This document shows, one piece after another, positions 1-64,000 of a stretch of 64,000 bases of DNA. A model generated the notes under the pieces. That model saw only the letters and a program-made list of their open reading frames with translations, searched no databases and had not been told where the DNA came from. The stretch covers positions 5,280,001 to 5,344,000 of the forward strand of contig OZ244065.1 of NCBI GenBank assembly GCA_965215505.1, read 5' to 3'. The translations under genes were made by a program, and so were the position numbers. Each line of letters starts with the position of its first letter. Position 1 is the first letter of the stretch. This DNA comes from Capsulimonadaceae bacterium (GTDB lineage: Bacteria; Armatimonadota; Armatimonadia; Armatimonadales; Capsulimonadaceae).

Positions 1-103
1 TCACGACGTCGAGGGTGAAGGTGGCGATGCCGCATTCCTTGGGCGGGTACGTCCCTACATAGGCGATCTTGTGCCGCCTCGCGAGATTGGGGTAGGCGCT
101 CAT
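1..103 (-). CDS. Glycosyltransferase family 4 protein, N-terminus (runs off window)
   Basis: Manual translation MSAYPNLARRHKIAYVGTYPPKECGIATFTLDVV; YPPxxCGIATFT is typical of a GT4 N-terminus; AGGAGG SD upstream. Confidence 0.75.
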   Translation of the reverse strand, partial: MSAYPNLARRHKIAYVGTYPPKECGIATFTLDVV

Positions 104-332
104 GGGTGTGATGACCTCCTCGCGCGGCGGGGCCGCGCGGTAACACAACTTACGTTACACTGTCGAAGATTGCCGACATTGGCAACTTGTGTCGGATGGC
201 CGAACCTGATTGAGTCGTGCCGGGGGTGGCGTTCGTGTCAGGGCCGGACGGGGAAGCCGGGAGCCATAAAAATGCGGCCCAACCGACTGTACATAAGACT
301 ATACCTGGAAAAGAGGCTTCTTTAAACCTGGA

Positions 333-893
333 TCAGCGGCAGCAGGAGGCGAGCAGGGAGGAGAGGAACAGGCACGGCAGCAGCAGGCCCGTCCCGTCGC
401 CCCCCACATCGGGGACGCCGGGCAGGCCGCCGGGGCTGCCGCCCGCGTGCGGGGCAAGCCCCTTGAGCAGGGGTGCAAGGAAGCCAAGCAGGACGGAGAA
501 TGCGATCGAATTAAGGACCGTCCCCAGCACGCTCCAGCCGATGGTCATCCAGCCGATCTGCGTCTTGCGCGGGTCATCCAGCATCAGGAAGACGATGCCG
601 ACCGGCAGGCCGATGTAAGGGAACAGCATCCCGAGGGCCGCCGCCGCCTTGGGTGCCAGGGCGGACTCGGCGGCTGGCCTCGACGCGAACGTCCGCTGGG
701 CGGGCGTGATGCCGGGGAGTGGCGGAGGGAGCGGCGCGGCGAGGGCCTCAGCCGACCCCGCCGGGACGGCTTTCAGCGCCCGCCCGCACTGCCAGCAGGC
801 CGCTGAGGCGGGGAAGTTGTTCGCGCCGCAGTACAGGCAGCGCACCCGCCCGGCCTCACCGCCGGGTCCCGTGTTGGAAGGGGAGACGGCCAT
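333..893 (-). CDS. Zinc-ribbon membrane protein
   Basis: CLYC...CWQC zinc ribbon followed by hydrophobic helices. Confidence 0.7.
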   Translation of the reverse strand: MAVSPSNTGPGGEAGRVRCLYCGANNFPASAACWQCGRALKAVPAGSAEALAAPLPPPLPGITPAQRTFASRPAAESALAPKAAAALGMLFPYIGLPVGIVFLMLDDPRKTQIGWMTIGWSVLGTVLNSIAFSVLLGFLAPLLKGLAPHAGGSPGGLPGVPDVGGDGTGLLLPCLFLSSLLASCCR

Positions 894-1172
894 CTACTTG
901 AGGTTCGGGTCCCCGGCCGGCTTGTCGGTGTCCACGGAGACCGCCCGCCCGCCGTGCGCCGGCTGGACGCTCGTCCTGCCCAGGTCCTGACCGTTCAGGT
1001 AGAACAGCAGTGCCGCCAGCAGCAGGACCGCCAGGGCGATGCCCGCGATCCGCCGCCAGTCCCCGGCCCGGCTGGCCGGGACCACCGGCTGCTCCAGGCC
1101 TGTATCCCGGCCGACGGAGTTGAATTTGGGGACACCCCCGAGGAACTCTTGATTCTGCTTTCGTTCAGCCAT
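894..1172 (-). CDS. Small single-pass membrane hypothetical protein
   Basis: 92 aa, one TM segment, abuts next gene. Confidence 0.6.
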   Translation of the reverse strand: MAERKQNQEFLGGVPKFNSVGRDTGLEQPVVPASRAGDWRRIAGIALAVLLLAALLFYLNGQDLGRTSVQPAHGGRAVSVDTDKPAGDPNLK

Positions 1173-1293
1173 AATAACAGTATGCTACCCGAATCAGGCT
1201 CAAAACCGAGCCGAAATCCCCGAAACTTTTGGCTCCCCTGGTTGTCATAGGGTGTGAGTACGATTTAAGCGCGGAAAGGCACGAATTTCCTCA

Positions 1294-2391
1294 ATGAACT
1301 GGACGTTTTGGACGCGGACCCCACCGATAGAGCCTGACGACTGTGAGACAATTGACCCGCTGCTGTCGCTGTACGCCGACGGGATGACCTCCCTCGATGA
1401 ATCCGCCCGTGTGGAAGTCCACCTGCCCGGCTGCGCGTCCTGCCGCGAGTCGCTGGCCTGGATGCGGGCGACCCGCTTCGCCCTCGCCTCCCGCCCGGTC
1501 GCGCTGCCGCCCGCCGACCTGCGCGTCCGCATCGCCGAAGCCATCGCCGCCTCGTCCGCCGCGCCGGTCCCCGCCACGTTCACCACCCGCCGCGCCTTCG
1601 CCCTGCGTCCGGCCCTCGCCGCCGCCGCCTCGTTCGTCATGCTCGGCGTCGTCGGCTACGGCCTGCTGAATCACCCGCCGCCCGCCGCCGTACAGCCCGT
1701 GACACCGCCGCGGTTGGCCGCCACGCCGCGCGTCACCACTGCCGCGCCTGTCGTCAAGACGGCACCCGGCGTCAAGATGCACCTGACGCCGCACCCGTCG
1801 GCCCAGTCCAAGCACACGCGCCTCGACCCGGACCGGATCGCCAGCACCCGGCCGACTGAGGCCGCACCCGCCCCGGCGGTCGTGAAGACGCACGCCCCCG
1901 CGAAGCCCGGCCCCCGGATGCTTGCCGGCATCGCGCCCATCATGGCCCCTGAGAAGGTGCGGCCCGCAGCCGACAGGAAGCCGGCCCCGCATCGGCTCCG
2001 CCCTGAGCTGATGGCGACGAACAAAGGCCTATCCCCTGCCGCCGAGACGCGCAAGGTGCTGGTCGTCAAGCCTGAACCCAAGCACACCGACATGGCCGTC
2101 GCCGAGGCTCCGCACCCTCAGACACTCTCCGCGCCCGCAATCATCGAGAAGCAGCCCATCATCACGCATGACCCGGCCCCGGTCGTCGCTGTCGCCAGCA
2201 GCAACGAAAGCCGCGTTCAGACGGCTGAGGAACACGTTGTTATCAGGTTAAATCACGCCGCCGCGCAAGTCATGGGGCATATGAGCCTTGCTAGAGATAA
2301 TGGAGGCGCGACGGCCATCAGGACTATGATTGAACAAGACAGGACTCCCGGCCCCGACATGACACGCGGATCGTTCGGTAGTCCCCGATAG
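1294..2391 (+). CDS. Zinc-finger (zf-HC2) anti-sigma factor-like protein
   Basis: HLPGCASC (HxxxCxxC), TM helix, Pro/Ala-rich C-terminal region. Confidence 0.8.
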   Translation: MNWTFWTRTPPIEPDDCETIDPLLSLYADGMTSLDESARVEVHLPGCASCRESLAWMRATRFALASRPVALPPADLRVRIAEAIAASSAAPVPATFTTRRAFALRPALAAAASFVMLGVVGYGLLNHPPPAAVQPVTPPRLAATPRVTTAAPVVKTAPGVKMHLTPHPSAQSKHTRLDPDRIASTRPTEAAPAPAVVKTHAPAKPGPRMLAGIAPIMAPEKVRPAADRKPAPHRLRPELMATNKGLSPAAETRKVLVVKPEPKHTDMAVAEAPHPQTLSAPAIIEKQPIITHDPAPVVAVASSNESRVQTAEEHVVIRLNHAAAQVMGHMSLARDNGGATAIRTMIEQDRTPGPDMTRGSFGSPR

Positions 2392-2537
2392 ATAAAACGG
2401 GCGGCGAACTTTCTGCCGCCGGGCGCGTCTTTACCAGCAAGAAGCCTCGGCGGCCTGCCGGAGCAGCAAACAAGTTACCCGTCGCTCTCCTGGAGAGTAG
2501 TGGGCGCTGAAAACTTTTCATATCAAAAGGAACAACA

Positions 2538-3320
2538 ATGACCCAGCCGAACCGAAACGCCGCGAAGGCCGGCTTCACCCTGATCGAGCTGCTCGTCGTC
2601 ATCGCCATCATCGCGATACTCGCGGCGATCCTTTTCCCCGTCTTCCAGAGCGTCCGCGAGAACGCCCGCCGGACCCAGTGCCTCAGCAACATGAAGCAGC
2701 TCGGGCTGGCGATCACCCAGTACACCCAGGACAGCGACGAGCGGATGCCCAACTTCACCGACGGCAATCCGGGGAACGGACTTCTCGGCGGCTGGGACTA
2801 CTACACCGGCTATGGCAGCGCCGCGACCGTGAAGTTCGACCCCACGCAGGGCAGCCTGTACCCCTTCATCAAGAGCAAAGGCGTCTACGTCTGCCCCGAT
2901 GATACGACCGGCCAGAACACCGGCACCTCCTACGCGATCAACTCCTGCCTCGCCGGCAACGTCCGGGACACGGCCTCGATGCTGAGGATCGGGAAGAACA
3001 TCGCCACCATTGACAGCCCCTCGGCCACCCTGCTGTTCTGCGAGGAAGGCGCGGGTGCCGGCAGCGCGTCCACCAACGACGCCTACTTCAGCTACCCCTC
3101 GCCCGACCACGTCGCGATCCGTCACCGGGGAGGCGGCGTCTTCGGCTTCATTGACGGCCACGCCAAGTACCTCCAGCTTGACGCCGGCAGCCCCAACGCC
3201 GCCTCCCCCGCCGCCGACCTCAAGGTCTACAACATGCAGGACGGCCTCGACCCCACGAACACGGCCGGCGTCCCGCTGCCCGCCCCGAATGGCACCGGCG
3301 GCGGCCTCTGCTCCAACTGA
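2538..3320 (+). CDS. Prepilin-type N-terminal cleavage/methylation protein, DUF1559 / H-X9-DG family
   Basis: [49 protein letters not shown]. Confidence 0.9.
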
Positions 3321-3344
3321 CCTGGACCCCCCTCCCGGCCGTCG

Positions 3345-3385
3345 TGCCCCCCGCCTCCTGCCTCTAAGGCAGGAGCGGGGGGCAT
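3345..3385 (+). terminator. Hairpin after DUF1559 gene
   Basis: gcccccc..ctcctgcc/ggcaggag..gggggc inverted repeat; no U-tract. Confidence 0.4.
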
Positions 3386-3448
3386 CCGTCTGTCTGCCGG
3401 GAACCTCTCCCGCCCCGCCCGGTGTTCTGAGGCACGGGAGAGCAAGAA

Positions 3449-4255
3449 ATGACGATGTATCTGCGGCGGCGGGCCGGCTTCTCCGCCGGGTTCCGCCGCC
3501 CGCCGCCCGGCGAGACCGGGCGCGGACACGACTATCTGTGCGAGCTGACCGTCGGCGGCGAGATCGCCCCCGAGACGGGCATGGTGATCAACATCAAGGA
3601 CGTGGACGCCGTCCTGAAAGCGCACGTCGTCGGCCCGCTCGCCGGGAAGCTGCTGGACGCGGAAGTCCCCGCCTTCCTGGACACGCCCCCGACCCCGGAA
3701 AACCTCGTCCGCCTGATCTGGGGACGCTGCGCCCCCGCACTGCCCCCGCAGAGCGCCCTCGCCCGCGTCACCCTCTGGGCGACTTCCACAATGCGCGCAG
3801 AGCTGTCCGCGCTTCAGAATCCCCAGGAGAGGCCCATGCTGACCGTCACCCGCACCTATGATTTCTCCGCCTCGCACCGGCTGAACTCGGCCGCGCTGTC
3901 CGCCGAGGAGAACGCCGACATCTTCGGCAAATGCAACTGGGAGAACGGGCACGGACACAACTACGAGGTCGAGGTGACACTGGCCGGCGACCCCGACCCG
4001 CGCACCGGGTTACTCTGGGACCTTGACCACCTGGACCGGATCGTGGACGAAGAGGTCTTGAAGCCTTACGACCACAAGCACCTTAACTACGACGCCGCAG
4101 ACTTCCGCGACCTGAACCCGACCTCGGAGAACCTGACCCGCGTGGTGTGGGACAACCTCTCGCGGCGTTTAGGGCAAGAAGACCTGGGCCGCGCCCGCCT
4201 CTACCGCGTGGCGGTGCGGGAGACGGCCCGCAATTATTTCGAGTGCTATGGCTGA
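3449..4255 (+). CDS. queD: Tandem-domain 6-pyruvoyl/6-carboxy-tetrahydropterin synthase (PTPS/QueD-like)
   Basis: Second domain FSASHRL, GKC..GHGHNY, SENL, ET; first domain degenerate; adjacent to folE. Confidence 0.8.
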
Positions 4256-4286
4256 CGGAAGACGGCCATTTAGGAAGACGTGTATC

Positions 4287-4961
4287 GTGACACAACTGAA
4301 CGGATTTGAGAAGCGGGGGCTGGAGACGGTGGAAGTCCTCCCGCCGCGCGAAGCCGCGCATACCAACGGGAATGCGGTCGGGAAGGTCCGGCCAAGCCAG
4401 GAGATGATCGAGGGCCACTACCGTGACCTCCTCGCCTTCGTCGGCGAGGACCCCGACCGCGAGGGCCTGCTGCGGACCCCCCACCGCGCCGCCGAGGCAC
4501 TGAAGTATCTGACGCAGGGCTACGGCCAGGACGTCCACACCCTGCTGAACGGCGCGATCTTCCACGAAGACTATGAAGACATGGTGGTCGTCAAGGACAT
4601 CGAGTTCTACAGTCAATGTGAACACCATATTTTGCCGTTTTTTGGCAAGGTCCATGTCGCCTACATCCCCAACGGGCGCATCGTCGGCCTGTCCAAAATT
4701 CCTCGGCTCGTGGACATGTTCGCGCGCCGGTTGCAGGTGCAGGAGCGGCTGACGACCCAGATCGCCGAGGCCCTGGAGGCTGCCCTGGAGCCGCGTGGCG
4801 TCGCCGTCGTCGTCGAGGGCACACACATGTGCATGCGGATGCGCGGCGTCCAGAAGCAGGAGGCGACCATGATCACCTCGCACGTCATGGGCGTCTTCCG
4901 AACGGACCGTGCCACGCGCCAGGAGTTCATGGCGCTGGTGAAGGGCAACGGCCACCGCTGA
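4287..4961 (+). CDS. folE: GTP cyclohydrolase I
   Basis: [38 protein letters not shown]; start 4287 (GTG) or 4248. Confidence 0.95.
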
Positions 4962-5079
4962 TGCCGGCCGGTGATGTCAGCTGGCGCGGGAACCGGAGGC
5001 CTCTCCCCCGTGTTCCTCTGATAGCGAGAGATGATGTGGCCTCCGCAGCCGGCGGACTGGCCGACCAAGGAGAAGAAGC

Positions 5080-5406
5080 ATGAGCGCAGTCCCCGCCGTT
5101 TCCACCGCCGAGTTCGACAAGCAGGTCCTGGAGTCTGAAATGCCTGTTCTGGTGGACTTTTGGGCCGTCTGGTGCGGCCCCTGCCGTACCATCGCCCCCG
5201 TTGTGGATGCCGTCGCGGAAGAGTTCGCGGGCCGCGCGAAGGTTTTCAAGCTGAATGTGGACGAGAATCCCGAGATCGCGGGCCGCTACGGTGTCCAGAG
5301 CATCCCGACCCTGATCGTCTTCAAGGCCGGCCAGAAGGTCGGCCAGCTCGCCGGTGCCCAGAACACGCGGCAGACCATCGGGGCCGCCCTGTCCGAGCAT
5401 GTCTGA
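5080..5406 (+). CDS. trxA: Thioredoxin
   Basis: [18 protein letters not shown]. Confidence 0.95.
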
Positions 5407-5465
5407 ACGACCGACCCCAAGCCATTTTCTAAATAAACCACTGTCTATATCAAGGAGAAGTTCGA

Positions 5466-5789
5466 ATGAGTAATGCCAGCGCCGTCACGACGGCCAATTT
5501 CGAGAAGGAAGTCTTGCAGTCCGATGTCCCCGTCCTCGTGGATTTCTGGGCACCCTGGTGCCCCCCCTGCCGTGCCATCGGCCCCACCCTGGATGCCCTC
5601 GCCGATGAGTACCAGGGCAAGGCCAAAGTAGTCAAGGTGGACGTGGACGATGAGCCGGAAGTCGCCTCGCGCTACGGCGTCAGCAGCATCCCCGCACTGC
5701 TGCTGTTCAAGGGCGGCGAGCAGGTCGGCCAGCTCGTCGGCGCGCATCCGAAGACGAGCATCGCCAATCTTATCACGAACGCCCTCTAA
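5466..5789 (+). CDS. trxA: Thioredoxin (second copy, WCPPC)
   Basis: VLVDFWAPWCPPC, SIPAL. Confidence 0.93.
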   Translation: MSNASAVTTANFEKEVLQSDVPVLVDFWAPWCPPCRAIGPTLDALADEYQGKAKVVKVDVDDEPEVASRYGVSSIPALLLFKGGEQVGQLVGAHPKTSIANLITNAL

Positions 5790-5802
5790 GAACTGGAACA
5801 AC

Positions 5803-5839
5803 AAAAGCCGCCCCGCGCAGATGCGCGGGGCGGCTTTTT
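5803..5839. terminator. Bidirectional intrinsic terminator
   Basis: aaaagccgccccgcgca-gat-gcgcggggcggcttttt between convergent genes. Confidence 0.9.
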
Positions 5840-5850
5840 CCGTTTGGGAG

Positions 5851-6690
5851 CTACCGGGATTGGGGCGGCGGCGGCTGCCCGAAGCCCTGGTTATGCACCA
5901 CCTCGCGGCTGTCATTGTCGCCCGTCGGCGGGTTCAGGACCTTGAACGGGTACACGCTGCGCCCGTCCTGATAGCCCGTCACGCCGTAGGTGGGGTAGGG
6001 GGCATCGCGCGTCACCGTCCACGCCGCCGGGTTGTCTTTGTCCTTTATGTCCCCGCCGCCCTTAAGGCTGCGGACATACGCCACCGCCGCCCACCTCTCG
6101 TTAGGCGTCAGCCAGTGCCGGAAGCCGGGCATCTTGCCCTGACCCATTGTGATATGCCAGAACATCGCCCCGTCCGAGATATGCTGCACCAGGGGCGCGG
6201 CCAGATCCGGCGGGTGGGGGACTAAGTACTGCCCCACCGTGCCGTAGCCGTACCCGCCTGGGTTGTGGCACTGTACGCACCGGTTGTAGAACAGCACCTG
6301 ACCCGACCGGACGACGTGCGGATCCTCCGGCAGTGGGCTTTTCAGGGCATCCACGGCCGCCGGGGCAGGCTCATACCGGGCGTTGTCGGAGAGGTTCGGC
6401 GGCGGCAGCGTCGGCTCCTTGGAAGGGAACTGGTTCAGGCGCACTCCCCCGCTGTACTTCGCCTCCGTATCGCCCGGCAGCTTCACCTGCGCGCCATACG
6501 CAATCGAGGCCACCGGCCGCGCGTCCGTCGGCAGGATGGCGTCGCCCGCCGAAACCGACTCCTGCGGCGGCGCGGCGCGGGGCGCGTCCAGCGGCGTATA
6601 GTTCGGCTGGCGGTACATCTGGTTGCCGCAGCCGGTCAGCGCGAGGAGGCCAAAAAGGCCGCCCGCGCTCTGTAACAGATTACTTCTCAT
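5851..6690 (-). CDS. actE: Monoheme cytochrome c lipoprotein, ActE-like (alternative complex III)
   Basis: Lipobox LLALTGC, MYRQP, CVQCH, GxGKMP. Confidence 0.8.
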   Translation of the reverse strand: MRSNLLQSAGGLFGLLALTGCGNQMYRQPNYTPLDAPRAAPPQESVSAGDAILPTDARPVASIAYGAQVKLPGDTEAKYSGGVRLNQFPSKEPTLPPPNLSDNARYEPAPAAVDALKSPLPEDPHVVRSGQVLFYNRCVQCHNPGGYGYGTVGQYLVPHPPDLAAPLVQHISDGAMFWHITMGQGKMPGFRHWLTPNERWAAVAYVRSLKGGGDIKDKDNPAAWTVTRDAPYPTYGVTGYQDGRSVYPFKVLNPPTGDNDSREVVHNQGFGQPPPPQSR

Positions 6691-6715
6691 GCAACTACAT
6701 TCTAATCACGCGCTT

Positions 6716-7243
6716 TCATTCAAAGCTGCGCGCGTCGTGCCGAACATCCGTCGCGCCGGCCTCACGGCAGAAGCGCTCCGCCCGCGTGGCCTGCTTCTCG
6801 TCGGCGCAGTGGGCGGCGATGCCGATCAGGCCCTCCGAGATGCGCGGGTCATAGACCTTTGCCCGCCAGTTCGGCAGGCGCATCTCGAACAGGGCCGCGA
6901 AGAAGGCCGCCGAGAGTGCGAACAGCATCATCATCTCGTAGGCAATGATGCCGGTCGGCGGGACCGGCGAGATCGGCTTGCCGCCCACCCGGATCAGGTA
7001 GAGCTGGGCGGACCCCGCCGCCAGGGCGATCCCGAACCCGATCCCGACCAGCGCGAACAGAATGGTGATCAGGGGCAGCCGGATCGGCGACCTATCCGCC
7101 TCCAGCACGCCCTCGGGAAAAGGCACCGAGGACAGCACCATCAGGTCCTCCGAGGCCGCGCCCCCTTCGCTCCGCAGCCGGTTGAGCGCGTTCGCCGCCT
7201 GGTCGATCTCCTCGAACAGTCCGAGTACCGTTGTTTCAGCCAT
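6716..7243 (-). CDS. actD: DUF3341 / ActD membrane subunit
   Basis: VLGLFEE, two TMs, VGGKP..., YDPRISEG. Confidence 0.85.
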   Translation of the reverse strand: MAETTVLGLFEEIDQAANALNRLRSEGGAASEDLMVLSSVPFPEGVLEADRSPIRLPLITILFALVGIGFGIALAAGSAQLYLIRVGGKPISPVPPTGIIAYEMMMLFALSAAFFAALFEMRLPNWRAKVYDPRISEGLIGIAAHCADEKQATRAERFCREAGATDVRHDARSFE

Positions 7244-7321
7244 CGTTTCCAACTTCTAAGGGAATGTGTTTGCATTACCCAAAAGGGACGGCCGTCAAAC
7301 CCGTCACTCCCCCAAGATCGG

Positions 7322-9118
7322 CTATTCCAGTGTGTGTCCGACGCAGGTCCAGGAGAGGATGTCGTACTGGGTGGTGGTCGTCGGAAAAGCGGGTGGGGGG
7401 TTAGTCGCCAGGCGTCCGTCGTAGTGGCGCTCAGTGGAAAGGCCGCTCGTCAGCAGGCCCCCGGCGGACAGGGTGCCGAAGCCGCCGCCGTGTCTGACGA
7501 TGAAACTGCCGACCTGTCTGAACGTGCCCAGAGGCCGCGTCGTCACGCCAGTCGCGTCACAGGTGTTGAACGCCAGAATGGCCGCGTCAACCTCGACGGC
7601 GGTCAGCGGCAGGCTGTTCGAGTCCCGATCAACCACCTCGACCGTGTTGGAGATCAGGCCCAGCGTCCCCGCCTGCTGCGTCAGGATCGTGTTCAAAGGC
7701 TGCGTCAGCGGCAGGGAAAGGAGCGCGCTGTATTGGAGGCTGCCGTCAATGTTCATGTTCCTGCCGGCATCGGTTGCGATGGTCAGGTGGTTGCTGGGGA
7801 GGAGCGCGCCCAAAACCTGGTTGTCCAGGATCGTCCCGTGGAGGCCGCCGGATTTGGGGGCGGACTGGCTTCCGATGTTCCCATCACAGTAGATCACGCC
7901 ATTCCCGATGCCGACATAGAAGGTGATGAGGGGCAGCGCGAAGGACCGTGTGACGACCACCGTCGTCTGATTGAGCAGGCCGTTAAGCAGGACTGTGGTC
8001 GTGAATGGTCCCACGCCGTCCTGCTGCTGGATGCTGATGGATTGGACATTGCCCGCCCCGACCGCCAGCGTCATTTCCTGCACGTCGCCGTGGACGTAGA
8101 TGCCGCCGACCGTGGTGCCGCCGCTGATCCCGCTGGTGAGGACGCCGTTGAGCAGACTCGTGACCAGCCCGCCGCCCCCGCCGCTTGGGATAGTCACGCC
8201 GACCGCCGTTGGCGCGGGCGTTCCGGCAAGCGCCGCCAGTTTCTGCGGCGTGCTGTCGGCGGGGAAGGCGATCGTCGGCGTCCCGCAATGCACCGATGCC
8301 GCCCCGCCCGCAGCGAGGGAAGACCAGTCGGCCGTGGTGTGTGGACTCGTGGCGGCCGTGGGGGTGCTGAGGAACCAGTTGACATGGGTGCCGGACATGG
8401 TCACCGCGTCCGCCGCGCCGTCACTGAAGATCGGCTGGGGCGCGGCCGTCTTCCACAGGATGTTGTTCACGACGCCGCCCGGACTGCCGTCGGGGTTGGA
8501 GTTGTTGCAGTGGACCGGGCCGTCGAAGCCGGTCACGCCGCTGATCCAGTAAGCGTCCGGCGCGGACTGATCGGAAAAGTAGTTGTATTTGGCGAAGCTG
8601 ACCTGCTGGACCTCGGCCTCGACGGTCTGCACGGACGCCCCGCAGGTGCCTATCGCCTCGATCAGATACTTCTTCGGGGCCGACCCCGAATTGCCGCCGC
8701 CGGGGTAGACACGGATGCTGAACGTATGGGCGGCATCCGGGTAGCTCACGACCGCGCGCTGCGGGCTGCCGGCGAGGGATGCCCCCCAGAGGGTCGGCGC
8801 GAACGCCTGGGTCTGGGAAGGGGGCGCGGCCTGAGTGTGCAGCCACTGAAGCGTCAGTTCGACGCCCGAGGCGGCGAGTTCGGAGGCGGTCGTCGCCTGC
8901 GCGCGCGCCGCCGTCATCTGCAAGGAATTACCCGCCGTCGCCGCCCCACCGCCGCCGCTGGTGCCGGGGACCAGCGTGATCCCGATCAGCATCGCGGTCA
9001 TCAGCCCCAGCAGGACCAGCATCGTCAGGGCGAACGCCATGCCGCGACGCCGCCCCCGCCTAGTCGGAGCGCAGGGGCGTGTTCGTGGCTCCGTAGGTGG
9101 GCGTCGGGTTTGGCTCAT
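7322..9118 (-). CDS. PilX/GspK-like minor pilin with large C-terminal domain
   Basis: RRRRG|MAFALTMLVLLG prepilin-like without Glu5; FDGPVHCN; YDGRLATNPPPAFP. Confidence 0.75.
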   Translation of the reverse strand: MSQTRRPPTEPRTRPCAPTRRGRRRGMAFALTMLVLLGLMTAMLIGITLVPGTSGGGGAATAGNSLQMTAARAQATTASELAASGVELTLQWLHTQAAPPSQTQAFAPTLWGASLAGSPQRAVVSYPDAAHTFSIRVYPGGGNSGSAPKKYLIEAIGTCGASVQTVEAEVQQVSFAKYNYFSDQSAPDAYWISGVTGFDGPVHCNNSNPDGSPGGVVNNILWKTAAPQPIFSDGAADAVTMSGTHVNWFLSTPTAATSPHTTADWSSLAAGGAASVHCGTPTIAFPADSTPQKLAALAGTPAPTAVGVTIPSGGGGGLVTSLLNGVLTSGISGGTTVGGIYVHGDVQEMTLAVGAGNVQSISIQQQDGVGPFTTTVLLNGLLNQTTVVVTRSFALPLITFYVGIGNGVIYCDGNIGSQSAPKSGGLHGTILDNQVLGALLPSNHLTIATDAGRNMNIDGSLQYSALLSLPLTQPLNTILTQQAGTLGLISNTVEVVDRDSNSLPLTAVEVDAAILAFNTCDATGVTTRPLGTFRQVGSFIVRHGGGFGTLSAGGLLTSGLSTERHYDGRLATNPPPAFPTTTTQYDILSWTCVGHTLE

Positions 9119-9887
9119 GGTCTAGGTTCAGTTCATGGTCCCGCGACAGGACGCACTTGCCGATGACGGGCACCTGCTGGCTCCCCGCCGTCATCTCGCT
9201 GGTCTGGGTGCCGCGCAGGGACGAGTAGTAGGCGCTGACGAGGCGGACTTCCAGTTGGTAGGGGAACTGTTGCGCGCCGGACGAGTCGGCGGGCCGCTGG
9301 AACTGGACGGCGCCGGCCGAGGCCGGGCTGAGGCTGGCGAGCAGCGCCCTGCCGACCGGCTGCCCCAACTCCGCCCCACTCAGCCAGAGATAGCCGCCGG
9401 ATGCGGCGTTAGGAGTGCCGTCGCTGTTCGCGCGGTAGATCCATAAGACGCTGGCGGGCGAGGACGTTGCGGAGCGGTCGTAGGCGGGGGGCATGAGGAG
9501 ACTCCCGTTCCCGCCCGCCACCGAGGGGGAACCCGAGGCCGGGGAGACCAGCTCAACGCCCGTGTCCAGCAGGGAGCCGCCCGCAGTCGTCTGGAACGCG
9601 CCGGGCGCCTGCCCCCCCGGCGAGGTCCACCAGGCGTCCTCCGGCAGAGCCAGCCAGTGTGCCTCTTCGACGTCTCTGGCGATGTGCTGCACCGCGTTGG
9701 CCGCGTCGGTCGTGGCGTAACACGCGGCCCCGCTCTGGACGGTGATCTGCGCCGAGGCGACATAAAGGTCAACCGCCCCTAGGAAAAGCAGCAGCGTGAG
9801 CGAACCGCCGACGATGACCTCGACGAGCGTGAACCCTCGCCGCGCTCTCCCCTGCTGCCTTTTCCCCTGCTGTCTGTTCCTAGTCAT
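9060..9887 (-). CDS. Prepilin-type minor pilin (PilW-like)
   Basis: RRG|FTLVEVIVG; start at ATG 9887. Confidence 0.8.
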   Translation of the reverse strand: MTRNRQQGKRQQGRARRGFTLVEVIVGGSLTLLLFLGAVDLYVASAQITVQSGAACYATTDAANAVQHIARDVEEAHWLALPEDAWWTSPGGQAPGAFQTTAGGSLLDTGVELVSPASGSPSVAGGNGSLLMPPAYDRSATSSPASVLWIYRANSDGTPNAASGGYLWLSGAELGQPVGRALLASLSPASAGAVQFQRPADSSGAQQFPYQLEVRLVSAYYSSLRGTQTSEMTAGSQQVPVIGKCVLSRDHELNLDHEPNPTPTYGATNTPLRSD

Positions 9888-9912
9888 GTTCTCGCTGCTC
9901 CCTCGCACCCGG

Positions 9913-10446
9913 TCAGGAGTGCGGCATCTGGATGACCAGGCCGGTGAGGCTGTAACCGCCTGCGGCGGCCGCACCCGCAGGCCAGTGCAGGGCCACCGTC
10001 ACGCTGTCCACCGTGCCTGCCGGGACGGTCGCGTTCAGCGAGGCGTAGTCGGTGACGGTCAGTGTGGCCGTTGTCCCCTGGAGGAACACCCCCTGCCCGC
10101 TGGAATCCGCCAGCAGGCGGTCGCAGGCGGTGAAGTTCGCCGTGTAGGGCACCCCGAGACTCGTACTCGTGCCCGCATCAATGATGCCGAGCGAGGCCAG
10201 TGTCGCCGGGCTTTGCAGCGCTTGGAAGCCGGCCCCGCGAATCTGCATCAGTTTATGCTGCGCCAGGGCCGACGCCTGCGCGTAGTGGCCGCTCACGCGC
10301 GCCGACAGCAATGTCATGGGTAGCACAGCGGCGAAGAGCAGGCCCATCATCACGAAGATGCCCAGCGCGAACACCGCCTCGAAGAGCGTGAATCCGCGCC
10401 CGGAAGCATCGCGAGACCTGTGCGGTGTTCGTGTGATTGTTCTCAT
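9913..10446 (-). CDS. Prepilin-type minor pilin (PilV-like)
   Basis: GRG|FTLFEAVFALGIF. Confidence 0.8.
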   Translation of the reverse strand: MRTITRTPHRSRDASGRGFTLFEAVFALGIFVMMGLLFAAVLPMTLLSARVSGHYAQASALAQHKLMQIRGAGFQALQSPATLASLGIIDAGTSTSLGVPYTANFTACDRLLADSSGQGVFLQGTTATLTVTDYASLNATVPAGTVDSVTVALHWPAGAAAAGGYSLTGLVIQMPHS

Positions 10447-10575
10447 CCATCATCATTATCGCGCCTCGGCGCGGTTTCTTTAGGGCTGCCGGCTTGCTGG
10501 AGTGCCCGAATGCTCTACAGTGGCCCGGCATTTTTGCCGATACTCTCACGAGACGCATGGCACCCCCGGTCGCGG

Positions 10576-10623
10576 AAAGTTGGTGCAGAAGTTAATGCAG
10601 AAAGTTGATGCAGGAAGTCAATG
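10576..10623 (+). repeat. Four imperfect 12-13 bp direct repeats (AAGTTGATGCAG-like)
   Basis: aaagttggtgcag aagttaatgcag aaagttgatgcag gaagtcaatg ending in the kinase ATG. Confidence 0.8.
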
Positions 10624-13600
10624 ACGAGCGATACCCCTGACGCTTCCAAAGAGGCCTACCGCCTGAACGCGCTCTGCCAACTCCAGATCCTAGACAGCGC
10701 GCGGGAGCAGGAGTATGATGACCTGGTCGAGATCGCCGCCGCCATCTGCGGGACGCCCGTCGCTCTGATCACGCTGCTGGACGAGAACCGCCAGTGGTTC
10801 AAAGCCAGCGTCGGCGTGTCCATGACGCAGACGGCGCGGAGCGACTCCTTCTGTAACCACGCGATCTCCCAGACCGAGCTGTTCGTCGTCCCCGACCTCG
10901 CCGCCGACGCGCGCTTCGCAGGAAACCCGTTCGTCGCCGGCGAGCCGCATGTACGCTTTTACGCCGGGATGCCGCTGATCACCCCGGAAGGCCACGCGTT
11001 GGGGACGCTCTGCGTCCTCGACGTCGTTCCTCGCGAACTGACCCCGACGCAGAAACGCACCTTACAGGCCCTGGGCCGTCAGGTGATCAGCCTGCTGGAA
11101 CTGCGGCGCAGCGTTGTACGCATGGAACGGAACATGGCCGAGCGCGCGCATGTGCAGGCCGCCCTCCGGGAAAGCGAGGCGCGGCTGCGTGAAACCGACG
11201 CGGCCCTCCAGTTCGCCTGCAAAGCGGGGCGGATAGGCCTCTGGGAGAGCAATCTGGAATCGGGCAAGACGACTTGGTCCGCCGGCAATGCGCGGCTGTT
11301 CGGGATGGAATTGGAAGACTTCGACGGTTCCCCGGAGATGACGCTCGGGCGCGTCCATCCCGATGACCGTGCCCTCCTTAAGCGCGAAAGCGCTCTCGCG
11401 GTCCTGAACCTCACGCCCTTGAAACTGGAACTGCGCGCGCTGCACCCGGACGGGACCATCCGCTGGATTCTGCTCAGCGCGGAGGTCGTCACGGATGAGT
11501 CCGGACGCCCCCTTCGGTTGAGCGGTTCGGCAACGGACATCACCGAGCGCAGGGAAGCGGAGGAAGCGCGCGGGCGGAGCGAGGAGTGGCTGCGGACGGT
11601 GGTCGCGGGGGCACCGCTGGTCCTGTTCTCTCTGGATGCCGCCGGGAGGTTTACGGTCTCTGAGGGGAAGGGCCTGGAGCGGATCGGGATGCTGTCCGGA
11701 CAAGTAGTGGGGCAATCCGCTTACGATTTGTATGCCGGTTTCCCGGAAGTTCTGGGGCATCTGGAGCGCGCCTACGACGGCGAGGCATTCAATGTGCGGG
11801 CAGACATTGGTGCCCTGACGTTTGAAACCTGGTACTCCCCGGTGTTCGGAGAGGACGGCCACGTCGCCGGCGTGATCGGCGTTGCGTGTGACATCACCGA
11901 AAGCCGTAATGCCGAGCGAATGCTGCGTAACAGCGAGGCCCGGTTCCAGGCATTCATGGATAACAGCCCGACGATGGCTTATGTCAAAGACGATGAAGGC
12001 CGCTATGTGTACTGCAATGACGCTTTCGATCGTCTGCATCAGTTGCCTTCGGGCGAGTGCCTCGGGAAAACGGCCCTGGATCTATGGCCCGGTGCCGTGG
12101 GGGAAAAACTGCACACGGACACGCTGGACACGCTGGCCCAGGACCGCCTCACCGAGACCGTCGCCGTGATCCCGAGGCGCGGGGGCGGTTCCCAGCACCT
12201 GCTGACGTTCCGGTTCACCTTCCAGGACAGCGCCGGATCGGCATTCGTGGGGTGTATCGCGGTGGATGTCTCCGAGCAGGTGCGGGCAGAGAGGCAGTGG
12301 GAGGACACGCAGCAGCAGTTGGAAGAGACGCTGTCGCAGTTGAACGCCATCCTGGAAGCGACGGTGGATGGCCTTTTGGTCCTCGGCAACCAGGGCAGCC
12401 AGACGCGGGTCTTGCGCGCCAGTGGCACCTTCGATGAGATGTGGCACATCCCGGAAGAACTGACCGGGGGCAAGGACGCCGCCGGGCATCTTGCGTTTGT
12501 CGCCGGTCAGGTCACTGACCCCGATGCCTTCAGAGCCAGGGCGTTTTATCTGAACACGCACTTTGAAGAGGCCAGCTTTGACACCCTGAACCTCAAGGAC
12601 GGGCGAATTTTCGAGCGGTATTCGCGTCCGCTGCTCATCCAGGGGGCCTTCGCGGGGCGCGTCTATAGTTTCCGGGACGTCACCCAGCAGGAGCAGAGCC
12701 GGCAGGACCTGATCCGCGCGAAGAACCACGCGCTGGCCTCCGCCCAGGCCAAATCCGAGTTCCTCGCCAACATGAGCCATGAGATACGCACGCCGATGAA
12801 CGGCATCCTAGGCATGACCGACCTTCTGCTGGCGACGCCGCTGCTGCCGCAGCAGAGGCACCAAGCCGTGACCGTCAAGAACAGCGCCAACAGCCTGCTG
12901 ACGATCGTGAACGACATCCTCGACTTCAGCAAGATTGAGGCCGGCAAGCTGATTCTAGAGGCGGTGCCGTTCAGCATCCCCCAGGTTATGCGGGAAGTGA
13001 AAGACCTCCTCGGCCCGCGCGCGGAAGAAAAGAACGTCGCCCTCCTCTGCTCCCTGCCGCCGGACTTCCCGTCGGCCGTGTGCGGCGATGCGGCGCGGCT
13101 GCGCCAGATACTCACGAATCTGGTCGGCAACGCCCTGAAGTTCACCGAGCGCGGCCAGGTGGTCATGGAGGCGCGCGTGCTGCGGGAGACACCCACCCAC
13201 GTCGAGTTCCGTCTGTCCGTGCGCGACACCGGAATCGGCATCGCCAAAGACCGGCAGACGGCCATCTTCGACAGTTTCACACAGGAGGACGGCAGCATCA
13301 CCCGCCGCTACGGCGGGACCGGGCTGGGCCTGGCGATCTGCCTGCGGCTGACGGACCTCATGGCGGGGCGCATCGGGCTGGAAAGCGAACCCGGATGGGG
13401 CAGCGAGTTCTGGCTGACCGTGACTTTGGAAAAGACGACCGCAGTGCTGGACGAAGCGGCGGCCGCCCCTTCGACCGAAACGGAGCCGCTGGGGCTGCGC
13501 GTCCTGTTGGTGGAGGACAACATCATCAACCAGGAAGTGGCCTGCGGCTTCCTGGAGATGTGGGGCTGTATCGTGGATGTCGCCGACAACGGCTGGAAGG

Positions 13601-14322
13601 CCTGCCTGGCCGTCCGCGCGAAGACGTATGACTTGGCCTTGATGGACGTCCAGATGCCCGAGATGGATGGCCGCCAGGCGACCGCGGATATCCGTGGGCG
13701 CGAGCGCGGGACGGCGCGGCGCCTGCCGATCATCGCCATGACGGCCCACAACATGCAGGGCGACCGCGAACAGTGCCTCGCCTGCGGCATGGACGACTAC
13801 GTCTCCAAGCCGGTCGACCCGAAACAACTGCTGGCCGCCCTCAAGCGCTGGGGCGGCCCCGCCCTGGGCGGGGCGGTCCCGCCTGCCCCGGAAGTTCCGC
13901 CCGCCCCGACAGTCATTCCGGCTCCGGAGCCTCCGCCGGCCCCGGAAAGGCTGCCGGAAGGCCTGCCGGTGCTGGACATCGAGCGCCTGCACAAGAGCTG
14001 TGCGGGCAAAGCGAAGCTGGAACGGAGGATCATGACGGAGACCCTGCGGCTGACCCCGCAGATCCTGGACCGTCTGCGCGCGGCGGTCGGCGCGGCGGAC
14101 GCCGACCCGACCCGGTTCGAGGCACACACCCTCAAAGGCAGCAGCCGCACCCTCGGCGCGGAGGCGCTGGGGAACGCCGCGTCCCTCCTGGAAGAGGCAG
14201 CAAAGGCGGGCGATCTGGCCGACGCGCCCGCACTGCTGGGCCGGATACAGGCGGACTGGACGGCACTGAGCGCGCGTCTCGAGGATTGCCTGACCCGCGA
14301 ACCCTGGAAAGACGCCCTATGA
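10621..14322 (+). CDS. Hybrid sensor histidine kinase (GAF-PASx4-HisKA-HATPase-REC-Hpt)
   Basis: [53 protein letters not shown]; no TM segments seen. Confidence 0.95.
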
Positions 14323-16454
14323 ACATACTCGTCGTCGAAGATGATCCCATCTCGGGGCTGGTGCTTACGACGGCATTGGAGGACCTCGGACACGTCATCA
14401 CCCTGCGCGGGAATGGGCAGGAGGCATGGTCTCTGCTCCAGTCAGACCACTTCGCCGTGGTCATCTCCGACTGGATGATGCCCCAGATGGACGGCCTGGA
14501 ACTGTGCCGCCACGTCCGGGGCCAGGCCGATTTCACCTACTTCATCCTGCTGACCGTCAAAGGCCTGCCTGAAGAGCGCCTGGAGGCGCTGGAGGCCGGC
14601 GCGGACGACTTCCTAATCAAGCCGCTCGACCCCGCCGAACTCGTGGCGCGCATGGAGGTAGCCCGGCGCATCCTGGCTTTGAAGGCGGAACTGAAGGTGA
14701 AGGCCGCGCCCGGCCCGATGCAGCGCCAGAACGTGGACCTCGGCGATGTCTTGGTTTCGCGCGGGGTCCTGAGCCGCTTACAGCTCGCACAGCTCGTGGA
14801 GCAGGAGCTGATCCCGCCGGCACAACTGGCGGCGGCCATCCTGGAACGAGGCTGGGTGGACGAAGAAAATATCACCCAGGCGCGCAGCCTGGTGATGGAC
14901 GTCCCCTATGTGGCGCTGGACGCGGAAACCATGGATCCCTTCGTCCTGTCGCTCGTCCCACATGAGATCGCGCAGTTTTATAAGCTGGTGCCGCTGTCGC
15001 TGATGGACGATGACCGGAAGCGGCTCCGGGTGGCGATGGCAAACCCCTGGAACATCGAAGCCATTGACTGGGTGCAGCGCGAGACGCGCCGCCCGGTCGA
15101 GCCGCTGCTCGCCAGCGACACGGCCATCGGGCGCGCGCTGAAGCGGGCCTACCAGGACGTCCAGGACGTGGTCCACGATGCGGTCATGAACAATGCCCTG
15201 TCGCAGGCCACCGTCGAGACGGTTTCCAAGGGCAACCTGATCGACACGGTGGACGCGCGCGAGCTGCTCCGCCAGAGTGACCAGGCCCCCATCATCCGGT
15301 TTGTCAACACGATGCTGGCCGATGCCGTCCATCGCGGGGCCTCCGACGTCCACATCGAGCCGGGCAAAGACGATTTTCAGATATTTTACCGGGTGGACGG
15401 GAAACTCCACCGCGTCCGCACCGTGACCGGGTCCTTCCTCGCCCCGGTGACCTCCCGGATGAAACTCATGGCCGAGATGGACATCGCCGAACGGCGGCTG
15501 CCCCAGGACGGACACGTCGCCCTGCGTATCGCCGAGAAAGTCGTGGACATGCGCCTTTCCACCCTGCCGACACAGTTCGGCGAGCGCGTGGTCATCCGCG
15601 TCCTGGACCGCTCGGTCGCCTGCCTCCAGCTCGAACAGCTCGGCCTGGCCCCGAACAACAAGCGTGCCGTGGCCCAGCTCATCCATAAGCCCCACGGCAT
15701 CGTCCTCGTCACCGGTCCGACCGGGAGCGGCAAAACGACCACGCTGTATGCCGCCCTGAACGCGCTGATCCAAGAGAGCCGGACCGGCCTGGGCCGCAAG
15801 AACATCCTGACCTGTGAGGACCCGATCGAGTACCAGATCGACGGCATCAGCCAGTCCAACGTCAACGAGCGGGCCGGGCTGACTTTCGCGCGCCAACTCC
15901 GCGCCATCCTGCGTCAAGATCCGGACGTCATCCTGATCGGGGAGATCCGGGACGCCGAGACGGCCGACATCGCCTTCCGCGCCGCCATGACCGGCCACCT
16001 GGTTCTGTCCACGCTGCACTGCAATGAGGCCGCCGGGGCCGTCAGCCGCCTGATGGATCTCGGCGTGGCTCCCTACCTGATCGCCTCATCACTCGCCGGC
16101 GTGGTCGCGCAGCGGCTCGTCCCGCGACTCTGCCTGCACTGCCGCCGCGCCTACACGCCGCCGCCCGACGAGCTGGCCGTGTTCGCCGCGCCGCCCGAGC
16201 GCCTCTACGCGCCCGTCGGCTGCGGCCAATGCCATGAGATAGGTCTGAAAGGGCGGATCGCGATCCACGAGGTCATGGTGTGCGACGACGACATCCAGGA
16301 GAGGATCATGGCCCACGAGGACACGCGCCTCATCCGCTCGGCGGCCCTGTCCGCAGGCATGACTCTGATGGTCAGCGACGGCCTGGAGAAAGTCAGCCAG
16401 GGCCTCGTGCAGCTCGAAGACGTCCTATGGCGGACAGGCCGCCTGGAAAAATGA
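14319..16454 (+). CDS. Receiver domain fused to PilB/GspE secretion ATPase
   Basis: ATG 14319 overlaps kinase stop (ATGA); [59 protein letters not shown]. Confidence 0.92.
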
Positions 16455-16498
16455 CCGGGCGGCGTACCACCCGGTCATCCCCTCACCTAATCATCCCC

Positions 16499-17932
16499 TC
16501 ACCCAATCGTGTCTTCGCGCATCGTCACCGGGACGTCCGCGCCGCCGACGCGCTGGACGCCCTCGGCGTGTTCGCCCTCGCGGTACTCCCACATCGAGAC
16601 GATGGGGATGAACTTCGTCAGCAACGTGTACAGGAACCCGAACAGCCCGTAAGCCCCGACCGTGATCACGAGGTCCGGCCAGGCCGGCGTGTAGTTGCCC
16701 CAGGTCAACCGGTTCCGCGCGACGCTCGGCACGACCACCAGGATGCGCTCGGAGAACATGGCGATGTTGACCGCGACGCCGACGCCGAGCATCGCCCAGG
16801 GCGACCGCCGGACCTGCTTGAACAGCAGCGCGACCACCGGGACCAGGACCGCGAAGATCGGCAGCAGGATTAGCACCCACTTGTAGCCGTCGAATAGGAA
16901 GTGGACGTAGTTCTCGTGGTCCGGGTCGCGCGAGAACCAGTCCGACCAGACATCGCCGCCGAAGAAGTACGACCAGAACAGCGCGATGAACAGCAGGATC
17001 TTCCCGATGTTGTCGAAGTGCATCGGCAGGATGTACTGCTCCAGGTGGAACACCCAGCGCAGCAGGCACATGACCACGCACACCGCACCCGCTCCGGACA
17101 GCAGAGCGCCGCAGACGAAGTAGGGCGCGAAGATGTTGGAGTGCCACCCCGGCACGATGCTCATGCCGAAGTCCCAGCCGACGATGGTGTGTAGCGAGAC
17201 GAAGACAGGGATGATCATCACCGTCAGGATGCCGAACAGCACCTTCAGCCGCCGCCACTCCCGGTCGGTCCCGCGCCAGCCCAGAGCCAGGACCGTGTAA
17301 AGGGCGTTCCGCCAGCCGAAAGTCCGCTCGCGCAATGTCGCGAAGTCCGGGACGATCCCCGAGAACCAGAAAATGACGCTCGTAATCAAGTAGACGCCGA
17401 TGGCCGTCGCATCCCAGATCAGCGGGCTTTTGTAGTCCGGCCATAGCTGCCGCTCGTTCGGGAACGGGATGAAGTAGTAGAACAGCCAGTTCCGCCCGAT
17501 GTGCAGCAGCGGGAAGACGCCCGCCACGGCCAGCGCGCAGACGGTCAGAGTCTCCGCCAGCCGCGTCAAGGACCGCCGCCACCCCGCGTGGAGCAGCCGC
17601 AGGATCGCCGAGATCATCGTCCCGGACAGCGCGACGCCCGCCCAGAAGATGAAGTTCGCGATGTCCAGGCCCCAGTAGACCGGCCGGTCCATGCCCCAGA
17701 CGCCCATGCCCTGATAGAGCTGCCAGCCGAACGTCAGCACCGCCGCCCCGAGGATCGAGGCGAAGAAGCCCAGCACGGCCCACCAGCGCCAGTTCGTCTG
17801 GAGGACCGAGTTCGTCAGGTCCGAGTTCACCTGGGCGGCGGGCGGCACGGGCAGGTGGACCGCCGCCGTGTCCCGGAGCGGGATGTCTTGTGTCGTTAAA
17901 ACGCGGTCGATGTCACGTTCCAGCAGTCCCAT
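16499..17932 (-). CDS. actC: NrfD/PsrC family quinol-oxidising subunit ActC
   Basis: GVWG..PVYWG, LHIGRNW, SPLIWD, PDFATLR, WHSNIFAPYFV. Confidence 0.88.
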   Translation of the reverse strand: MGLLERDIDRVLTTQDIPLRDTAAVHLPVPPAAQVNSDLTNSVLQTNWRWWAVLGFFASILGAAVLTFGWQLYQGMGVWGMDRPVYWGLDIANFIFWAGVALSGTMISAILRLLHAGWRRSLTRLAETLTVCALAVAGVFPLLHIGRNWLFYYFIPFPNERQLWPDYKSPLIWDATAIGVYLITSVIFWFSGIVPDFATLRERTFGWRNALYTVLALGWRGTDREWRRLKVLFGILTVMIIPVFVSLHTIVGWDFGMSIVPGWHSNIFAPYFVCGALLSGAGAVCVVMCLLRWVFHLEQYILPMHFDNIGKILLFIALFWSYFFGGDVWSDWFSRDPDHENYVHFLFDGYKWVLILLPIFAVLVPVVALLFKQVRRSPWAMLGVGVAVNIAMFSERILVVVPSVARNRLTWGNYTPAWPDLVITVGAYGLFGFLYTLLTKFIPIVSMWEYREGEHAEGVQRVGGADVPVTMREDTIG

Positions 17933-17969
17933 ACGTTTTCTCTTCTAATTCTCGTTTAGTGATTGTCTT

Positions 17970-19376
17970 CTAGTTCTCCCACATGGGAGGGTCTTCCACC
18001 ATCACCGTGACCGTCGTGTTCCCCATGCGCCGCTCCGCCGTGCGCGTCCGCTCCTTGCTCGTGCCCCACCAGGACATGATCGGGAAGTAGCGCGCGCCGA
18101 TCAGGAACGTCAGCACGAACATGGCCGTGATGCCGAAGAAGACGACGATGGCCGGGCCGGTCGGCAGCAGCGGCTCCATCCCGTACTTCGGCGCGAACGT
18201 CGGCACCGTGTCCAGATACCGCTGGCAGGTGATCCCGGTCAGGACCAGGATGCTGATGCCGCAGAGCGCCCAGCGCCGCTTGCGGTTCCGGGGGAACAGG
18301 TTGCCGAAGATCGGCGCGGCCGAGCAGCCCACCACCATCAGCCCGACCAGGATGGGGAACGCGACCGTGCGGCTCTGCTGGAGGTTCCACTCGCTCGGGA
18401 TGTGCCCGTACCAGGCCGTCAGGAAGTCGCAGATGCGGAAGTACGTCCAGATGAGCGCCAGGCCCACCATGAACTTGCCCAGGTTGTCGTACTGCGAGTC
18501 GGTGAAAAACCCGCGCCCGCGCAGCAGCCGGTTCACGACCGTCATCAGCAGCACGGCCATCGCCACCGCCCCCAGCACCGAGCCGAGCGTGTACAGCGGC
18601 GCGAAGATGCTCGAATCCCAGTCCCGCGCGGCGGCCAGTTGGAAGTCCCAGCCGAGAACGGTCTGCGACCCGACGAAAGAAGCGACGACGCCGATGACCA
18701 TGACGCCCTCCGCCCGCCGCAGGATGCGCCACTGGTAATCCGCCCCGACCCACTTGACTTTCCCCCAGCGTGTCACGCGGTCATAGAGCTTTTTCTCCTT
18801 GGAGCCGTCCGGGGCGCGGTCGCGCAGCATGGCGAAGTCCGGCAGGGCGGTCAGGAACAGCAGGAACCAGCCCGCCAGGAAGGCCGTGCCGACCATGACG
18901 GCGTCCCAGCCGAGCGGCGTAGATACGCGCCACACGTTGTCCCGGTACTCGGCGGCTCCCAGGGCATAAATCTCCCGCCGCGCGATCAGCATCAGTGGCA
19001 GCAGCAGCGGCCCCCACAGCCCGAACAGCGATCCCATGTCCAGCAGGCGGTTCAGCGGGTAGCGCCACGAGGCGTGGGACAGCCGCAGGATGGCGGACAA
19101 GGCCACCATCCCCTGCGACAGCCCGATCCAGAACAGCAGTGAAACCAGCGAGACGTGCCAGAAGCCGGGGTCGTTGCGGTGACCGCCGAACCAGCCATAC
19201 CCGTAGATGATAAACCCGGCCAGGATGACCAGCGCGAAACACGACCAGGTCGTGATCCGCAGCTTCGTCAGCCGGGACTTGTGCGGGTCCTCAAGCACCA
19301 GCCGCAGCGGCTCATAGGCGTTCGCATCCAGGGCGACCCCGCGCGGCGAGTTCAGAATGCTTTCTTCGTCAAACAT
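17970..19376 (-). CDS. Second NrfD-family membrane subunit (ActF-like)
   Basis: Paralogous to neighbour (WIG..SAILRL..WR, PDFAMLRD, W.SSIFAP). Confidence 0.8.
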   Translation of the reverse strand: MFDEESILNSPRGVALDANAYEPLRLVLEDPHKSRLTKLRITTWSCFALVILAGFIIYGYGWFGGHRNDPGFWHVSLVSLLFWIGLSQGMVALSAILRLSHASWRYPLNRLLDMGSLFGLWGPLLLPLMLIARREIYALGAAEYRDNVWRVSTPLGWDAVMVGTAFLAGWFLLFLTALPDFAMLRDRAPDGSKEKKLYDRVTRWGKVKWVGADYQWRILRRAEGVMVIGVVASFVGSQTVLGWDFQLAAARDWDSSIFAPLYTLGSVLGAVAMAVLLMTVVNRLLRGRGFFTDSQYDNLGKFMVGLALIWTYFRICDFLTAWYGHIPSEWNLQQSRTVAFPILVGLMVVGCSAAPIFGNLFPRNRKRRWALCGISILVLTGITCQRYLDTVPTFAPKYGMEPLLPTGPAIVVFFGITAMFVLTFLIGARYFPIMSWWGTSKERTRTAERRMGNTTVTVMVEDPPMWEN

Positions 19377-19379
19377 GGC

Positions 19380-20243
19380 TTATGCCGCCGCCTCCGCGTC
19401 CGCCTCGTCCACGGACTTCAGATAGACGATCGCGGGCGAAGTCCCCAGCTCTTCCAGCAGCCGGAACCGCCGCGAGTCGTTCCACAGCTTGGCGACCGTC
19501 CAGTCCGTCTTCGGGTCGAACTCCGGCTCGCCCTGCGCCTTCGGGCGGGTCTTGACGTTCCCGAAGGTGATCGCCTTGGGCGGGCAGGCCTGCGCGCAGG
19601 CGACTGTGAATTCGTCCGGCTCCAGCTCCCGGTCCTCCGCCCCCGCCTTCTCCTCGGCCCTCCGGATGCGCTGGACGCAGAAGGTACACTTCTCCATCAC
19701 ACCCTTCTCGCGCACGGTCACGTCCGGGTTCAAGTGCTGGTTCAGCGGCTCGTCCCACGAATGCTCGAACCAGTTGAACACGCGGACGTCATACGGGCAG
19801 TTGTTGCCGCAGTAGCGCGTCCCCACGCACCGGTTATAGACCATCGCGTTCAATCCTTCGGGATTGTGATAGGTCGCATAGACCGGGCAGACCGGCTCGC
19901 ACGGCGCATTGTCGCAGTGCTGGCAGGGGATCGGCATGAACCGGGCCTTGACGTTCGGGTATTTGCCCTCCCAGTAACGCTCGACGCGAATCCATTGGTG
20001 CAGCCGGCCCTGATGCGCCTGCTGCTCGCCGACGACCGGGATGTTGTTCTCCATGGCGCAGGCCGCCTCGCAGGCGTGGCAGCCCGTGCAGCGGTCCAGG
20101 TCAATGACCATGCCCCACTTGCGCGTGACGCGGCCGTCTTCATAATCCTGAATATACGGGGAAGCCTTGCGCTCCGAGGGGCCTTCGCCCGAGCTGCTCG
20201 GACCGCCGTTGCGCTCTTTCCCGAGTTCTGTTCCGTCCGGCAT
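19380..20243 (-). CDS. 4Fe-4S dicluster protein, ActB2
   Basis: CTGCHACEAAC, CQHCDNAPCEPVCP, CVGTRYCGNNCPY, GVMEKCTFC. Confidence 0.92.
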   Translation of the reverse strand: MPDGTELGKERNGGPSSSGEGPSERKASPYIQDYEDGRVTRKWGMVIDLDRCTGCHACEAACAMENNIPVVGEQQAHQGRLHQWIRVERYWEGKYPNVKARFMPIPCQHCDNAPCEPVCPVYATYHNPEGLNAMVYNRCVGTRYCGNNCPYDVRVFNWFEHSWDEPLNQHLNPDVTVREKGVMEKCTFCVQRIRRAEEKAGAEDRELEPDEFTVACAQACPPKAITFGNVKTRPKAQGEPEFDPKTDWTVAKLWNDSRRFRLLEELGTSPAIVYLKSVDEADAEAAA

Positions 20244-20260
20244 TTTCGACTGTCTTTCTA

Positions 20261-22729
20261 CTACTCGGCCGCCCCCGGCTCGCCGGGGTTCTCCACGGTG
20301 CCGGGCGCGCGCTTGAACATGGAGCCGTCTGCCTGCGGAGCGCCCAGGACCTGGGCCGGGGCCTTCTTCCACTCCTTGGCGGTCGTGTGGATCAGGTGCT
20401 TGACCGCATCCGGCTCCCCGCCACCCGGCCGGTCCTGCGCCAGCACCAGCGTCGAGCCGTGCGGATCATAGCCGCTCTTGGCGTCCGCCACCTTCTTCAA
20501 GGTCACGGTCGTCGCGCCGTAAGCCAGCGCGCCCGTTTGGACGTCCGCCGTCGGGTCCAGGATGGCGAGCGGGTTCTGCCCGCGCCCCGCCGCGTTGCGC
20601 CCGTAGACCTCGTGCCCCTGCCCGATCGGCATGGCGACCGCTTGGGGGTTGATGCCGGGGTAGGGGACGGCGGGGACATCCACCGACCCGTGCGCCGTCG
20701 TCAGCCGCACGATGTCGCCGGTACGGATGCCCAGGGAGTGCGCGACCTCCATGTTGATCTCCACCCAGGAGTTCCAGACCGCCATCGTCATCGGGTCCGG
20801 GTTTTCCTGCATCCACCCCAGGTTGGCATGCCGCCCGTCGTGGTTGTAGATGTTCGGGTACAGATGCAGCGCGAACGCCCCCGCTCCCCTCTGACTCCCC
20901 TCTCCCGGCACGGGGGAGGGGCGGGGGGTGGGGGCAGTCACAGCCCGCGTCGCCGCGCCCGTCGTCCAAGCCCCGCCCGTGGCGAGCGCTCCCACCCACG
21001 CCGGGTCGTTCTCGGTCGTGTCGGCGGCGAGGTCGGCCTGCCCGATGCCCGCCCACGTCCGCCGCACGGCGGCCCGCGTGTCGGCGTCCGTCAGAGTCTT
21101 GCCCATCCGGCCCGCGATGTCGGTCAGCAGTCCGCCCAAGGGCCGCGTGTCCATCCACGGCACGAATACCTGGTGGTCCTGCACCTGCCCGTGCCCGCCG
21201 ACGAACTGCGGGTCAATGATCGGCTGCCGCAGGGTCGCCAGGTGTACCCCCGCCGGGATGACCGGCGGGACGTGGTCCCCCCAATCCTCCAGGAACGTCC
21301 GCGTCGGAAGGACGACATCGGCATGGGCCGTCGTCTCGTCCTCGAAGGGCGTCATCGCCGCGACAAACGACACCTTCGCCAAAGCCTCGGTGAACCCCGT
21401 CGCCGTCGGCAGCGTGAACACCGGGTTCGGCTGGCCCAAAATCAGCAGCGCACCGACTTGCCCAGATTGCATGGCCTGTACCAACTGCTGAATGCCCTTG
21501 AAGCCGACCCCGTCCGTGCCGGCGGCAGCGGGCGCGGCGATCCCCGCCGTCCCGAACCCCACACACCGGCTCCCCACCTGCGCGTTCAATGCTTCAACCG
21601 CCGTAAACGCCGCCGTCGCATTGGCCGAATTCATCAATCCGTTGCCGGGGACTGCCACCGCGCGCGCCCCAGCCGTCCGCATCGCGTCCGCGATGCTCTG
21701 GATCTGCACCTCGGTCAATCCGGACGCCGACGCTGCCTGAGCCATGGGAACGCCCGCGCCGCCCAGCGCAGCCCCGACCGCTGACGCCACGACCGCCTCC
21801 GTGCCCGGATTGCAAGGCAGCCACACGTCCGCCTTCGCCGCCGTCATGCTCATGCGCGGGCCGACATAGACAAACCGCCCGTGTTCGCCCTGCGCCCGGC
21901 GCGGCCCCTGCCGGAAGTCGCCGAACAGGCGGTTGTAATAGACGGGCGAAGGCCACGCCTCCAGGAAGTCGCCGCCGAACGAGACGATCAGGTCCGCCTC
22001 GTCGAGCTGATAGGCCGGCACCTGGTCGCGCCCGTAGACCGACCGCGAGGCAGCCCGCCAGGGGGCGTCGTCCAGCAGCGAATAGGTAAAGACAGTCGCG
22101 CCAATCACCCCGGCGAACTCCCGGATCAGACGCATCTGCGTCGGGGAATGGCCGAACTCCTGCGCGTCGGCCAAAATGGCGACCCGGCCCGACGCGCCTC
22201 GCAGGCCCTTAACGACCCGGCCCAGGGCCGGCTCCCACTCAGACTGTGTGGCCGAGACTTCGGTGATCTTCGCGCGACCGTCCGGCGGGTTGGCGTCCTT
22301 GTCCCGGTCCCGCGTGAACGTCGCGCCCCGCCGGTCGTGCAGGGCGGGGACGCGCAGCCGGTCCGGGTTGTACAGGTGCTGCAAGGCCGTCTGGCCCCGC
22401 GCACAGGAGCCGCCCCGGCTGACCGGGTGGGCGGGGTTGCCCTCGACTTTGAGCGCCCGCCCGCTCATCGTCCGGACCAGGAGGCCGCACCCCGCTGGAC
22501 ACATCTGGCAGACCGTGGCGAAGTACTGCGGCACGCCGTCCTGGTAGCCGTCGGGCTGGTTCAGGTAGGGGTAGACGCGGTTGTCATAGCCCCCGTACTG
22601 GCCGGTGACCTCCGCCCGGTAGAGGCCGGGGTTGTAGCGGCTCAGGGGACGGACTTCGCAGCCGGAGGCGGCGACCGCGCCGCCGACCACGGTGAGCTGT
22701 ATGAATTTGCGCCGACTGATCTCGGTCAT
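20261..22729 (-). CDS. Tat-exported molybdopterin oxidoreductase-like subunit, ActB1
   Basis: SRRKFIQ Tat motif, CQMCPAGC...C, KVEGNPAHP, WMQENPDP. Confidence 0.9.
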   Translation of the reverse strand: MTEISRRKFIQLTVVGGAVAASGCEVRPLSRYNPGLYRAEVTGQYGGYDNRVYPYLNQPDGYQDGVPQYFATVCQMCPAGCGLLVRTMSGRALKVEGNPAHPVSRGGSCARGQTALQHLYNPDRLRVPALHDRRGATFTRDRDKDANPPDGRAKITEVSATQSEWEPALGRVVKGLRGASGRVAILADAQEFGHSPTQMRLIREFAGVIGATVFTYSLLDDAPWRAASRSVYGRDQVPAYQLDEADLIVSFGGDFLEAWPSPVYYNRLFGDFRQGPRRAQGEHGRFVYVGPRMSMTAAKADVWLPCNPGTEAVVASAVGAALGGAGVPMAQAASASGLTEVQIQSIADAMRTAGARAVAVPGNGLMNSANATAAFTAVEALNAQVGSRCVGFGTAGIAAPAAAGTDGVGFKGIQQLVQAMQSGQVGALLILGQPNPVFTLPTATGFTEALAKVSFVAAMTPFEDETTAHADVVLPTRTFLEDWGDHVPPVIPAGVHLATLRQPIIDPQFVGGHGQVQDHQVFVPWMDTRPLGGLLTDIAGRMGKTLTDADTRAAVRRTWAGIGQADLAADTTENDPAWVGALATGGAWTTGAATRAVTAPTPRPSPVPGEGSQRGAGAFALHLYPNIYNHDGRHANLGWMQENPDPMTMAVWNSWVEINMEVAHSLGIRTGDIVRLTTAHGSVDVPAVPYPGINPQAVAMPIGQGHEVYGRNAAGRGQNPLAILDPTADVQTGALAYGATTVTLKKVADAKSGYDPHGSTLVLAQDRPGGGEPDAVKHLIHTTAKEWKKAPAQVLGAPQADGSMFKRAPGTVENPGEPGAAE

Positions 22730-22756
22730 AGGGTGGAAGCTCTTCTAAAGACTCGC

Positions 22757-23317
22757 CTAATAGTGGCAGGTATAGCAGTCAACGGACGCCTGATACGGCT
22801 GGAACTTCTTCTCGTACTGCCGGTGGCAGGAGATGCACCAGCCCATGTTCATCTCAATCGGCTGGTAGACGACATACATGCTGCCGACGTTGCCGTGGCA
22901 GGTGGCGCAGGCGATGCCCGCGCCGACATGGGCGGAGTGGACGAAGTGGACGTAGCCCGGCTGCTGGTTGACCCGCACCCAGGGGACCGGCTGCTGGGCG
23001 ATGTAGTACTGCCGGATTCGCGCGATCTGCGGGTGCGTGATGGAGATGTTCTTGTGGCAGCCCCAGCAGACCTCGATGGGCGGGTAGTTGGCGTAGCGCG
23101 AAGCCGCCGCCGTCCAGTGGCAGTAGGCGCACGGAATGTGCAGCTCGTTGACGTGGACGCGGTGGTAGAACGCGACGGGCTGGGTCGGGCCGGGCGAGCC
23201 GATCCAGTTGGTCTTGCGCTCGTGCGTCGTTTCCGGCCAGAAGAAGGCGAGACTGAGCAGTGCCAGCAGGAGAACGCTGGCAACGGAAAAGAGGCGGATG
23301 AAAACGGGGCGGGTCAC
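22757..23317 (-). CDS. actA: Pentaheme cytochrome c, ActA
   Basis: Five CxxCH motifs (CAYCH, CWGCH, CATCH, CISCH, CYTCH), N-terminal TM. Confidence 0.92.
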   Translation of the reverse strand: MTRPVFIRLFSVASVLLLALLSLAFFWPETTHERKTNWIGSPGPTQPVAFYHRVHVNELHIPCAYCHWTAAASRYANYPPIEVCWGCHKNISITHPQIARIRQYYIAQQPVPWVRVNQQPGYVHFVHSAHVGAGIACATCHGNVGSMYVVYQPIEMNMGWCISCHRQYEKKFQPYQASVDCYTCHY

Positions 23318-23472
23318 TCCAAGTGGTCCCTTTTCTAAGAAGGCTCGCGAAAGACGGAGAGAAGGTCGAAGCGAAGGTTACAAATCACGACGGACCATGA
23401 TGGATCGCGTCGGTGTTATCTACCCGGCCCTGCCGGGGCATCAAACTCTCTCGCTTTCTAGTTTACCTGAGT

Positions 23473-23509
23473 TTGTGAAAGTTTGCACATTCTTTTTTTG
23501 TGGTATAAT
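23473..23509 (+). promoter_or_regulatory. Rex-like operator plus extended -10 promoter
   Basis: TTGTGAA-agtt-TGCACAT at 23473-23490; TGGTATAAT ending 23509. Confidence 0.55.
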
Positions 23510-23518
23510 CTCGCCGTT

Positions 23519-23833
23519 ATGGACCCAACCCCAACCCAGTTCATCGCCCTCTGCGCGATCTTCATCGGCGTCCACGTCGTCGCCCTGCCCGCCTTCGTCT
23601 GGGCCGTGCGGCGCGGACAGTTCCGCGGCCGGGAGCAGCGCGAATGGCACCTGGACGACTCGGACACCCTGACCGCACCGCCCGGCCTGTCCCCGCGCAA
23701 CGCCGTCAAGGCGCGCTGGATGGTCGGCGTACTCGGCACACTCGGCGTCCTGATGATCGCCTCGGTCTTCCTGGTGATGTTCGTCGCTCTGAACGCGACC
23801 GCCCACCCAGCGACCGGCAAGTGCCCCTTCTGA
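23519..23833 (+). CDS. CcoS-like small membrane protein
   Basis: AFVWAVRRGQF motif; two TMs; C-terminal GKCPF. Confidence 0.6.
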   Translation: MDPTPTQFIALCAIFIGVHVVALPAFVWAVRRGQFRGREQREWHLDDSDTLTAPPGLSPRNAVKARWMVGVLGTLGVLMIASVFLVMFVALNATAHPATGKCPF

Positions 23834-23854
23834 GGGCTTAGAAGAGGAGACGCC

Positions 23855-24130
23855 ATGGCAATCATGCAGGGTGGAGACACCTTCTTCTGGTTCTGGATCA
23901 CGGCCCTGACCACAGTCGGCGCGGTCCTGGCCGTCTGGTATTATGTCATCGTCGGCCGCGACCGCAAGCCGCGCAAGCAGCGGCGCGGCGAGGAGACCCT
24001 GGAGCGGTTCGGGAGCATCGAGGAGGACCGCGCGCCCATCCCCAAGTTCCTGATCTGGACCTACTTCGGCGTCGGCCTGTGGGCATTGGGCTACATCCTC
24101 TGGACGGGCATTGAAGGGATCGGTATGTAA
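23855..24130 (+). CDS. Small membrane protein resembling CcoP N-terminal segment
   Basis: GSIEEDRAPIPKFLIW; strong SD. Confidence 0.6.
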   Translation: MAIMQGGDTFFWFWITALTTVGAVLAVWYYVIVGRDRKPRKQRRGEETLERFGSIEEDRAPIPKFLIWTYFGVGLWALGYILWTGIEGIGM

Positions 24131-24735
24131 TGGCTGGTTTCGCCGCCGCGCTTCAGTCCTTCCGGCACCTCCTCGCCCCGCCCGCCCGCCCGAACCGCCT
24201 CCTAGCAAAGCGCCGGGTGCGCCTGTTCGCCGCCGCCGGCGCGGGGTCTGCGGGCGGTTTCGTCCTGCTCGCCGTCTATTACGCCACCCTGGGCCTCCTG
24301 CCCTCCGCCTTCGCCTACCCGACGACCGAGTACCCCGTCTCCGCCTGGGCGCACCGGCTCGACCTGGCGCAGTTCGCCGGGACGTTCCTGTACCCGCCCC
24401 TCCCGTCCCCGCTGACCTGGTGGCTCGGGCTGGTCGTCTTGTTCGGGACCTTCACCGCCCTGGGCGTGGTTTACGCGATCCTGCTGACCTGGACCTTGCA
24501 GACCTCTGACATCAAGAAGGGATTGGGCCTCGGCTTTGCCCTCTTTTTCGGGCTTGCCGCGACGCTCTCGATCGCCAACGGCGTCCACCCGGCAATCATG
24601 CGGAACACGCTCCCCGACACCGGCGTCTTCCTGATCGGCTGGTCGTCCCTCGCGACCCTGCAACTGCTTCTCGTCCATCTGCTCTACGGGGCGACCGTCG
24701 GCGTACTCTATCAGCGCTTCTCCGAACGCAGCTAA
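24130..24735 (+). CDS. Multi-pass membrane protein
   Basis: TAATG coupling; four hydrophobic helices, HLLYG. Confidence 0.7.
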   Translation: MAGFAAALQSFRHLLAPPARPNRLLAKRRVRLFAAAGAGSAGGFVLLAVYYATLGLLPSAFAYPTTEYPVSAWAHRLDLAQFAGTFLYPPLPSPLTWWLGLVVLFGTFTALGVVYAILLTWTLQTSDIKKGLGLGFALFFGLAATLSIANGVHPAIMRNTLPDTGVFLIGWSSLATLQLLLVHLLYGATVGVLYQRFSERS

Positions 24736-24767
24736 GACCGCCGGAAACAGAAAAGCGGGAAACAGAA

Positions 24768-24801
24768 AAGCGGGCCGGGTCCAATTGGACCCGGCCCGCT
24801 T
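24768..24801. terminator. Hairpin terminator between convergent genes
   Basis: aagcgggccgggtcc-aatt-ggacccggcccgctt. Confidence 0.85.
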
Positions 24802-24815
24802 CCTTGTGTGAGCGA

Positions 24816-25247
24816 CTAGTACCGGTCGCTGCCGCCGCCGCGACCGCCACGGCCACCGCCGCCGCCGCCGTAGCCGCCACCGCCGCCGCCGTAGCCGCCG
24901 CTGTCACGGCCGCCGCCGCCGCCGCCGCCGTAGCTGCCGCCGCCACCGCCGCCGCCGTAACCGCCGCCGCCGCCACGGCTGCCGCCGCCGCCACCGCCCT
25001 CACGCGGGCGGGACTCGTTGACGACGAGGGCGCGGCCCCCGACGTTGCGACCGTTGATGGCCGCGATGGCCTGCTGGGCCTCGTCTTCGCTCGCCATCTC
25101 GACGAAGCCGAAGCCGCGGGCCTGGCCGGTATAGCGGTCGGTGACCACCTGGGCGCTGGAGACGTTGCCCGCCTCGGAGAACAGGTCATGGAGCTGCTGG
25201 TCGGTCATCTGATAGCTCAGGTTGCCGACGTAGAGTTTGGTTGCCAT
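24816..25247 (-). CDS. RRM RNA-binding protein with Gly-rich tail
   Basis: RNP2 LYVGNL, RNP1 RGFGFVEM, RGG/GGY tail. Confidence 0.95.
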   Translation of the reverse strand: MATKLYVGNLSYQMTDQQLHDLFSEAGNVSSAQVVTDRYTGQARGFGFVEMASEDEAQQAIAAINGRNVGGRALVVNESRPREGGGGGGSRGGGGGYGGGGGGGSYGGGGGGGRDSGGYGGGGGGYGGGGGGRGGRGGGSDRY

Positions 25248-25468
25248 TCTAAGTAATGGTCCCTTTCGGTGTGTGACGCGCTCCCCGAAGACATCCGGAA
25301 GCTGAGATCAAATTGCCTTCTTCTCGTCGTTTCTCGTCGTAGAACAGCCAACATTTCGGAGGTCTCGGACACGTCGGCAACACCGAAGGAACCGGAGCGA
25401 CACGGAAGCGGGCAGCGGACCGAATGCGAAAATGGAAGGCCACCGGGACTTTTCCCGGCATCGGTGTC

Positions 25469-25497
25469 ATTATACCACGCCTCACATGTAAGCGCAA
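25469..25497 (-). promoter_or_regulatory. Sigma70 promoter of RRM gene
   Basis: TTGCGC-17bp-TATAAT with TG extension. Confidence 0.7.
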
Positions 25498-25551
25498 ACA
25501 TTATTTGCCCCAATCTTTTGCCGCGCCAGGCTGATTCTGCCCTTCCCGCTC

Positions 25552-25581
25552 TTGACAACGCCCCGCCCGATACGGTAACAT
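25552..25581 (+). promoter_or_regulatory. Promoter of tRNA-Thr/Tyr
   Basis: TTGACA-18bp-TAACAT. Confidence 0.6.
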
Positions 25582-25606
25582 ATTCGGGCGTTTCGTCAAT
25601 GCACGG

Positions 25607-25680
25607 GCCGGGATAGCTCAGTTGGCCAGAGCGGCTGTTTTGTAAACAGCGGGTCGCGGGTTCGAATCCTGTTCCCGGCT
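25607..25680 (+). tRNA. tRNA-Thr(TGT)
   Basis: Cloverleaf; anticodon arm gctgt-tttgtaa-acagc; GTTCGAATC. Confidence 0.95.
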
Positions 25681-25705
25681 TGACATAGTTTCGCAACAAA
25701 AGCAT

Positions 25706-25788
25706 GGGTCGGTGTCCGAGTGGTTAAAGGAGGCGGTCTGTAAAATCGTCGGCGCAAGCCTACACAAGTTCGAAACTTGTCCGGCCCA
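25706..25788 (+). tRNA. tRNA-Tyr(GTA)
   Basis: gcggt-ctgtaaa-atcgt, long variable arm, GTTCGAAAC. Confidence 0.93.
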
Positions 25789-25796
25789 TCAAAACC

Positions 25797-25836
25797 GCGC
25801 CCGCGCTTCAATCCCAAGAAGCGCGGGCGTTTTGTT
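25797..25836 (+). terminator. Intrinsic terminator after tRNA-Tyr
   Basis: cgcccgcgcttc..gaagcgcgggcg-ttttgtt. Confidence 0.8.
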
Positions 25837-25856
25837 GTTCCGTCCCCGCACGGCCC

Positions 25857-25885
25857 TTGACAAACGCCGCACTTTTCAGTATAAT
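25857..25885 (+). promoter_or_regulatory. Consensus sigma70 promoter
   Basis: TTGACA-17bp-TATAAT upstream of tRNA-Thr(GGT). Confidence 0.9.
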
Positions 25886-25920
25886 CATGCCTCCGGTCAA
25901 GGCAGACTGCTCCCTTTCCC

Positions 25921-25992
25921 GCCCACTTAGCTCAGTGGTAGAGCACTTCTTTGGTAAAGAAGAGGTCAAGGGTCCGATTCCCTTAGTGGGCT
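25921..25992 (+). tRNA. tRNA-Thr(GGT)
   Basis: cttct-ttggtaa-agaag anticodon arm; acceptor GCCCACT/AGTGGGC. Confidence 0.93.
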
Positions 25993-26013
25993 GTATCCCA
26001 GCCGTTTTGCCCG

Positions 26014-26050
26014 GAAAGCGCCCCAGATTTTAGATCTGGGGCGCTTTCTT
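26014..26050 (+). terminator. Intrinsic terminator
   Basis: gaaagcgccccagat..atctggggcgctttctt. Confidence 0.85.
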
Positions 26051-26125
26051 GTGTTTCGTCAGGCAGGAGGAGACGGGGGCGAGTCCGTTGAACTACCGCG
26101 TGGCAAGCGTGAGCCACTTTAGAAA

Positions 26126-26674
26126 GTGATCGCCAGGAAGCAACCCATGACCGCACCCTTGCCGCCAGACCCGATGCCGCTCACCGAAACCTGGGCGCGG
26201 GCGGCCCGTGAACTGGAATTGAGGCTCGCCATCGCCGACCGTGATGAGCGAACAGGCCCCTACCTTGAGCTGATGCGGAACCTGCGCCCTCTCGTGGATT
26301 TGACGCAGCAGATCGCCGCCACCAAGTACGCGCAGTCCTACCGGGCGGGAACGTCTCTGCGGGAGACGCTCATGATCTCCACCGCAGCGCAGCATCGCTT
26401 GGAACCCGACGAGCCTTACATCACGGTCAGCATCGAGCGCACTGCACGCGGCACGTTCGGCCTGTGCATTCTGTACTATGGGGGCCGGGAGGCAAGTGAA
26501 AGCCTCCAGGCGCTTGTTAAGACCTATGGCACTGATGACCACCAGATGATCGAGAAGAACCTCCGGCGGGACCTGACGAAATTCTACTACCCCTGCGAAT
26601 GTGCCGACGCTTGGGATACTTTGCAGCCCCTGATGGTGCGGCTCTGGAACGAGACGCACCCGTGGTTCGGCTGA
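26126..26674 (+). CDS. Hypothetical protein
   Basis: Protein-like composition; no family recognised. Confidence 0.65.
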   Translation: MIARKQPMTAPLPPDPMPLTETWARAARELELRLAIADRDERTGPYLELMRNLRPLVDLTQQIAATKYAQSYRAGTSLRETLMISTAAQHRLEPDEPYITVSIERTARGTFGLCILYYGGREASESLQALVKTYGTDDHQMIEKNLRRDLTKFYYPCECADAWDTLQPLMVRLWNETHPWFG

Positions 26675-26734
26675 TGAAAAGGAGCGAAGTAGGCAGTGGG
26701 TAGCGGGAGGGCCTGAGAGGTCAAAGGGTTAGTC

Positions 26735-27223
26735 GTGTTCAACGAAGATGTTCCTCCGCTCGAGCGCGTCTACCGGGGCGGGCGGATCAGTCTTCTTGTT
26801 CTCGACCGCGCTCAGATCGCTGACCTCGCACCCGAGGTGCCTTACCTCGTCATCTCCGTGACCGACCCGGATCGGCCGGACGCCTCGCTTCAGGCGACTT
26901 CGCTCCTGCGGGCCGTTCTGCGGCTCAGGTTCCACGACAACGCGCCGACGGTGGACATACCGGGGCTAGAGGGTTTTCCGATCGGCGCGGAGGCGGAAGC
27001 ACGGATGACGAGGGAGGATGCTCAGGCGACTCTTGCCTTCGTCCGAGAACATCTCGATACGGTGGAACTGATCGTCTGCCAGTGCGAGGCAGCGGTCAGC
27101 CGTTCGGCGGGAATCGCGGCGGCTCTATCGCGCATCCTCCAGGGCGATGACGGTTTCTTCTTCGCCAACTACTGGCCCAACAAGTGGGTCTACCGCGCCA
27201 TTCTGGACGCATCGGTACAATAG
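26735..27223 (+). CDS. Predicted protein tyrosine/dual-specificity phosphatase-like
   Basis: CX5R motif CEAAVSRS; ISVTDP; PNKWV. Confidence 0.75.
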   Translation: MFNEDVPPLERVYRGGRISLLVLDRAQIADLAPEVPYLVISVTDPDRPDASLQATSLLRAVLRLRFHDNAPTVDIPGLEGFPIGAEAEARMTREDAQATLAFVREHLDTVELIVCQCEAAVSRSAGIAAALSRILQGDDGFFFANYWPNKWVYRAILDASVQ

Positions 27224-27229
27224 TGCCTG

Positions 27230-29023
27230 TCACTCATGGAACCGGACGTACCCCGTCTCCTCGCCCTGCGCGCGCATCCGCACCAGCTTGGCCGACGTGT
27301 GACGCATCCCGTGACCGTCCGCCCAGGACTGGAGCCGCGCCATCATCTGCCCCAGCGTCTCGCTCGGCCCGTGCAGTTTCGGCAGGACTTTCTGCGTCAC
27401 CTGCAAGTCCAGTGCCAGCAGGAAATTCGCTTCAGGCTCCGACAGCAGCAGCCCCGCGCCCGTCTCCCCGTCGAAGCCGTTGGCGAGGAACATCAGCACG
27501 TCGTCGCGGACCCGGTAGGCGAAGTGCAGGCGGTGCGCGTAGAGAGTCTCGTTGATCGCCTGGAGCGCGGCCAGGGCGCGGTCGGGAAACGCGGCGTCGA
27601 GCCGCGACAGCCGCTCCCGTGCCCGGCTCACGCTCGCCACGCGCGCGTTCAGGAAAAGCACCTGCCGGGCCGCAGGCGATGCCCCCAGGTCCTCGTCAAG
27701 CCGCGCGGACCCCTTGCCGCCGATCACCCCGTCCAGCACAGGCGGCTCGTCGAAGTCAAGCGTGTTCGCCCGGTCCAGAACTTTACGGGAGAAGCCGTGC
27801 GTCGTTTCGTCCACGTTCACCGTCCCCGTCACGAACAGGTTGGGCGGCAGGACGAGGTCCGGCACGTCCTCGTGCAGTGGGATTCGGTGCCCGCGCGACT
27901 CCAGGGCCGACAGGTAATCCGCCAGATAGTGTTCGACGCGCGCCAGGTTCATCTCGTCCAGGCAGACGAAATACGCCCGCTGCCGGTTCTCGGGCAGCGC
28001 GGCCCGACGGGCGATTTCCAGGAACGGAGTGGAGACGTAGCGGTTCGCGAGCAGGTTGTGGTAGCCGAACAGCGCCGCCGAGTCGTTCCAGTCGGGACGG
28101 ACGGGCAGAAGCCGGAACTGCCCGGCGTGGTGCCCCGTCATCGCCTCCGCGAACAATTCGGCCAGCCTCGTCTTGCCGGTCCCCGAGACGCCCGAGAGGA
28201 TGGCGAACGGCTTCGTCTTGAGCGCGACATAGTACGACCGCAGGCGGTAAGCCGGGAAGGTGAAGCCCTGCCCGAGCGCGTACTCTTCCAGGGCCGCAAG
28301 CAGCGTCGTCTCGGTCAGCGTGGCCAGAACGCCCTCGCCATACCCCGCGCCCGGCTCCCGCACCCGCGCGGCGATAGGCGGCGCAGTCACGGCAGGGACG
28401 TCGGCCCGCAGCCCGGCGTCCACTTCGGGATAGGTCGCCAGCCCCAGCGCCTCGCGGATCTGCTCGTACACGACGAACAGGGCCAGCAGGTTTTGTGCCG
28501 CATCCGGGGAACCCGTTTCGGGCAGGGCAAACCCGTACCGTTCGGCGGCCTCCGCCAGCGCCTCACGCCGCTGCTCGGCGGTCAGCCCGAGGCGGCGCAA
28601 GGCGGGGCGCGTGACAAGGGGGTAGGTGTCGGGGGCGAAGGCGCAGAGCAGGGCGGAGGCCGTCTGTGTCCCCGTGCCGCGCACGCTGAGGAAGGCGCGC
28701 AGGCGGTCCAGGAGAGTTTCTGTGCCGAACAGCAGGCGGCGCAGGCGGTCGTCAAACCCGTTCGGGTCATTCGCATAGAGCCGCCGGGAGAGGTTGGTGT
28801 TCGGGGCGAGTTCCGAGGCCGCCCGCAGCAGCCGCGCCCGCTCCTCCTCGGTCAGCAGACGGCCCGCCTTTAGCCCGCTCCCGGAGAGCGCCGCGCCGAA
28901 GGCGAGCGCCGCCCGCGACTGCGCCTCGCGCCGCCTCCAGAAATCAAAGCGTCGCTCCCCTTCGTCCTGGCCGGCGCGGATCGCCGCCAGCCGGGCGCGC
29001 TGGGTATCGTTGAGGGTGAACAT
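27230..29023 (-). CDS. McrB-like AAA+ GTPase
   Basis: GVSGTGKT, VRPDWND, LDEMNLARVEHY, TVNVDETT, KVLDRAN, QKVLPK. Confidence 0.88.
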   Translation of the reverse strand: MFTLNDTQRARLAAIRAGQDEGERRFDFWRRREAQSRAALAFGAALSGSGLKAGRLLTEEERARLLRAASELAPNTNLSRRLYANDPNGFDDRLRRLLFGTETLLDRLRAFLSVRGTGTQTASALLCAFAPDTYPLVTRPALRRLGLTAEQRREALAEAAERYGFALPETGSPDAAQNLLALFVVYEQIREALGLATYPEVDAGLRADVPAVTAPPIAARVREPGAGYGEGVLATLTETTLLAALEEYALGQGFTFPAYRLRSYYVALKTKPFAILSGVSGTGKTRLAELFAEAMTGHHAGQFRLLPVRPDWNDSAALFGYHNLLANRYVSTPFLEIARRAALPENRQRAYFVCLDEMNLARVEHYLADYLSALESRGHRIPLHEDVPDLVLPPNLFVTGTVNVDETTHGFSRKVLDRANTLDFDEPPVLDGVIGGKGSARLDEDLGASPAARQVLFLNARVASVSRARERLSRLDAAFPDRALAALQAINETLYAHRLHFAYRVRDDVLMFLANGFDGETGAGLLLSEPEANFLLALDLQVTQKVLPKLHGPSETLGQMMARLQSWADGHGMRHTSAKLVRMRAQGEETGYVRFHE

Positions 29024-29080
29024 GATGCCATCTGCCGATTGTTGAGGCTTACTGGCATCTATTATACCCCAAGCAGCCTC

Positions 29081-29719
29081 TTAATCGGCGCGGTGGCCTG
29101 TCACCACATACAGCGGGTCGGACCGGCCCGGACGCGGGCTGATGTCCGCCCCCTCGACCTGATCCCATCCCCCGCTCTGCTCGAAATACAGCCCGACGAG
29201 GGCGATGTGCTGGCTGTCGTCGGTCCCCAGCCAGAGCCGTGTCGCCTTGGTCGGGAAGCAGCGGTTGGAGAACGAGACGATGAACTGCCCGCCGGGCCGC
29301 AGGACGCGCCGGACCTCGGTGAACACCTCGACCGGATGCAGCAAATACTGGACGCTGACCGTGCAAAGCGCCACGTCAAACGACTCGTCCGCATAGGGGA
29401 GGGTGGGGTCATCGTTCAGGCTGTGGACGACATGGTCCGTGAGCTGCGCGTTCGCCGCCATCTCCGCCCCGTTCATGCCCAGCCCGACCACATGGTGGCA
29501 CCGGGCGCGGACGTCCGGCGGCAGGTGCGTCAGATACGCCGACATCAGATCCAGCACGTCCGCGCCGTCCGGCACGCGCGGGCGGAAGAACTCGCCTAGG
29601 GCGGCGATCGCCGCGTCATCAATGTGCGCCACCAGGCGCGGCGACTGGTAAAATTGGAAGTCCGAGGACTCGTCCTGCCGCCGGAAATACTGGTCGGGGA
29701 TGTTCTCTACGCGCATCAC
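29081..29719 (-). CDS. Class I SAM-dependent methyltransferase
   Basis: FYQSPRLVAHID, VLDLMS, SVQYL, SFSNRCFPTKA. Confidence 0.9.
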   Translation of the reverse strand: MMRVENIPDQYFRRQDESSDFQFYQSPRLVAHIDDAAIAALGEFFRPRVPDGADVLDLMSAYLTHLPPDVRARCHHVVGLGMNGAEMAANAQLTDHVVHSLNDDPTLPYADESFDVALCTVSVQYLLHPVEVFTEVRRVLRPGGQFIVSFSNRCFPTKATRLWLGTDDSQHIALVGLYFEQSGGWDQVEGADISPRPGRSDPLYVVTGHRAD

Positions 29720-29741
29720 AGGATGCTTTCTAATGTCTGCC

Positions 29742-30365
29742 CTAATCGCAGCGGTCTAGCTGCAAGCACTCGATGAAGAAGGCCGCCAGCCGCTGGTGGC
29801 CCTCGTCGTTCAGATGCGCCTCGTCGGCGGAGAGGGCAGCGAAGTTCCGGGCGTCAATACCCGAGTTCTCCCAGGCGTCGGCCAGCTTCAGCCCGTACCG
29901 GTCGGCCAGGTGCCGCACCACGCCGTTGTAGTCTTCCAGGACCAGCCCCAGCGCGTTAGGCGTCTCGGCGTCCGCCCGGTAGACCAGCGTACTCAGGGCG
30001 ACCTGCGCGTCCGGCAGGTTCTCGATCAGCCCGCGCAGGACCGTGTCATAGTCCCACAGGAACGTCCCCTGCCGGAACTGGCCCGCCTCACCCAGCGGCT
30101 TGCCGGCAGCGAAGTCGTTGGCCCCGTACAAAATGACCACGAGGCTCGGGGCCGCATGAAGCACGTCCGGGACGCGCCCGATGCCGCTCTCCTCGTCCAC
30201 AATCATGCCCCTGTCGTCCCGCCCGGTCATGCATGTCCCGCCAATACCGAGGTTGATCTCTTCCCACCCCAACGCCTGGCAGATCAATGTGCTGAACCGC
30301 TTGTCAGGCGAAGAAGCCCCGTCCCCCTGCACCGTGGACGCCCCAAAAAACACCGCTTTAGTCAT
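29742..30365 (-). CDS. SGNH/GDSL hydrolase
   Basis: FFGAST, GAND, DEAHLNDEGH. Confidence 0.88.
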   Translation of the reverse strand: MTKAVFFGASTVQGDGASSPDKRFSTLICQALGWEEINLGIGGTCMTGRDDRGMIVDEESGIGRVPDVLHAAPSLVVILYGANDFAAGKPLGEAGQFRQGTFLWDYDTVLRGLIENLPDAQVALSTLVYRADAETPNALGLVLEDYNGVVRHLADRYGLKLADAWENSGIDARNFAALSADEAHLNDEGHQRLAAFFIECLQLDRCD

Positions 30366-30393
30366 TGCCGATTATCCCCGCTCCGGCGGGAAC

Positions 30394-30780
30394 TCAACCC
30401 GTCGCCAGCGCCTGGATCAGCTCCACCCGGTTGCCGAACGGGTCCCGGAACTCGAACCGTGTATAGCCCGGAATGGGGACGCCTTCCAAAGCCGCGATTC
30501 CCTCCCGCCCCAGCCGCTCGCGCCATGCCTCTAGATCATCCACCAGATAAGCCAGGTGCGCCTTCGTCGCCGCCCGCTCCACCCCGTCCTCCACCCCGAC
30601 ATGCACCTGCTGCCCGCCCACCTCCACCCAGAAGCCGCCGCGCGCCGCCAGTGACTCGGGCTTCGGCGTCTCAGCCAGCCCCAGCACGCCGCAGTAAAAC
30701 CGCCGCGCGTCTTCCTCCGCGCCCGTCGGGATGGTGATCTGCGCGTGGTGCAGGCCGAGTATCATAGGGCTGTTCCTCAC
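30394..30780 (-). CDS. VOC/glyoxalase family protein
   Basis: LHHAQI, FYCGVLGL, RDPFGNRVE. Confidence 0.9.
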   Translation of the reverse strand: MRNSPMILGLHHAQITIPTGAEEDARRFYCGVLGLAETPKPESLAARGGFWVEVGGQQVHVGVEDGVERAATKAHLAYLVDDLEAWRERLGREGIAALEGVPIPGYTRFEFRDPFGNRVELIQALATG

Positions 30781-31703
30781 GTCTCTTGTAAATCCACAGA
30801 GTAAAGGCTGTTTGTCGTCACCAAATACAGGCGTGACCCTCTCCCAAAGGCGTTCATAAACCCTATGACCGCGCCATCTTCGGAGACAGCCTGACGTTCT
30901 TCTTTAGCAAGTTCTCCATCCTCCGACTGATAAAGATGCACGACGAATAGCTTGTCTCTTTGGCCGTAGCCGCCCGTGAACAGTGCGCGATCTTTCCAGA
31001 CAGCAACAGCATCCGCGCCGTGTATCGGGTTGTTGTCCCACCTGCGCCTAATCTGCCCGTTCTGCACCCTGACCAGTGGGAAGTTTGTATAGGGACAGAG
31101 CCATGCTTCCTCATCACCCACAACATTGAGCGCGTAACAGTCCGCAATCATCCACTCATTCGCCGCATTGAAGTTAAACCTTTGGACACCCTTATCGTCA
31201 AAGACAGCAAGGCCGGCGCTGCCGAGCGCCGCATCTGCATTGCCGAAGACGCCCTCATCGAAATAGCTCACCCATATTTGGCCGCTTGACGTTGTCTGAA
31301 CGTCCTTGATGCCGTCCCCCAGAGGCATCGTGTGGAGCAGTTTCCCCTCCGCTGAGTAGATGTGGCCGTTAGCATTCAGGTCGCCATCCGCCCGCGTCCG
31401 CACGAGGAGCCATCTGCCTTCTGGGAGGGGTTGGGCACGGTAGAAGTCGTCATGCGCTTCGGCAATGTCTACGACCTCCCAGCCGGTTTCAACTTCATGG
31501 TAGATACGCGAACGGGTAGGCCGGCGCGTGACCCCTCCGGCAGACTTGGGGACTCTCTCACGCACCCGCTGATAGTAGGGCTTCTGTTCCATCGCCACGA
31601 TGATCGCCCCGCCCGATGGCCCTACCGAGACGGCGACCCTATGCCAGTCTGAGACGATGGAGGTGAAATCTACGATGTGACGCGCGGCAAGAGGTTGGAT
31701 CAT
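30777..31703 (-). CDS. Hypothetical protein (possibly beta-propeller-like)
   Basis: LGDGI, IWVSYFDEGVFG, IADCYALNV; less GC-rich than neighbours. Confidence 0.7.
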   Translation of the reverse strand: MIQPLAARHIVDFTSIVSDWHRVAVSVGPSGGAIIVAMEQKPYYQRVRERVPKSAGGVTRRPTRSRIYHEVETGWEVVDIAEAHDDFYRAQPLPEGRWLLVRTRADGDLNANGHIYSAEGKLLHTMPLGDGIKDVQTTSSGQIWVSYFDEGVFGNADAALGSAGLAVFDDKGVQRFNFNAANEWMIADCYALNVVGDEEAWLCPYTNFPLVRVQNGQIRRRWDNNPIHGADAVAVWKDRALFTGGYGQRDKLFVVHLYQSEDGELAKEERQAVSEDGAVIGFMNAFGRGSRLYLVTTNSLYSVDLQET

Positions 31704-31711
31704 TCAGGGCC

Positions 31712-32416
31712 TCACCGCTCAACATCGCCCCGATGCCACCGAAGGCCCCCTGGCAGCGGCTCGGCGGCGTACTCCAAATGGATGACGCGCCGGTGGCGTG
31801 GCGACTGCGAGGCCGACGACGCATGGAGCAGCAGGGGGCGCATCAGTAGCGCCCCGCCGCTCGGGACGGGGCAGGGGACGCTCGCCGTCTGCGTCCGCCG
31901 CTGCTGGATTTCCGCCGCCGTCAGCCTGCCGCCTAGATGAGAACCCGGCAGGACCAGCAGCGGGCCATTCGTCTCGTCGCAGTCGTCCAGGTGCAGGCGC
32001 ACCGTCAGCATCCCTTCCAAAACCTGCGCCGGCGGCTGGACATGGACCACCCTGGCCTTCTCCGACCACGGCCCGAAGCCTTCCACGTCCCGGCGCTCGC
32101 GGACCGCGATGGACAGGTCTTGATGCCACACCACGTTCCAGTTCGCCTCCGGCGTCTTGTCGAACAGGATGCCGCGCACCGGAAAACAGCCCAGCCCCAG
32201 GACGGGGGCGACAAGCGCGTACACTTCGGGCGCGTCCGCCAAAGCCGCCACTTCCGGCACGTCTTCCAGCAAGTTGCGAAGGGCATAGACGCTCCCCCGC
32301 CGCTGCGAACCCGCCCCGTCGTTCGCCCTACCAACGGCGGCAATCAGCGCGGCGACTTTAGCGTCGTCCAAGACCTCCGGCACGACGGCAAAGCCGTCGC
32401 ATCCCAACCTTTCCAT
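31712..32416 (-). CDS. Phytanoyl-CoA dioxygenase (PhyH) family protein
   Basis: WHQD...LLHASS facial triad; NGPLLVLPGSH. Confidence 0.9.
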   Translation of the reverse strand: MERLGCDGFAVVPEVLDDAKVAALIAAVGRANDGAGSQRRGSVYALRNLLEDVPEVAALADAPEVYALVAPVLGLGCFPVRGILFDKTPEANWNVVWHQDLSIAVRERRDVEGFGPWSEKARVVHVQPPAQVLEGMLTVRLHLDDCDETNGPLLVLPGSHLGGRLTAAEIQQRRTQTASVPCPVPSGGALLMRPLLLHASSASQSPRHRRVIHLEYAAEPLPGGLRWHRGDVER

Positions 32417-32538
32417 TACTGGTCCGCTTCCCTCCGTTGTGGTTTTGCCCCTGCGCCCCCTTCTGATGCCCGCGAAGGCGGGGATTTGCACTACTGAAGC
32501 ACGGGGGTTCAGTCCCGTGTTCCGAGCCGGGGAGCGCC

Positions 32539-32748
32539 CTAATCGCTTCTTGTGCGCTTCTGCCGGATCTCCGCTACCGCTTGCTCGAATGGGATGAACT
32601 CCTCTTCGGATGCTTTCGCCTCATCGTAGGCTCGAATGTCGTCAAGTTCTTCCAGGGCATCAAGCATCTCCTCGAACTGCTTCAACCCGAGAAGAACGCC
32701 GACACGGTTGCCCTCTCGGTCGGTCACATACTGCTGGTGTAGGGCCAT
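32539..32748 (-). CDS. Small antitoxin-like protein
   Basis: QYVTDREGNRVGVLL..EELDDIRAYDEAK..IPFEQAV. Confidence 0.65.
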   Translation of the reverse strand: MALHQQYVTDREGNRVGVLLGLKQFEEMLDALEELDDIRAYDEAKASEEEFIPFEQAVAEIRQKRTRSD

Positions 32749-32770
32749 CACATCTGCTTCCCTCTCAGGG

Positions 32771-33111
32771 CTACCCTCTATAGCCATCGAACTCCCACAG
32801 CAGTTCCTTGTTGAGCCGCCCGGCGGTTTCCTGCCAGGATGGGCCGGCACACTGCGCCAGTACCTCGACAGGGCTTGCTCTACTTCCTCCCATGTGAACT
32901 CCGGCAGCAGCAGATAACCACGCCCCCAATGCCTTCCGCGACATCTGGCGACGGCTTCCGGGGTGACGACCGTGAAGCCGAAAATGTCTGCGCCTTCCGT
33001 GTCACTGGGGCCAATTTCTGCCTCTAAGAAAACCAAGCAGTTCTTGGGGTTCGGTGGCAGTGTTCCAGGCTCCAAATCCGGGCTTGTGAGCCGCTTCAAC
33101 TCAGGAAACAC
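32771..33111 (-). pseudogene. Imm8-like immunity protein, frameshifted
   Basis: IGP..GADIF.FTVVTP in one frame; CAGPSWQETAGRLNKELLWEFDGY in another; shift near 32862. Confidence 0.65.
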
Positions 33112-33132
33112 GGCGATAACCCCTCCCGACCC

Positions 33133-34593
33133 TCACCCCCCAAACTCCCCCGGAGGCCGCTGCCGGTGCCAGTCCGTCAGTTTCTGGTAGGCGATCCCAA
33201 GCGACAGCAGCGTCGTCTCCTCATACGCCGCGCCCACAAACTGAAGCCCCAGCGGCAGGTGCCCCGGCCCGAACCCCATCGGGACACACAGCGCGGGCAG
33301 GCCGCACAGGTTGCCCATGCCGCTCAACCCCTGGTCGCTGCCGGCGAAGTAGTCGTCCAGCGAAACCGAGAGCGGCGGGGCCACCTGGAGATACCCCGGC
33401 GCGACTAGCGCGTCGTACCCGGCGAAGAACTTTGCCATCGCCTGCTGGGCCGCCGTGCGGATACGCAGGCTCCGGACATAGTCCACGCCGGGGATGACCA
33501 GCCCCGCCAGAAGGCCGGCCTGCTGCTCCTCGTCCACCAGCGTCGCCAGACGCGCCTTGTCCCGGATGACCGCCTCGAAGGCCGCCGCACCCTCCACGCT
33601 GATGATCGTCCCCGCCGCCTCGCTCATCGGGATGTTGGGGAGCGTGACGTCCGTGAGGATCGCGCCCAAGCCCGTCAGAATGCCCAGAGCGCCTTCAAAG
33701 GCCGTCTCGGTTTCTGGCTGCGCCTTGTGGCTCTGGTCGCCCTTGCGGTAGTCCGGCCGGACCACCCCGATCTTCATCCCCTTGACCGCCCGCAGCCGGC
33801 CCCGGCGGAACTTGCTGTCGTCCGACGTGGTCGCGTCGCGCGGGTCCGAGCCGGAGATCGCCTCCAGGATCGTGCCGCAGTCCTCGGCGGAACGGGCCAT
33901 CGGCCCGAGCTTGTCCATCGTGTAAGACAGCGCCATCGCCCCGTGCCGGCTGACCCGGCCGAACGTCGGACGCAGGCCGGACACGCCGCAGAAGGACGAC
34001 GGGCAGACGATGCTGCCCCACGTCTCCGACCCGATGGAGAACCCGACCAGACCCGCCGCCGTCGCCGCGCCCGGACCCGAGGACGAGCCGCCCGCCCAGT
34101 GGTCGGGGTTCCAGGGCGTCCGCCCCGCGCCCGTGGACGAGGCCGTCCCGTACCGGTAGCCCCCGCCGCCCGCAAGCTCCACCATGGACAGCTTGCCGAT
34201 CAACACCGCCCCCGCCGCCCGCAGGCGCTCCACGACATCCGCGTCATAGCTGAAGACCTGTCCCTTGTGGGCCGGGCTGCCCCACTCGGTCGGGTCGTTC
34301 GCCGTCGCCAGCAGGTCCTTGACCCCGAACGGGATGCCATGCAGCGGCCCGCCCAGCTTGCCCCCCTGAATTTCCTTGTCCGCCTGGGCGGCCTGCACCA
34401 AGGCCAGCGGGCGTGTCAGATGCGCCAGCGCGCCGAGCTTCGGTCCTAGTTTCTCCAGCCGGTCCAGGTACAACGTCGTCAGGTCCACCGACGACACCTG
34501 TTTCTTGCGGAGGGCCACGCCAAGCTCCGTCACCGTGGCGAAGACCAGGTTCGAGTCGCTCATCTTGGCGATGCCCGTCTGTTTCGTACTCAC
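33133..34593 (-). CDS. Amidase signature family protein
   Basis: LHGIPFGVKDL, GGSSSG, IGSETWGSI. Confidence 0.93.
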   Translation of the reverse strand: MSTKQTGIAKMSDSNLVFATVTELGVALRKKQVSSVDLTTLYLDRLEKLGPKLGALAHLTRPLALVQAAQADKEIQGGKLGGPLHGIPFGVKDLLATANDPTEWGSPAHKGQVFSYDADVVERLRAAGAVLIGKLSMVELAGGGGYRYGTASSTGAGRTPWNPDHWAGGSSSGPGAATAAGLVGFSIGSETWGSIVCPSSFCGVSGLRPTFGRVSRHGAMALSYTMDKLGPMARSAEDCGTILEAISGSDPRDATTSDDSKFRRGRLRAVKGMKIGVVRPDYRKGDQSHKAQPETETAFEGALGILTGLGAILTDVTLPNIPMSEAAGTIISVEGAAAFEAVIRDKARLATLVDEEQQAGLLAGLVIPGVDYVRSLRIRTAAQQAMAKFFAGYDALVAPGYLQVAPPLSVSLDDYFAGSDQGLSGMGNLCGLPALCVPMGFGPGHLPLGLQFVGAAYEETTLLSLGIAYQKLTDWHRQRPPGEFGG

Positions 34594-34976
34594 TTGGCTT
34601 CCTCCTTTCGCGGCGGCGCGGCGGCGGCGAAGGCCGGGCCGGTGTCGTCGGGCAGGACATAGGCGCGCGCCTTGGCGAACCCGCCCGGATAGTCCTTAAG
34701 TTGCAGCGCGACCTCCTTCGCCTGGGCGTCCGAAAGTGCATAGCCGGCGTTGACCGGCACGAGTTGGGTCAGCAAATCGCCTTCATTCATGGGTTTCGCA
34801 TCTATGGGTGTCGTCGGGAGGGGTGGGGGGGCGGCGGGAAGCGGGTCAACGGCCTGCGCCGAAGCGGCGGAAGCCAGGCCGGTCGAGAGCAGCGAGGGCA
34901 GGAGCAGCACGCCCGCCGCCCCGGTCAGCGCCTGCCGCGCCAGGTCGCGGCGTGTCAGTGGTTGATTGGTGGTCAT
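34590..34976 (-). CDS. Small Tat-signal protein coupled to amidase
   Basis: LTRRDL, hydrophobic stretch, ASA-QA; stop overlaps amidase start. Confidence 0.75.
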   Translation of the reverse strand: MTTNQPLTRRDLARQALTGAAGVLLLPSLLSTGLASAASAQAVDPLPAAPPPLPTTPIDAKPMNEGDLLTQLVPVNAGYALSDAQAKEVALQLKDYPGGFAKARAYVLPDDTGPAFAAAAPPRKEEAK

Positions 34977-35031
34977 ACGGCGGCAGTTCGACAGTGGCCG
35001 ACAAAAATCCTGCCGGGTTTCGAGGATGGCA

Positions 35032-35691
35032 TCAGTCCGGGGCCAGCGCGAACTCGATGCCGTAAGGCGCTTCAAACCCCGTCCCGAGCGCCCGAGGCTC
35101 CGGCGCGGGCAGCAGGACGGACAGCAGGTGCGGGTCGTCCTTGTCGGCAACCGCCGCGTACTGCGGCGGCCGGACGAACGCGCGCGGCTTCATCGTCAGC
35201 AGGCCGCCCACGAGGCTGGTATGGACACTCCCTGTCACATAGTGGAAGCCGCGCGGGACCTTCAGCCGGAACGAGAACCCCGGTGCCAGGAAGTCCGGGC
35301 GGAAGTGGACAGTGGGTTTGGCCGCGACCGCCGATGTCCCCGGAGGCGGCAGCAGCCGGAGCGTCACCGAATCGCAGGTCAGGTCCGGGGCCTGGAACAC
35401 GGCCTCGGAGCTTAAGAACTTGATGACCATGACCCTCGGCCCGCCGCTCGTCGCGGGCGCATACGTCAGCGTCTCCTGGCTCGCCGTCAGGACCGGCTTG
35501 AACGCCGGCTGGACCAGGCCCTGTGCTGCCGTCAGCCGGTACGTCACCCTGCCGCCGTCCGCGCTGTCCGCCCGGCTCTCCAGCTCGACGTGCCAGCTCC
35601 CCTCTTTGGTGCCGGTCTGAGCCGACGCAGCAGAAACAAACGCCAGGGCGAGCGGCACACAGGTCAGTGCCGACAAGTGAATTCTAATCAT
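35032..35691 (-). CDS. Secreted hypothetical protein
   Basis: Signal peptide ending ASA-Q; overlaps VOC gene stop. Confidence 0.65.
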   Translation of the reverse strand: MIRIHLSALTCVPLALAFVSAASAQTGTKEGSWHVELESRADSADGGRVTYRLTAAQGLVQPAFKPVLTASQETLTYAPATSGGPRVMVIKFLSSEAVFQAPDLTCDSVTLRLLPPPGTSAVAAKPTVHFRPDFLAPGFSFRLKVPRGFHYVTGSVHTSLVGGLLTMKPRAFVRPPQYAAVADKDDPHLLSVLLPAPEPRALGTGFEAPYGIEFALAPD

Positions 35692-36182
35692 CGGAGCAGC
35701 CCTTCCAGATCGAGCCGCCGCGTGTACATCGCCAGGCCCCCATCGGCGGCGCGCGGCCAATCTTCGCGCGGCCTGTCCCAGTACAGTTCCACGCCGTTGT
35801 CGTCCGGATCGCGCAAATACAGCGCCTCGCTGACGCCGTGATCGCTCGCGCCCTCCAGCGGGATGCCCACCGCGATCAGCCGGCGCAGGGCGTCGGCCAG
35901 CGCGGCCCGCGTCGGGTACAGCAGCGCGACATGGTACAGCCCCGTCGCACCCGGCGGCGGCGGGCCGCCCCCCAGGCTCTCCCAGGTGTTCAGGCCGATG
36001 TGGTGGTGGTAGCCGCCCGCCGACAGGAAGGCCGCGCTGTCGCCGAATCGCAGCGTTACCTCCAGCCCTAGAACGCCCTGATAAAAGTCCAGCGCCCGCG
36101 TAAGGTCCGCGACCTTGAGGTGGACATGTCCTATCCGTACCCCTCCGTCAATCGTGTCTTCCGTCTTTTCCATGGCTGTCAT
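35688..36182 (-). CDS. VOC family protein (catechol 2,3-dioxygenase-like)
   Basis: IGHVHLKV, GGYHHHIGLNTW, DHGVSEALYLRDPD. Confidence 0.92.
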   Translation of the reverse strand: MTAMEKTEDTIDGGVRIGHVHLKVADLTRALDFYQGVLGLEVTLRFGDSAAFLSAGGYHHHIGLNTWESLGGGPPPPGATGLYHVALLYPTRAALADALRRLIAVGIPLEGASDHGVSEALYLRDPDDNGVELYWDRPREDWPRAADGGLAMYTRRLDLEGLLR

Positions 36183-36189
36183 TGCCGCC

Positions 36190-36483
36190 TCACGCCCCAT
36201 ACACCGGGCTGGGGATGATCTCCAGAACGTCGCCCGCGTCGGCGCTGGCCAGACGGGCGCGGGCGAAACGGTCCTCCAGCGTCAGGCGCTCCTCGTCGTC
36301 GTCCCACTCCGCCTCCGCCGACTCCACCGCCGCCTGCATCGCCGCGCGCTCGGTGGCATAGGCCGCCGCCGTCAGGCTGCCACCCTGGTAGACCACCAGG
36401 AGGAACACGCCTTCCTCGGCCCGCGCCTTCGGGATGGCCCCCAGGCCGAACCCGGTAAAACCCTGCCGCTCTTCTTTTGCCAT
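36190..36483 (-). CDS. Hypothetical protein
   Basis: TATAAT 6 nt upstream of ATG 36483. Confidence 0.6.
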   Translation of the reverse strand: MAKEERQGFTGFGLGAIPKARAEEGVFLLVVYQGGSLTAAAYATERAAMQAAVESAEAEWDDDEERLTLEDRFARARLASADAGDVLEIIPSPVYGA

Positions 36484-36526
36484 GCCCCGATTATACCCGT
36501 TCGCCCGGTTCGTGGGAGCGATCACA

Positions 36527-36862
36527 TCATGCGGTGGCCTCAGTAAGCTGTGCCTGCTCCTGCCGAGCCTGTGCTGCCGCCCCGGCGCGGGCGACGGCGA
36601 GCCTCATCCCCAACGTATGCAGGATGTCCTCCAGTGTCTTGATGCGCGGATTGCCCTGCTTGGAAAGCGACTTGTACAGACTTTCGCGGCCTCGTTGGCT
36701 CTCCTCGGCCACTTTCTGTATGCCGCCCTGAGCAATGGCGACCGCGCGCAGCGCATACAAAAACTCCTCGATCCGCCGTCTTCTAGTGCCGCTTGCACAT
36801 GGGCGACCGCGAATTCTGCGTCCTGCAACATCTCATGCAGGTGATCCTCAAACCGGCGTAAT
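36527..36862 (-). pseudogene. HI1420-family addiction-module antidote, frameshifted, no clear start
   Basis: FEDHLHEMLQD..AALEDGG then other frame IEEFLYALRAVA.AQGG..RESLYKSLS..GNP. Confidence 0.75.
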
Positions 36863-36896
36863 CTCCTCTCTTACGTCACCCCACAAGTACTGAACG

Positions 36897-39476
36897 TCAC
36901 CCGCCGCACACGACCGCCACCAGCAGGCACATGTCGTCGCGGGCCACCGCCGGGGCGAACCCGTTCACCCCCGCGATCAGGTCCCGCGTCAGCGCCTCGG
37001 CCATCCCCTGTGCGTCCCCGGCCGCGACGGGCCGTGCCAGCAGGGCCGCCACGCCTTCCACCCCCAGCATGTCCGTCCGTGAGGCCCCCACCTCCGTCAG
37101 ACCGTCCGTGAACATCGCCAGCGCGTCCCCAGGCCCGAGCGACACCGTCTGCTCCGCGAAGACCGCCCCCTCGAACGACCCCAGGACCGGCCCCGTGGGC
37201 CGCAGCTCCTCCACCCGGCCCGACCCCGCCCGGCGCACCAGGGCAGGCTCCTGGCCGCAGTTGACGTACCGGAGGAGCCGCGCCGCCCCGTCGTAGATGC
37301 CGACGAAGAGGGTACTGAAGCCCGTCAGCAGGTCGTTCTCGGCCAGAACACGGTTCAGCTCCGTCACGGCCTCGCCCGCCGTGGGCCGCGAGTACAGGAA
37401 GGCGCGCAGCATGTTCCGGACGACCGAGACCTGCGCCGCCGCCGCCAGCCCCTTGCCGGAAAGGTCCCCCACGACCAGGACGGTGCAGCCCTTCTCCACG
37501 GCATAAACGTCGTAGAAGTCGCCTCCGACGCCCGCCTCCGCCAGCGCCGCCTCGTAATACCGATCCACCGCCAGGCCGGCCACCGCTCCGGGGAGGCCCG
37601 GCTGGAGGGCGGCCTGGAGCTGCTGGGCGATGTTGTGTTCGCGCTGCACGGCACGCGCCATCTCCACCGCCGTGCGGAGCTGAGTCGCCACCGCCTCGAC
37701 CAGCGCCACCTCCCCCTCCGTCCATTCGCGCGGGTCGTCGGCCATCGCCGCCGTCAGCGTCGCCACCCGGCCCTCCCCGTCCGCCAGAGCCACCGAGACG
37801 CGCGCGCGCAGCCCCAGCCTCTCCATGTTGACCCTGGTCGGGGCCGACAGCGGGGCCGCGCGCGCGTCCCCGATGACCGAGGTGGCCCCGCCCCGGTACA
37901 ATTCGTGGAACATCTCGGCCGTGTTCGGGAAGGGGTGAGCGCCCCGGATGGAGGCCAGCCCCGCGCGGTGGCTGTCGCGGGCGACGGTGACGACGCCGCG
38001 TTCCAGGTCATACAGGGCCAGGTAGCAGCGGTCCGCCCCCAGCGCCTCCCCCAGCAGGCGGACCGCGGCTTCCTGGACGGCCTCGGGCGTGGTGGCGCTG
38101 CGGATGGTCTGGCCGATGCGGTTGAGGACCGACTCCCGCTCGGCCCGCGCCCGCTGCTCCGCCAGCAGACGCTCGCGCTCCGCCTCGGCCCGCTTGCGCG
38201 CGGTGACATCCTGGTAGAACACGGAGAGGCCCTCCGGCGACGGGTAGGCCCGCACCTCCACCCAGATGTCCAGCGGCGGGTAGAACTCCTCGAAGGTGAC
38301 GGTTTCCCCGCCATCCACGGCGCGGCGGAACTCGCGCTCGAACCTGGAGCCGACGACGGCAGGGAACTCGTCCCATAAACTCCGGCCCAGCAGGCCCTCC
38401 CGCTCCCGACCCATAACCCGCTCGGACTGGTCGTTCAGGTAGGTGAAGCGCCAGTCGGCGTCGAGTGCCAGGAACGCATCGGTGATGCTCTCCAGGATGC
38501 GCGCCGTGCGCTCGTGGGCCTCGCGCCGTTCCTCCGCCTCGCGCGCTCGGGCGCGCTGCTGGCGCAGCACCTCGACGGTGAGCCAGGTCCTGTCTACCAC
38601 CGTCTGGAGCAGCTCCACCTCCTCGGGCGTCCAGTGCCGGGGCGCGCTGCTGTGTACCCCGATGCAGGAAACCAGCCGGTCCGAATGCACGACCGGCACC
38701 GAGGCGTGGGCGCGGATGCCGACCGCATCGTAGGCCGCCACGCTCGCCTCGGGCACCTGAGCGCGGTCCACATGCACGTCGTCCACCGCGACCGGGCGCC
38801 CCGCCCCGTAGGCCGCGACGACGACCTCCCCGAACGCCGAGAGCGCGAAGACGCCCGCCATGCTCGCCACCGAGTCGTCGGCGCGGTAGTCAGGCCGCGC
38901 CGTACAGACGTCGGCCTCGATGTCAATGTCCACGAAGACGCAGCGGGACACCCCCAGAAACCGGCCGACCGAATCCACGGCGTCGGCGATCACCACGTCC
39001 GGGTCCGTCAGGCCGCGCGCCCGCTCGGCGAGTTCGGCCAGGAACCGCTCGCGCCGCCCGCGCTCGGCCCGCTCGGTGATGTCCTGGAAGAAGACGAGCA
39101 GGCCCTCGCTGGATGGGTAGGCGCGCACGTCGAACCATGCCCCCAGCGGCGCGTAGAACTGCTCGAACCAGACTGCAACCCGCTCGGCGATGGCGCGGCG
39201 ATACTCCCGGTCCGACACGGTGCCGACGGTTTCGGGGAACGCCTCCCAGACACTGCTTCCCAGCAGCTCCGCGCGCGTCCGCGCCAGCATCCGTGCGGCC
39301 TGGTCGTTGAGATAGGTGAAGCGCCATTCGCCGTCAAGCGTGACGAACGCCTCCGTAATGCTGTCCAATATCTCGGCGGCGCGCAGCCGGGGCAGGCCAT
39401 CGGAGGAGACGGGCGGCGGGGGGGTGTTCGAGGGCAGTGAGTCGCTTTGTGCGGCGTTTCCAGCGTCAGACGCCAT
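36897..39476 (-). CDS. PAS/GAF sensor SpoIIE (PP2C) phosphatase
   Basis: GGDFYD, GDLSGKG, FTDGLTE, DDMCLL. Confidence 0.92.
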   Translation of the reverse strand: MASDAGNAAQSDSLPSNTPPPPVSSDGLPRLRAAEILDSITEAFVTLDGEWRFTYLNDQAARMLARTRAELLGSSVWEAFPETVGTVSDREYRRAIAERVAVWFEQFYAPLGAWFDVRAYPSSEGLLVFFQDITERAERGRRERFLAELAERARGLTDPDVVIADAVDSVGRFLGVSRCVFVDIDIEADVCTARPDYRADDSVASMAGVFALSAFGEVVVAAYGAGRPVAVDDVHVDRAQVPEASVAAYDAVGIRAHASVPVVHSDRLVSCIGVHSSAPRHWTPEEVELLQTVVDRTWLTVEVLRQQRARAREAEERREAHERTARILESITDAFLALDADWRFTYLNDQSERVMGREREGLLGRSLWDEFPAVVGSRFEREFRRAVDGGETVTFEEFYPPLDIWVEVRAYPSPEGLSVFYQDVTARKRAEAERERLLAEQRARAERESVLNRIGQTIRSATTPEAVQEAAVRLLGEALGADRCYLALYDLERGVVTVARDSHRAGLASIRGAHPFPNTAEMFHELYRGGATSVIGDARAAPLSAPTRVNMERLGLRARVSVALADGEGRVATLTAAMADDPREWTEGEVALVEAVATQLRTAVEMARAVQREHNIAQQLQAALQPGLPGAVAGLAVDRYYEAALAEAGVGGDFYDVYAVEKGCTVLVVGDLSGKGLAAAAQVSVVRNMLRAFLYSRPTAGEAVTELNRVLAENDLLTGFSTLFVGIYDGAARLLRYVNCGQEPALVRRAGSGRVEELRPTGPVLGSFEGAVFAEQTVSLGPGDALAMFTDGLTEVGASRTDMLGVEGVAALLARPVAAGDAQGMAEALTRDLIAGVNGFAPAVARDDMCLLVAVVCGG

Positions 39477-39526
39477 AATGCAGGTTTCCTAACAATTTCG
39501 TCCGGCGGTGCGTCTCGGCGGCGGTC

Positions 39527-40831
39527 TCACCAGTTCGGGGCGGGCGCAGCCCGGTCCTGCTCCATCACCACCGTCGTTCCCGCCCCGCCCGTCAGCAGGT
39601 GGACCCGGTCAACGGTCTTCAGGATCATCTTAAACCCGTGCCCCATCGTCCCCGCCGTCGTGTAGCCGCGCCGTAAGGTGGCGTTCGGCAGGTTCTCCAC
39701 GGCAATGCCCGCGCCCGCGTCCTCCACCCGCACCTGCACCGTGCCGCCCCCGTGCGTGAAGACGTGGCCGACCCCCGTGCCCGCGTGGACGACGGCGTTC
39801 ATCGCCGCCTCCCCGGCCGCCGTTTCCAGGTCGTAGCGGCGCTCGTCGGGCAGGCCCGCCGCCACCGACGCGCCCAAGGTCTGCCGCCGCAGCTCCCGGA
39901 TGCCTCCGGTCTTGGACAGCGGGATGGGGCCGGCGAACGGAGTCAGGGGCGGCGGGAGGTCGGCCCCCGAGGCGCACAGCGTCAGCCGACCCTCGGTGAC
40001 GCTCGCGAACATGTCGCGCAGCAGGGCGTGCTGGCGCGCGACGTTCTGCCGCAGGGCCTCCTCCGCCTCCCGCTGCTCCGTGATGTCGGTCTGCACCCCG
40101 ATGAAGTGGGTGATCGTCCCGGCAGCGTCACGCACGGGCGAGAGCGCAAGCGCGTTCCAGAACGGGGTGCCGTCCTTGCGATAGTTCTTCAGGACGACCC
40201 GGAAGTCCCGGCCCTCCCGCAGACCGTCCCGCACCTGCTGGACATACCTGCCGTCCGTGTCCGCACCCTGAAGGAAACGGCAGTTGCGCCCGATCGCCTC
40301 TTCAGGCGGGTAGCCGGTCATGGACGTGAAGGCGGGGTTGACGTAGATGATGGGGCAATCGGCATGGCGCGCGTCGGCGATCACGATGCCGTTGGAGGAG
40401 GCGGCGATGGCCCGGTCACGCAGGCGCAGCTCTTCCTGCGCCCGCCGGATCTGCTCCTGAGACTGGTGGAAGCGCAGGACGCTCCGCAGGCAGCGGTCGA
40501 GGAGGCGGGGAGTCAGGTCCCCTTTGGGCAGATAGTCGGTCGCCCCCGCCCGGACCGCCTCCTGGCCCTCGTCGCCCGTCAGGAGAATGACCGGCGTGGT
40601 CACGCCCGCCCCACGGATTTCCCGCAGGCAGCCCAGGCCGCCGGCGTCCGGCAGGTCATCGCCCAGAAGTATACAGTCGAACGCCTGCGACTGGACAGCC
40701 TCCGTGGCCCCGGAACAGCTCCCCGCCTCCTGGACCGCCGCACCGGCATGGTGCTGAAGCACGGCCTGCCTCACCGCGCCGCGTTCCAGGGCGTCGCCGC
40801 CCGCGATTAGGATTCTGAGTGCGTCTTGCAT
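39527..40831 (-). CDS. Pseudo-receiver - LOV - RsbW-like ATPase protein
   Basis: GRNCRFLQG LOV motif; EAAMNAVVH, DAGAGI, GHGF. Confidence 0.88.
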   Translation of the reverse strand: MQDALRILIAGGDALERGAVRQAVLQHHAGAAVQEAGSCSGATEAVQSQAFDCILLGDDLPDAGGLGCLREIRGAGVTTPVILLTGDEGQEAVRAGATDYLPKGDLTPRLLDRCLRSVLRFHQSQEQIRRAQEELRLRDRAIAASSNGIVIADARHADCPIIYVNPAFTSMTGYPPEEAIGRNCRFLQGADTDGRYVQQVRDGLREGRDFRVVLKNYRKDGTPFWNALALSPVRDAAGTITHFIGVQTDITEQREAEEALRQNVARQHALLRDMFASVTEGRLTLCASGADLPPPLTPFAGPIPLSKTGGIRELRRQTLGASVAAGLPDERRYDLETAAGEAAMNAVVHAGTGVGHVFTHGGGTVQVRVEDAGAGIAVENLPNATLRRGYTTAGTMGHGFKMILKTVDRVHLLTGGAGTTVVMEQDRAAPAPNW

Positions 40832-40939
40832 GTCGGGGTCGCCAGCCGGCTCCAAAGAACGTATCTCCAGATATTCCCGACTCCCGGCGGTTATAATCCG
40901 TGGCGATGCGCGCCTCCCTCCGGGGCAGCTTCCCACGGC

Positions 40940-41542
40940 TCAAGCGTGCCAAATGCTCACCCCGAACCGCCCCAGCAGGATGCACAGGCGGTTGAGCGGC
41001 AGCCCGACGACATTGAAATAATCTCCGCTGATCCCCGGAATGAACGACAGCGCCTTGCCCTGGATGCCGTAGGCCCCCGCCTTGTCCAGCGGCTCGCCGG
41101 TCGCGACATAAGCGGCGATGGTGTCCTCGGCCAGCACGTCGAAAGTCACATCGGTGACGGCGTGGTCCGTCCGGACCTCTCCCGGAATGCCGCCCCCGAC
41201 CGCGATCAGGCACAGGCCCGTATAGACCCGGTGCGTCCGGCCGCTCAAAAGGCGCAGCATCCGCCGGGCATCCTCGCCGTCGGCGGGCTTGTTCAGGGCC
41301 ATGCCGTCCAGGATGACCGTCGTGTCCGCCCCGAGAACCAGCGCGTCCCCCTCCGTCCGGGCGGCCACCTCGGACGCCTTGCCTGTCGCTAGGCGGGTGA
41401 CGTACTCGTCCGGTGCAAGCCCGTCCGGGGCCAGCAAGTCTTCGTCATAGCGGCTGGCGACCACCTCGAAGGGCAGCCCGAGCAGGCCCAGCAGTTCGCG
41501 GCGGCGGGGCGAGGTGGAGGCGAGGATCAGGCGCGGTGTCAC
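40940..41542 (-). CDS. maf: Maf nucleotide pyrophosphatase
   Basis: LILASTSPRRRELL, GADT, DKAGAYGIQ, NVVGLP. Confidence 0.95.
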   Translation of the reverse strand: MTPRLILASTSPRRRELLGLLGLPFEVVASRYDEDLLAPDGLAPDEYVTRLATGKASEVAARTEGDALVLGADTTVILDGMALNKPADGEDARRMLRLLSGRTHRVYTGLCLIAVGGGIPGEVRTDHAVTDVTFDVLAEDTIAAYVATGEPLDKAGAYGIQGKALSFIPGISGDYFNVVGLPLNRLCILLGRFGVSIWHA

Positions 41543-42186
41543 TTCGTCTCGGCCTCCTCTTTCTCCGCTCCTGCCTTCGGGACCGCTTTCACCCGCCCCA
41601 CCTTCGGCTCAATGCCCGCCTTCAGACGCGCCATGTTGGAGCGGTGCTTGATCACCACGAAGAAGGCGACGAGCAGCGCGAACAGGACGTGCGGCAGGTC
41701 CCGGTGCAGACCCATCAGGACCAGCGACGTGACCAGCGCGGCGAGGATGGAGGAAACCGAGATGTAGCGGGTGACCAGCAGGCACAGCCCCCAGACCGTA
41801 AACCCGATGGCCGCCGCCGGCACCGACAGGCCGTAGACGACGCCCAGCGAGGTCGCCACGCCTTTGCCGCCCTTGAAGCGCAGGAACGGGCTGAAGTTGT
41901 GCCCCAAGATCGCCGCCAGCCCCACCAGCACCGGCAGCCACGGACCCGCCCCATGCACCCGCCCGGCCAGAAGCGTCGGGAAGAACCCCTTGCAGAAGTC
42001 GAACAGGAAGACCGCCACCCCCCACAGCGGCCCCATCGTCCGCCAGACGTTCGACGCCCCGATGTTGCCGCTCCCATAGTCCCGGACATCAATGCCCTTG
42101 ACCATGCGCCCCACCAGCAGCCCGATGGGGAGCGCGCCGAACAGGTAGGCGACCAGGATGAAGACCACGGAATGCAGGAGTGTCAT
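41539..42186 (-). CDS. plsY: Glycerol-3-phosphate acyltransferase
   Basis: GSGNIGASNVWR, FKGGKGVAT, KHRSN. Confidence 0.95.
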   Translation of the reverse strand: MTLLHSVVFILVAYLFGALPIGLLVGRMVKGIDVRDYGSGNIGASNVWRTMGPLWGVAVFLFDFCKGFFPTLLAGRVHGAGPWLPVLVGLAAILGHNFSPFLRFKGGKGVATSLGVVYGLSVPAAAIGFTVWGLCLLVTRYISVSSILAALVTSLVLMGLHRDLPHVLFALLVAFFVVIKHRSNMARLKAGIEPKVGRVKAVPKAGAEKEEAETK

Positions 42187-42282
42187 GGGAGGGATTGTAC
42201 TCGGAAGCGTCAGGGCATTCGATTAGCCCCATTATACCCACTTGAAGTAACCTGAAATAGTTCCTATTTTCTACAGAAGCTA

Positions 42283-42312
42283 TTGACTTTGTTCGGAACA
42301 CCCGCGTATAAT
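42283..42312 (+). promoter_or_regulatory. Sigma70 promoter
   Basis: TTGACT-18bp-TATAAT. Confidence 0.75.
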
Positions 42313-42423
42313 GCTTGTGTTCCCTCCCTTCCGGCTGTACCGACCATTCCCGGCGCACTGTAGCGCTACGCCTGTTGACTGTTGTTGACCCAAGCGGAGT
42401 AATCAGATGCCACACCAGCTTTC

Positions 42424-42489
42424 TCGCGCCCGCCTCTTCGCGCCCGCCTCTTCGCGCCCGCCTCTTCGCGCCCGCCTCTTCGCGCCCGC
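42424..42489 (+). repeat. 14-bp tandem repeat TCGCGCCCGCCTCT x4.7
   Basis: Read directly. Confidence 0.95.
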
Positions 42490-42872
42490 TCGCTAGTCTC
42501 ACCCCTCTCGCCGTGGCAGTCCTCCTACTGTTCTGCACGCTTGCGGTCCTCCTGGGGGCGAGGCCGGCTCAGGCCCAGGCCCCCGGCGGAGGCGGGGGGC
42601 CGGTGGGAACGGCTGGCATAGACGTAGGGACTGTCGAAGGCCTCACCATCACCACGACTGTTGATGGCACCCCTGGCGTGACCACCCCCGTCAACGTGGA
42701 TGCTCCGTTCACGGCCACAGCATCCGCCGGGACCCCAAAGTTCTCTGCCGGGTTGACGCCTGGGTGGACCATTCAGGGTGATGCGACCTATTACTGGTAC
42801 ACCAACGGAGCCGCCCCCGGTGCCCAAGCTGCCGCCGCCCCCGGCCCCCGGTCTGACGCCGCACCCGCCGCC

Positions 42873-42926
42873 CCGCCCCCCACCTACTCCCCGCCCCCCA
42901 CCTACTCCCCGCCCCCCACCTACTTC
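42873..42926 (+). repeat. 18-bp in-frame tandem repeat x3 (PPPTYS)
   Basis: ccgccccccacctactcc x2 + ccgccccccacctacttc. Confidence 0.9.
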
Positions 42927-43869
42927 CCGGCGAATGCTGCTAAAACCACCGTCACCATCCCCGGAGGCGGCCCCGTTATCGCGAGTGGCTATGTCGTGAC
43001 GATCAACTGTGCGGTCACCTATGCGGCTTTGAGTCCCGACAAGAAGCAGCCCGGCTACCTGACGTCAACCGTCTCCAAGACCATCCCCGTCTATGTCATC
43101 GGTGGACCCATCTCGGGGGACAACGACATCTACTGGTTTTGCGACTCCAGCTCCTATGGCGATTGGGGTCACTTGTCTGCCGCAGGGGCCAGTCCGCCTC
43201 TGCCGCAGGGGGGCTAGCCTGCCGGAACGACCTACTCCTGGTCGCTTACTGGCAACGGCGCTCAGTTTCTTGCGGGTATAACCTCTGCGAAGGCCACCTA
43301 CTGCGGGTCGGGTGGTGGAAGTCATCACCCAGGCGATGAAAAGGCAACCGTCACCTACAGCCTCAACAACGTCACGGCCACCAGCGATCCGTTTCCCATC
43401 ACAGTCCATGCGCCCATGACATTTACAATTATGGCAAGAACGCCTGCGGTAAAGTATGCCTATGGTTTCGATGGGCAAACTCTTACATTTCAGGTTTTAG
43501 ATAGTCTTGGCTACCTCTACTCACCCGATAAACATAAAGCTTATTGGTCTGAGTCATGGAAGCAGGACCCAATTATTGGTGGTGGGCAGCCTACTATTAC
43601 TGGCGGTGAACCGTTGGACGGAAAAAGTCAGGGCTATGATGGCTTTTCCAGTCCTACTGGATTGAATGCACCTAGCAATCCAGCTGATCCCTATGGAGAC
43701 AGGGTATGGGGACCCCTGACGCATAAATATAGCATTACAGACATCGGAAGTACGGGCGGAGACATCGGCTGTCCGATACAGACCTACACAGATGTGTATT
43801 ACTACACCTACCAGATGACGGGCAACGGCTTTGCCCCGAAGCCATCAACACCATAGGAAGAGCCATAAC

Positions 43870-45102
43870 ATGAAACACAATCTTGGCATCGGCATCTGCT
43901 GCCTCCTCTGCTTCCTGGTCTGCCAGGCGGGTGCCCACGCGCTGGGCCATCCCAACCCTGAACTGCCTGTTCTCGTTCAAGGAGCAGATGCGGTTTGCAT
44001 CGGGCGGGTCACACAGATAGAGGACTTTGGTCCTACCCAAGTAGATTTAGGCTACAGGAACAGCTATACTAACAAACCTGCTCCGACCGTTGCCACAGAA
44101 GCGGTCGCCGACGTTACTGTGCGGAGCGTACTGAAGGGCAGAATCAGCCAAAAGTCAATAAAGGTGGCGTTTTACAAAAACGTGCATCAGGGTGAAAATC
44201 CGACGTTCTTCACGGAGTTGGCGGCGGGCGAGACGGACGTCATCTTTATGAAGGTGACGGACGACGGAACGCACTTCTCCTTGTTGGAGCCAAACTCGGC
44301 TGGCAAGTCAAAGATCGCCCTCGGCGATGCTAAGATCGGCCCCATCCCGGCGACAACTCCGCCCCTGCGTGCTGTCCTTCTGGCACTCACAGATGCCCTC
44401 AGCGGCGGCAGCAAGCCGGTGAAGATGGACTGTCTGGACCGGATCGGGAGCGCCGGCTACCTCCTCTACGCTAAAGCCGGTGTCTACGTTGATAAGACGG
44501 CAGTCATGCGGCGTTCAGATCTGGGAGAGTCTCTGATGGCGGAGGGTGTCCCGTCCAGCCTGGAGGAGTTCATCCGAGCCAAGGTGCTTCCTACGATCCT
44601 GACGCTGACGGCGGACAAAGACACCGATCTTCGTGACAATGCCATCATTGCGGCGGGGAACCTTCAGGATGTAGACGTGATCCCGGCCCTCGCCAAACTC
44701 GCGGACAAGCAGTACCAGCCAGGGGAGCAGGGGATAGCCGCCTCTATCTTTAGATTTTACCGCAACCCGGACGCGACGCGGGCGCTAGCGAACGTGCTAA
44801 GTGACAGCAACCCGAACGTGAGGTCGCAGGCGGCGGCTGCGCTCCGCGAGTCGGCTGACCCCGTAGCCGTACCTTCTCTGCTGGACCATCTGGATGATCC
44901 CGACCCGTGGGCAAAATACTACATTGTGACGGCCTTGTACACGGCCACGAACACGCCGGAATTTCCCGGAACCGTGATCTTCCAGGCAGACGGAGACAAG
45001 TATGTCTCGCTTATGAAAAAGTGGGCATCCGAGCATCAGGAGAAAGTAGCGCTCTTGCGTGAGCAGTTCCTAGCCCCCTTGCCGGCCAAAACTGTCCATT
45101 GA
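43870..45102 (+). CDS. Secreted HEAT-repeat protein
   Basis: Signal peptide; LSDSNPNVRSQAAAAL, AVPSLLDHLDDPD. Confidence 0.8.
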   Translation: MKHNLGIGICCLLCFLVCQAGAHALGHPNPELPVLVQGADAVCIGRVTQIEDFGPTQVDLGYRNSYTNKPAPTVATEAVADVTVRSVLKGRISQKSIKVAFYKNVHQGENPTFFTELAAGETDVIFMKVTDDGTHFSLLEPNSAGKSKIALGDAKIGPIPATTPPLRAVLLALTDALSGGSKPVKMDCLDRIGSAGYLLYAKAGVYVDKTAVMRRSDLGESLMAEGVPSSLEEFIRAKVLPTILTLTADKDTDLRDNAIIAAGNLQDVDVIPALAKLADKQYQPGEQGIAASIFRFYRNPDATRALANVLSDSNPNVRSQAAAALRESADPVAVPSLLDHLDDPDPWAKYYIVTALYTATNTPEFPGTVIFQADGDKYVSLMKKWASEHQEKVALLREQFLAPLPAKTVH

Positions 45103-45109
45103 AGCCACC

Positions 45110-45188
45110 CATGAAAAACCCGCCCGGTGCAGACATGAAAAACCCGCCCGGTGCAGATATGTATCTGCACCGGGCGGGTTTCTTGTTT
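45110..45188. terminator. Terminator with duplicated 24-bp 5' arm
   Basis: catgaaaaacccgcccggtgcaga x2 then tctgcaccgggcgggtttc. Confidence 0.85.
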
Positions 45189-45773
45189 CTATTGGCTTCT
45201 GGCGGGTTCCCAATCAGTAGCCGCAGCCCACCCCTCCGCCGCCGCCATGATCAGGTCGCAGGCGGGGTCTTTGACCGCATAGTACGCATCAACATCGTCA
45301 GGGTGCAGGCGGGCGAGTTCGCGCTTGATCTGGTCGTAGCTTCCAGCAGCCGAGGGATTGGACCGGAGGAAGTCGCGGAACAGCAAGGCGTAGCGCTGGT
45401 TTGCCGCGCCGGCCACGCGCACATGGATGTGAACGCGCCGCGTCCCCTCGCGCTCACGGCAATAGCGTTTCTGCCACTCAGCCTCGGGCCGCTCGTCGCC
45501 TGCGGGCCGATGGTCTTCCCAGACGCCGTCGCGCATCGGGTATTCCGCCGCCAGAAATGCGGCGCTCAAAGGTTCCTCTGGAAAGAGGCTCGCCACGGTG
45601 ACCTGAACATCCACGATGTCTTTCGCGCCCAGCCCCGGCACGGAAGTCGAGCCGATGTGGTCAATGCGTAAGGCGAGGGGGCCGAGGGCTTGTCGGAGGG
45701 AGCTTTCCATCTGCCGGAACTCGGCGGCCCAGCGGGGCTGATGGGGAAGGATTTCGATCTCGCGCATGGTCAT
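45189..45773 (-). CDS. GrpB family protein
   Basis: IDHIGSTSVPGLGAKDIVD, LLFRDFLR. Confidence 0.9.
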   Translation of the reverse strand: MTMREIEILPHQPRWAAEFRQMESSLRQALGPLALRIDHIGSTSVPGLGAKDIVDVQVTVASLFPEEPLSAAFLAAEYPMRDGVWEDHRPAGDERPEAEWQKRYCREREGTRRVHIHVRVAGAANQRYALLFRDFLRSNPSAAGSYDQIKRELARLHPDDVDAYYAVKDPACDLIMAAAEGWAAATDWEPARSQ

Positions 45774-45814
45774 TCCACTATGCGTCATTCTATCATGCTC
45801 GCCGGAATGAGCGG

Positions 45815-46414
45815 TCAGGCCAGGGTCATATAGCGGAGGATGCCTAAAATCTTGTCCACGTCTTCAATGAAATACTCCGCCAAGTCCGCTTCAGCGTGAA
45901 GCCCGCGCAGGCGCAGGAAGCGCCAGTTCGTGCCGCTGGTCACTGCGCCGTATAGCACGTCACGGGGTTTACCGTCGCGGACATTGACCAGCGCGGCGGC
46001 ATACATCTCGGCGATGCACTGGGCGACCCCGGCAGTTAAATCCTCGCGCTTGGCCTCCACGACGGCCAGGATCGGTGCGGTGACGGCGAGCAGGGTGGGG
46101 GATCGGGAAACCAGAAAATCGCAAAAGCCGTACAGGCCGAGCGCAGGGTCGGCGCTCATCTCGACGCCGGAAAAGACGGCGATCTCATGTCCCGCCTGCT
46201 CCCGCAGCTCCACCAGCAGCGGCGCGATGATCATTTCCGACCGCGCTTTTTCCGTACCCTGCCCCCGCACGATCGGCAGGTGACGCTTGAGAAGGGTGTG
46301 AAAAAAGTCGGAAACGGGCAGCGAAGGCACATCGGCAAAAAGGTCGTCGGCGTCCGAGACCGTGATGCCGAACCGGTCCGCCAGAAGCCGCAGGGTGAAC
46401 TCGCTGTACGCCAT
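45815..46414 (-). CDS. Conserved hypothetical protein, restriction endonuclease-like PD-(D/E)XK fold likely
   Basis: MAYSEFTL, EKARSE, CDF..VVEAK, QCIAEM. Confidence 0.7.
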   Translation of the reverse strand: MAYSEFTLRLLADRFGITVSDADDLFADVPSLPVSDFFHTLLKRHLPIVRGQGTEKARSEMIIAPLLVELREQAGHEIAVFSGVEMSADPALGLYGFCDFLVSRSPTLLAVTAPILAVVEAKREDLTAGVAQCIAEMYAAALVNVRDGKPRDVLYGAVTSGTNWRFLRLRGLHAEADLAEYFIEDVDKILGILRYMTLA

Positions 46415-46424
46415 GAGACTTGTC

Positions 46425-47897
46425 CTACTTCGCGTTGACCGGCATCTCCAGCGCGAACTTGGAGACCCGCACATGCGGAGGGATCTCGATGGGGTACTTG
46501 CCGTCGAAACACGCCCGGCAGAACTTGTCCTTGTGGATGCCGATGGCCCGCGCCACCCCGTTCAGGCTCAGATAGCCCAAACTCGTCGCGCCGATCATCT
46601 GCCGGATCTCCTCGACGGTGTGCTTGGCGGCCACCAAATCCTGCTGGTTCGCCATGTCAATGCCGTAGAAGCACGGGTACTGCACCGGCGGGGCCGTGAT
46701 CCGCACATGCACCTCAGCAGCCCCGGCATCGAACAGCAGCTTGACCACCTGGCCCGTCGTCGTGCCGCGCACGATGCTGTCATCCACCATGACCACCCGC
46801 TTGCCCGCCAATGCCTCCTTGATCGGCATCAGCTTCATGCGGACGCCCGCCTCGCGCATCCTCTGGTCGGGCTGGATGAATGTCCTCTGAATGTAGCGGT
46901 TCTTGACCACCCCCTCGCCGTAGGGGATGCCGCTGGCCTCCGCGAACCCGATGGCGGCGGGCGTCCCCGTGTCCGGGATCGGCATGACCATGTGCGCCCC
47001 CTCGACGGGGTGTTCCCGCGCCAGTTCCTGCCCCATCCGGCGGCGGCAGTCGTGCAGGCCGCGGCCGTAAATGGTGCTGTCCGGGCGGGCGAAGTAGATG
47101 AATTCCAGCATGCAGGTCGCGCGCACCGTCACCGGCGTCACCTGACGCTCGCGCATCCCGTCCTTGTCAATGATGATCATCTCGCCCGGCTCGACTTCGC
47201 GGAGGAACTGCGCCCCCACCGTGTTCAGCGCGCACGTTTCCGAGGCCAGGACGTAATTCTTGCCGTCGTGCAGGCCCAGGCAGAGCGGGCGGTTGCCGAC
47301 CGGGTCACGGATCGCGATCAGGGCGTCTTCGGTCAGGATGACCACCGAGTAAGCCCCCACCAGGCGCGTCATCGTGTGGGCGACCGCGTCCTCCAGCGAC
47401 TTGTCCTGCTGGGTGGCGATCATCCGGGCGATGACCTCGCTGTCGTTCGTGGTCTCGAACGGGACGCCCTCCGCCTCCATCTCCGCCCGCAGCTCTTCCG
47501 TGTTGACGAGGTTGCCGTTGTGCGCGACCGCCACCGTGCCGTCGCCCCAGGCGCAGTGCAGGGGCTGGGCGTTCCGCAGGATGCTCGAACCCGTCGTGGA
47601 GTAGCGCGTGTGGCCGATGGCGATGTGGCCCTTGAGTTGGGCGATGGTGTGCGAATCGAAGACCTGCGTGACCAGGCCCATTTCCTTGTACCACTTGATG
47701 TCGTGGCCGTCGGACACCATGATCCCCGCCGACTCCTGGCCCCGGTGCTGCAAAGCGAACAGGCCGAAGTAGGTCAGGCGGGCGACATCCTCCCCAGGCG
47801 CATAGATGCCGAAGACCCCGCACTCCTCGCGGGGCGTGTCGTCTTCCGCCGCCGGGTCCCAGATCCCCGCATCAAGGTTTGTTTCTACATCAAGCAT
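46425..47897 (-). CDS. purF: Amidophosphoribosyltransferase
   Basis: EECGVFG, LQHRGQES, VDDSIVRGTT. Confidence 0.97.
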   Translation of the reverse strand: MLDVETNLDAGIWDPAAEDDTPREECGVFGIYAPGEDVARLTYFGLFALQHRGQESAGIMVSDGHDIKWYKEMGLVTQVFDSHTIAQLKGHIAIGHTRYSTTGSSILRNAQPLHCAWGDGTVAVAHNGNLVNTEELRAEMEAEGVPFETTNDSEVIARMIATQQDKSLEDAVAHTMTRLVGAYSVVILTEDALIAIRDPVGNRPLCLGLHDGKNYVLASETCALNTVGAQFLREVEPGEMIIIDKDGMRERQVTPVTVRATCMLEFIYFARPDSTIYGRGLHDCRRRMGQELAREHPVEGAHMVMPIPDTGTPAAIGFAEASGIPYGEGVVKNRYIQRTFIQPDQRMREAGVRMKLMPIKEALAGKRVVMVDDSIVRGTTTGQVVKLLFDAGAAEVHVRITAPPVQYPCFYGIDMANQQDLVAAKHTVEEIRQMIGATSLGYLSLNGVARAIGIHKDKFCRACFDGKYPIEIPPHVRVSKFALEMPVNAK

Positions 47898-47949
47898 ACG
47901 GCGAGTATTATACCTGATTCGCTGACGCCGAATACGCGTCTATCTTGAT

Positions 47950-48846
47950 TCACCCGCCTACCGTCGCAAAGTAGTGGTCAAAGAAGGCTTCGGCCTCCAC
48001 CGACGTCGCGATCTCGTGCGGTTTTTGCGGCGCGTTGTCGTCGAAATACGTCTGCCCCAGCCCGCGCAGGCTGGTCAGCTCGACCTCGACCCGCTGCGGC
48101 TCCAGGACGCACAGCGACGGCTCGAAGATCAAAGCCGCCGCCAGCGGGTCGTGGAACGTGATCTGCGGCGTGTGCCGGAACCAGACTTCCGCCATGTCCA
48201 GCACCAAGTCCAACGGCGGCCCCGCCCGCGTGAACCGTTCGCGCACTTCCTCCGAGGGCATCCGGCACCGCATCGTCACATCCAGTCCCACCGCGACCAG
48301 CCTGGGCACGGGGGCGTTGAAGACGATGGCGGCGGCGTGGGGGTCGTTGCGGATGTTCCACTCGGCGTTCGTGTGGTCATACCCGCGCCCGTAAAAGACC
48401 CCGCCCATGACGATGAGCTGCCTCAGCAGCGTAGGAATTTCCGGGTCCAGCGCGAACAAAACCGCGAGGTTCGTGAACGGTCCCGTCGCCAGCAGGGTGA
48501 TCTCGCCGGGCCGGGCGCGGATCGTCTCGCGCAGGAAGTCTATCGCCGTTGGGGCCGGCCCGAACTCCCGCTGTTCCCGCCCCGCCAGCACCTCCGCCTG
48601 CGCCGCCTGCGGCTGGAGCGAAGGGACAAGCAGCGGCACGGCCAGACCCACATGGACCGGCACGTCATCGCGCCCCGCCCCCCGAACGATGGCGTCCGCC
48701 AGCGCCGCCCGCTTGTCCGGCTCGCCCGTGACGGTCGTGATGCCCAGCATCTCGCAGCGCGGCTGCCGGAGCAGATACGCCAGCGCGACCGCGTCGTCGA
48801 TGTCCGAGCCGATGTCTGTGTCGAAGAGTATCGGGATTGTGTCCAT
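47950..48846 (-). CDS. Nucleoside hydrolase
   Basis: DTDIGSDIDD, AEWN, HDPL. Confidence 0.92.
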   Translation of the reverse strand: MDTIPILFDTDIGSDIDDAVALAYLLRQPRCEMLGITTVTGEPDKRAALADAIVRGAGRDDVPVHVGLAVPLLVPSLQPQAAQAEVLAGREQREFGPAPTAIDFLRETIRARPGEITLLATGPFTNLAVLFALDPEIPTLLRQLIVMGGVFYGRGYDHTNAEWNIRNDPHAAAIVFNAPVPRLVAVGLDVTMRCRMPSEEVRERFTRAGPPLDLVLDMAEVWFRHTPQITFHDPLAAALIFEPSLCVLEPQRVEVELTSLRGLGQTYFDDNAPQKPHEIATSVEAEAFFDHYFATVGG

Positions 48847-48900
48847 GCTCCGCCGGTTCGCCGCCGCCCGCCGTTTTTCCTGCCGGGCGTGTGCAAAGAA

Positions 48901-48928
48901 GGGCACCGGCCATGAATGGCCGGTGCCC
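48901..48928. repeat. REP-like palindrome
   Basis: gggcaccggcca-tgaa-tggccggtgccc. Confidence 0.75.
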
Positions 48929-48942
48929 CTGCCCCCCCGCTT

Positions 48943-49356
48943 CTACGCCGCCGGAGGCTCATCTATCAAATGCTGCCGCAGATAGGCCACCGCATGGGCC
49001 GCCTCGGAAGCGTTCAGCGTGTGCGCCGTGTAGCCCGGCTCCCAGTAGATGGCTATCTCCTTGGAATTACCCGTCATCAACCTTCGCAGCAGCGCCAGCG
49101 CCTCCTGCGCCGCCCCGTGCGCGATGCGGAGCAGATCGGTGATGGGAAGCGAGGCTGGGAAACTCGCGATCATGTCCATCTGACAGGGAGTGGCGCTGAT
49201 GGCGAGAACGCGGCAGAAGTGGGAGCGGATGCCGGTCCGCACGGCCAGGATGGCCGCCTGCCGGAGCTGATCATCCTCCAGAAGCGGCCTGCCGTTTTGG
49301 GTCCGCCAGGTGAGATGAACGAACAACTGCACGTCCGTGGCCTGTAGGTGTCGCAT
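48943..49356 (-). CDS. IS200/IS605 TnpA / RAYT-like protein lacking HUH motif
   Basis: LFVHLTWRT..RPLL, W.PGY, AYLRQH; CQMD where DHVH expected. Confidence 0.7.
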   Translation of the reverse strand: MRHLQATDVQLFVHLTWRTQNGRPLLEDDQLRQAAILAVRTGIRSHFCRVLAISATPCQMDMIASFPASLPITDLLRIAHGAAQEALALLRRLMTGNSKEIAIYWEPGYTAHTLNASEAAHAVAYLRQHLIDEPPAA

Positions 49357-49590
49357 GGGTTCTTGTGTCTCCTGACTGAAATCATCTGAGACGAGAAACC
49401 CAATAGTTCTAGCAGGGCCTACCAGGAGTCTGACTGCACTCACTAGCAATTATCATGCCAAACGCCACTAATCATAAGAAAACAAAGGGTTGTTTCTACT
49501 GTTGTAATAGGGCTTGCACACAAAAGGGGGGCGAACCCATGGTTCGCCCCCTTATATCCATTCCGAAGCCCAGAAGGGGCGGCCCGTCCG

Positions 49591-49630
49591 TGTAGACCGG
49601 CCATGTAGACCGGCCATTCATGGCCGGGGC
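49591..49630. repeat. GTAG-led REP-like palindrome with 13-bp duplication
   Basis: tgtagaccggcca x2 + ttcatggccgg. Confidence 0.7.
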
Positions 49631-51835
49631 TCATGCCGCCATCGCCGCCGGGATCGCGCCTTCGTAAGCGTCGCGCATACCGGCGACCGCCACGGTGAGG
49701 TTCGGTCCGCTCTCGTTTTGGCCCAAGGTGAGGCAATCCCCGGACACATAGCCGATAGGCCGTTTACCGGAAAGTGCCTCGAACGCGGCAGATTGTGACG
49801 GAGCCACAGTGACGACAACCGTGGCCGTCATTTCTGCGAACAGGTCTTTCGCTTGATAATCCGGCCAGTCCACTGTTGCCCCAATGCCGCCCGCAATACA
49901 GCACTCCGCCAGCGCGACAGCCAACCCGCCGTCCGAAACGTCATGTGCGGATTGCAGTAGCCCCTGGCTGATTACATCGCGCAGGAACGCTTGCAGCCTC
50001 TTTTCCGCCTCCATGTCCAGCGCGGGCGGCCTGCCGACCTCCTGCCCATGGATGACCGCCAGATACTCACTGCCGCCCAGGGAAGGCTTGCCATCACCAA
50101 CCAGGTAGATCAGATCCCCCTCGTTCTTGAACCCCATCGTCACCCGCTTGTCCGCGTCCGGCAGCAGTCCGACCATGCCGACCGTCGGGGTGGGGTAGAT
50201 CGCCCGCTCCGGCGTCTCATTGTAGAACGACACGTTCCCCGAAATGACCGGCGTTCCCAGCGCCTCGCAGGCGTCCGCCAGGCCCTCGACCGCCCGGCGG
50301 AACTGCCAGAAGCCTTCCGGCTTCTCCGGTGAGGCAAAGTTCAGGCAGTCCGTCACCGCCAAAGGCGTCGCGCCGACGCAGCTCAGGTTGCGCGCGGCCT
50401 CGGCGACCGCGATCCGCGCGCCCTCATAGGGGTCCAGGTAACAGTAGCGCGGGTTGCAGTCCGTCGTCAGCGCGATCCCCTTGCCCCCGCTGTCACGCAG
50501 CCGCAGAACGGCGGCGTCCGCCGCGCCCGGCAGCACCGTCGTCTGCGTCTGCACCATCGAGTCGTACTGGTCATATACCCAGCGCTTGGAGGCGATGGAC
50601 GGGGACGCCAACAGCCTCAGCAGGACCTCGTTGTAGTCGTCCGGCTCCGGCAGCCCCGACAGGTCCGCCGACCGGACTTTCTGGATGTAAGCCGGCTCGG
50701 CAGCCGCCAAAGAATAGGTCGGGCAGTCGTCCGTCAGCGACTTGGCGGGGACGTTGGCCGCCACCGTCCCGCCGTCCCGGATGACCACCATGCCCGTATC
50801 CGTGACCGTGCCGATGACCACCGCGTTCAGGCCCCATTTGTGGAACACCGCCGCGACTTCGTCCTCATGGCCCTTCTCGATCACCGCTAGCATCCGCTCC
50901 TGCGACTCGGACAGCATGATCTCATACGCCGTCATGCCCGCCTCGCGCTGCGGCACCGCCCGGACGTCCACGTCCATGCCCACGCCGCCCTTGGCGGACA
51001 TCTCGCAGGTGGAACAGGTCAGCCCGGCCGCCCCCATGTCCTGGATGCCGACCACGAACCCCGTCGCCAGTGCCTCCAGAGTCGCCTCGATCAGAAGCTT
51101 CTCGGCGAACGGGTCCCCCATCTGCACATTGGGCCGCTTGCTCTCCGAGTCCGGCCCCAGCTCGACCGAGGCGAAAGTTGCCCCGTGTATCCCGTCCTTG
51201 CCCGTCGCCGACCCCACATACAGCACCGGGTTCCCGACCCCCTTCGACTCCGCCGAGGCGATCTTGTCCAGCGGCACCACCCCCACCGCCATCGCATTGA
51301 CCAACGGGTTGCCGGTGTACGACGAGTGAAAGTAGATCTCGCCGCCGACGGTGGGTACACCAACCGAATTTCCGTAACTTGAGATGCCCCCCACCACATG
51401 CTCGAACAAGTATCGGGTGCGGTCGTCGCCGCTCTTCCTGTCAATCGGCCCGAACCGCAGGCTGTTCAGGATGGCGACCGGCCGCGCCCCCATCGTGAAG
51501 ATGTCGCGCAGGATGCCGCCCACCCCCGTCGCCGCGCCCTGGAACGGCTCCACGGCGGACGGGTGGTTGTGCGACTCCATCTTCATCACGATCCCGATGT
51601 TGCCGCCGATGTCAATGACGCCCGCGTTCTCCACCGCCCCCGTGTCCATCGCCTCCTTGTACTTCTTGAACAGGCGCAGGACTGGCCGGGAATACTTGTA
51701 GCCGCAGTGCTCCGACCACATCACGGCATACATGCCGAGTTCGGTGATCGTCGGCTCCCGCCCGAGCGCTTCCAGCACCAGGGCATATTCCGAGTCATTC
51801 AGTCCCATCTCGCGGTAAACTTGGGGGTCAATCAT
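49631..51835 (-). CDS. purL: Phosphoribosylformylglycinamidine synthase subunit PurL
   Basis: MWSEHCGYK, ESHNHPS, QDMGAAGL, SESQERM. Confidence 0.97.
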   Translation of the reverse strand: MIDPQVYREMGLNDSEYALVLEALGREPTITELGMYAVMWSEHCGYKYSRPVLRLFKKYKEAMDTGAVENAGVIDIGGNIGIVMKMESHNHPSAVEPFQGAATGVGGILRDIFTMGARPVAILNSLRFGPIDRKSGDDRTRYLFEHVVGGISSYGNSVGVPTVGGEIYFHSSYTGNPLVNAMAVGVVPLDKIASAESKGVGNPVLYVGSATGKDGIHGATFASVELGPDSESKRPNVQMGDPFAEKLLIEATLEALATGFVVGIQDMGAAGLTCSTCEMSAKGGVGMDVDVRAVPQREAGMTAYEIMLSESQERMLAVIEKGHEDEVAAVFHKWGLNAVVIGTVTDTGMVVIRDGGTVAANVPAKSLTDDCPTYSLAAAEPAYIQKVRSADLSGLPEPDDYNEVLLRLLASPSIASKRWVYDQYDSMVQTQTTVLPGAADAAVLRLRDSGGKGIALTTDCNPRYCYLDPYEGARIAVAEAARNLSCVGATPLAVTDCLNFASPEKPEGFWQFRRAVEGLADACEALGTPVISGNVSFYNETPERAIYPTPTVGMVGLLPDADKRVTMGFKNEGDLIYLVGDGKPSLGGSEYLAVIHGQEVGRPPALDMEAEKRLQAFLRDVISQGLLQSAHDVSDGGLAVALAECCIAGGIGATVDWPDYQAKDLFAEMTATVVVTVAPSQSAAFEALSGKRPIGYVSGDCLTLGQNESGPNLTVAVAGMRDAYEGAIPAAMAA

Positions 51836-51842
51836 AGTAGGG

Positions 51843-52529
51843 TTATGCCTGTATAGCCTTCTCTATCCGAGCGAACTGTTCATCCGTCATGTGCTTTGGG
51901 ACGATGTAGGGGTTACGCGGGAACTTCAACTCTATGAACGGGTAGGTTTTCAGTTCTGGAACCGCCTCTAACCACTGTGCGCGGCTCCGCATGATAACAA
52001 TCTCCGAGTTCGCCTGGATTGCTTGCCGAACCAAATGGAACGAGTATTCTTGTGATGGCACCCGCTGAGGTAAAGCCTTGTAACGTGTGGAGCAATAAGG
52101 AAAAAGCTGGACGCAGGCAAATTGCTCGGCGACAGTTTTCTGTCCATGCTGTTCTATGAAATACCGAAGCCGCTTATGCCACCACTGATAACCAAGCGTA
52201 TATTTGAATTGAGGATCAAGGTAGAAGAAGGGGTAGGTGCTCTCAAACGTCAGGCTCTTGCGCCGCTGTTCTACATAGTACGGGTCTTGCAGCAAATAAG
52301 CGAAGACTTCTGCGGAAAAACCTCCGTTAAGCGCGAGGAGCAGCACGTTCGCCTTTTCTGGGTTGCCTAAATAGGGGTACGGCAATGTATCTAGCCGAAT
52401 GGCTGTGTCGCCCTCTAGCCTGCTCATATAGCGGTCGAGAATGGGTTTGTCGCATTGGAGGACGTAAGACGGTTTGGTAGGCAAATCACGCCAGGGGTTT
52501 TGCGGCACAACTAATTCTTTTGTCATCAT
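51843..52529 (-). CDS. Hypothetical protein, uracil-DNA-glycosylase-like fold suspected
   Basis: PYPYLGNP..ANVLLLALNGG resembles UDG-superfamily motif 1; AT-rich. Confidence 0.55.
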   Translation of the reverse strand: MMTKELVVPQNPWRDLPTKPSYVLQCDKPILDRYMSRLEGDTAIRLDTLPYPYLGNPEKANVLLLALNGGFSAEVFAYLLQDPYYVEQRRKSLTFESTYPFFYLDPQFKYTLGYQWWHKRLRYFIEQHGQKTVAEQFACVQLFPYCSTRYKALPQRVPSQEYSFHLVRQAIQANSEIVIMRSRAQWLEAVPELKTYPFIELKFPRNPYIVPKHMTDEQFARIEKAIQA

Positions 52530-52535
52530 ATAACC

Positions 52536-53675
52536 TCATTTTGTTTTGCGAAAGCAGTCCCTTGGGATCTCTCCCAAAATTTTCCCTGTATTACTTGCGT
52601 CTTTCTTGATTTGCTTTACGCCCCGCTTGCCTTCTTTTCCGATTGCAGTTCCATTCCAACGGACAACAAACGGGGTATTGCCATTATCTTTGTATGCTTG
52701 CCTCAGTTCAGTGGCGGAACAGTAAACCTCTGGGATTTTTTCATTTGCTCCTTCTTCTGTGTAGGAGCGCTCATAGCTGCCGATCAACATACCGCCATCA
52801 TAAATTTGCAGTAACCACCATTTTGAACTTCCAGTAGGTGGTTGAATCTCCACACGCAACTCTGCCTTCGTACCGATCTCGATAGGCGTGCTTGTTTCAA
52901 CAGGCTTGCTTGTGGCTTCTTCTTTTAGCTGCTGAACCTCAGCCGTCAAGCCAGTGTTTTCCGGTGTCGGCTGTACGGTTTGCGGGGTCGACTCTGCTAC
53001 GATCTGGTCAGGGGCAGGAACAGGTGGTTTGGGAACAGTTAACGGCTTAGAGGATACTATTTTCTCGAGAGCCAGTAATTCCTTCTCGATGTCACTTACG
53101 ACTCGAGGCGGAGTGCCAGGATCCGGCTCTAACGCAGAAGTAGGTTGAAAAACCGCAACAGCAGTTGCATCTAAGACTGGTATCACGGAGGCGATCCGGC
53201 TGTCTAATGCCTGCATCTTTTTCAGCAGGTTTTCTTTTATTATTTCGCTAACACGGGAAATTGCTTCCTCAATGGCTGGTGTGCGTGGAACGACAAGTTC
53301 TAAAAGCTTGACGATATTATCAATCGCTTTTTCTTTATCCTGTGTCGTGAAGTTAGGATTGAGATGAGCTGAAGCGTTGCGATATTCTTTTAAATCCCAT
53401 ACCAATTCCTTCCCCGTTGGTGCGTCTCTACGATGAGGAAAGGCGTTTGAGAAAAGCTGCCAATTATTGTTTAGCGTCCACAGCAAACATAGAGGATCAT
53501 TTAGGTTTGCTGAGTTGTTGCCAATACGATGAACCTGACGCTCCCATTTATCGTTGTATTTAGATTTCAATTTTGCTTCGACAAGTGGGCGCAGTCCTGA
53601 CACAAGCTTTGCAAAAGCCTTGTCAGACTGGCTCCGATCACTTAGTTCTCTATCTAACAATTCTTCGTTAGTCAA
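52536..53675 (-). CDS. Swt1-like HEPN domain protein
   Basis: GLRPLVE, D..CLL...NNW..F, RNASAH (RX4H); GAGGAG SD before TTG. Confidence 0.75.
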   Translation of the reverse strand: MTNEELLDRELSDRSQSDKAFAKLVSGLRPLVEAKLKSKYNDKWERQVHRIGNNSANLNDPLCLLWTLNNNWQLFSNAFPHRRDAPTGKELVWDLKEYRNASAHLNPNFTTQDKEKAIDNIVKLLELVVPRTPAIEEAISRVSEIIKENLLKKMQALDSRIASVIPVLDATAVAVFQPTSALEPDPGTPPRVVSDIEKELLALEKIVSSKPLTVPKPPVPAPDQIVAESTPQTVQPTPENTGLTAEVQQLKEEATSKPVETSTPIEIGTKAELRVEIQPPTGSSKWWLLQIYDGGMLIGSYERSYTEEGANEKIPEVYCSATELRQAYKDNGNTPFVVRWNGTAIGKEGKRGVKQIKKDASNTGKILGEIPRDCFRKTK

Positions 53676-53722
53676 GTTCTTGCTCCTCTATCAACACTGC
53701 CACTCCTAATAAATGCGCCTTT

Positions 53723-53908
53723 CTATTGCTGTTGGACCTTCCCTTCATTCACGACAACGGTGGCAAAGTTCGCCTCCGCCTTAGTGAGTGCCTGATCCAA
53801 TAGCATGGTGAACGCCTCTTCTGGACTCACGCCATACATTTCAGCGACCGAACGAACCTGAGATTCCATGTCTGGTGTCAAAGTGATTGTCATGGTCCAT
53901 GTCTCCAA
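53723..53908 (-). CDS. Small ribbon-helix-helix/antitoxin-like protein
   Basis: MTITLTPDMESQVRSVAE..GVSPE; TATAAT upstream; true start may be 53893. Confidence 0.55.
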   Translation of the reverse strand: METWTMTITLTPDMESQVRSVAEMYGVSPEEAFTMLLDQALTKAEANFATVVVNEGKVQQQ

Positions 53909-53956
53909 AAAGCCGACGCCCCGATTATACCTCAGAACCTCTCAAGCAGACAGCAG

Positions 53957-54860
53957 TTAGGGCCTAACCGCTGGCGCGGGCACCAGTACGACGTAATCGG
54001 CCAGCTCTTTGTCCGCACTCACCGGGGCCTTCTTCACATCGGCCACCGGCACGACCGACACGATGACGATCCTCGTCAGCGGCCTGCGCCACAACACGCG
54101 GCGGGGGATGCCGTCGCCGGAGTTCGGAGTGGAACTGGCCGTTGATATGGAGGACCAGCCCATTAGGCGCAGCCTCCAGGCGGCGTGTGATGCTCTCGGC
54201 CATCGTCTCGTCCCGCAGGGTCTGGGCCTCGTAGAAGCGGGCCACCGTCGCCTCGTCCATCACTGCCCCGCCGTGCGCGCCGCCCATCGCCTCCATCACG
54301 GCCTTGAAGCGGAGCCACGCGCCATCGTGCGGGGCCTGCACCTGGGCGGCGGCCTGACCCGGCGGCGTTTCAGTCAGAGCGGCCAGGCCCCGCTTGCCGA
54401 CAGCCGAGGCGATGGGCTGGGGGACGTTCGTGGCGAGGACGGGGATGCCGTTCGCCTTCGCATATTCCACCAAGGGCCGGTAGTCCGTCTGATAGTTGGA
54501 CCAGGGCCGGGCCGCCTTCCGAAACGCCGTCTCGTCCATTTGTCCGTGCAGATAGCCATCAAGCGCGGGCTGAACGTCCCGCTCCCACATCTCCATCCCC
54601 AGCGCCAGCCGCGCGCCCGCGCGCTTGTGCAGGCCCGCAAGGATCGTCATTTCCAGCGTGTGCGTCGCCGGGTCCGTGTGCTGCTCCCCGACGAAGACGA
54701 CATCGGCCCGCGCAAGCCGGTCCAGCAGGGCGTCTTGAGAGATCGTCTTGTCGGCGCGCGTGTCCATGATGATGGGTGAAGGCATGGCGTTCGCGGCGGA
54801 CAGTAAGCAGCAGAGCGTGAGGACTGAGAAGAGAACCGAAATCTGCCGATAATAGAGCAT
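53957..54860 (-). pseudogene. ChaN-family (heme/iron-related) protein with +1 frameshift
   Basis: VVFVGEQH, LGMEM, YRPLVEYAK, AQTLRDETMA, G.FHS; extra base near 54124, restored frame gives GDGIPRRV..LADYV. Confidence 0.75.
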
Positions 54861-54909
54861 AGAAGTTCTTTCGGCGCTGGACGCCGCTCTTCCTGCGTCA
54901 CTCAGCACC

Positions 54910-56022
54910 ATGCACATACCGACCATCACGACCGCATTAGGGGGGACCGCTTCGGCGGCCTTCGGCCTTCTGGGCAGGATCGCCCAGGCCGCGTCGCCGC
55001 TGCTGATGCCGGGCGCGCTCCCCGTCGGGGCCGCCGCCGGGGCCGTGACGCCCGACCGCGTCCGGGCCGCCCTGCTGGAAATGGGGCTTGCGGCGGCGGA
55101 CGCCGACGTCGCGCTGGCCGAGGCGCTGGTCCAGGCGGGCCTGCCGCTGACCGCCGCCTCGCTCGCCGAGGCGCACGCCGACCTCGCCCGCGCGCCGGGC
55201 ACGTCCCCGCAGGCCTACGTCGTCGCCAAGACCCTGGCCCTGCCGTCTTCCCCCGACGCCCTCCGGGCGCTGACGGCCGTTCTGAACGCGCCGTCCGATG
55301 CGCCGGGGCGCGGCGTCCTGCCCGAACAGGTCCGCATGTGGCTCGGCCTGGGCATGGAGGCGCAAGCCGCCCCCGAGGCGCAGGCCCGCCACCTGCGCGA
55401 GATGATGCTCCAGGTCGGGCGCAGCACGGAGAACCGGGTACTCGCGGTGATCGACGGCAAGGAGAGTCTGCCGGTTGCCGACCTGCGGACGGCCCTGCTG
55501 CGGCTGGCCTCCTCGTCCGGCGACCGCGCCCTGCGCGGACAGGCCGATGGCCTGGCCTCTCTGCTGGAAGGCCAGCAGCTTCTCAACCAGGCTGCACTCG
55601 CCGCCCACGCCGGGCGCGCGGAAACGCCCCTCTACTTCGCCCTGCCCCTGGCCTTCGACGGCCTGCCCACCGTCGCCGAGATGCGCCTGTGGCAGCCGGA
55701 CAGGGACACGGGGAACGGAGACGAGGCGGAAGACGGACACGCCCTGCGTGTGACGGTCCGGCTCTCGCCGCCCCGGCTCGGCCGGGTGCAGGCGGACCTC
55801 ACGGGTCGCCTCGCCGGGAGCCTGACCTGCCGCCTGGGCGCGGAGAAGCCGGCAGCCGCACGTCTGCTCGCCCGGCACTCCGAGGCGCTGGCGGAGGCTC
55901 TTGCTCAGTCGGGCTGGCCCACCTGCGAAGTCACTTGCCGTCCACAATCCGAGTGGCCCCCGCTCTGGCCCGGCGGCGAAGCGTTCACCACCCCGCGCGC
56001 CCGTGTGGACCAGCACGTTTAG
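54910..56022 (+). CDS. Flagellar hook-length control (FliK-like) protein
   Basis: C-terminal LSPPRLGRVQADL; followed by FlhB-domain gene. Confidence 0.6.
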   Translation: MHIPTITTALGGTASAAFGLLGRIAQAASPLLMPGALPVGAAAGAVTPDRVRAALLEMGLAAADADVALAEALVQAGLPLTAASLAEAHADLARAPGTSPQAYVVAKTLALPSSPDALRALTAVLNAPSDAPGRGVLPEQVRMWLGLGMEAQAAPEAQARHLREMMLQVGRSTENRVLAVIDGKESLPVADLRTALLRLASSSGDRALRGQADGLASLLEGQQLLNQAALAAHAGRAETPLYFALPLAFDGLPTVAEMRLWQPDRDTGNGDEAEDGHALRVTVRLSPPRLGRVQADLTGRLAGSLTCRLGAEKPAAARLLARHSEALAEALAQSGWPTCEVTCRPQSEWPPLWPGGEAFTTPRARVDQHV

Positions 56023-56042
56023 CCCGTTCGAGAACTACCCTC

Positions 56043-56303
56043 ATGGATGAACCCACCACCGCCGTCGCCCTGCGCTACTCGCCCGAGGACGGTGCCGCCC
56101 CCAAGATCGTCGCCAAAGGCGAAGGCTTCCTCGCCGCCGAGATCCTCAAAGTCGCCCGCGAGAACGACATCCCCCTGCGCCACGACCCCGCCCTCGCCGG
56201 TGCCCTGGCGACCCTCGACATCGGCCAGCAGATTCCCCCCGAGCTGTTCCGCGCCGTCGCCGAAATCCTGGCCTTCATCTACAAAATGAACGGCAAGGCC
56301 TGA
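56043..56303 (+). CDS. FlhB C-terminal domain (EscU/YscU/HrcU family) protein
   Basis: AVALRY..APKIVAKG, IPPELFRAVAEILAFIY. Confidence 0.9.
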   Translation: MDEPTTAVALRYSPEDGAAPKIVAKGEGFLAAEILKVARENDIPLRHDPALAGALATLDIGQQIPPELFRAVAEILAFIYKMNGKA

Positions 56304-56316
56304 TCGGACCAAGCAC

Positions 56317-56811
56317 TCACACCACGATCACCGTCGAGTCCATCCCCAGCAGCGCCCCGCGCGCCGCCAGCGCGTCCAGCGTCGTGTCCAGCAGATGTGG
56401 CGGCCCCAGCAGCAGAGCCAGCGTCTGGCCCTCCCCCGCCGAGACGATGTCGCACAGGATGCCCGGCGGCAGGCTGGCCGTCAGCTCGGCGGCGGACAGC
56501 GTGACCCGCGCCAGCGCGGACTTGCGGGCGTGTTCGGCGTCCTCGTAGCGGTACTCCGTCAGCTCGTGAACGGCGGCCAGCCGGTTCAGCAGCCGGGCCA
56601 GGTGGTCCTTCTTGGCCGCCGGTGCCGCGAACGTCAGGATGGCCGTCCCGCTGCCGGTCCCCGGCCCGCTGCCAGCGTGGGCCGTCAGGCTCTCGATGGA
56701 GACCCCCCGGTCGGCGAACAGCGAGGTCAGCGACAGCAGGACGCCCGACCGGTTCCGCAGCTTCAGCAGGAATATCCACCTCTCCGCGCCGTTCCTCTCC
56801 GTGTTGGACAT
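56317..56811 (-). CDS. ACT-domain protein (IlvN-like)
   Basis: NRSGVL..LTSLFADRGVSIESL. Confidence 0.75.
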   Translation of the reverse strand: MSNTERNGAERWIFLLKLRNRSGVLLSLTSLFADRGVSIESLTAHAGSGPGTGSGTAILTFAAPAAKKDHLARLLNRLAAVHELTEYRYEDAEHARKSALARVTLSAAELTASLPPGILCDIVSAGEGQTLALLLGPPHLLDTTLDALAARGALLGMDSTVIVV

Positions 56812-57875
56812 CAGACGCCCCCCATCCAGCGTGTCACCTTCTCGCCGATGGCCGCCGCCGCCTCGTGCAAGGCCCGCGCCTCCTCCTGCCAGACCGGCGG
56901 GGCAAGCACCCGAACCACCCCCTGGTGTGAGACGATCAGCGGCATCCCCAATGCCCCCCGGATGCCGTAGACCCCGTCGCCTTCCAGCATCACCTGGCCC
57001 GCGACACTCATCTCCCGCCCCTCCATCATCTGCCGCACCATGTCCACTGTGACGTTCGCCGTCGCCATCACCGTGCGCGACCCCGACAGGTGCGTCAGTT
57101 CGGGCCGAAGCTGCACCCGCACGTCCGGCGGCATCGTCTCGACCGCCTCAAACGCCGCCCGCGTGTCGCTCAGAAAGAGGTGCTGGATGGACTCGCGCGC
57201 CGACGCCACCCGCGCCGGGAAGTCCGCCGATGTCCCGCCCCCGCGCAGCGTATTGACCGCCGCTTCCGTTTCGGCGTCGTCCAACCCGTACACCCGGACG
57301 CTGCTCCACAGTGGCACCAAATTCGTCCCGTGTTCCCCGGCTACATACCCCGAAACAAGCTGGCGCGGCACCCCCAGGTCGGCGGCGATCTCGCGCCGGA
57401 ACCGCAGGCTGTCCGAGTACGCCCCGATCCCGATCACCCGCCGCGCCCCCAGGTGCCGCGCCATCACCGTGACACCCAGCTCCACCGGGTTGGTCACCAT
57501 GATCACCACCTCGCGCCCCTGACCGTACCGCACCAGAGCCTGCGCCAGCTCCTCGAAGGCCGGGAGGTTCGCCGTCGCCACGTCGTCCCGAGACATCGTC
57601 CCGCCCGCCGCCGGCCCCGGCGTCGCCCCCGCCGCCATGACGATCAGGTCCCCGACCACCTCCTCCGGCCCCAGCGCAATATCCATCTGCGGCGCGTTCT
57701 CCGCATAGGCATCCGTCAGGTCCGAACGCAGCCCGAACAGCACCCGCTCCGAGGCACCCCCGCGCCGCCCGACCAGTTGCAGCCGCTCCGTGGGCCGCAG
57801 AACCCGCCCCGCCACGAGCTGCGCCACGATCTCCCGCCCGATCGCCCCGCCCGCCCCGACTACGCTGATATCCAT
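56811..57875 (-). CDS. Lactate/malate dehydrogenase family protein
   Basis: VVGAGGAIG, SRDD, TNPVE, DSLRFR, GEHG. Confidence 0.88.
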   Translation of the reverse strand: MDISVVGAGGAIGREIVAQLVAGRVLRPTERLQLVGRRGGASERVLFGLRSDLTDAYAENAPQMDIALGPEEVVGDLIVMAAGATPGPAAGGTMSRDDVATANLPAFEELAQALVRYGQGREVVIMVTNPVELGVTVMARHLGARRVIGIGAYSDSLRFRREIAADLGVPRQLVSGYVAGEHGTNLVPLWSSVRVYGLDDAETEAAVNTLRGGGTSADFPARVASARESIQHLFLSDTRAAFEAVETMPPDVRVQLRPELTHLSGSRTVMATANVTVDMVRQMMEGREMSVAGQVMLEGDGVYGIRGALGMPLIVSHQGVVRVLAPPVWQEEARALHEAAAAIGEKVTRWMGGV

Positions 57876-57916
57876 GCGTCATCCTGTCTAGAAGTGTGTG
57901 GAGAAACTCCGCCTCA

Positions 57917-57960
57917 CCCTCCCTTAACAGGGGAGGGTCGGCGCTCGCGCCGGGGAGAGG
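57917..57960. repeat. Intergenic palindromic element
   Basis: ccctccctt..aggggaggg..gccggggagagg. Confidence 0.55.
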
Positions 57961-57963
57961 TTC

Positions 57964-58992
57964 CTACCCCCACGCCTCCCGCGCCTCCCCGATCGCCCGC
58001 TCCACATCCGCCCCCGACACGTCCAGGTGCGTCACCGCCCGCAGCATCCCATACGACCCGCTCATCCGCACCCCCCGCGCCTCCATGTCCGCCCGCGCCT
58101 CGTCCCCCGTCCGCCCCTCCACCGAGAAGAACACCAGGTTCGACTGCACCCGCGACACGTCTATCTTCACCCGCCCGATCTCCGCCAGACCCTCCGCCAG
58201 CCGCCGCGCGTTCCCATGGTCCTCCCCCAGACGCCCCAGGGTATGCTCCAAGGCGTACAGCCCCGCCGCCGCCAGCACCCCCGACTGACGCATCGCCCCC
58301 CCCAGCAGGTGCTTGGGCCGCCAGGCCGCTTCAATAAACTCCCGCGACCCCGCCAGCACCGCCCCCACCGGGCAGCCCAGCCCTTTGGACAGGCACAGGG
58401 TCACGCTGTCGAACACCCCCGCCACCTCCCGCGCGGGCCGCCGCCCCGCCGCCACCGCGTTCATCACCCGCGCCCCGTCCAAATGCATCCGCAGGCCATG
58501 CTCGCGCGCCGCCCCCGAAACATCCTCCAGTTCCTCGCGCGTCCAGACCGTCCCGCCCCCCGCGTTGTGCGTGTTCTCCACACACACCAGCCGCGTCCGC
58601 GCATAGTGCGGGTCGTCGGGCCGCACCGCCGCCCGCACCTGCGCCCCCGTGAAGACCCCCCGCTCCGTCACCAGCGCGTTCACCGAGGCACCCGCCACCG
58701 CCGCGTACCCGCCCCCCTCCCAGACCACGATGTGCGCGTTGTGCGTCGCGATGAACTCGTCGCCCGGCTTCAGGTGCGTCTTCAAAGCGATCAGGTTCCC
58801 CATCGTCGCCGAGGGCAGGAACATCGCCGCCTCCTTGCCCAGCAGGTCCGCCACCCGCTCCTGGAGTTCATTCGTCGCCGGGTCCTCCCGCTTCTGCTCG
58901 TCGCCGACATCCGCCGCCGCCATCGCCCGCCGCATCCCCTCCGAGGGCCGTGTCGCCGTGTCACTGGATAAGTCAATCATCGTGCTGTTCAT
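57964..58992 (-). CDS. ltaE: Low-specificity L-threonine aldolase
   Basis: DLSSDT, ENTHN, HLDGAR, CLSKGLG.PVG, GGAMRQSG. Confidence 0.92.
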   Translation of the reverse strand: MNSTMIDLSSDTATRPSEGMRRAMAAADVGDEQKREDPATNELQERVADLLGKEAAMFLPSATMGNLIALKTHLKPGDEFIATHNAHIVVWEGGGYAAVAGASVNALVTERGVFTGAQVRAAVRPDDPHYARTRLVCVENTHNAGGGTVWTREELEDVSGAAREHGLRMHLDGARVMNAVAAGRRPAREVAGVFDSVTLCLSKGLGCPVGAVLAGSREFIEAAWRPKHLLGGAMRQSGVLAAAGLYALEHTLGRLGEDHGNARRLAEGLAEIGRVKIDVSRVQSNLVFFSVEGRTGDEARADMEARGVRMSGSYGMLRAVTHLDVSGADVERAIGEAREAWG

Positions 58993-59108
58993 TTCTTCCC
59001 GTTCCCGTCTTCCGCCCGCGCCTGTGAATTGGCTTGATTATATCCCACGCCCCGCCGAATCGCACACGCCCCCACACCCGCCGCGTCCGCGACCAGGTCC
59101 TCCTGGAC

Positions 59109-59495
59109 ATGATGCTGTCCGAGCGCGAGTGCCGCGAAAGCGCCCGCGACGAAACCGAGGTGGACCTCGAAACCCGCGGACGACTCCGCCGCATCCGCAA
59201 AGCCACCGAGGCCGCCGTCGCCACCCTGTCTCACGCCCCCCTGGACACCGCTCCGGAGGCCGACTGCCCCGAAAACTGCCGGAACGAACCGCCGGCCCCG
59301 GAGGCGGCAGCGCCCACCGACGACGAAGACCTGCACGAGCGTTACCGGGAGCCGAGGGACGCCCGAAACTGCCGGAACGAACCCGCCGCCTCCGCCGAGG
59401 ACGCCCGCCGGGCCTTCCTGGCCTCGTTCCCCCACGCAAACGGACCGACACCCGCCACGTCCGAGCGGTCCGGTCCCCCCAGATTTGGGGGCTAG
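59109..59495 (+). CDS. Hypothetical acidic protein with two NCRNEP motifs (possibly a fragment)
   Basis: aaactgccggaacgaacc repeated at ~59273 and ~59367. Confidence 0.4.
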
Positions 59496-61705
59496 GGGGC
59501 CACATGCACCGCATACCGCCCGCCTGCCTTCGTCGGGAACGCGGACACGCCCGACGCCGTCCGCACGCGGCAGGTCCCGCCCTTCAGGGAGTGGATCACC
59601 GCGCTGCTCAACGCGCCGCCCTTCCAGGCCATGTCCACGACGAAGCCGCCGCGCGCCCGCAGGCCCGTCACCGACCCCGCCGCCCAGGCGGAAGGCAGGG
59701 CCGGCAGCAGCGCGATCTCGCCGCCCTGGCTTTGCAGCAGCATCTCGGCCACCCCCGCCGTGATGCCGAAATTGCCGTCGAGCTGCACCGGCGGGTGCAG
59801 CCCGAACAGGTTCAGGCTTGTGTTCCGGGCCGAAAGGAGCTGCGCGAGCTGCCGGTGCGCGTCCTCCCCATCCCTCATCCGCGCGAACAAGGCCGTGCGC
59901 CAGGCGAACGACCATTCCCGCACGTCCCCGCCGTCGGAGCGCGCCAGCAGCGACTTCTTCGCCGCCGCCATCATGTCCGGCGTGCCGCCCGCCGTGAACT
60001 GCCGGCCCGGATAGACCCCGAACAGGTGCGACGTATGCCGGTGGTGATCATTGGGATCGTCAATGTCCTCCATCCACTCCTGGAGCTGACCCCAGCGCCC
60101 GATCTTCGGCACGACCAGCCTGTCCCGCAGCGCGGCGATCTTCGCCCGGTACTCGGCATCAACGCCCAGGGCCTTGCTCGCCTCGACCGTGTTCGTGAAC
60201 AGGTCCCAGACGATCTCCTGGCTGTAGCTGACCCCGTCCTCCGTCGGCCCATGCTCGGGCGACCAGGCGTTCGGGACCACCAGGCGGCCATCCGGCAGCG
60301 CCTTCAGGTGGTCCTCCCAGTATTCGGCGGTTTCCTTCATCAGCGGGTAAGCCGTCGCCCGCAGGAACGCCGTGTCGCCCGTGAACGCATAGTGTTCCCA
60401 GAAGTGCTGGCAGTACCAGGCGTTCGCCGTCTTGTCCCAGTTCCACCCCATCCCGCCCGTGATGTTGTGCGACGTGCGGATCGCCCACCCGCGCGGCGAA
60501 AGCGCCCCGTCCGGCGTCTTCAAGTCCGCCGACGACGCCGCCGTCTTCCGCCAATCGGGAAGTTGACTCTGCACCAGATCAAAGAACGGCAGGTGGCACT
60601 CGGGCAGCCCCGTCACCTCGGCGGGCCAGTAGTTCATCTGCACATTGATGTTGGCATGGTAGTCGCTGTGCCACGGCGCATCGTTGCTGTCGTTCCAAAG
60701 CCCCTGCAAGTTCGCGGGCAGCGAGCCGGGCCGCGAACACGAAATGAGCAAATAGCGCCCATACTGGAACAAAAGCTGCTCGAACTCCGGGTCGTCCCCC
60801 GACGCCGCCAGCACCTTCCGCTTGTCCGTCGGCATCAGACGCCGGTCCGTCGGGGACGCCCCCAGGTCCAGATGCACCCGCCCAAAAAGCGGCTGATAGT
60901 CCGCCAGATGAGCCGCTTGCAGTGCTCCAAAGGACTTGCCGCCCGCCGCTTCCACCTGCTTAATGACGCGCGGGGCCGGGTCATCGCCCAGATAGTGCCG
61001 GGCCGGGTCCATGACATAGTTCGTCCCCGCCCCCACCAGCAGCGTCAGGCTGTCGCACCTCGCGAACGCAAGATGATCGCCCGTCACCGAAACCGTCCCG
61101 CCCTGGTGCAGCACCGCCAGCCGCGCCGCATAGCGGATGCCGTTGGGAAGCGCCCCGCCCACCCCCAGCGTGTGCCCCTCACCCGCCGCCGCGCCGCCGT
61201 GCGCGTCCGTCAGGGCCAGCGTCCCCGAGTAGCCGCCCGGCTGGTCCGCCGTCAGATGCACCACCAGCACCTGGTCGGGATGGCTGGCGAAACACTCCCG
61301 CCGGTACTGGATGCCGTTCGCCCGGTACACCACGCTGGCCTCGGCGCGGGCCAGGTCCAGGGACCGCCGGTAGTGCGTCGCCCCGTCCGCCCCGTCCAGG
61401 TGCAGGCGCAGGTCCCCCAAGGTCTGATACCCGCCCATGCTGCCGTAATCGCCCGAAGGGTTCTCGCCCCCCGTCCACAGGCTGTCCTCGTTCAAGACGA
61501 CCCGCTCGTCCGCCACGCCGCCGAACACCAGCCCGCCCATCCGGCCATTGCCGACCGGCAGGGCCTCCTCCATGGCGCTCCCGGCGGGCCGCGTGTACCA
61601 CAGCGTCAAAGCCCCCGTCGGGGGCAAATCCTCCGCCGACCCGGCGGCCCTGGCCGGCACGACGAAGGCGGCCAGCAGGAGCGCGACACAAATAAAGATA
61701 ACCAT
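59492..61705 (-). CDS. Glycoside hydrolase family 95 (alpha-L-fucosidase-like)
   Basis: [48 protein letters not shown]; signal peptide. Confidence 0.95.
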
Positions 61706-61829
61706 AACGCCAGTTTACACCAAAACTCTGCCTTCTCGCTATCCCCGGCCACACCATCCGAAGCCCCGAAGGGCCGGTCCCCATCAGGCCGGGTTCATCG
61801 CCGGAACCGACAATGGGTACAATCCCCAT

Positions 61830-62786
61830 ATGCCCGACACTGCCTTGGAACTGACCCGCACCCCCGTCAACCGCCCCGCCGACTCCGACCTCTTCTGGCG
61901 GGGCGTTCAGGCCGAACTCGCCGATGTCCCACTGGAATGGGAGCGCCTGCCGGATGCGGGCGGCGAAACCGCCACCCACCGCACAGATTGGCTCCGCTTC
62001 TCCTCGCTCGACGACACCCTCGTCTACGGCTGGCTCGCCGTGTCGAAACACCCCTCGGCAGGTAGTCGCGGCTACCTGTGGCTGCCCGGCTACTCGCTCG
62101 GAAACCCGCCCCCCGGCCCCGAGGCCCTCTACCCGGACACGCTGACTTTGGGCTTAAATCTGCACGGCAACCTGCCCGACACGCCCTACGCCCATCCCAG
62201 CCTGTCCGGCGCGGACTACATCACGTCGGGCATCGGGTCGCCCCGGACCTACATCTACCGCCCCATCGTCGCCCACTGCCTGCGTGCCCTAGAGGTTCTG
62301 GCCCAACAGCCCGAGGTCAGCCCGGACCGCCTGATTGTCGGCGGCATGAGCCAGGGTGGGGGACTCGCCCTGATAACGGCCGCCCTCGCGCCTGCCGTCC
62401 GCCTGTGCCTCGCCGACATGCCCTGGCTCGGCGCGCTCGACCTCGCCCTTTCCCTGCTCGACCGCGCCAGATACCGGCGCACAAAGGCCGCGCGCTACCC
62501 GGACGCCCGTGGCCTGGTCGCCGACTACGCCGAGGCGCACCCCGAACAGAAGGCCCAGATCTACCAGACCTACCGGTACTTCGATCCCCTGTCCCACGCC
62601 CAAAACATCACCTGCCCGACCCAGGTGAGCGCGGGCGGGCGCGACCCGAGCTGTAAGCCGCCCACCATCTACGCCGTCTTCAACGAACTCCGGTGCGAGA
62701 AGGAGATGCTGTACCTGCCCCAGACCGGCCACGAGATCGTCCCGGCTATGCGCGAGGCACACGGGAGATGGGTACAACGGGTGTAG
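61830..62786 (+). CDS. Acetylxylan esterase (CE7-like) alpha/beta hydrolase
   Basis: GMSQGG, YFD, D..C.P, GHE. Confidence 0.85.
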   Translation: MPDTALELTRTPVNRPADSDLFWRGVQAELADVPLEWERLPDAGGETATHRTDWLRFSSLDDTLVYGWLAVSKHPSAGSRGYLWLPGYSLGNPPPGPEALYPDTLTLGLNLHGNLPDTPYAHPSLSGADYITSGIGSPRTYIYRPIVAHCLRALEVLAQQPEVSPDRLIVGGMSQGGGLALITAALAPAVRLCLADMPWLGALDLALSLLDRARYRRTKAARYPDARGLVADYAEAHPEQKAQIYQTYRYFDPLSHAQNITCPTQVSAGGRDPSCKPPTIYAVFNELRCEKEMLYLPQTGHEIVPAMREAHGRWVQRV

Positions 62787-62801
62787 AGGAGAATCAAGAC
62801 A

Positions 62802-63098
62802 ATGGCAGACACCATCGAGGACCATGTCGGCGTGACCCAGCCCGACGCCTTCGAGCAGACGACTTCGGGCGAAAGCGTGACCGGCAAGCACCTGCTGGCC
62901 GACGGCGGCGACGGCAAGGAAAAGGAGGCCACTACGCGGAGCCACCACGCCGGGGCGAGCAGCGAAGCCTCCGCCAATAGCGGTATCCCCAGCGCCGAAA
63001 AGCAGCACGGCGTCAAAGGCGAGGCCTTCGACCAGCAGACCGATCACACCCCCATGCCGGACCGCGTCCTGCCCCGCACGCAGAACCTGGAGCCGTAG
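62802..63098 (+). CDS. Small hydrophilic hypothetical protein
   Basis: AGGAG SD, GC3-rich codons. Confidence 0.6.
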   Translation: MADTIEDHVGVTQPDAFEQTTSGESVTGKHLLADGGDGKEKEATTRSHHAGASSEASANSGIPSAEKQHGVKGEAFDQQTDHTPMPDRVLPRTQNLEP

Positions 63099-63101
63099 CG
63101 A

Positions 63102-64000
63102 GTGACCCTGCTCCTCGGCCTCGACATCGGCGGCACCAAATCGGCCGCCGTCATCGGCGACACTGACGGCAACGTCCTGGCCCGCGCGTCCGCCCCGACC
63201 CCGCGTGACACCTGGGAAGCGGCCGTCGCCCTGCTCTGTGACCTGTCGCGCTCGGTCTGCCGGGGCTACGGCGTCTCCGTCTCCGACATGGCCGCCCTGG
63301 GCGTCTCCTGCGGCGGCCCGCTCAACTCTGCCACCGGCACCGTCTACGCCCCGCCCAACCTGCCCGCCTGGGAGGCCGTCCCGCTGAAGTCGCTCTTAGA
63401 AGCCGAGTTCGGCCTGCCGACGCGCCTGGAGAACGACGCCAACGCCACCGCCCTGGCCGAACACCGCTGGGGCGCGGGCCGGGGCTGCTCGGACATGGCC
63501 TTCCTGACCATGGGCACCGGCATCGGCGCGGGCCTCATCCTGGACGGCCGCCTCTACCGGGGCCGCCGCGACCTCGCCGGCGAGGTCGGCCACGCCACCG
63601 TCCTGCCCGACGGCCCCCCCTGCCCCTGCGGCAAGCGCGGCTGCCTCGAAGCACTCGCCTCCGGCACCTCCCTCGCCCGCATGGGCCGCGAACGCTATGG
63701 GGAAGACTCCCTCACCGCCCTCGATGTCTGCGCCCGCGCCCGCCTCGGCGACCCCATCGCCCAATCCATCATCGCCGACGTCGCCCTCTACATGGGCATC
63801 GGCCTGGCGAACCTCCTGCACACCCTCAACTTGGAGCGCATCGTGCTCGGCACCCTCGCCGTCCACGCCGCCGACCTCCTCTTAGACCCCATCCGCGCCG
63901 CCACCCAGGCCCACTGCTGGCCCCGCGTCTGGGAAGGCGTCTCCGTCCTCCCCGCCGCCCTCGGCGACGCCGCCCAGGACAAGGCCGCCCTCGCCGTCGC
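63102..64000 (+). CDS. ROK family sugar kinase (runs off window)
   Basis: Manual translation LGLDIGGTK, ENDANA, GTGIGAG, GEVGH, CPCGKRGCLE. Confidence 0.92.
   Translation, partial: MTLLLGLDIGGTKSAAVIGDTDGNVLARASAPTPRDTWEAAVALLCDLSRSVCRGYGVSVSDMAALGVSCGGPLNSATGTVYAPPNLPAWEAVPLKSLLEAEFGLPTRLENDANATALAEHRWGAGRGCSDMAFLTMGTGIGAGLILDGRLYRGRRDLAGEVGHATVLPDGPPCPCGKRGCLEALASGTSLARMGRERYGEDSLTALDVCARARLGDPIAQSIIADVALYMGIGLANLLHTLNLERIVLGTLAVHAADLLLDPIRAATQAHCWPRVWEGVSVLPAALGDAAQDKAALAV

Follow-up and report, generated by a model that had tools for sequence, protein, structure and literature searches.

A PilB-type ATPase with an N-terminal receiver, coupled to a hybrid histidine kinase: a candidate phosphorelay-gated type IV filament module

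Type IV filament motors of the MshEN-T2SSE type are often addressed by c-di-GMP at their N-terminal MshEN domain. In MshE, the R9A variant cuts c-di-GMP binding by 83% and does not complement, and Q32A cuts binding by 61% (Roelofs 2015, PMC4624772). In Wang 2016 (PMC5013675), from which the motif definition used here is taken, G40 variants abolish binding, the loss of binding by XpsE is attributed to changes at R38, G40 and Q61, and changes of Arg9, Asp12 and Gln32 shift affinity at most fivefold, with hydrophobic contacts dominating. According to its main text, MshEN is also found in association with the two-component receiver. It is established that receivers can act on PilB in trans: DrdR of Xanthomonas campestris binds both PilB and PilT and raises the ATPase activity of both (PMC13507683), and PatA-type PATAN-REC regulators of Synechocystis act on PilB (bioRxiv 10.1101/2021.06.11.447907). 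Our literature searches found no experimental study of REC-MshEN-T2SSE proteins, and the words 'receiver' and 'fused' do not occur in the available part of a 2024 PilB review.

Here, we describe a locus of a Capsulimonadaceae bacterium, the host being described as a soil-type bacterium, in which a hybrid sensor histidine kinase gene (P0001) runs into a gene for a PilB-type ATPase that starts with a receiver (P0002; Table 1). The window is the whole stretch of 64,000 nucleotides that was analysed. Every element of the original prediction, a GAF/PAS hybrid kinase with a terminal Hpt that is translationally coupled to a receiver-bearing, complete PilB/GspE-type ATPase, is present at the positions given there. 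Pfam matches over cut-off give the order GAF, three PAS, HisKA, HATPase_c, REC and Hpt for the kinase (GAF 29-155; PAS_3 217-303; PAS_4 in three stretches, the best at 447-555; HisKA 710-775; HATPase_c 822-937; Response_reg 961-1074; Hpt 1142-1218). Its phosphorelay residues are H720 (codon 12778-12780), D1009 (13645-13647) and H1169 (14125-14127), and K1063 was also located. A hydropathy scan, which is the basis for calling the kinase soluble, gives a single hydrophobic peak (2.1 at residue 35) that falls within the GAF match. The equivalog cut-offs of NCBIfam are unmet (BarA, 425 vs 890; TorS, 401.9 vs 676.5), and the sensor part is not kept in the more distant relative L124.

Table 1. Features of the kinase/ATPase pair and the divergent pilin-like genes (positions in the window).
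Feature	Position	Strand	Basis or detail
REC-MshEN-T2SSE ATPase P0002, 711 aa	14319..16454	+	ORF and Pfam
ATGA overlap, ATPase start / kinase stop	14319..14322	+	sequence
P0002 receiver, aa 1-128	14319..14702	+	D8, D9, D51, T79, K101 and long alpha-5 helix
MshEN_N four-helix part, aa 140-192, two degenerate c-di-GMP motifs	14736..14894	+	alignment and AF2
T2SSE ATPase core, aa 319-703	15273..16427	+	Walker A, Walker B, His box, four-Cys site
Hybrid sensor histidine kinase P0001, 1233 aa	10621..14322	+	ORF and Pfam domains
Kinase sensor part, GAF aa 29-155 and PAS aa 217-555	10705..12285	+	Pfam
Kinase C-terminal Hpt, aa 1142-1218	14044..14274	+	Pfam 47.8 bits, cut-off 24.6
Divergent intergenic region, pilin-like operon / kinase gene	10447..10620	.	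boxes GCCGATACT, TTCTTTAGGG
Pilin-like gene, 177 aa	9913..10446	-	prepilin-type G↓FTLFE N-terminus; HMM matches below cut-off
Pilin-like gene, 304-aa frame	9060..9974	-	GFTLVE; N_methyl 17.1 bits, cut-off 21.2
598-aa protein with N-terminal hydrophobic segment	7322..9118	-	sequence

The ATG of the ATPase gene at 14319 overlaps the kinase TGA at 14320-14322, and in two relatives (L013 and L014) the last base of the kinase match is the first of the ATPase match. P0002 matches Response_reg (residues 3-112, 93.1 bits), MshEN (194-280, 58.2 bits) and T2SSE (319-703, 449.7 bits). The receiver is intact, with E7, D8, D9, D51 (nt 14469-14471), T79, F98 and K101, and ends in a long alpha-5 helix (residues 105-128). 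The motor has its Walker A (466), Walker B (534), His box (559) and four cysteines (605, 608, 635 and 638); all phospho-acceptor and ATPase motifs of the pair are intact. An AF2 model (pTM 0.51; pLDDT under 50 at residues 130-137 and 284-320) gives no confident inter-domain arrangement.

Three pilin-like genes, absent from the original prediction, are transcribed divergently from the kinase gene. The 304-aa frame likely starts at M30, and the 598-aa protein is probably a PilX-like large minor pilin; in its nearest ESM Atlas clusters, PilX_N or DUF4900 occurs in 13-16% of members, which is a lead only. Its orthologues (at least 54% identity) are confined to the contig that carries the fused gene, in all seven other genomes of the genus that have it, and the five genes together are kept in 7 of 7 close relatives. 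Both boxes of the intergenic region are found again in relatives, and three 13-nt tandem repeats lie immediately 5' of the kinase ATG; a consensus promoter scan of the region gave no match.

The fusion itself is catalogued, widespread and less unusual than originally implied. Among the matches listed, 55 of 120 homologues, from several sources, carry REC, MshEN and T2SSE together. A match runs through residues 1 to about 199 in 16 of the 61 genomes of the order, and the junctions are bridged by contigs whose runs come from three studies. Two further runs yield contigs that span 14139-15320 and 13740-15317, with three differing letters each. An assembly or gene-calling artefact, by which a CheY-like regulator and PilB were wrongly joined, is refuted by the listed homologues, the order-wide matches, the bridging contigs and the single open frame of 711 codons, and its probability is practically nil. 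ESM Atlas clusters with the three domains range from 55 to 3005 members in several phyla, most commonly Gemmatimonadota, Thermodesulfobacteriota and Pseudomonadota, and a further cluster of 81 members, commonest in Elusimicrobiota, has REC and T2SSE only. Among the best 150 matches to residues 1-300 of P0002 (50% clustering), only 8 cover them in one stretch from about residue 1-16 to at least 279, and the Armatimonadota family therefore looks distinct from other fused families.

To place the c-di-GMP motifs, residues 137-300 of P0002 were aligned by HMMER with the MshEN of Geobacter, Myxococcus and Thermus PilB/PilF and of V. cholerae 5HTL. The two 24-residue motifs lie at 140-163 and 169-192, and the predicted loss of both RLG arginines holds: Asp stands in motif 1 and Gln in motif 2. 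In motif 2, Ala also takes the place of Gly3, and the Gln that closes each motif is changed, to Glu in motif 1 and to Val in motif 2. With two residues altered in motif 1 (Arg, Gln) and three in motif 2 (Arg, Gly, Gln), P0002 misses the defining c-di-GMP motif; these five positions, which are among the most conserved, also differ between P0002 and the genome's own unfused paralogue. In the 18-row subclade around P0002, motif decay is widespread and differs from row to row, which is what relaxed selection would give, and we infer from these alignments that P0002 has lost c-di-GMP binding. Residual binding is possible, since motif 1 retains L2, G3, L6, V7, G10, V11, L12 and L17, and with them most of its hydrophobic positions, and hydrophobic contacts dominate. 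The 27 GGDEF matches of the genome indicate that c-di-GMP signalling is in use.

Receiver state and arginines were compared in 59 fused rows, 40 with an intact and 19 with a degenerate receiver. Both RLG arginines occur in none of the 40 intact rows and in 7 of the 19 degenerate ones (0/39 and 6/18 without two duplicates), and these seven all have a dead receiver, with D51 replaced by Arg, T79 by Met and K101 by Tyr. Three further dead-receiver members, P0269-P0271, fit this pattern: all retain the motif-1 Arg, and Lys stands at the motif-2 Arg position of P0271. Among unfused sister paralogues in the same 100%-supported clade, 24 of 25 keep both arginines, including the genome's own, encoded just beyond the window end. 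The relatives thereby suggest that the receiver may have taken over from the c-di-GMP signal in this lineage, and to this extent the original claim of a replaced input is partly supported. Against it, the rows are kin and reduce to 4-8 independent pairs, of which 0-3 run in the predicted direction and none in the opposite one (sign test not significant). In addition, the motif-1 Arg is absent from 12 of the 19 degenerate rows, and the arginines are also absent from two REC-less PilB paralogues of the genome, L001 (in a pilB-pilT-pilC cluster) and L003; arginine loss is not peculiar to receiver fusions. In P0277 and P0278, which belong to a different lineage, both RLG motifs stand beside a good receiver (86.5 bits), the T2SSE match being only 89 bits, and the fivefold limit of Wang 2016 also counts against replacement.

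Comparison across loci supports a functional link between the kinase and the receiver-ATPase. A hybrid histidine kinase adjoins the fused gene in all 14 examined loci with an intact receiver (L013-L019, L124, L125 and L129-L133; receiver residues checked) and in none of the four with a degenerate one (L126, L127, L128 and L134). It lies upstream, with an Hpt or Hpt-like stretch, in L124 and L129-L133, and immediately downstream in L125.

Taken together, we lean towards a type IV filament module of five genes that is gated by a signal, with three pilin-like genes on one strand and the kinase and coupled receiver-ATPase on the other, in which a phospho-signal would have replaced c-di-GMP in this lineage. 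The kinase would sense an intracellular cue and phosphorylate H720, from which the phosphoryl group would pass to D1009, to H1169 of the Hpt domain and to D51 of P0002, a putative PilB-type hexameric ATPase with a response-regulator receiver as its N-terminus. The phosphorylated receiver would act, via its long alpha-5 helix and a short flexible linker, on the MshEN four-helix bundle, the element addressed by c-di-GMP in relatives. This may switch the activity of the motor, or its docking onto a PilC/PilM platform whose genes lie elsewhere, and thereby gate the building of a filament for which the three pilin-like neighbours would act as primers. Sensing of c-di-GMP would be left to the genome's unfused sister paralogue.

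Other readings concern the input. The receiver might have been added to a c-di-GMP sensor that was not replaced, so that P0002 binds through its hydrophobic core and integrates both signals. This is in line with the dominance of hydrophobic residues and the at most fivefold effect of charged changes (Wang 2016, PMC5013675), with the retained motif-1 residues, with P0277 and P0278 and with the motif-2 Arg that 11 of the 40 intact rows keep; however, five of the most conserved positions differ from those of the unfused paralogue, R9A alone abolishes MshE function (Roelofs 2015, PMC4624772), G40 changes abolish binding (Wang 2016, PMC5013675), and decay around P0002 looks as under relaxed selection, and we regard dual input as unlikely. 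Alternatively, the receiver may not gate the motor at all, but serve as a phosphate sink or a tag for localisation or oligomerisation, with the ATPase constitutive or partner-controlled. In the AF2 model the receiver makes no fixed contact with the remainder of P0002. Single-domain receivers that act as sinks are known from Pil-Chp; the 2024 PilB review describes PilH as a possible one, and it reports that the FimX REC affects localisation without phosphorylation. Yet to act as a sink, the receiver would not have to be fused covalently to a 580-aa motor, an arrangement kept across an order, and free DrdR raises PilB ATPase activity (PMC13507683). Moreover, an intact receiver, an adjacent kinase and a decayed c-di-GMP site occur together, and this joint pattern points to the receiver as the regulatory input of the N-terminal module, which makes a sink or tag improbable.

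The output is a separate matter. The motor may build no pilus, but a type II-secretion-like pseudopilus or another export machine, with the trio as pseudopilins. P0002 scores alike against GspE (550.6 vs a cut-off of 630.25) and PilB (550.2 vs 675.65), both below the NCBIfam equivalog cut-offs; the solved GspE 4PHT reaches 394 bits vs 416 for PilB; the genome has 6 secretin matches; and no major-pilin-like gene or PilT was found near the three pilin-like genes. Against this, the best solved relatives are PilB/PilF (402-416 bits over residues 133-706), with which the full-length N1 (MshEN) aligns best, the nearest unfused paralogues among the matches listed are named PilB by their sources, and no GspC, D, F, L or M gene adjoins P0002. 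We hold a pseudopilus to be possible but rather doubtful; it touches the output only and is compatible with phosphorelay control. No PilC, PilM or secretin gene was found adjoining the pair, and genome-wide there are 7 PilB-size ATPases vs 5 two-domain PilC-like genes.

Compared with known systems, P0001 shares the HisKA-HATPase-REC-Hpt core and all three phospho-sites with hybrid kinases of the ArcB/BarA/TorS type that have a C-terminal Hpt. Unlike these, it is predicted to be cytoplasmic, its sensor consists of GAF and three PAS, and its relay is proposed to end at an ATPase rather than a transcription factor. P0002 has the three-domain order of the catalogued REC-MshEN-T2SSE architecture. 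With MshE and other c-di-GMP-binding ATPases (PMC4624772, PMC5013675, 5HTL) it has the MshEN (N1) and T2SSE body in common, and their two motifs align with it position by position; in both, an N-terminal sensory element would control a type IV filament motor post-translationally. P0002, however, adds a receiver, has the five motif residues replaced, and is encoded next to a hybrid kinase and not within an msh/pil operon. All motor motifs are shared with PilB of Geobacter (5ZFR/6OLJ/5TSG) and Myxococcus (3JC8) and with Thermus PilF (6F8L), all of which are without a receiver; unlike them, P0002 falls below the PilB equivalog cut-off and does not adjoin pilC, pilM or pilT. A parallel to the proposed control is found in DrdR and PatA-type regulators, which convey a two-component signal directly to the pilus extension motor at the protein level. 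DrdR includes a pseudo-receiver, as do Armatimonas-like forms among the relatives, and in the cyanobacterial PatA-type case contact is made by the PATAN domain and not by REC. These regulators are separate proteins, whereas the receiver of P0002 is part of the motor polypeptide.

The kinase and ATPase genes meet at 14319-14322, where the ATGA lets the stop codon of the kinase overlap the start of the ATPase gene. The upstream protein (P0001) has the HisKA, HATPase_c, REC and Hpt profiles, all over cut-off (76.6, 91.8, 90.8 and 47.8 bits), and its relay sites H720, D1009 and H1169 are all in place, as is characteristic of a multistep-phosphorelay hybrid kinase. Its scores lie under the NCBIfam equivalog cut-offs for BarA (425 vs. 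890), TorS (401.9 vs. 676.5) and ArcB (318.3 vs. 838). Hydropathy gives no support for a membrane-bound kinase.

Features of the five-gene module, with the domains of the hybrid kinase
Feature	Position	Strand	Basis
598-aa protein with N-terminal hydrophobic segment	7322-9118	-	translation read
Pilin-like gene, GFTLVE	9060-9974	-	translation read
Pilin-like gene, prepilin N-terminus G/FTLFE	9913-10446	-	translation read
Hybrid kinase P0001, 1233 aa	10621-14322	+	open frame
P0001, GAF	residues 29-155		above Pfam cut-off
P0001, PAS	within residues 217-555		above Pfam cut-off
P0001, HisKA	residues 710-775		above Pfam cut-off
P0001, HATPase_c	residues 822-937		above Pfam cut-off
P0001, receiver	residues 961-1074		above Pfam cut-off
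P0001, Hpt	residues 1142-1218		above Pfam cut-off
REC-MshEN-T2SSE ATPase P0002, 711 aa	14319-16454	+	open frame

The ATPase (P0002) starts with a receiver (PF00072, residues 3-112, 93.1 bits vs. a cut-off of 30.2) whose active site is complete (acidic pair D8/D9, D51, T79 and K101). This is followed by MshEN (PF05157, residues 194-280, 58.2 vs. 23.1 bits) and T2SSE (PF00437, residues 319-703, 449.7 vs. 24.9 bits), the latter carrying Walker A at 466, Walker B at 534, the His box at 559 and a four-Cys site at 605/608/635/638. The closest solved structures are Geobacter PilB (416 bits), Thermus PilF, Myxococcus PilB and GspE (394 bits), while the protein scores under both the PilB (TIGR02538, 550.2 vs. 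675.65 bits) and GspE (TIGR02533, 550.6 vs. 630.25 bits) equivalogs. An AF2 model built on a 40-row alignment has confident domains (mean pLDDT 81.6), with a predicted receiver α5 helix spanning 105-128, four predicted helices at 141-193 (the MshEN_N bundle) followed by an α/β part, and predicted disordered links at 130-137 and 284-320. With a pTM of 0.51, neither the domain arrangement nor the mechanism can be read from this model.

HMMER aligns residues 137-300 of P0002 with the N1/MshEN domains of PilB/PilF and with V. cholerae MshEN (5HTL), placing both 24-residue c-di-GMP motifs within residues 138-192. Each motif is defined as RLGxx(L/V/I)(L/V/I)xxG(L/V/I)(L/V/I)xxxxLxxxLxxQ (Wang 2016, PMC5013675). 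Motif 1 of P0002 has Asp in place of Arg1 and Glu in place of Gln24, and motif 2 carries Gln for Arg1, Ala for Gly3 and Val for Gln24. P0002 thus departs from the tandem consensus at five positions, all of which are kept in the unfused paralogue of the same genome. In MshE, R9A lowers c-di-GMP binding by 83% and does not complement, and Q32A lowers binding by 61% (Roelofs 2015, PMC4624772, available text). Variants of G40 abolish binding, and the loss of binding in XpsE is put down to R38G, G40L and Q61V, among other changes (Wang 2016, PMC5013675, available text). Weighed against the statement in the latter source that changes of charged residues shift affinity at most fivefold, as hydrophobic contacts dominate, these precedents make it likely, but not certain, that P0002 has lost c-di-GMP binding. 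The domains, the ATGA, the receiver residues and the lost RLG arginines reported in the original prediction were hence borne out in every particular.

The source genome has 27 GGDEF matches, indicating that c-di-GMP signaling is in use, and its unfused paralogue is likely to be the c-di-GMP-responsive motor. This closest unfused PilB paralogue (5344238-5345950 of the source genome, minus strand, just past the 3′ end of the window; 217-2184 in locus L123) shows 54-55% identity and has both RLG motifs intact. It is an orphan too, with cytochrome c maturation genes, a metallo-beta-lactamase-fold gene and an MscS channel as neighbors and no pilus genes.

The original prediction would have been undone had the fusion proved to be an assembly artefact, absent from relatives. 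This explanation is excluded by fused homologues, by matches in other genomes of the order and by bridging contigs from three studies. Among the best 120 homologues listed, 55 combine REC, MshEN and T2SSE; they come from several sources and show 41-100% identity. Matches that extend from residue 1 to about residue 199 were found in 16 of 61 genomes of the same order (8/20 in the genus, 2/11 in the family's other genera, 6/30 in a second family), a query that misses dead-receiver forms. Of 729 matches in 201 phylum genomes, the best 150 included full-length ones in at least six genomes; re-alignment brought in three others, and all nine belong to this order. Two of the bridging contigs from sequencing runs cover 14139-15320 and 13740-15317 with three differing letters each; the third spans the whole stretch and may itself be the source. 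When residues 1-300 were compared with representative proteins, the best 150 matches were mostly multi-receiver proteins, only eight of them covering about residues 1-16 to at least 279 in one stretch. In one metagenome-assembled relative (L019, 7828-9955), the match to the fused ATPase is split over two frames that overlap at 8933-8955, which is a frameshift or assembly error.

Conservation of the kinase, named as a check in the original prediction, was found as well. A hybrid kinase adjoins the fused gene in 14 of the 14 loci examined with an intact receiver, the active-site residues having been checked in each. Seven of seven close relatives (L013-L019) have full-length kinase homologues that end where the ATPase begins. 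More distant loci have a histidine kinase core, a receiver and Hpt upstream (L124) or a histidine kinase core, one or two receivers and Hpt (L129-L133, 5/5). In L125, a PAS-PAS-HisKA-HATPase-REC-REC gene, cut by the contig end, starts 4 nt past the ATPase frame. No kinase was found near the fused gene in four of four degenerate-receiver loci, within flanks of 6-8 kb (L126, L127 and L128) or of only 1.3 and 4.9 kb (L134). The sensor part of the kinase differs among distant relatives, so that the conserved unit is the relay core and its target, not the signal.

Three of these neighborhoods hold further genes. In L125, a PAS-GGDEF diguanylate cyclase gene (4110-5708, plus strand) lies about 3 kb upstream of the fused ATPase. 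L126 (10449-11735, minus strand) and L127 (5662-6792), whose fused ATPases have a dead receiver and intact RLG motifs, each encode a second, short T2SSE ATPase that lacks an N-terminal domain (scanned in L126 as a 428-aa ORF), convergent and directly adjoining.

The relation between receiver state and the RLG motifs was followed in 104 aligned rows: 54 fused homologues, 21 of 61 unfused homologues (every third), four paralogues of the source genome and 25 loci from the search of 201 phylum genomes. Truncated P0102, P0107, P0108, P0110 and P0116, near-duplicates L094-L096 and the cut locus L121 were left out. In a tree from columns 193-705 only (IQ-TREE quick search, LG+G4), one clade (SH-aLRT 100%) takes in all 59 fused rows together with 25 unfused ones. 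Both arginines are kept in 36 of the 45 unfused rows and, inside the clade, in 24 of 25 (including the source-genome paralogue at 5344238-5345950), the exception being a row that starts at the motif. In the fused rows, the motif-1 arginine is absent from 52 of 59. The receiver site set of P0002 is found in 40 of the 59; none of these has both arginines (28 neither, 11 in motif 2 only and one with an arginine in an RAG context). Of the 19 degenerate-receiver rows, seven have both arginines, nine motif 2 only and three neither. Removal of two duplicate rows gives both arginines in 0/39 intact vs. 6/18 degenerate forms. All seven are Armatimonas-like and have Arg in place of D51, Met in place of T79 and Tyr in place of K101; their receivers score 33-46 bits vs. 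93 in P0002. Three extra dead-receiver members (P0269-P0271) all keep the motif-1 arginine, P0271 having Lys for the motif-2 arginine.

From the sequence, the original prediction had proposed that His-Asp phosphorylation replaced the c-di-GMP input. Kinase adjacency in every intact-receiver locus examined speaks for a kinase wired to the receiver-ATPase, and the fact that none of the intact-receiver rows keeps both arginines speaks for replacement, but several observations hold this part of the claim back. The rows are kin, giving only 4-8 phylogenetically independent pairs that differ in receiver state; between zero and three of these point in the predicted direction and none in the opposite one, numbers too small for a sign test to become significant. 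The position of the Armatimonas-like clade is unsure because its branch is long. The arginines have also been lost without any receiver, in two paralogues of the source genome, L001 (in the pilB-pilT-pilC cluster) and L003. P0277 and P0278, from another lineage, combine a receiver of 86.5 bits with both RLG motifs, with T2SSE scoring only 89 bits. Fused rows are not monophyletic in the best tree, which needs four changes, but a constraint holding them together as a single group was not rejected (AU p = 0.344), and independent fusions are therefore not established. Replacement of c-di-GMP by phosphorylation thus stands in part, and what can safely be said is that no member of this family was seen to combine a complete c-di-GMP motif with an intact receiver paired with a kinase.

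The kinase and ATPase genes could be taken for an isolated pair without pilus genes, a view overturned by the ORF translations, which revealed three pilin-like genes divergent from the kinase gene. In the two smaller ones, GFTLFE and GFTLVE are each followed by a hydrophobic stretch. Prepilin profiles score below cut-off (N_methyl 12.4 and 17.1 vs. 21.2 bits; TIGR02532 13.8 vs. 16.3), and Pfam gave no family match in the ORFs upstream of P0001. ESM Atlas neighbors of the 598-aa protein have PilX_N or DUF4900 in 13-16% of members, which is a lead only. In seven of seven close relatives (L013-L019), the trio adjoins the kinase and ATPase genes, with gene order and orientation unchanged. Among 24 genus genomes, orthologues of the 598-aa protein with at least 54% identity are confined to the contig that carries the fused gene, and are present in seven of seven other genus genomes with that gene; of the remaining 16, 15 have paralogues of 35-46% identity and one has no match. 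No such pilin-like genes lie beside the kinase-ATPase pair in more distant relatives. The 598-aa PilX-like protein is one of a multi-copy family, whose paralogues of 35-46% identity often stand in tandem and occur whether or not a genome has the fused ATPase; one is found in the source genome at 5392814-5394505 (minus strand).

No PilC/GspF, PilM/N/O or secretin genes were found near P0002 in the window. Elsewhere, the source genome (6.18 Mb, a single contig) encodes seven PilB-size ATPases, five two-domain PilC-like genes in five other places, a Tad set, six secretin matches and two prepilin-peptidase matches. Downstream of P0002 lies a convergent molybdopterin/FeS/NrfD operon. The module (7322-16454) as a whole is flanked on both sides by minus-strand genes of an alternative complex III-like operon (5851-7252 and 16499-22729), with molybdopterin/FeS and two NrfD-type genes on one side and ActD (PF11821, 88.6 bits) and cytochrome c on the other. 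Homologues of these flanking genes were not found in the module flanks of relatives, showing that the position of the module differs between genomes.

Directly before the start codon of the kinase gene are three tandem 13-nt repeats (10577-10618, about TGCAGRAAGTYRA), and a similar repeated stretch precedes the kinase gene in L019; relatives share the boxes GCCGATACT and TTCTTTAGGG in their intergenic region. Scans of 9000-17000 gave one promoter-like site, inside the kinase gene (0.8 expected), and five terminator-like sites (3.9 expected), neither above chance. DUF1559/N_methyl prepilin-like proteins are of a kind expanded in Planctomycetota and Armatimonadota; one is encoded at 2538-3320 (plus strand), and a similar one in L124 at about 1692. 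The G+C content of the window is about 0.60-0.71 per 2 kb, except for one stretch (51843-53675, minus strand) of 0.48 vs. about 0.65, which encodes a 379-aa Swt1-like HEPN protein and a 228-aa protein without a family match, and which may be a foreign island or a defense gene pair.

By inference from these arrangements, we propose that the relay would hand its phosphoryl group to D51 of P0002. The phosphorylated receiver may then act on the adjoining MshEN bundle or on subunit association, and would thereby switch either the motor itself or its docking onto a platform whose genes lie elsewhere. A wider reading, which we consider rather unlikely though worth stating, is that the MshEN bundle of PilB-type motors might be a general input socket, at which a fused, phosphorylated receiver would have replaced c-di-GMP in this Armatimonadota family. 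A duplicate would have kept the c-di-GMP input, so that the two signals became alternatives, and the five-gene unit would be a relocatable plug-in that lets a cytoplasmic signal call up a specialized filament on a shared pilus machine.

How type IV filament extension motors are switched on is an open question in the field. In MshE, c-di-GMP is required for function although the rise in ATPase activity that it causes is only about 10% (Roelofs 2015, PMC4624772, available text), leaving the real mechanism of its N-terminal domain obscure. The present family offers a natural experiment, in which the same N-terminal module would take its input either from c-di-GMP (in unfused and dead-receiver forms) or, in P0002, from a receiver that can be phosphorylated and comes with its own kinase. 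Ordinary biochemistry and genetics suffice as tests, as one relative (P0020) is labeled by its source as Capsulimonas corticalis, a described species.

The REC-MshEN-T2SSE architecture is already catalogued, and P0002 is a further member: ESM Atlas clusters with this architecture have 55 to 3005 members and are commonest in Gemmatimonadota, Thermodesulfobacteriota and Pseudomonadota, with a REC+T2SSE cluster commonest in Elusimicrobiota, and the association of MshEN with REC is mentioned in the main text of Wang 2016 (PMC5013675). Our literature search found no experimental study of the fused architecture, and the words 'receiver' and 'fused' are absent from the available text of a 2024 review of PilB control. 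New here are the conserved module of five genes, which includes a pilin-like set of its own, the finding that kinase adjacency goes with receiver integrity, and the complementary decay of receiver and c-di-GMP site inside one family. It is established that receivers can act on PilB in trans: according to the available texts, DrdR binds both PilB and PilT, whose ATPase activity it raises (PMC13507683), and PatA-type regulators bind PilB1 and PilC via PATAN (bioRxiv 10.1101/2021.06.11.447907). If the proposal for P0002 is true, it would be the first motor of the pilus type to be a response regulator in its own right.
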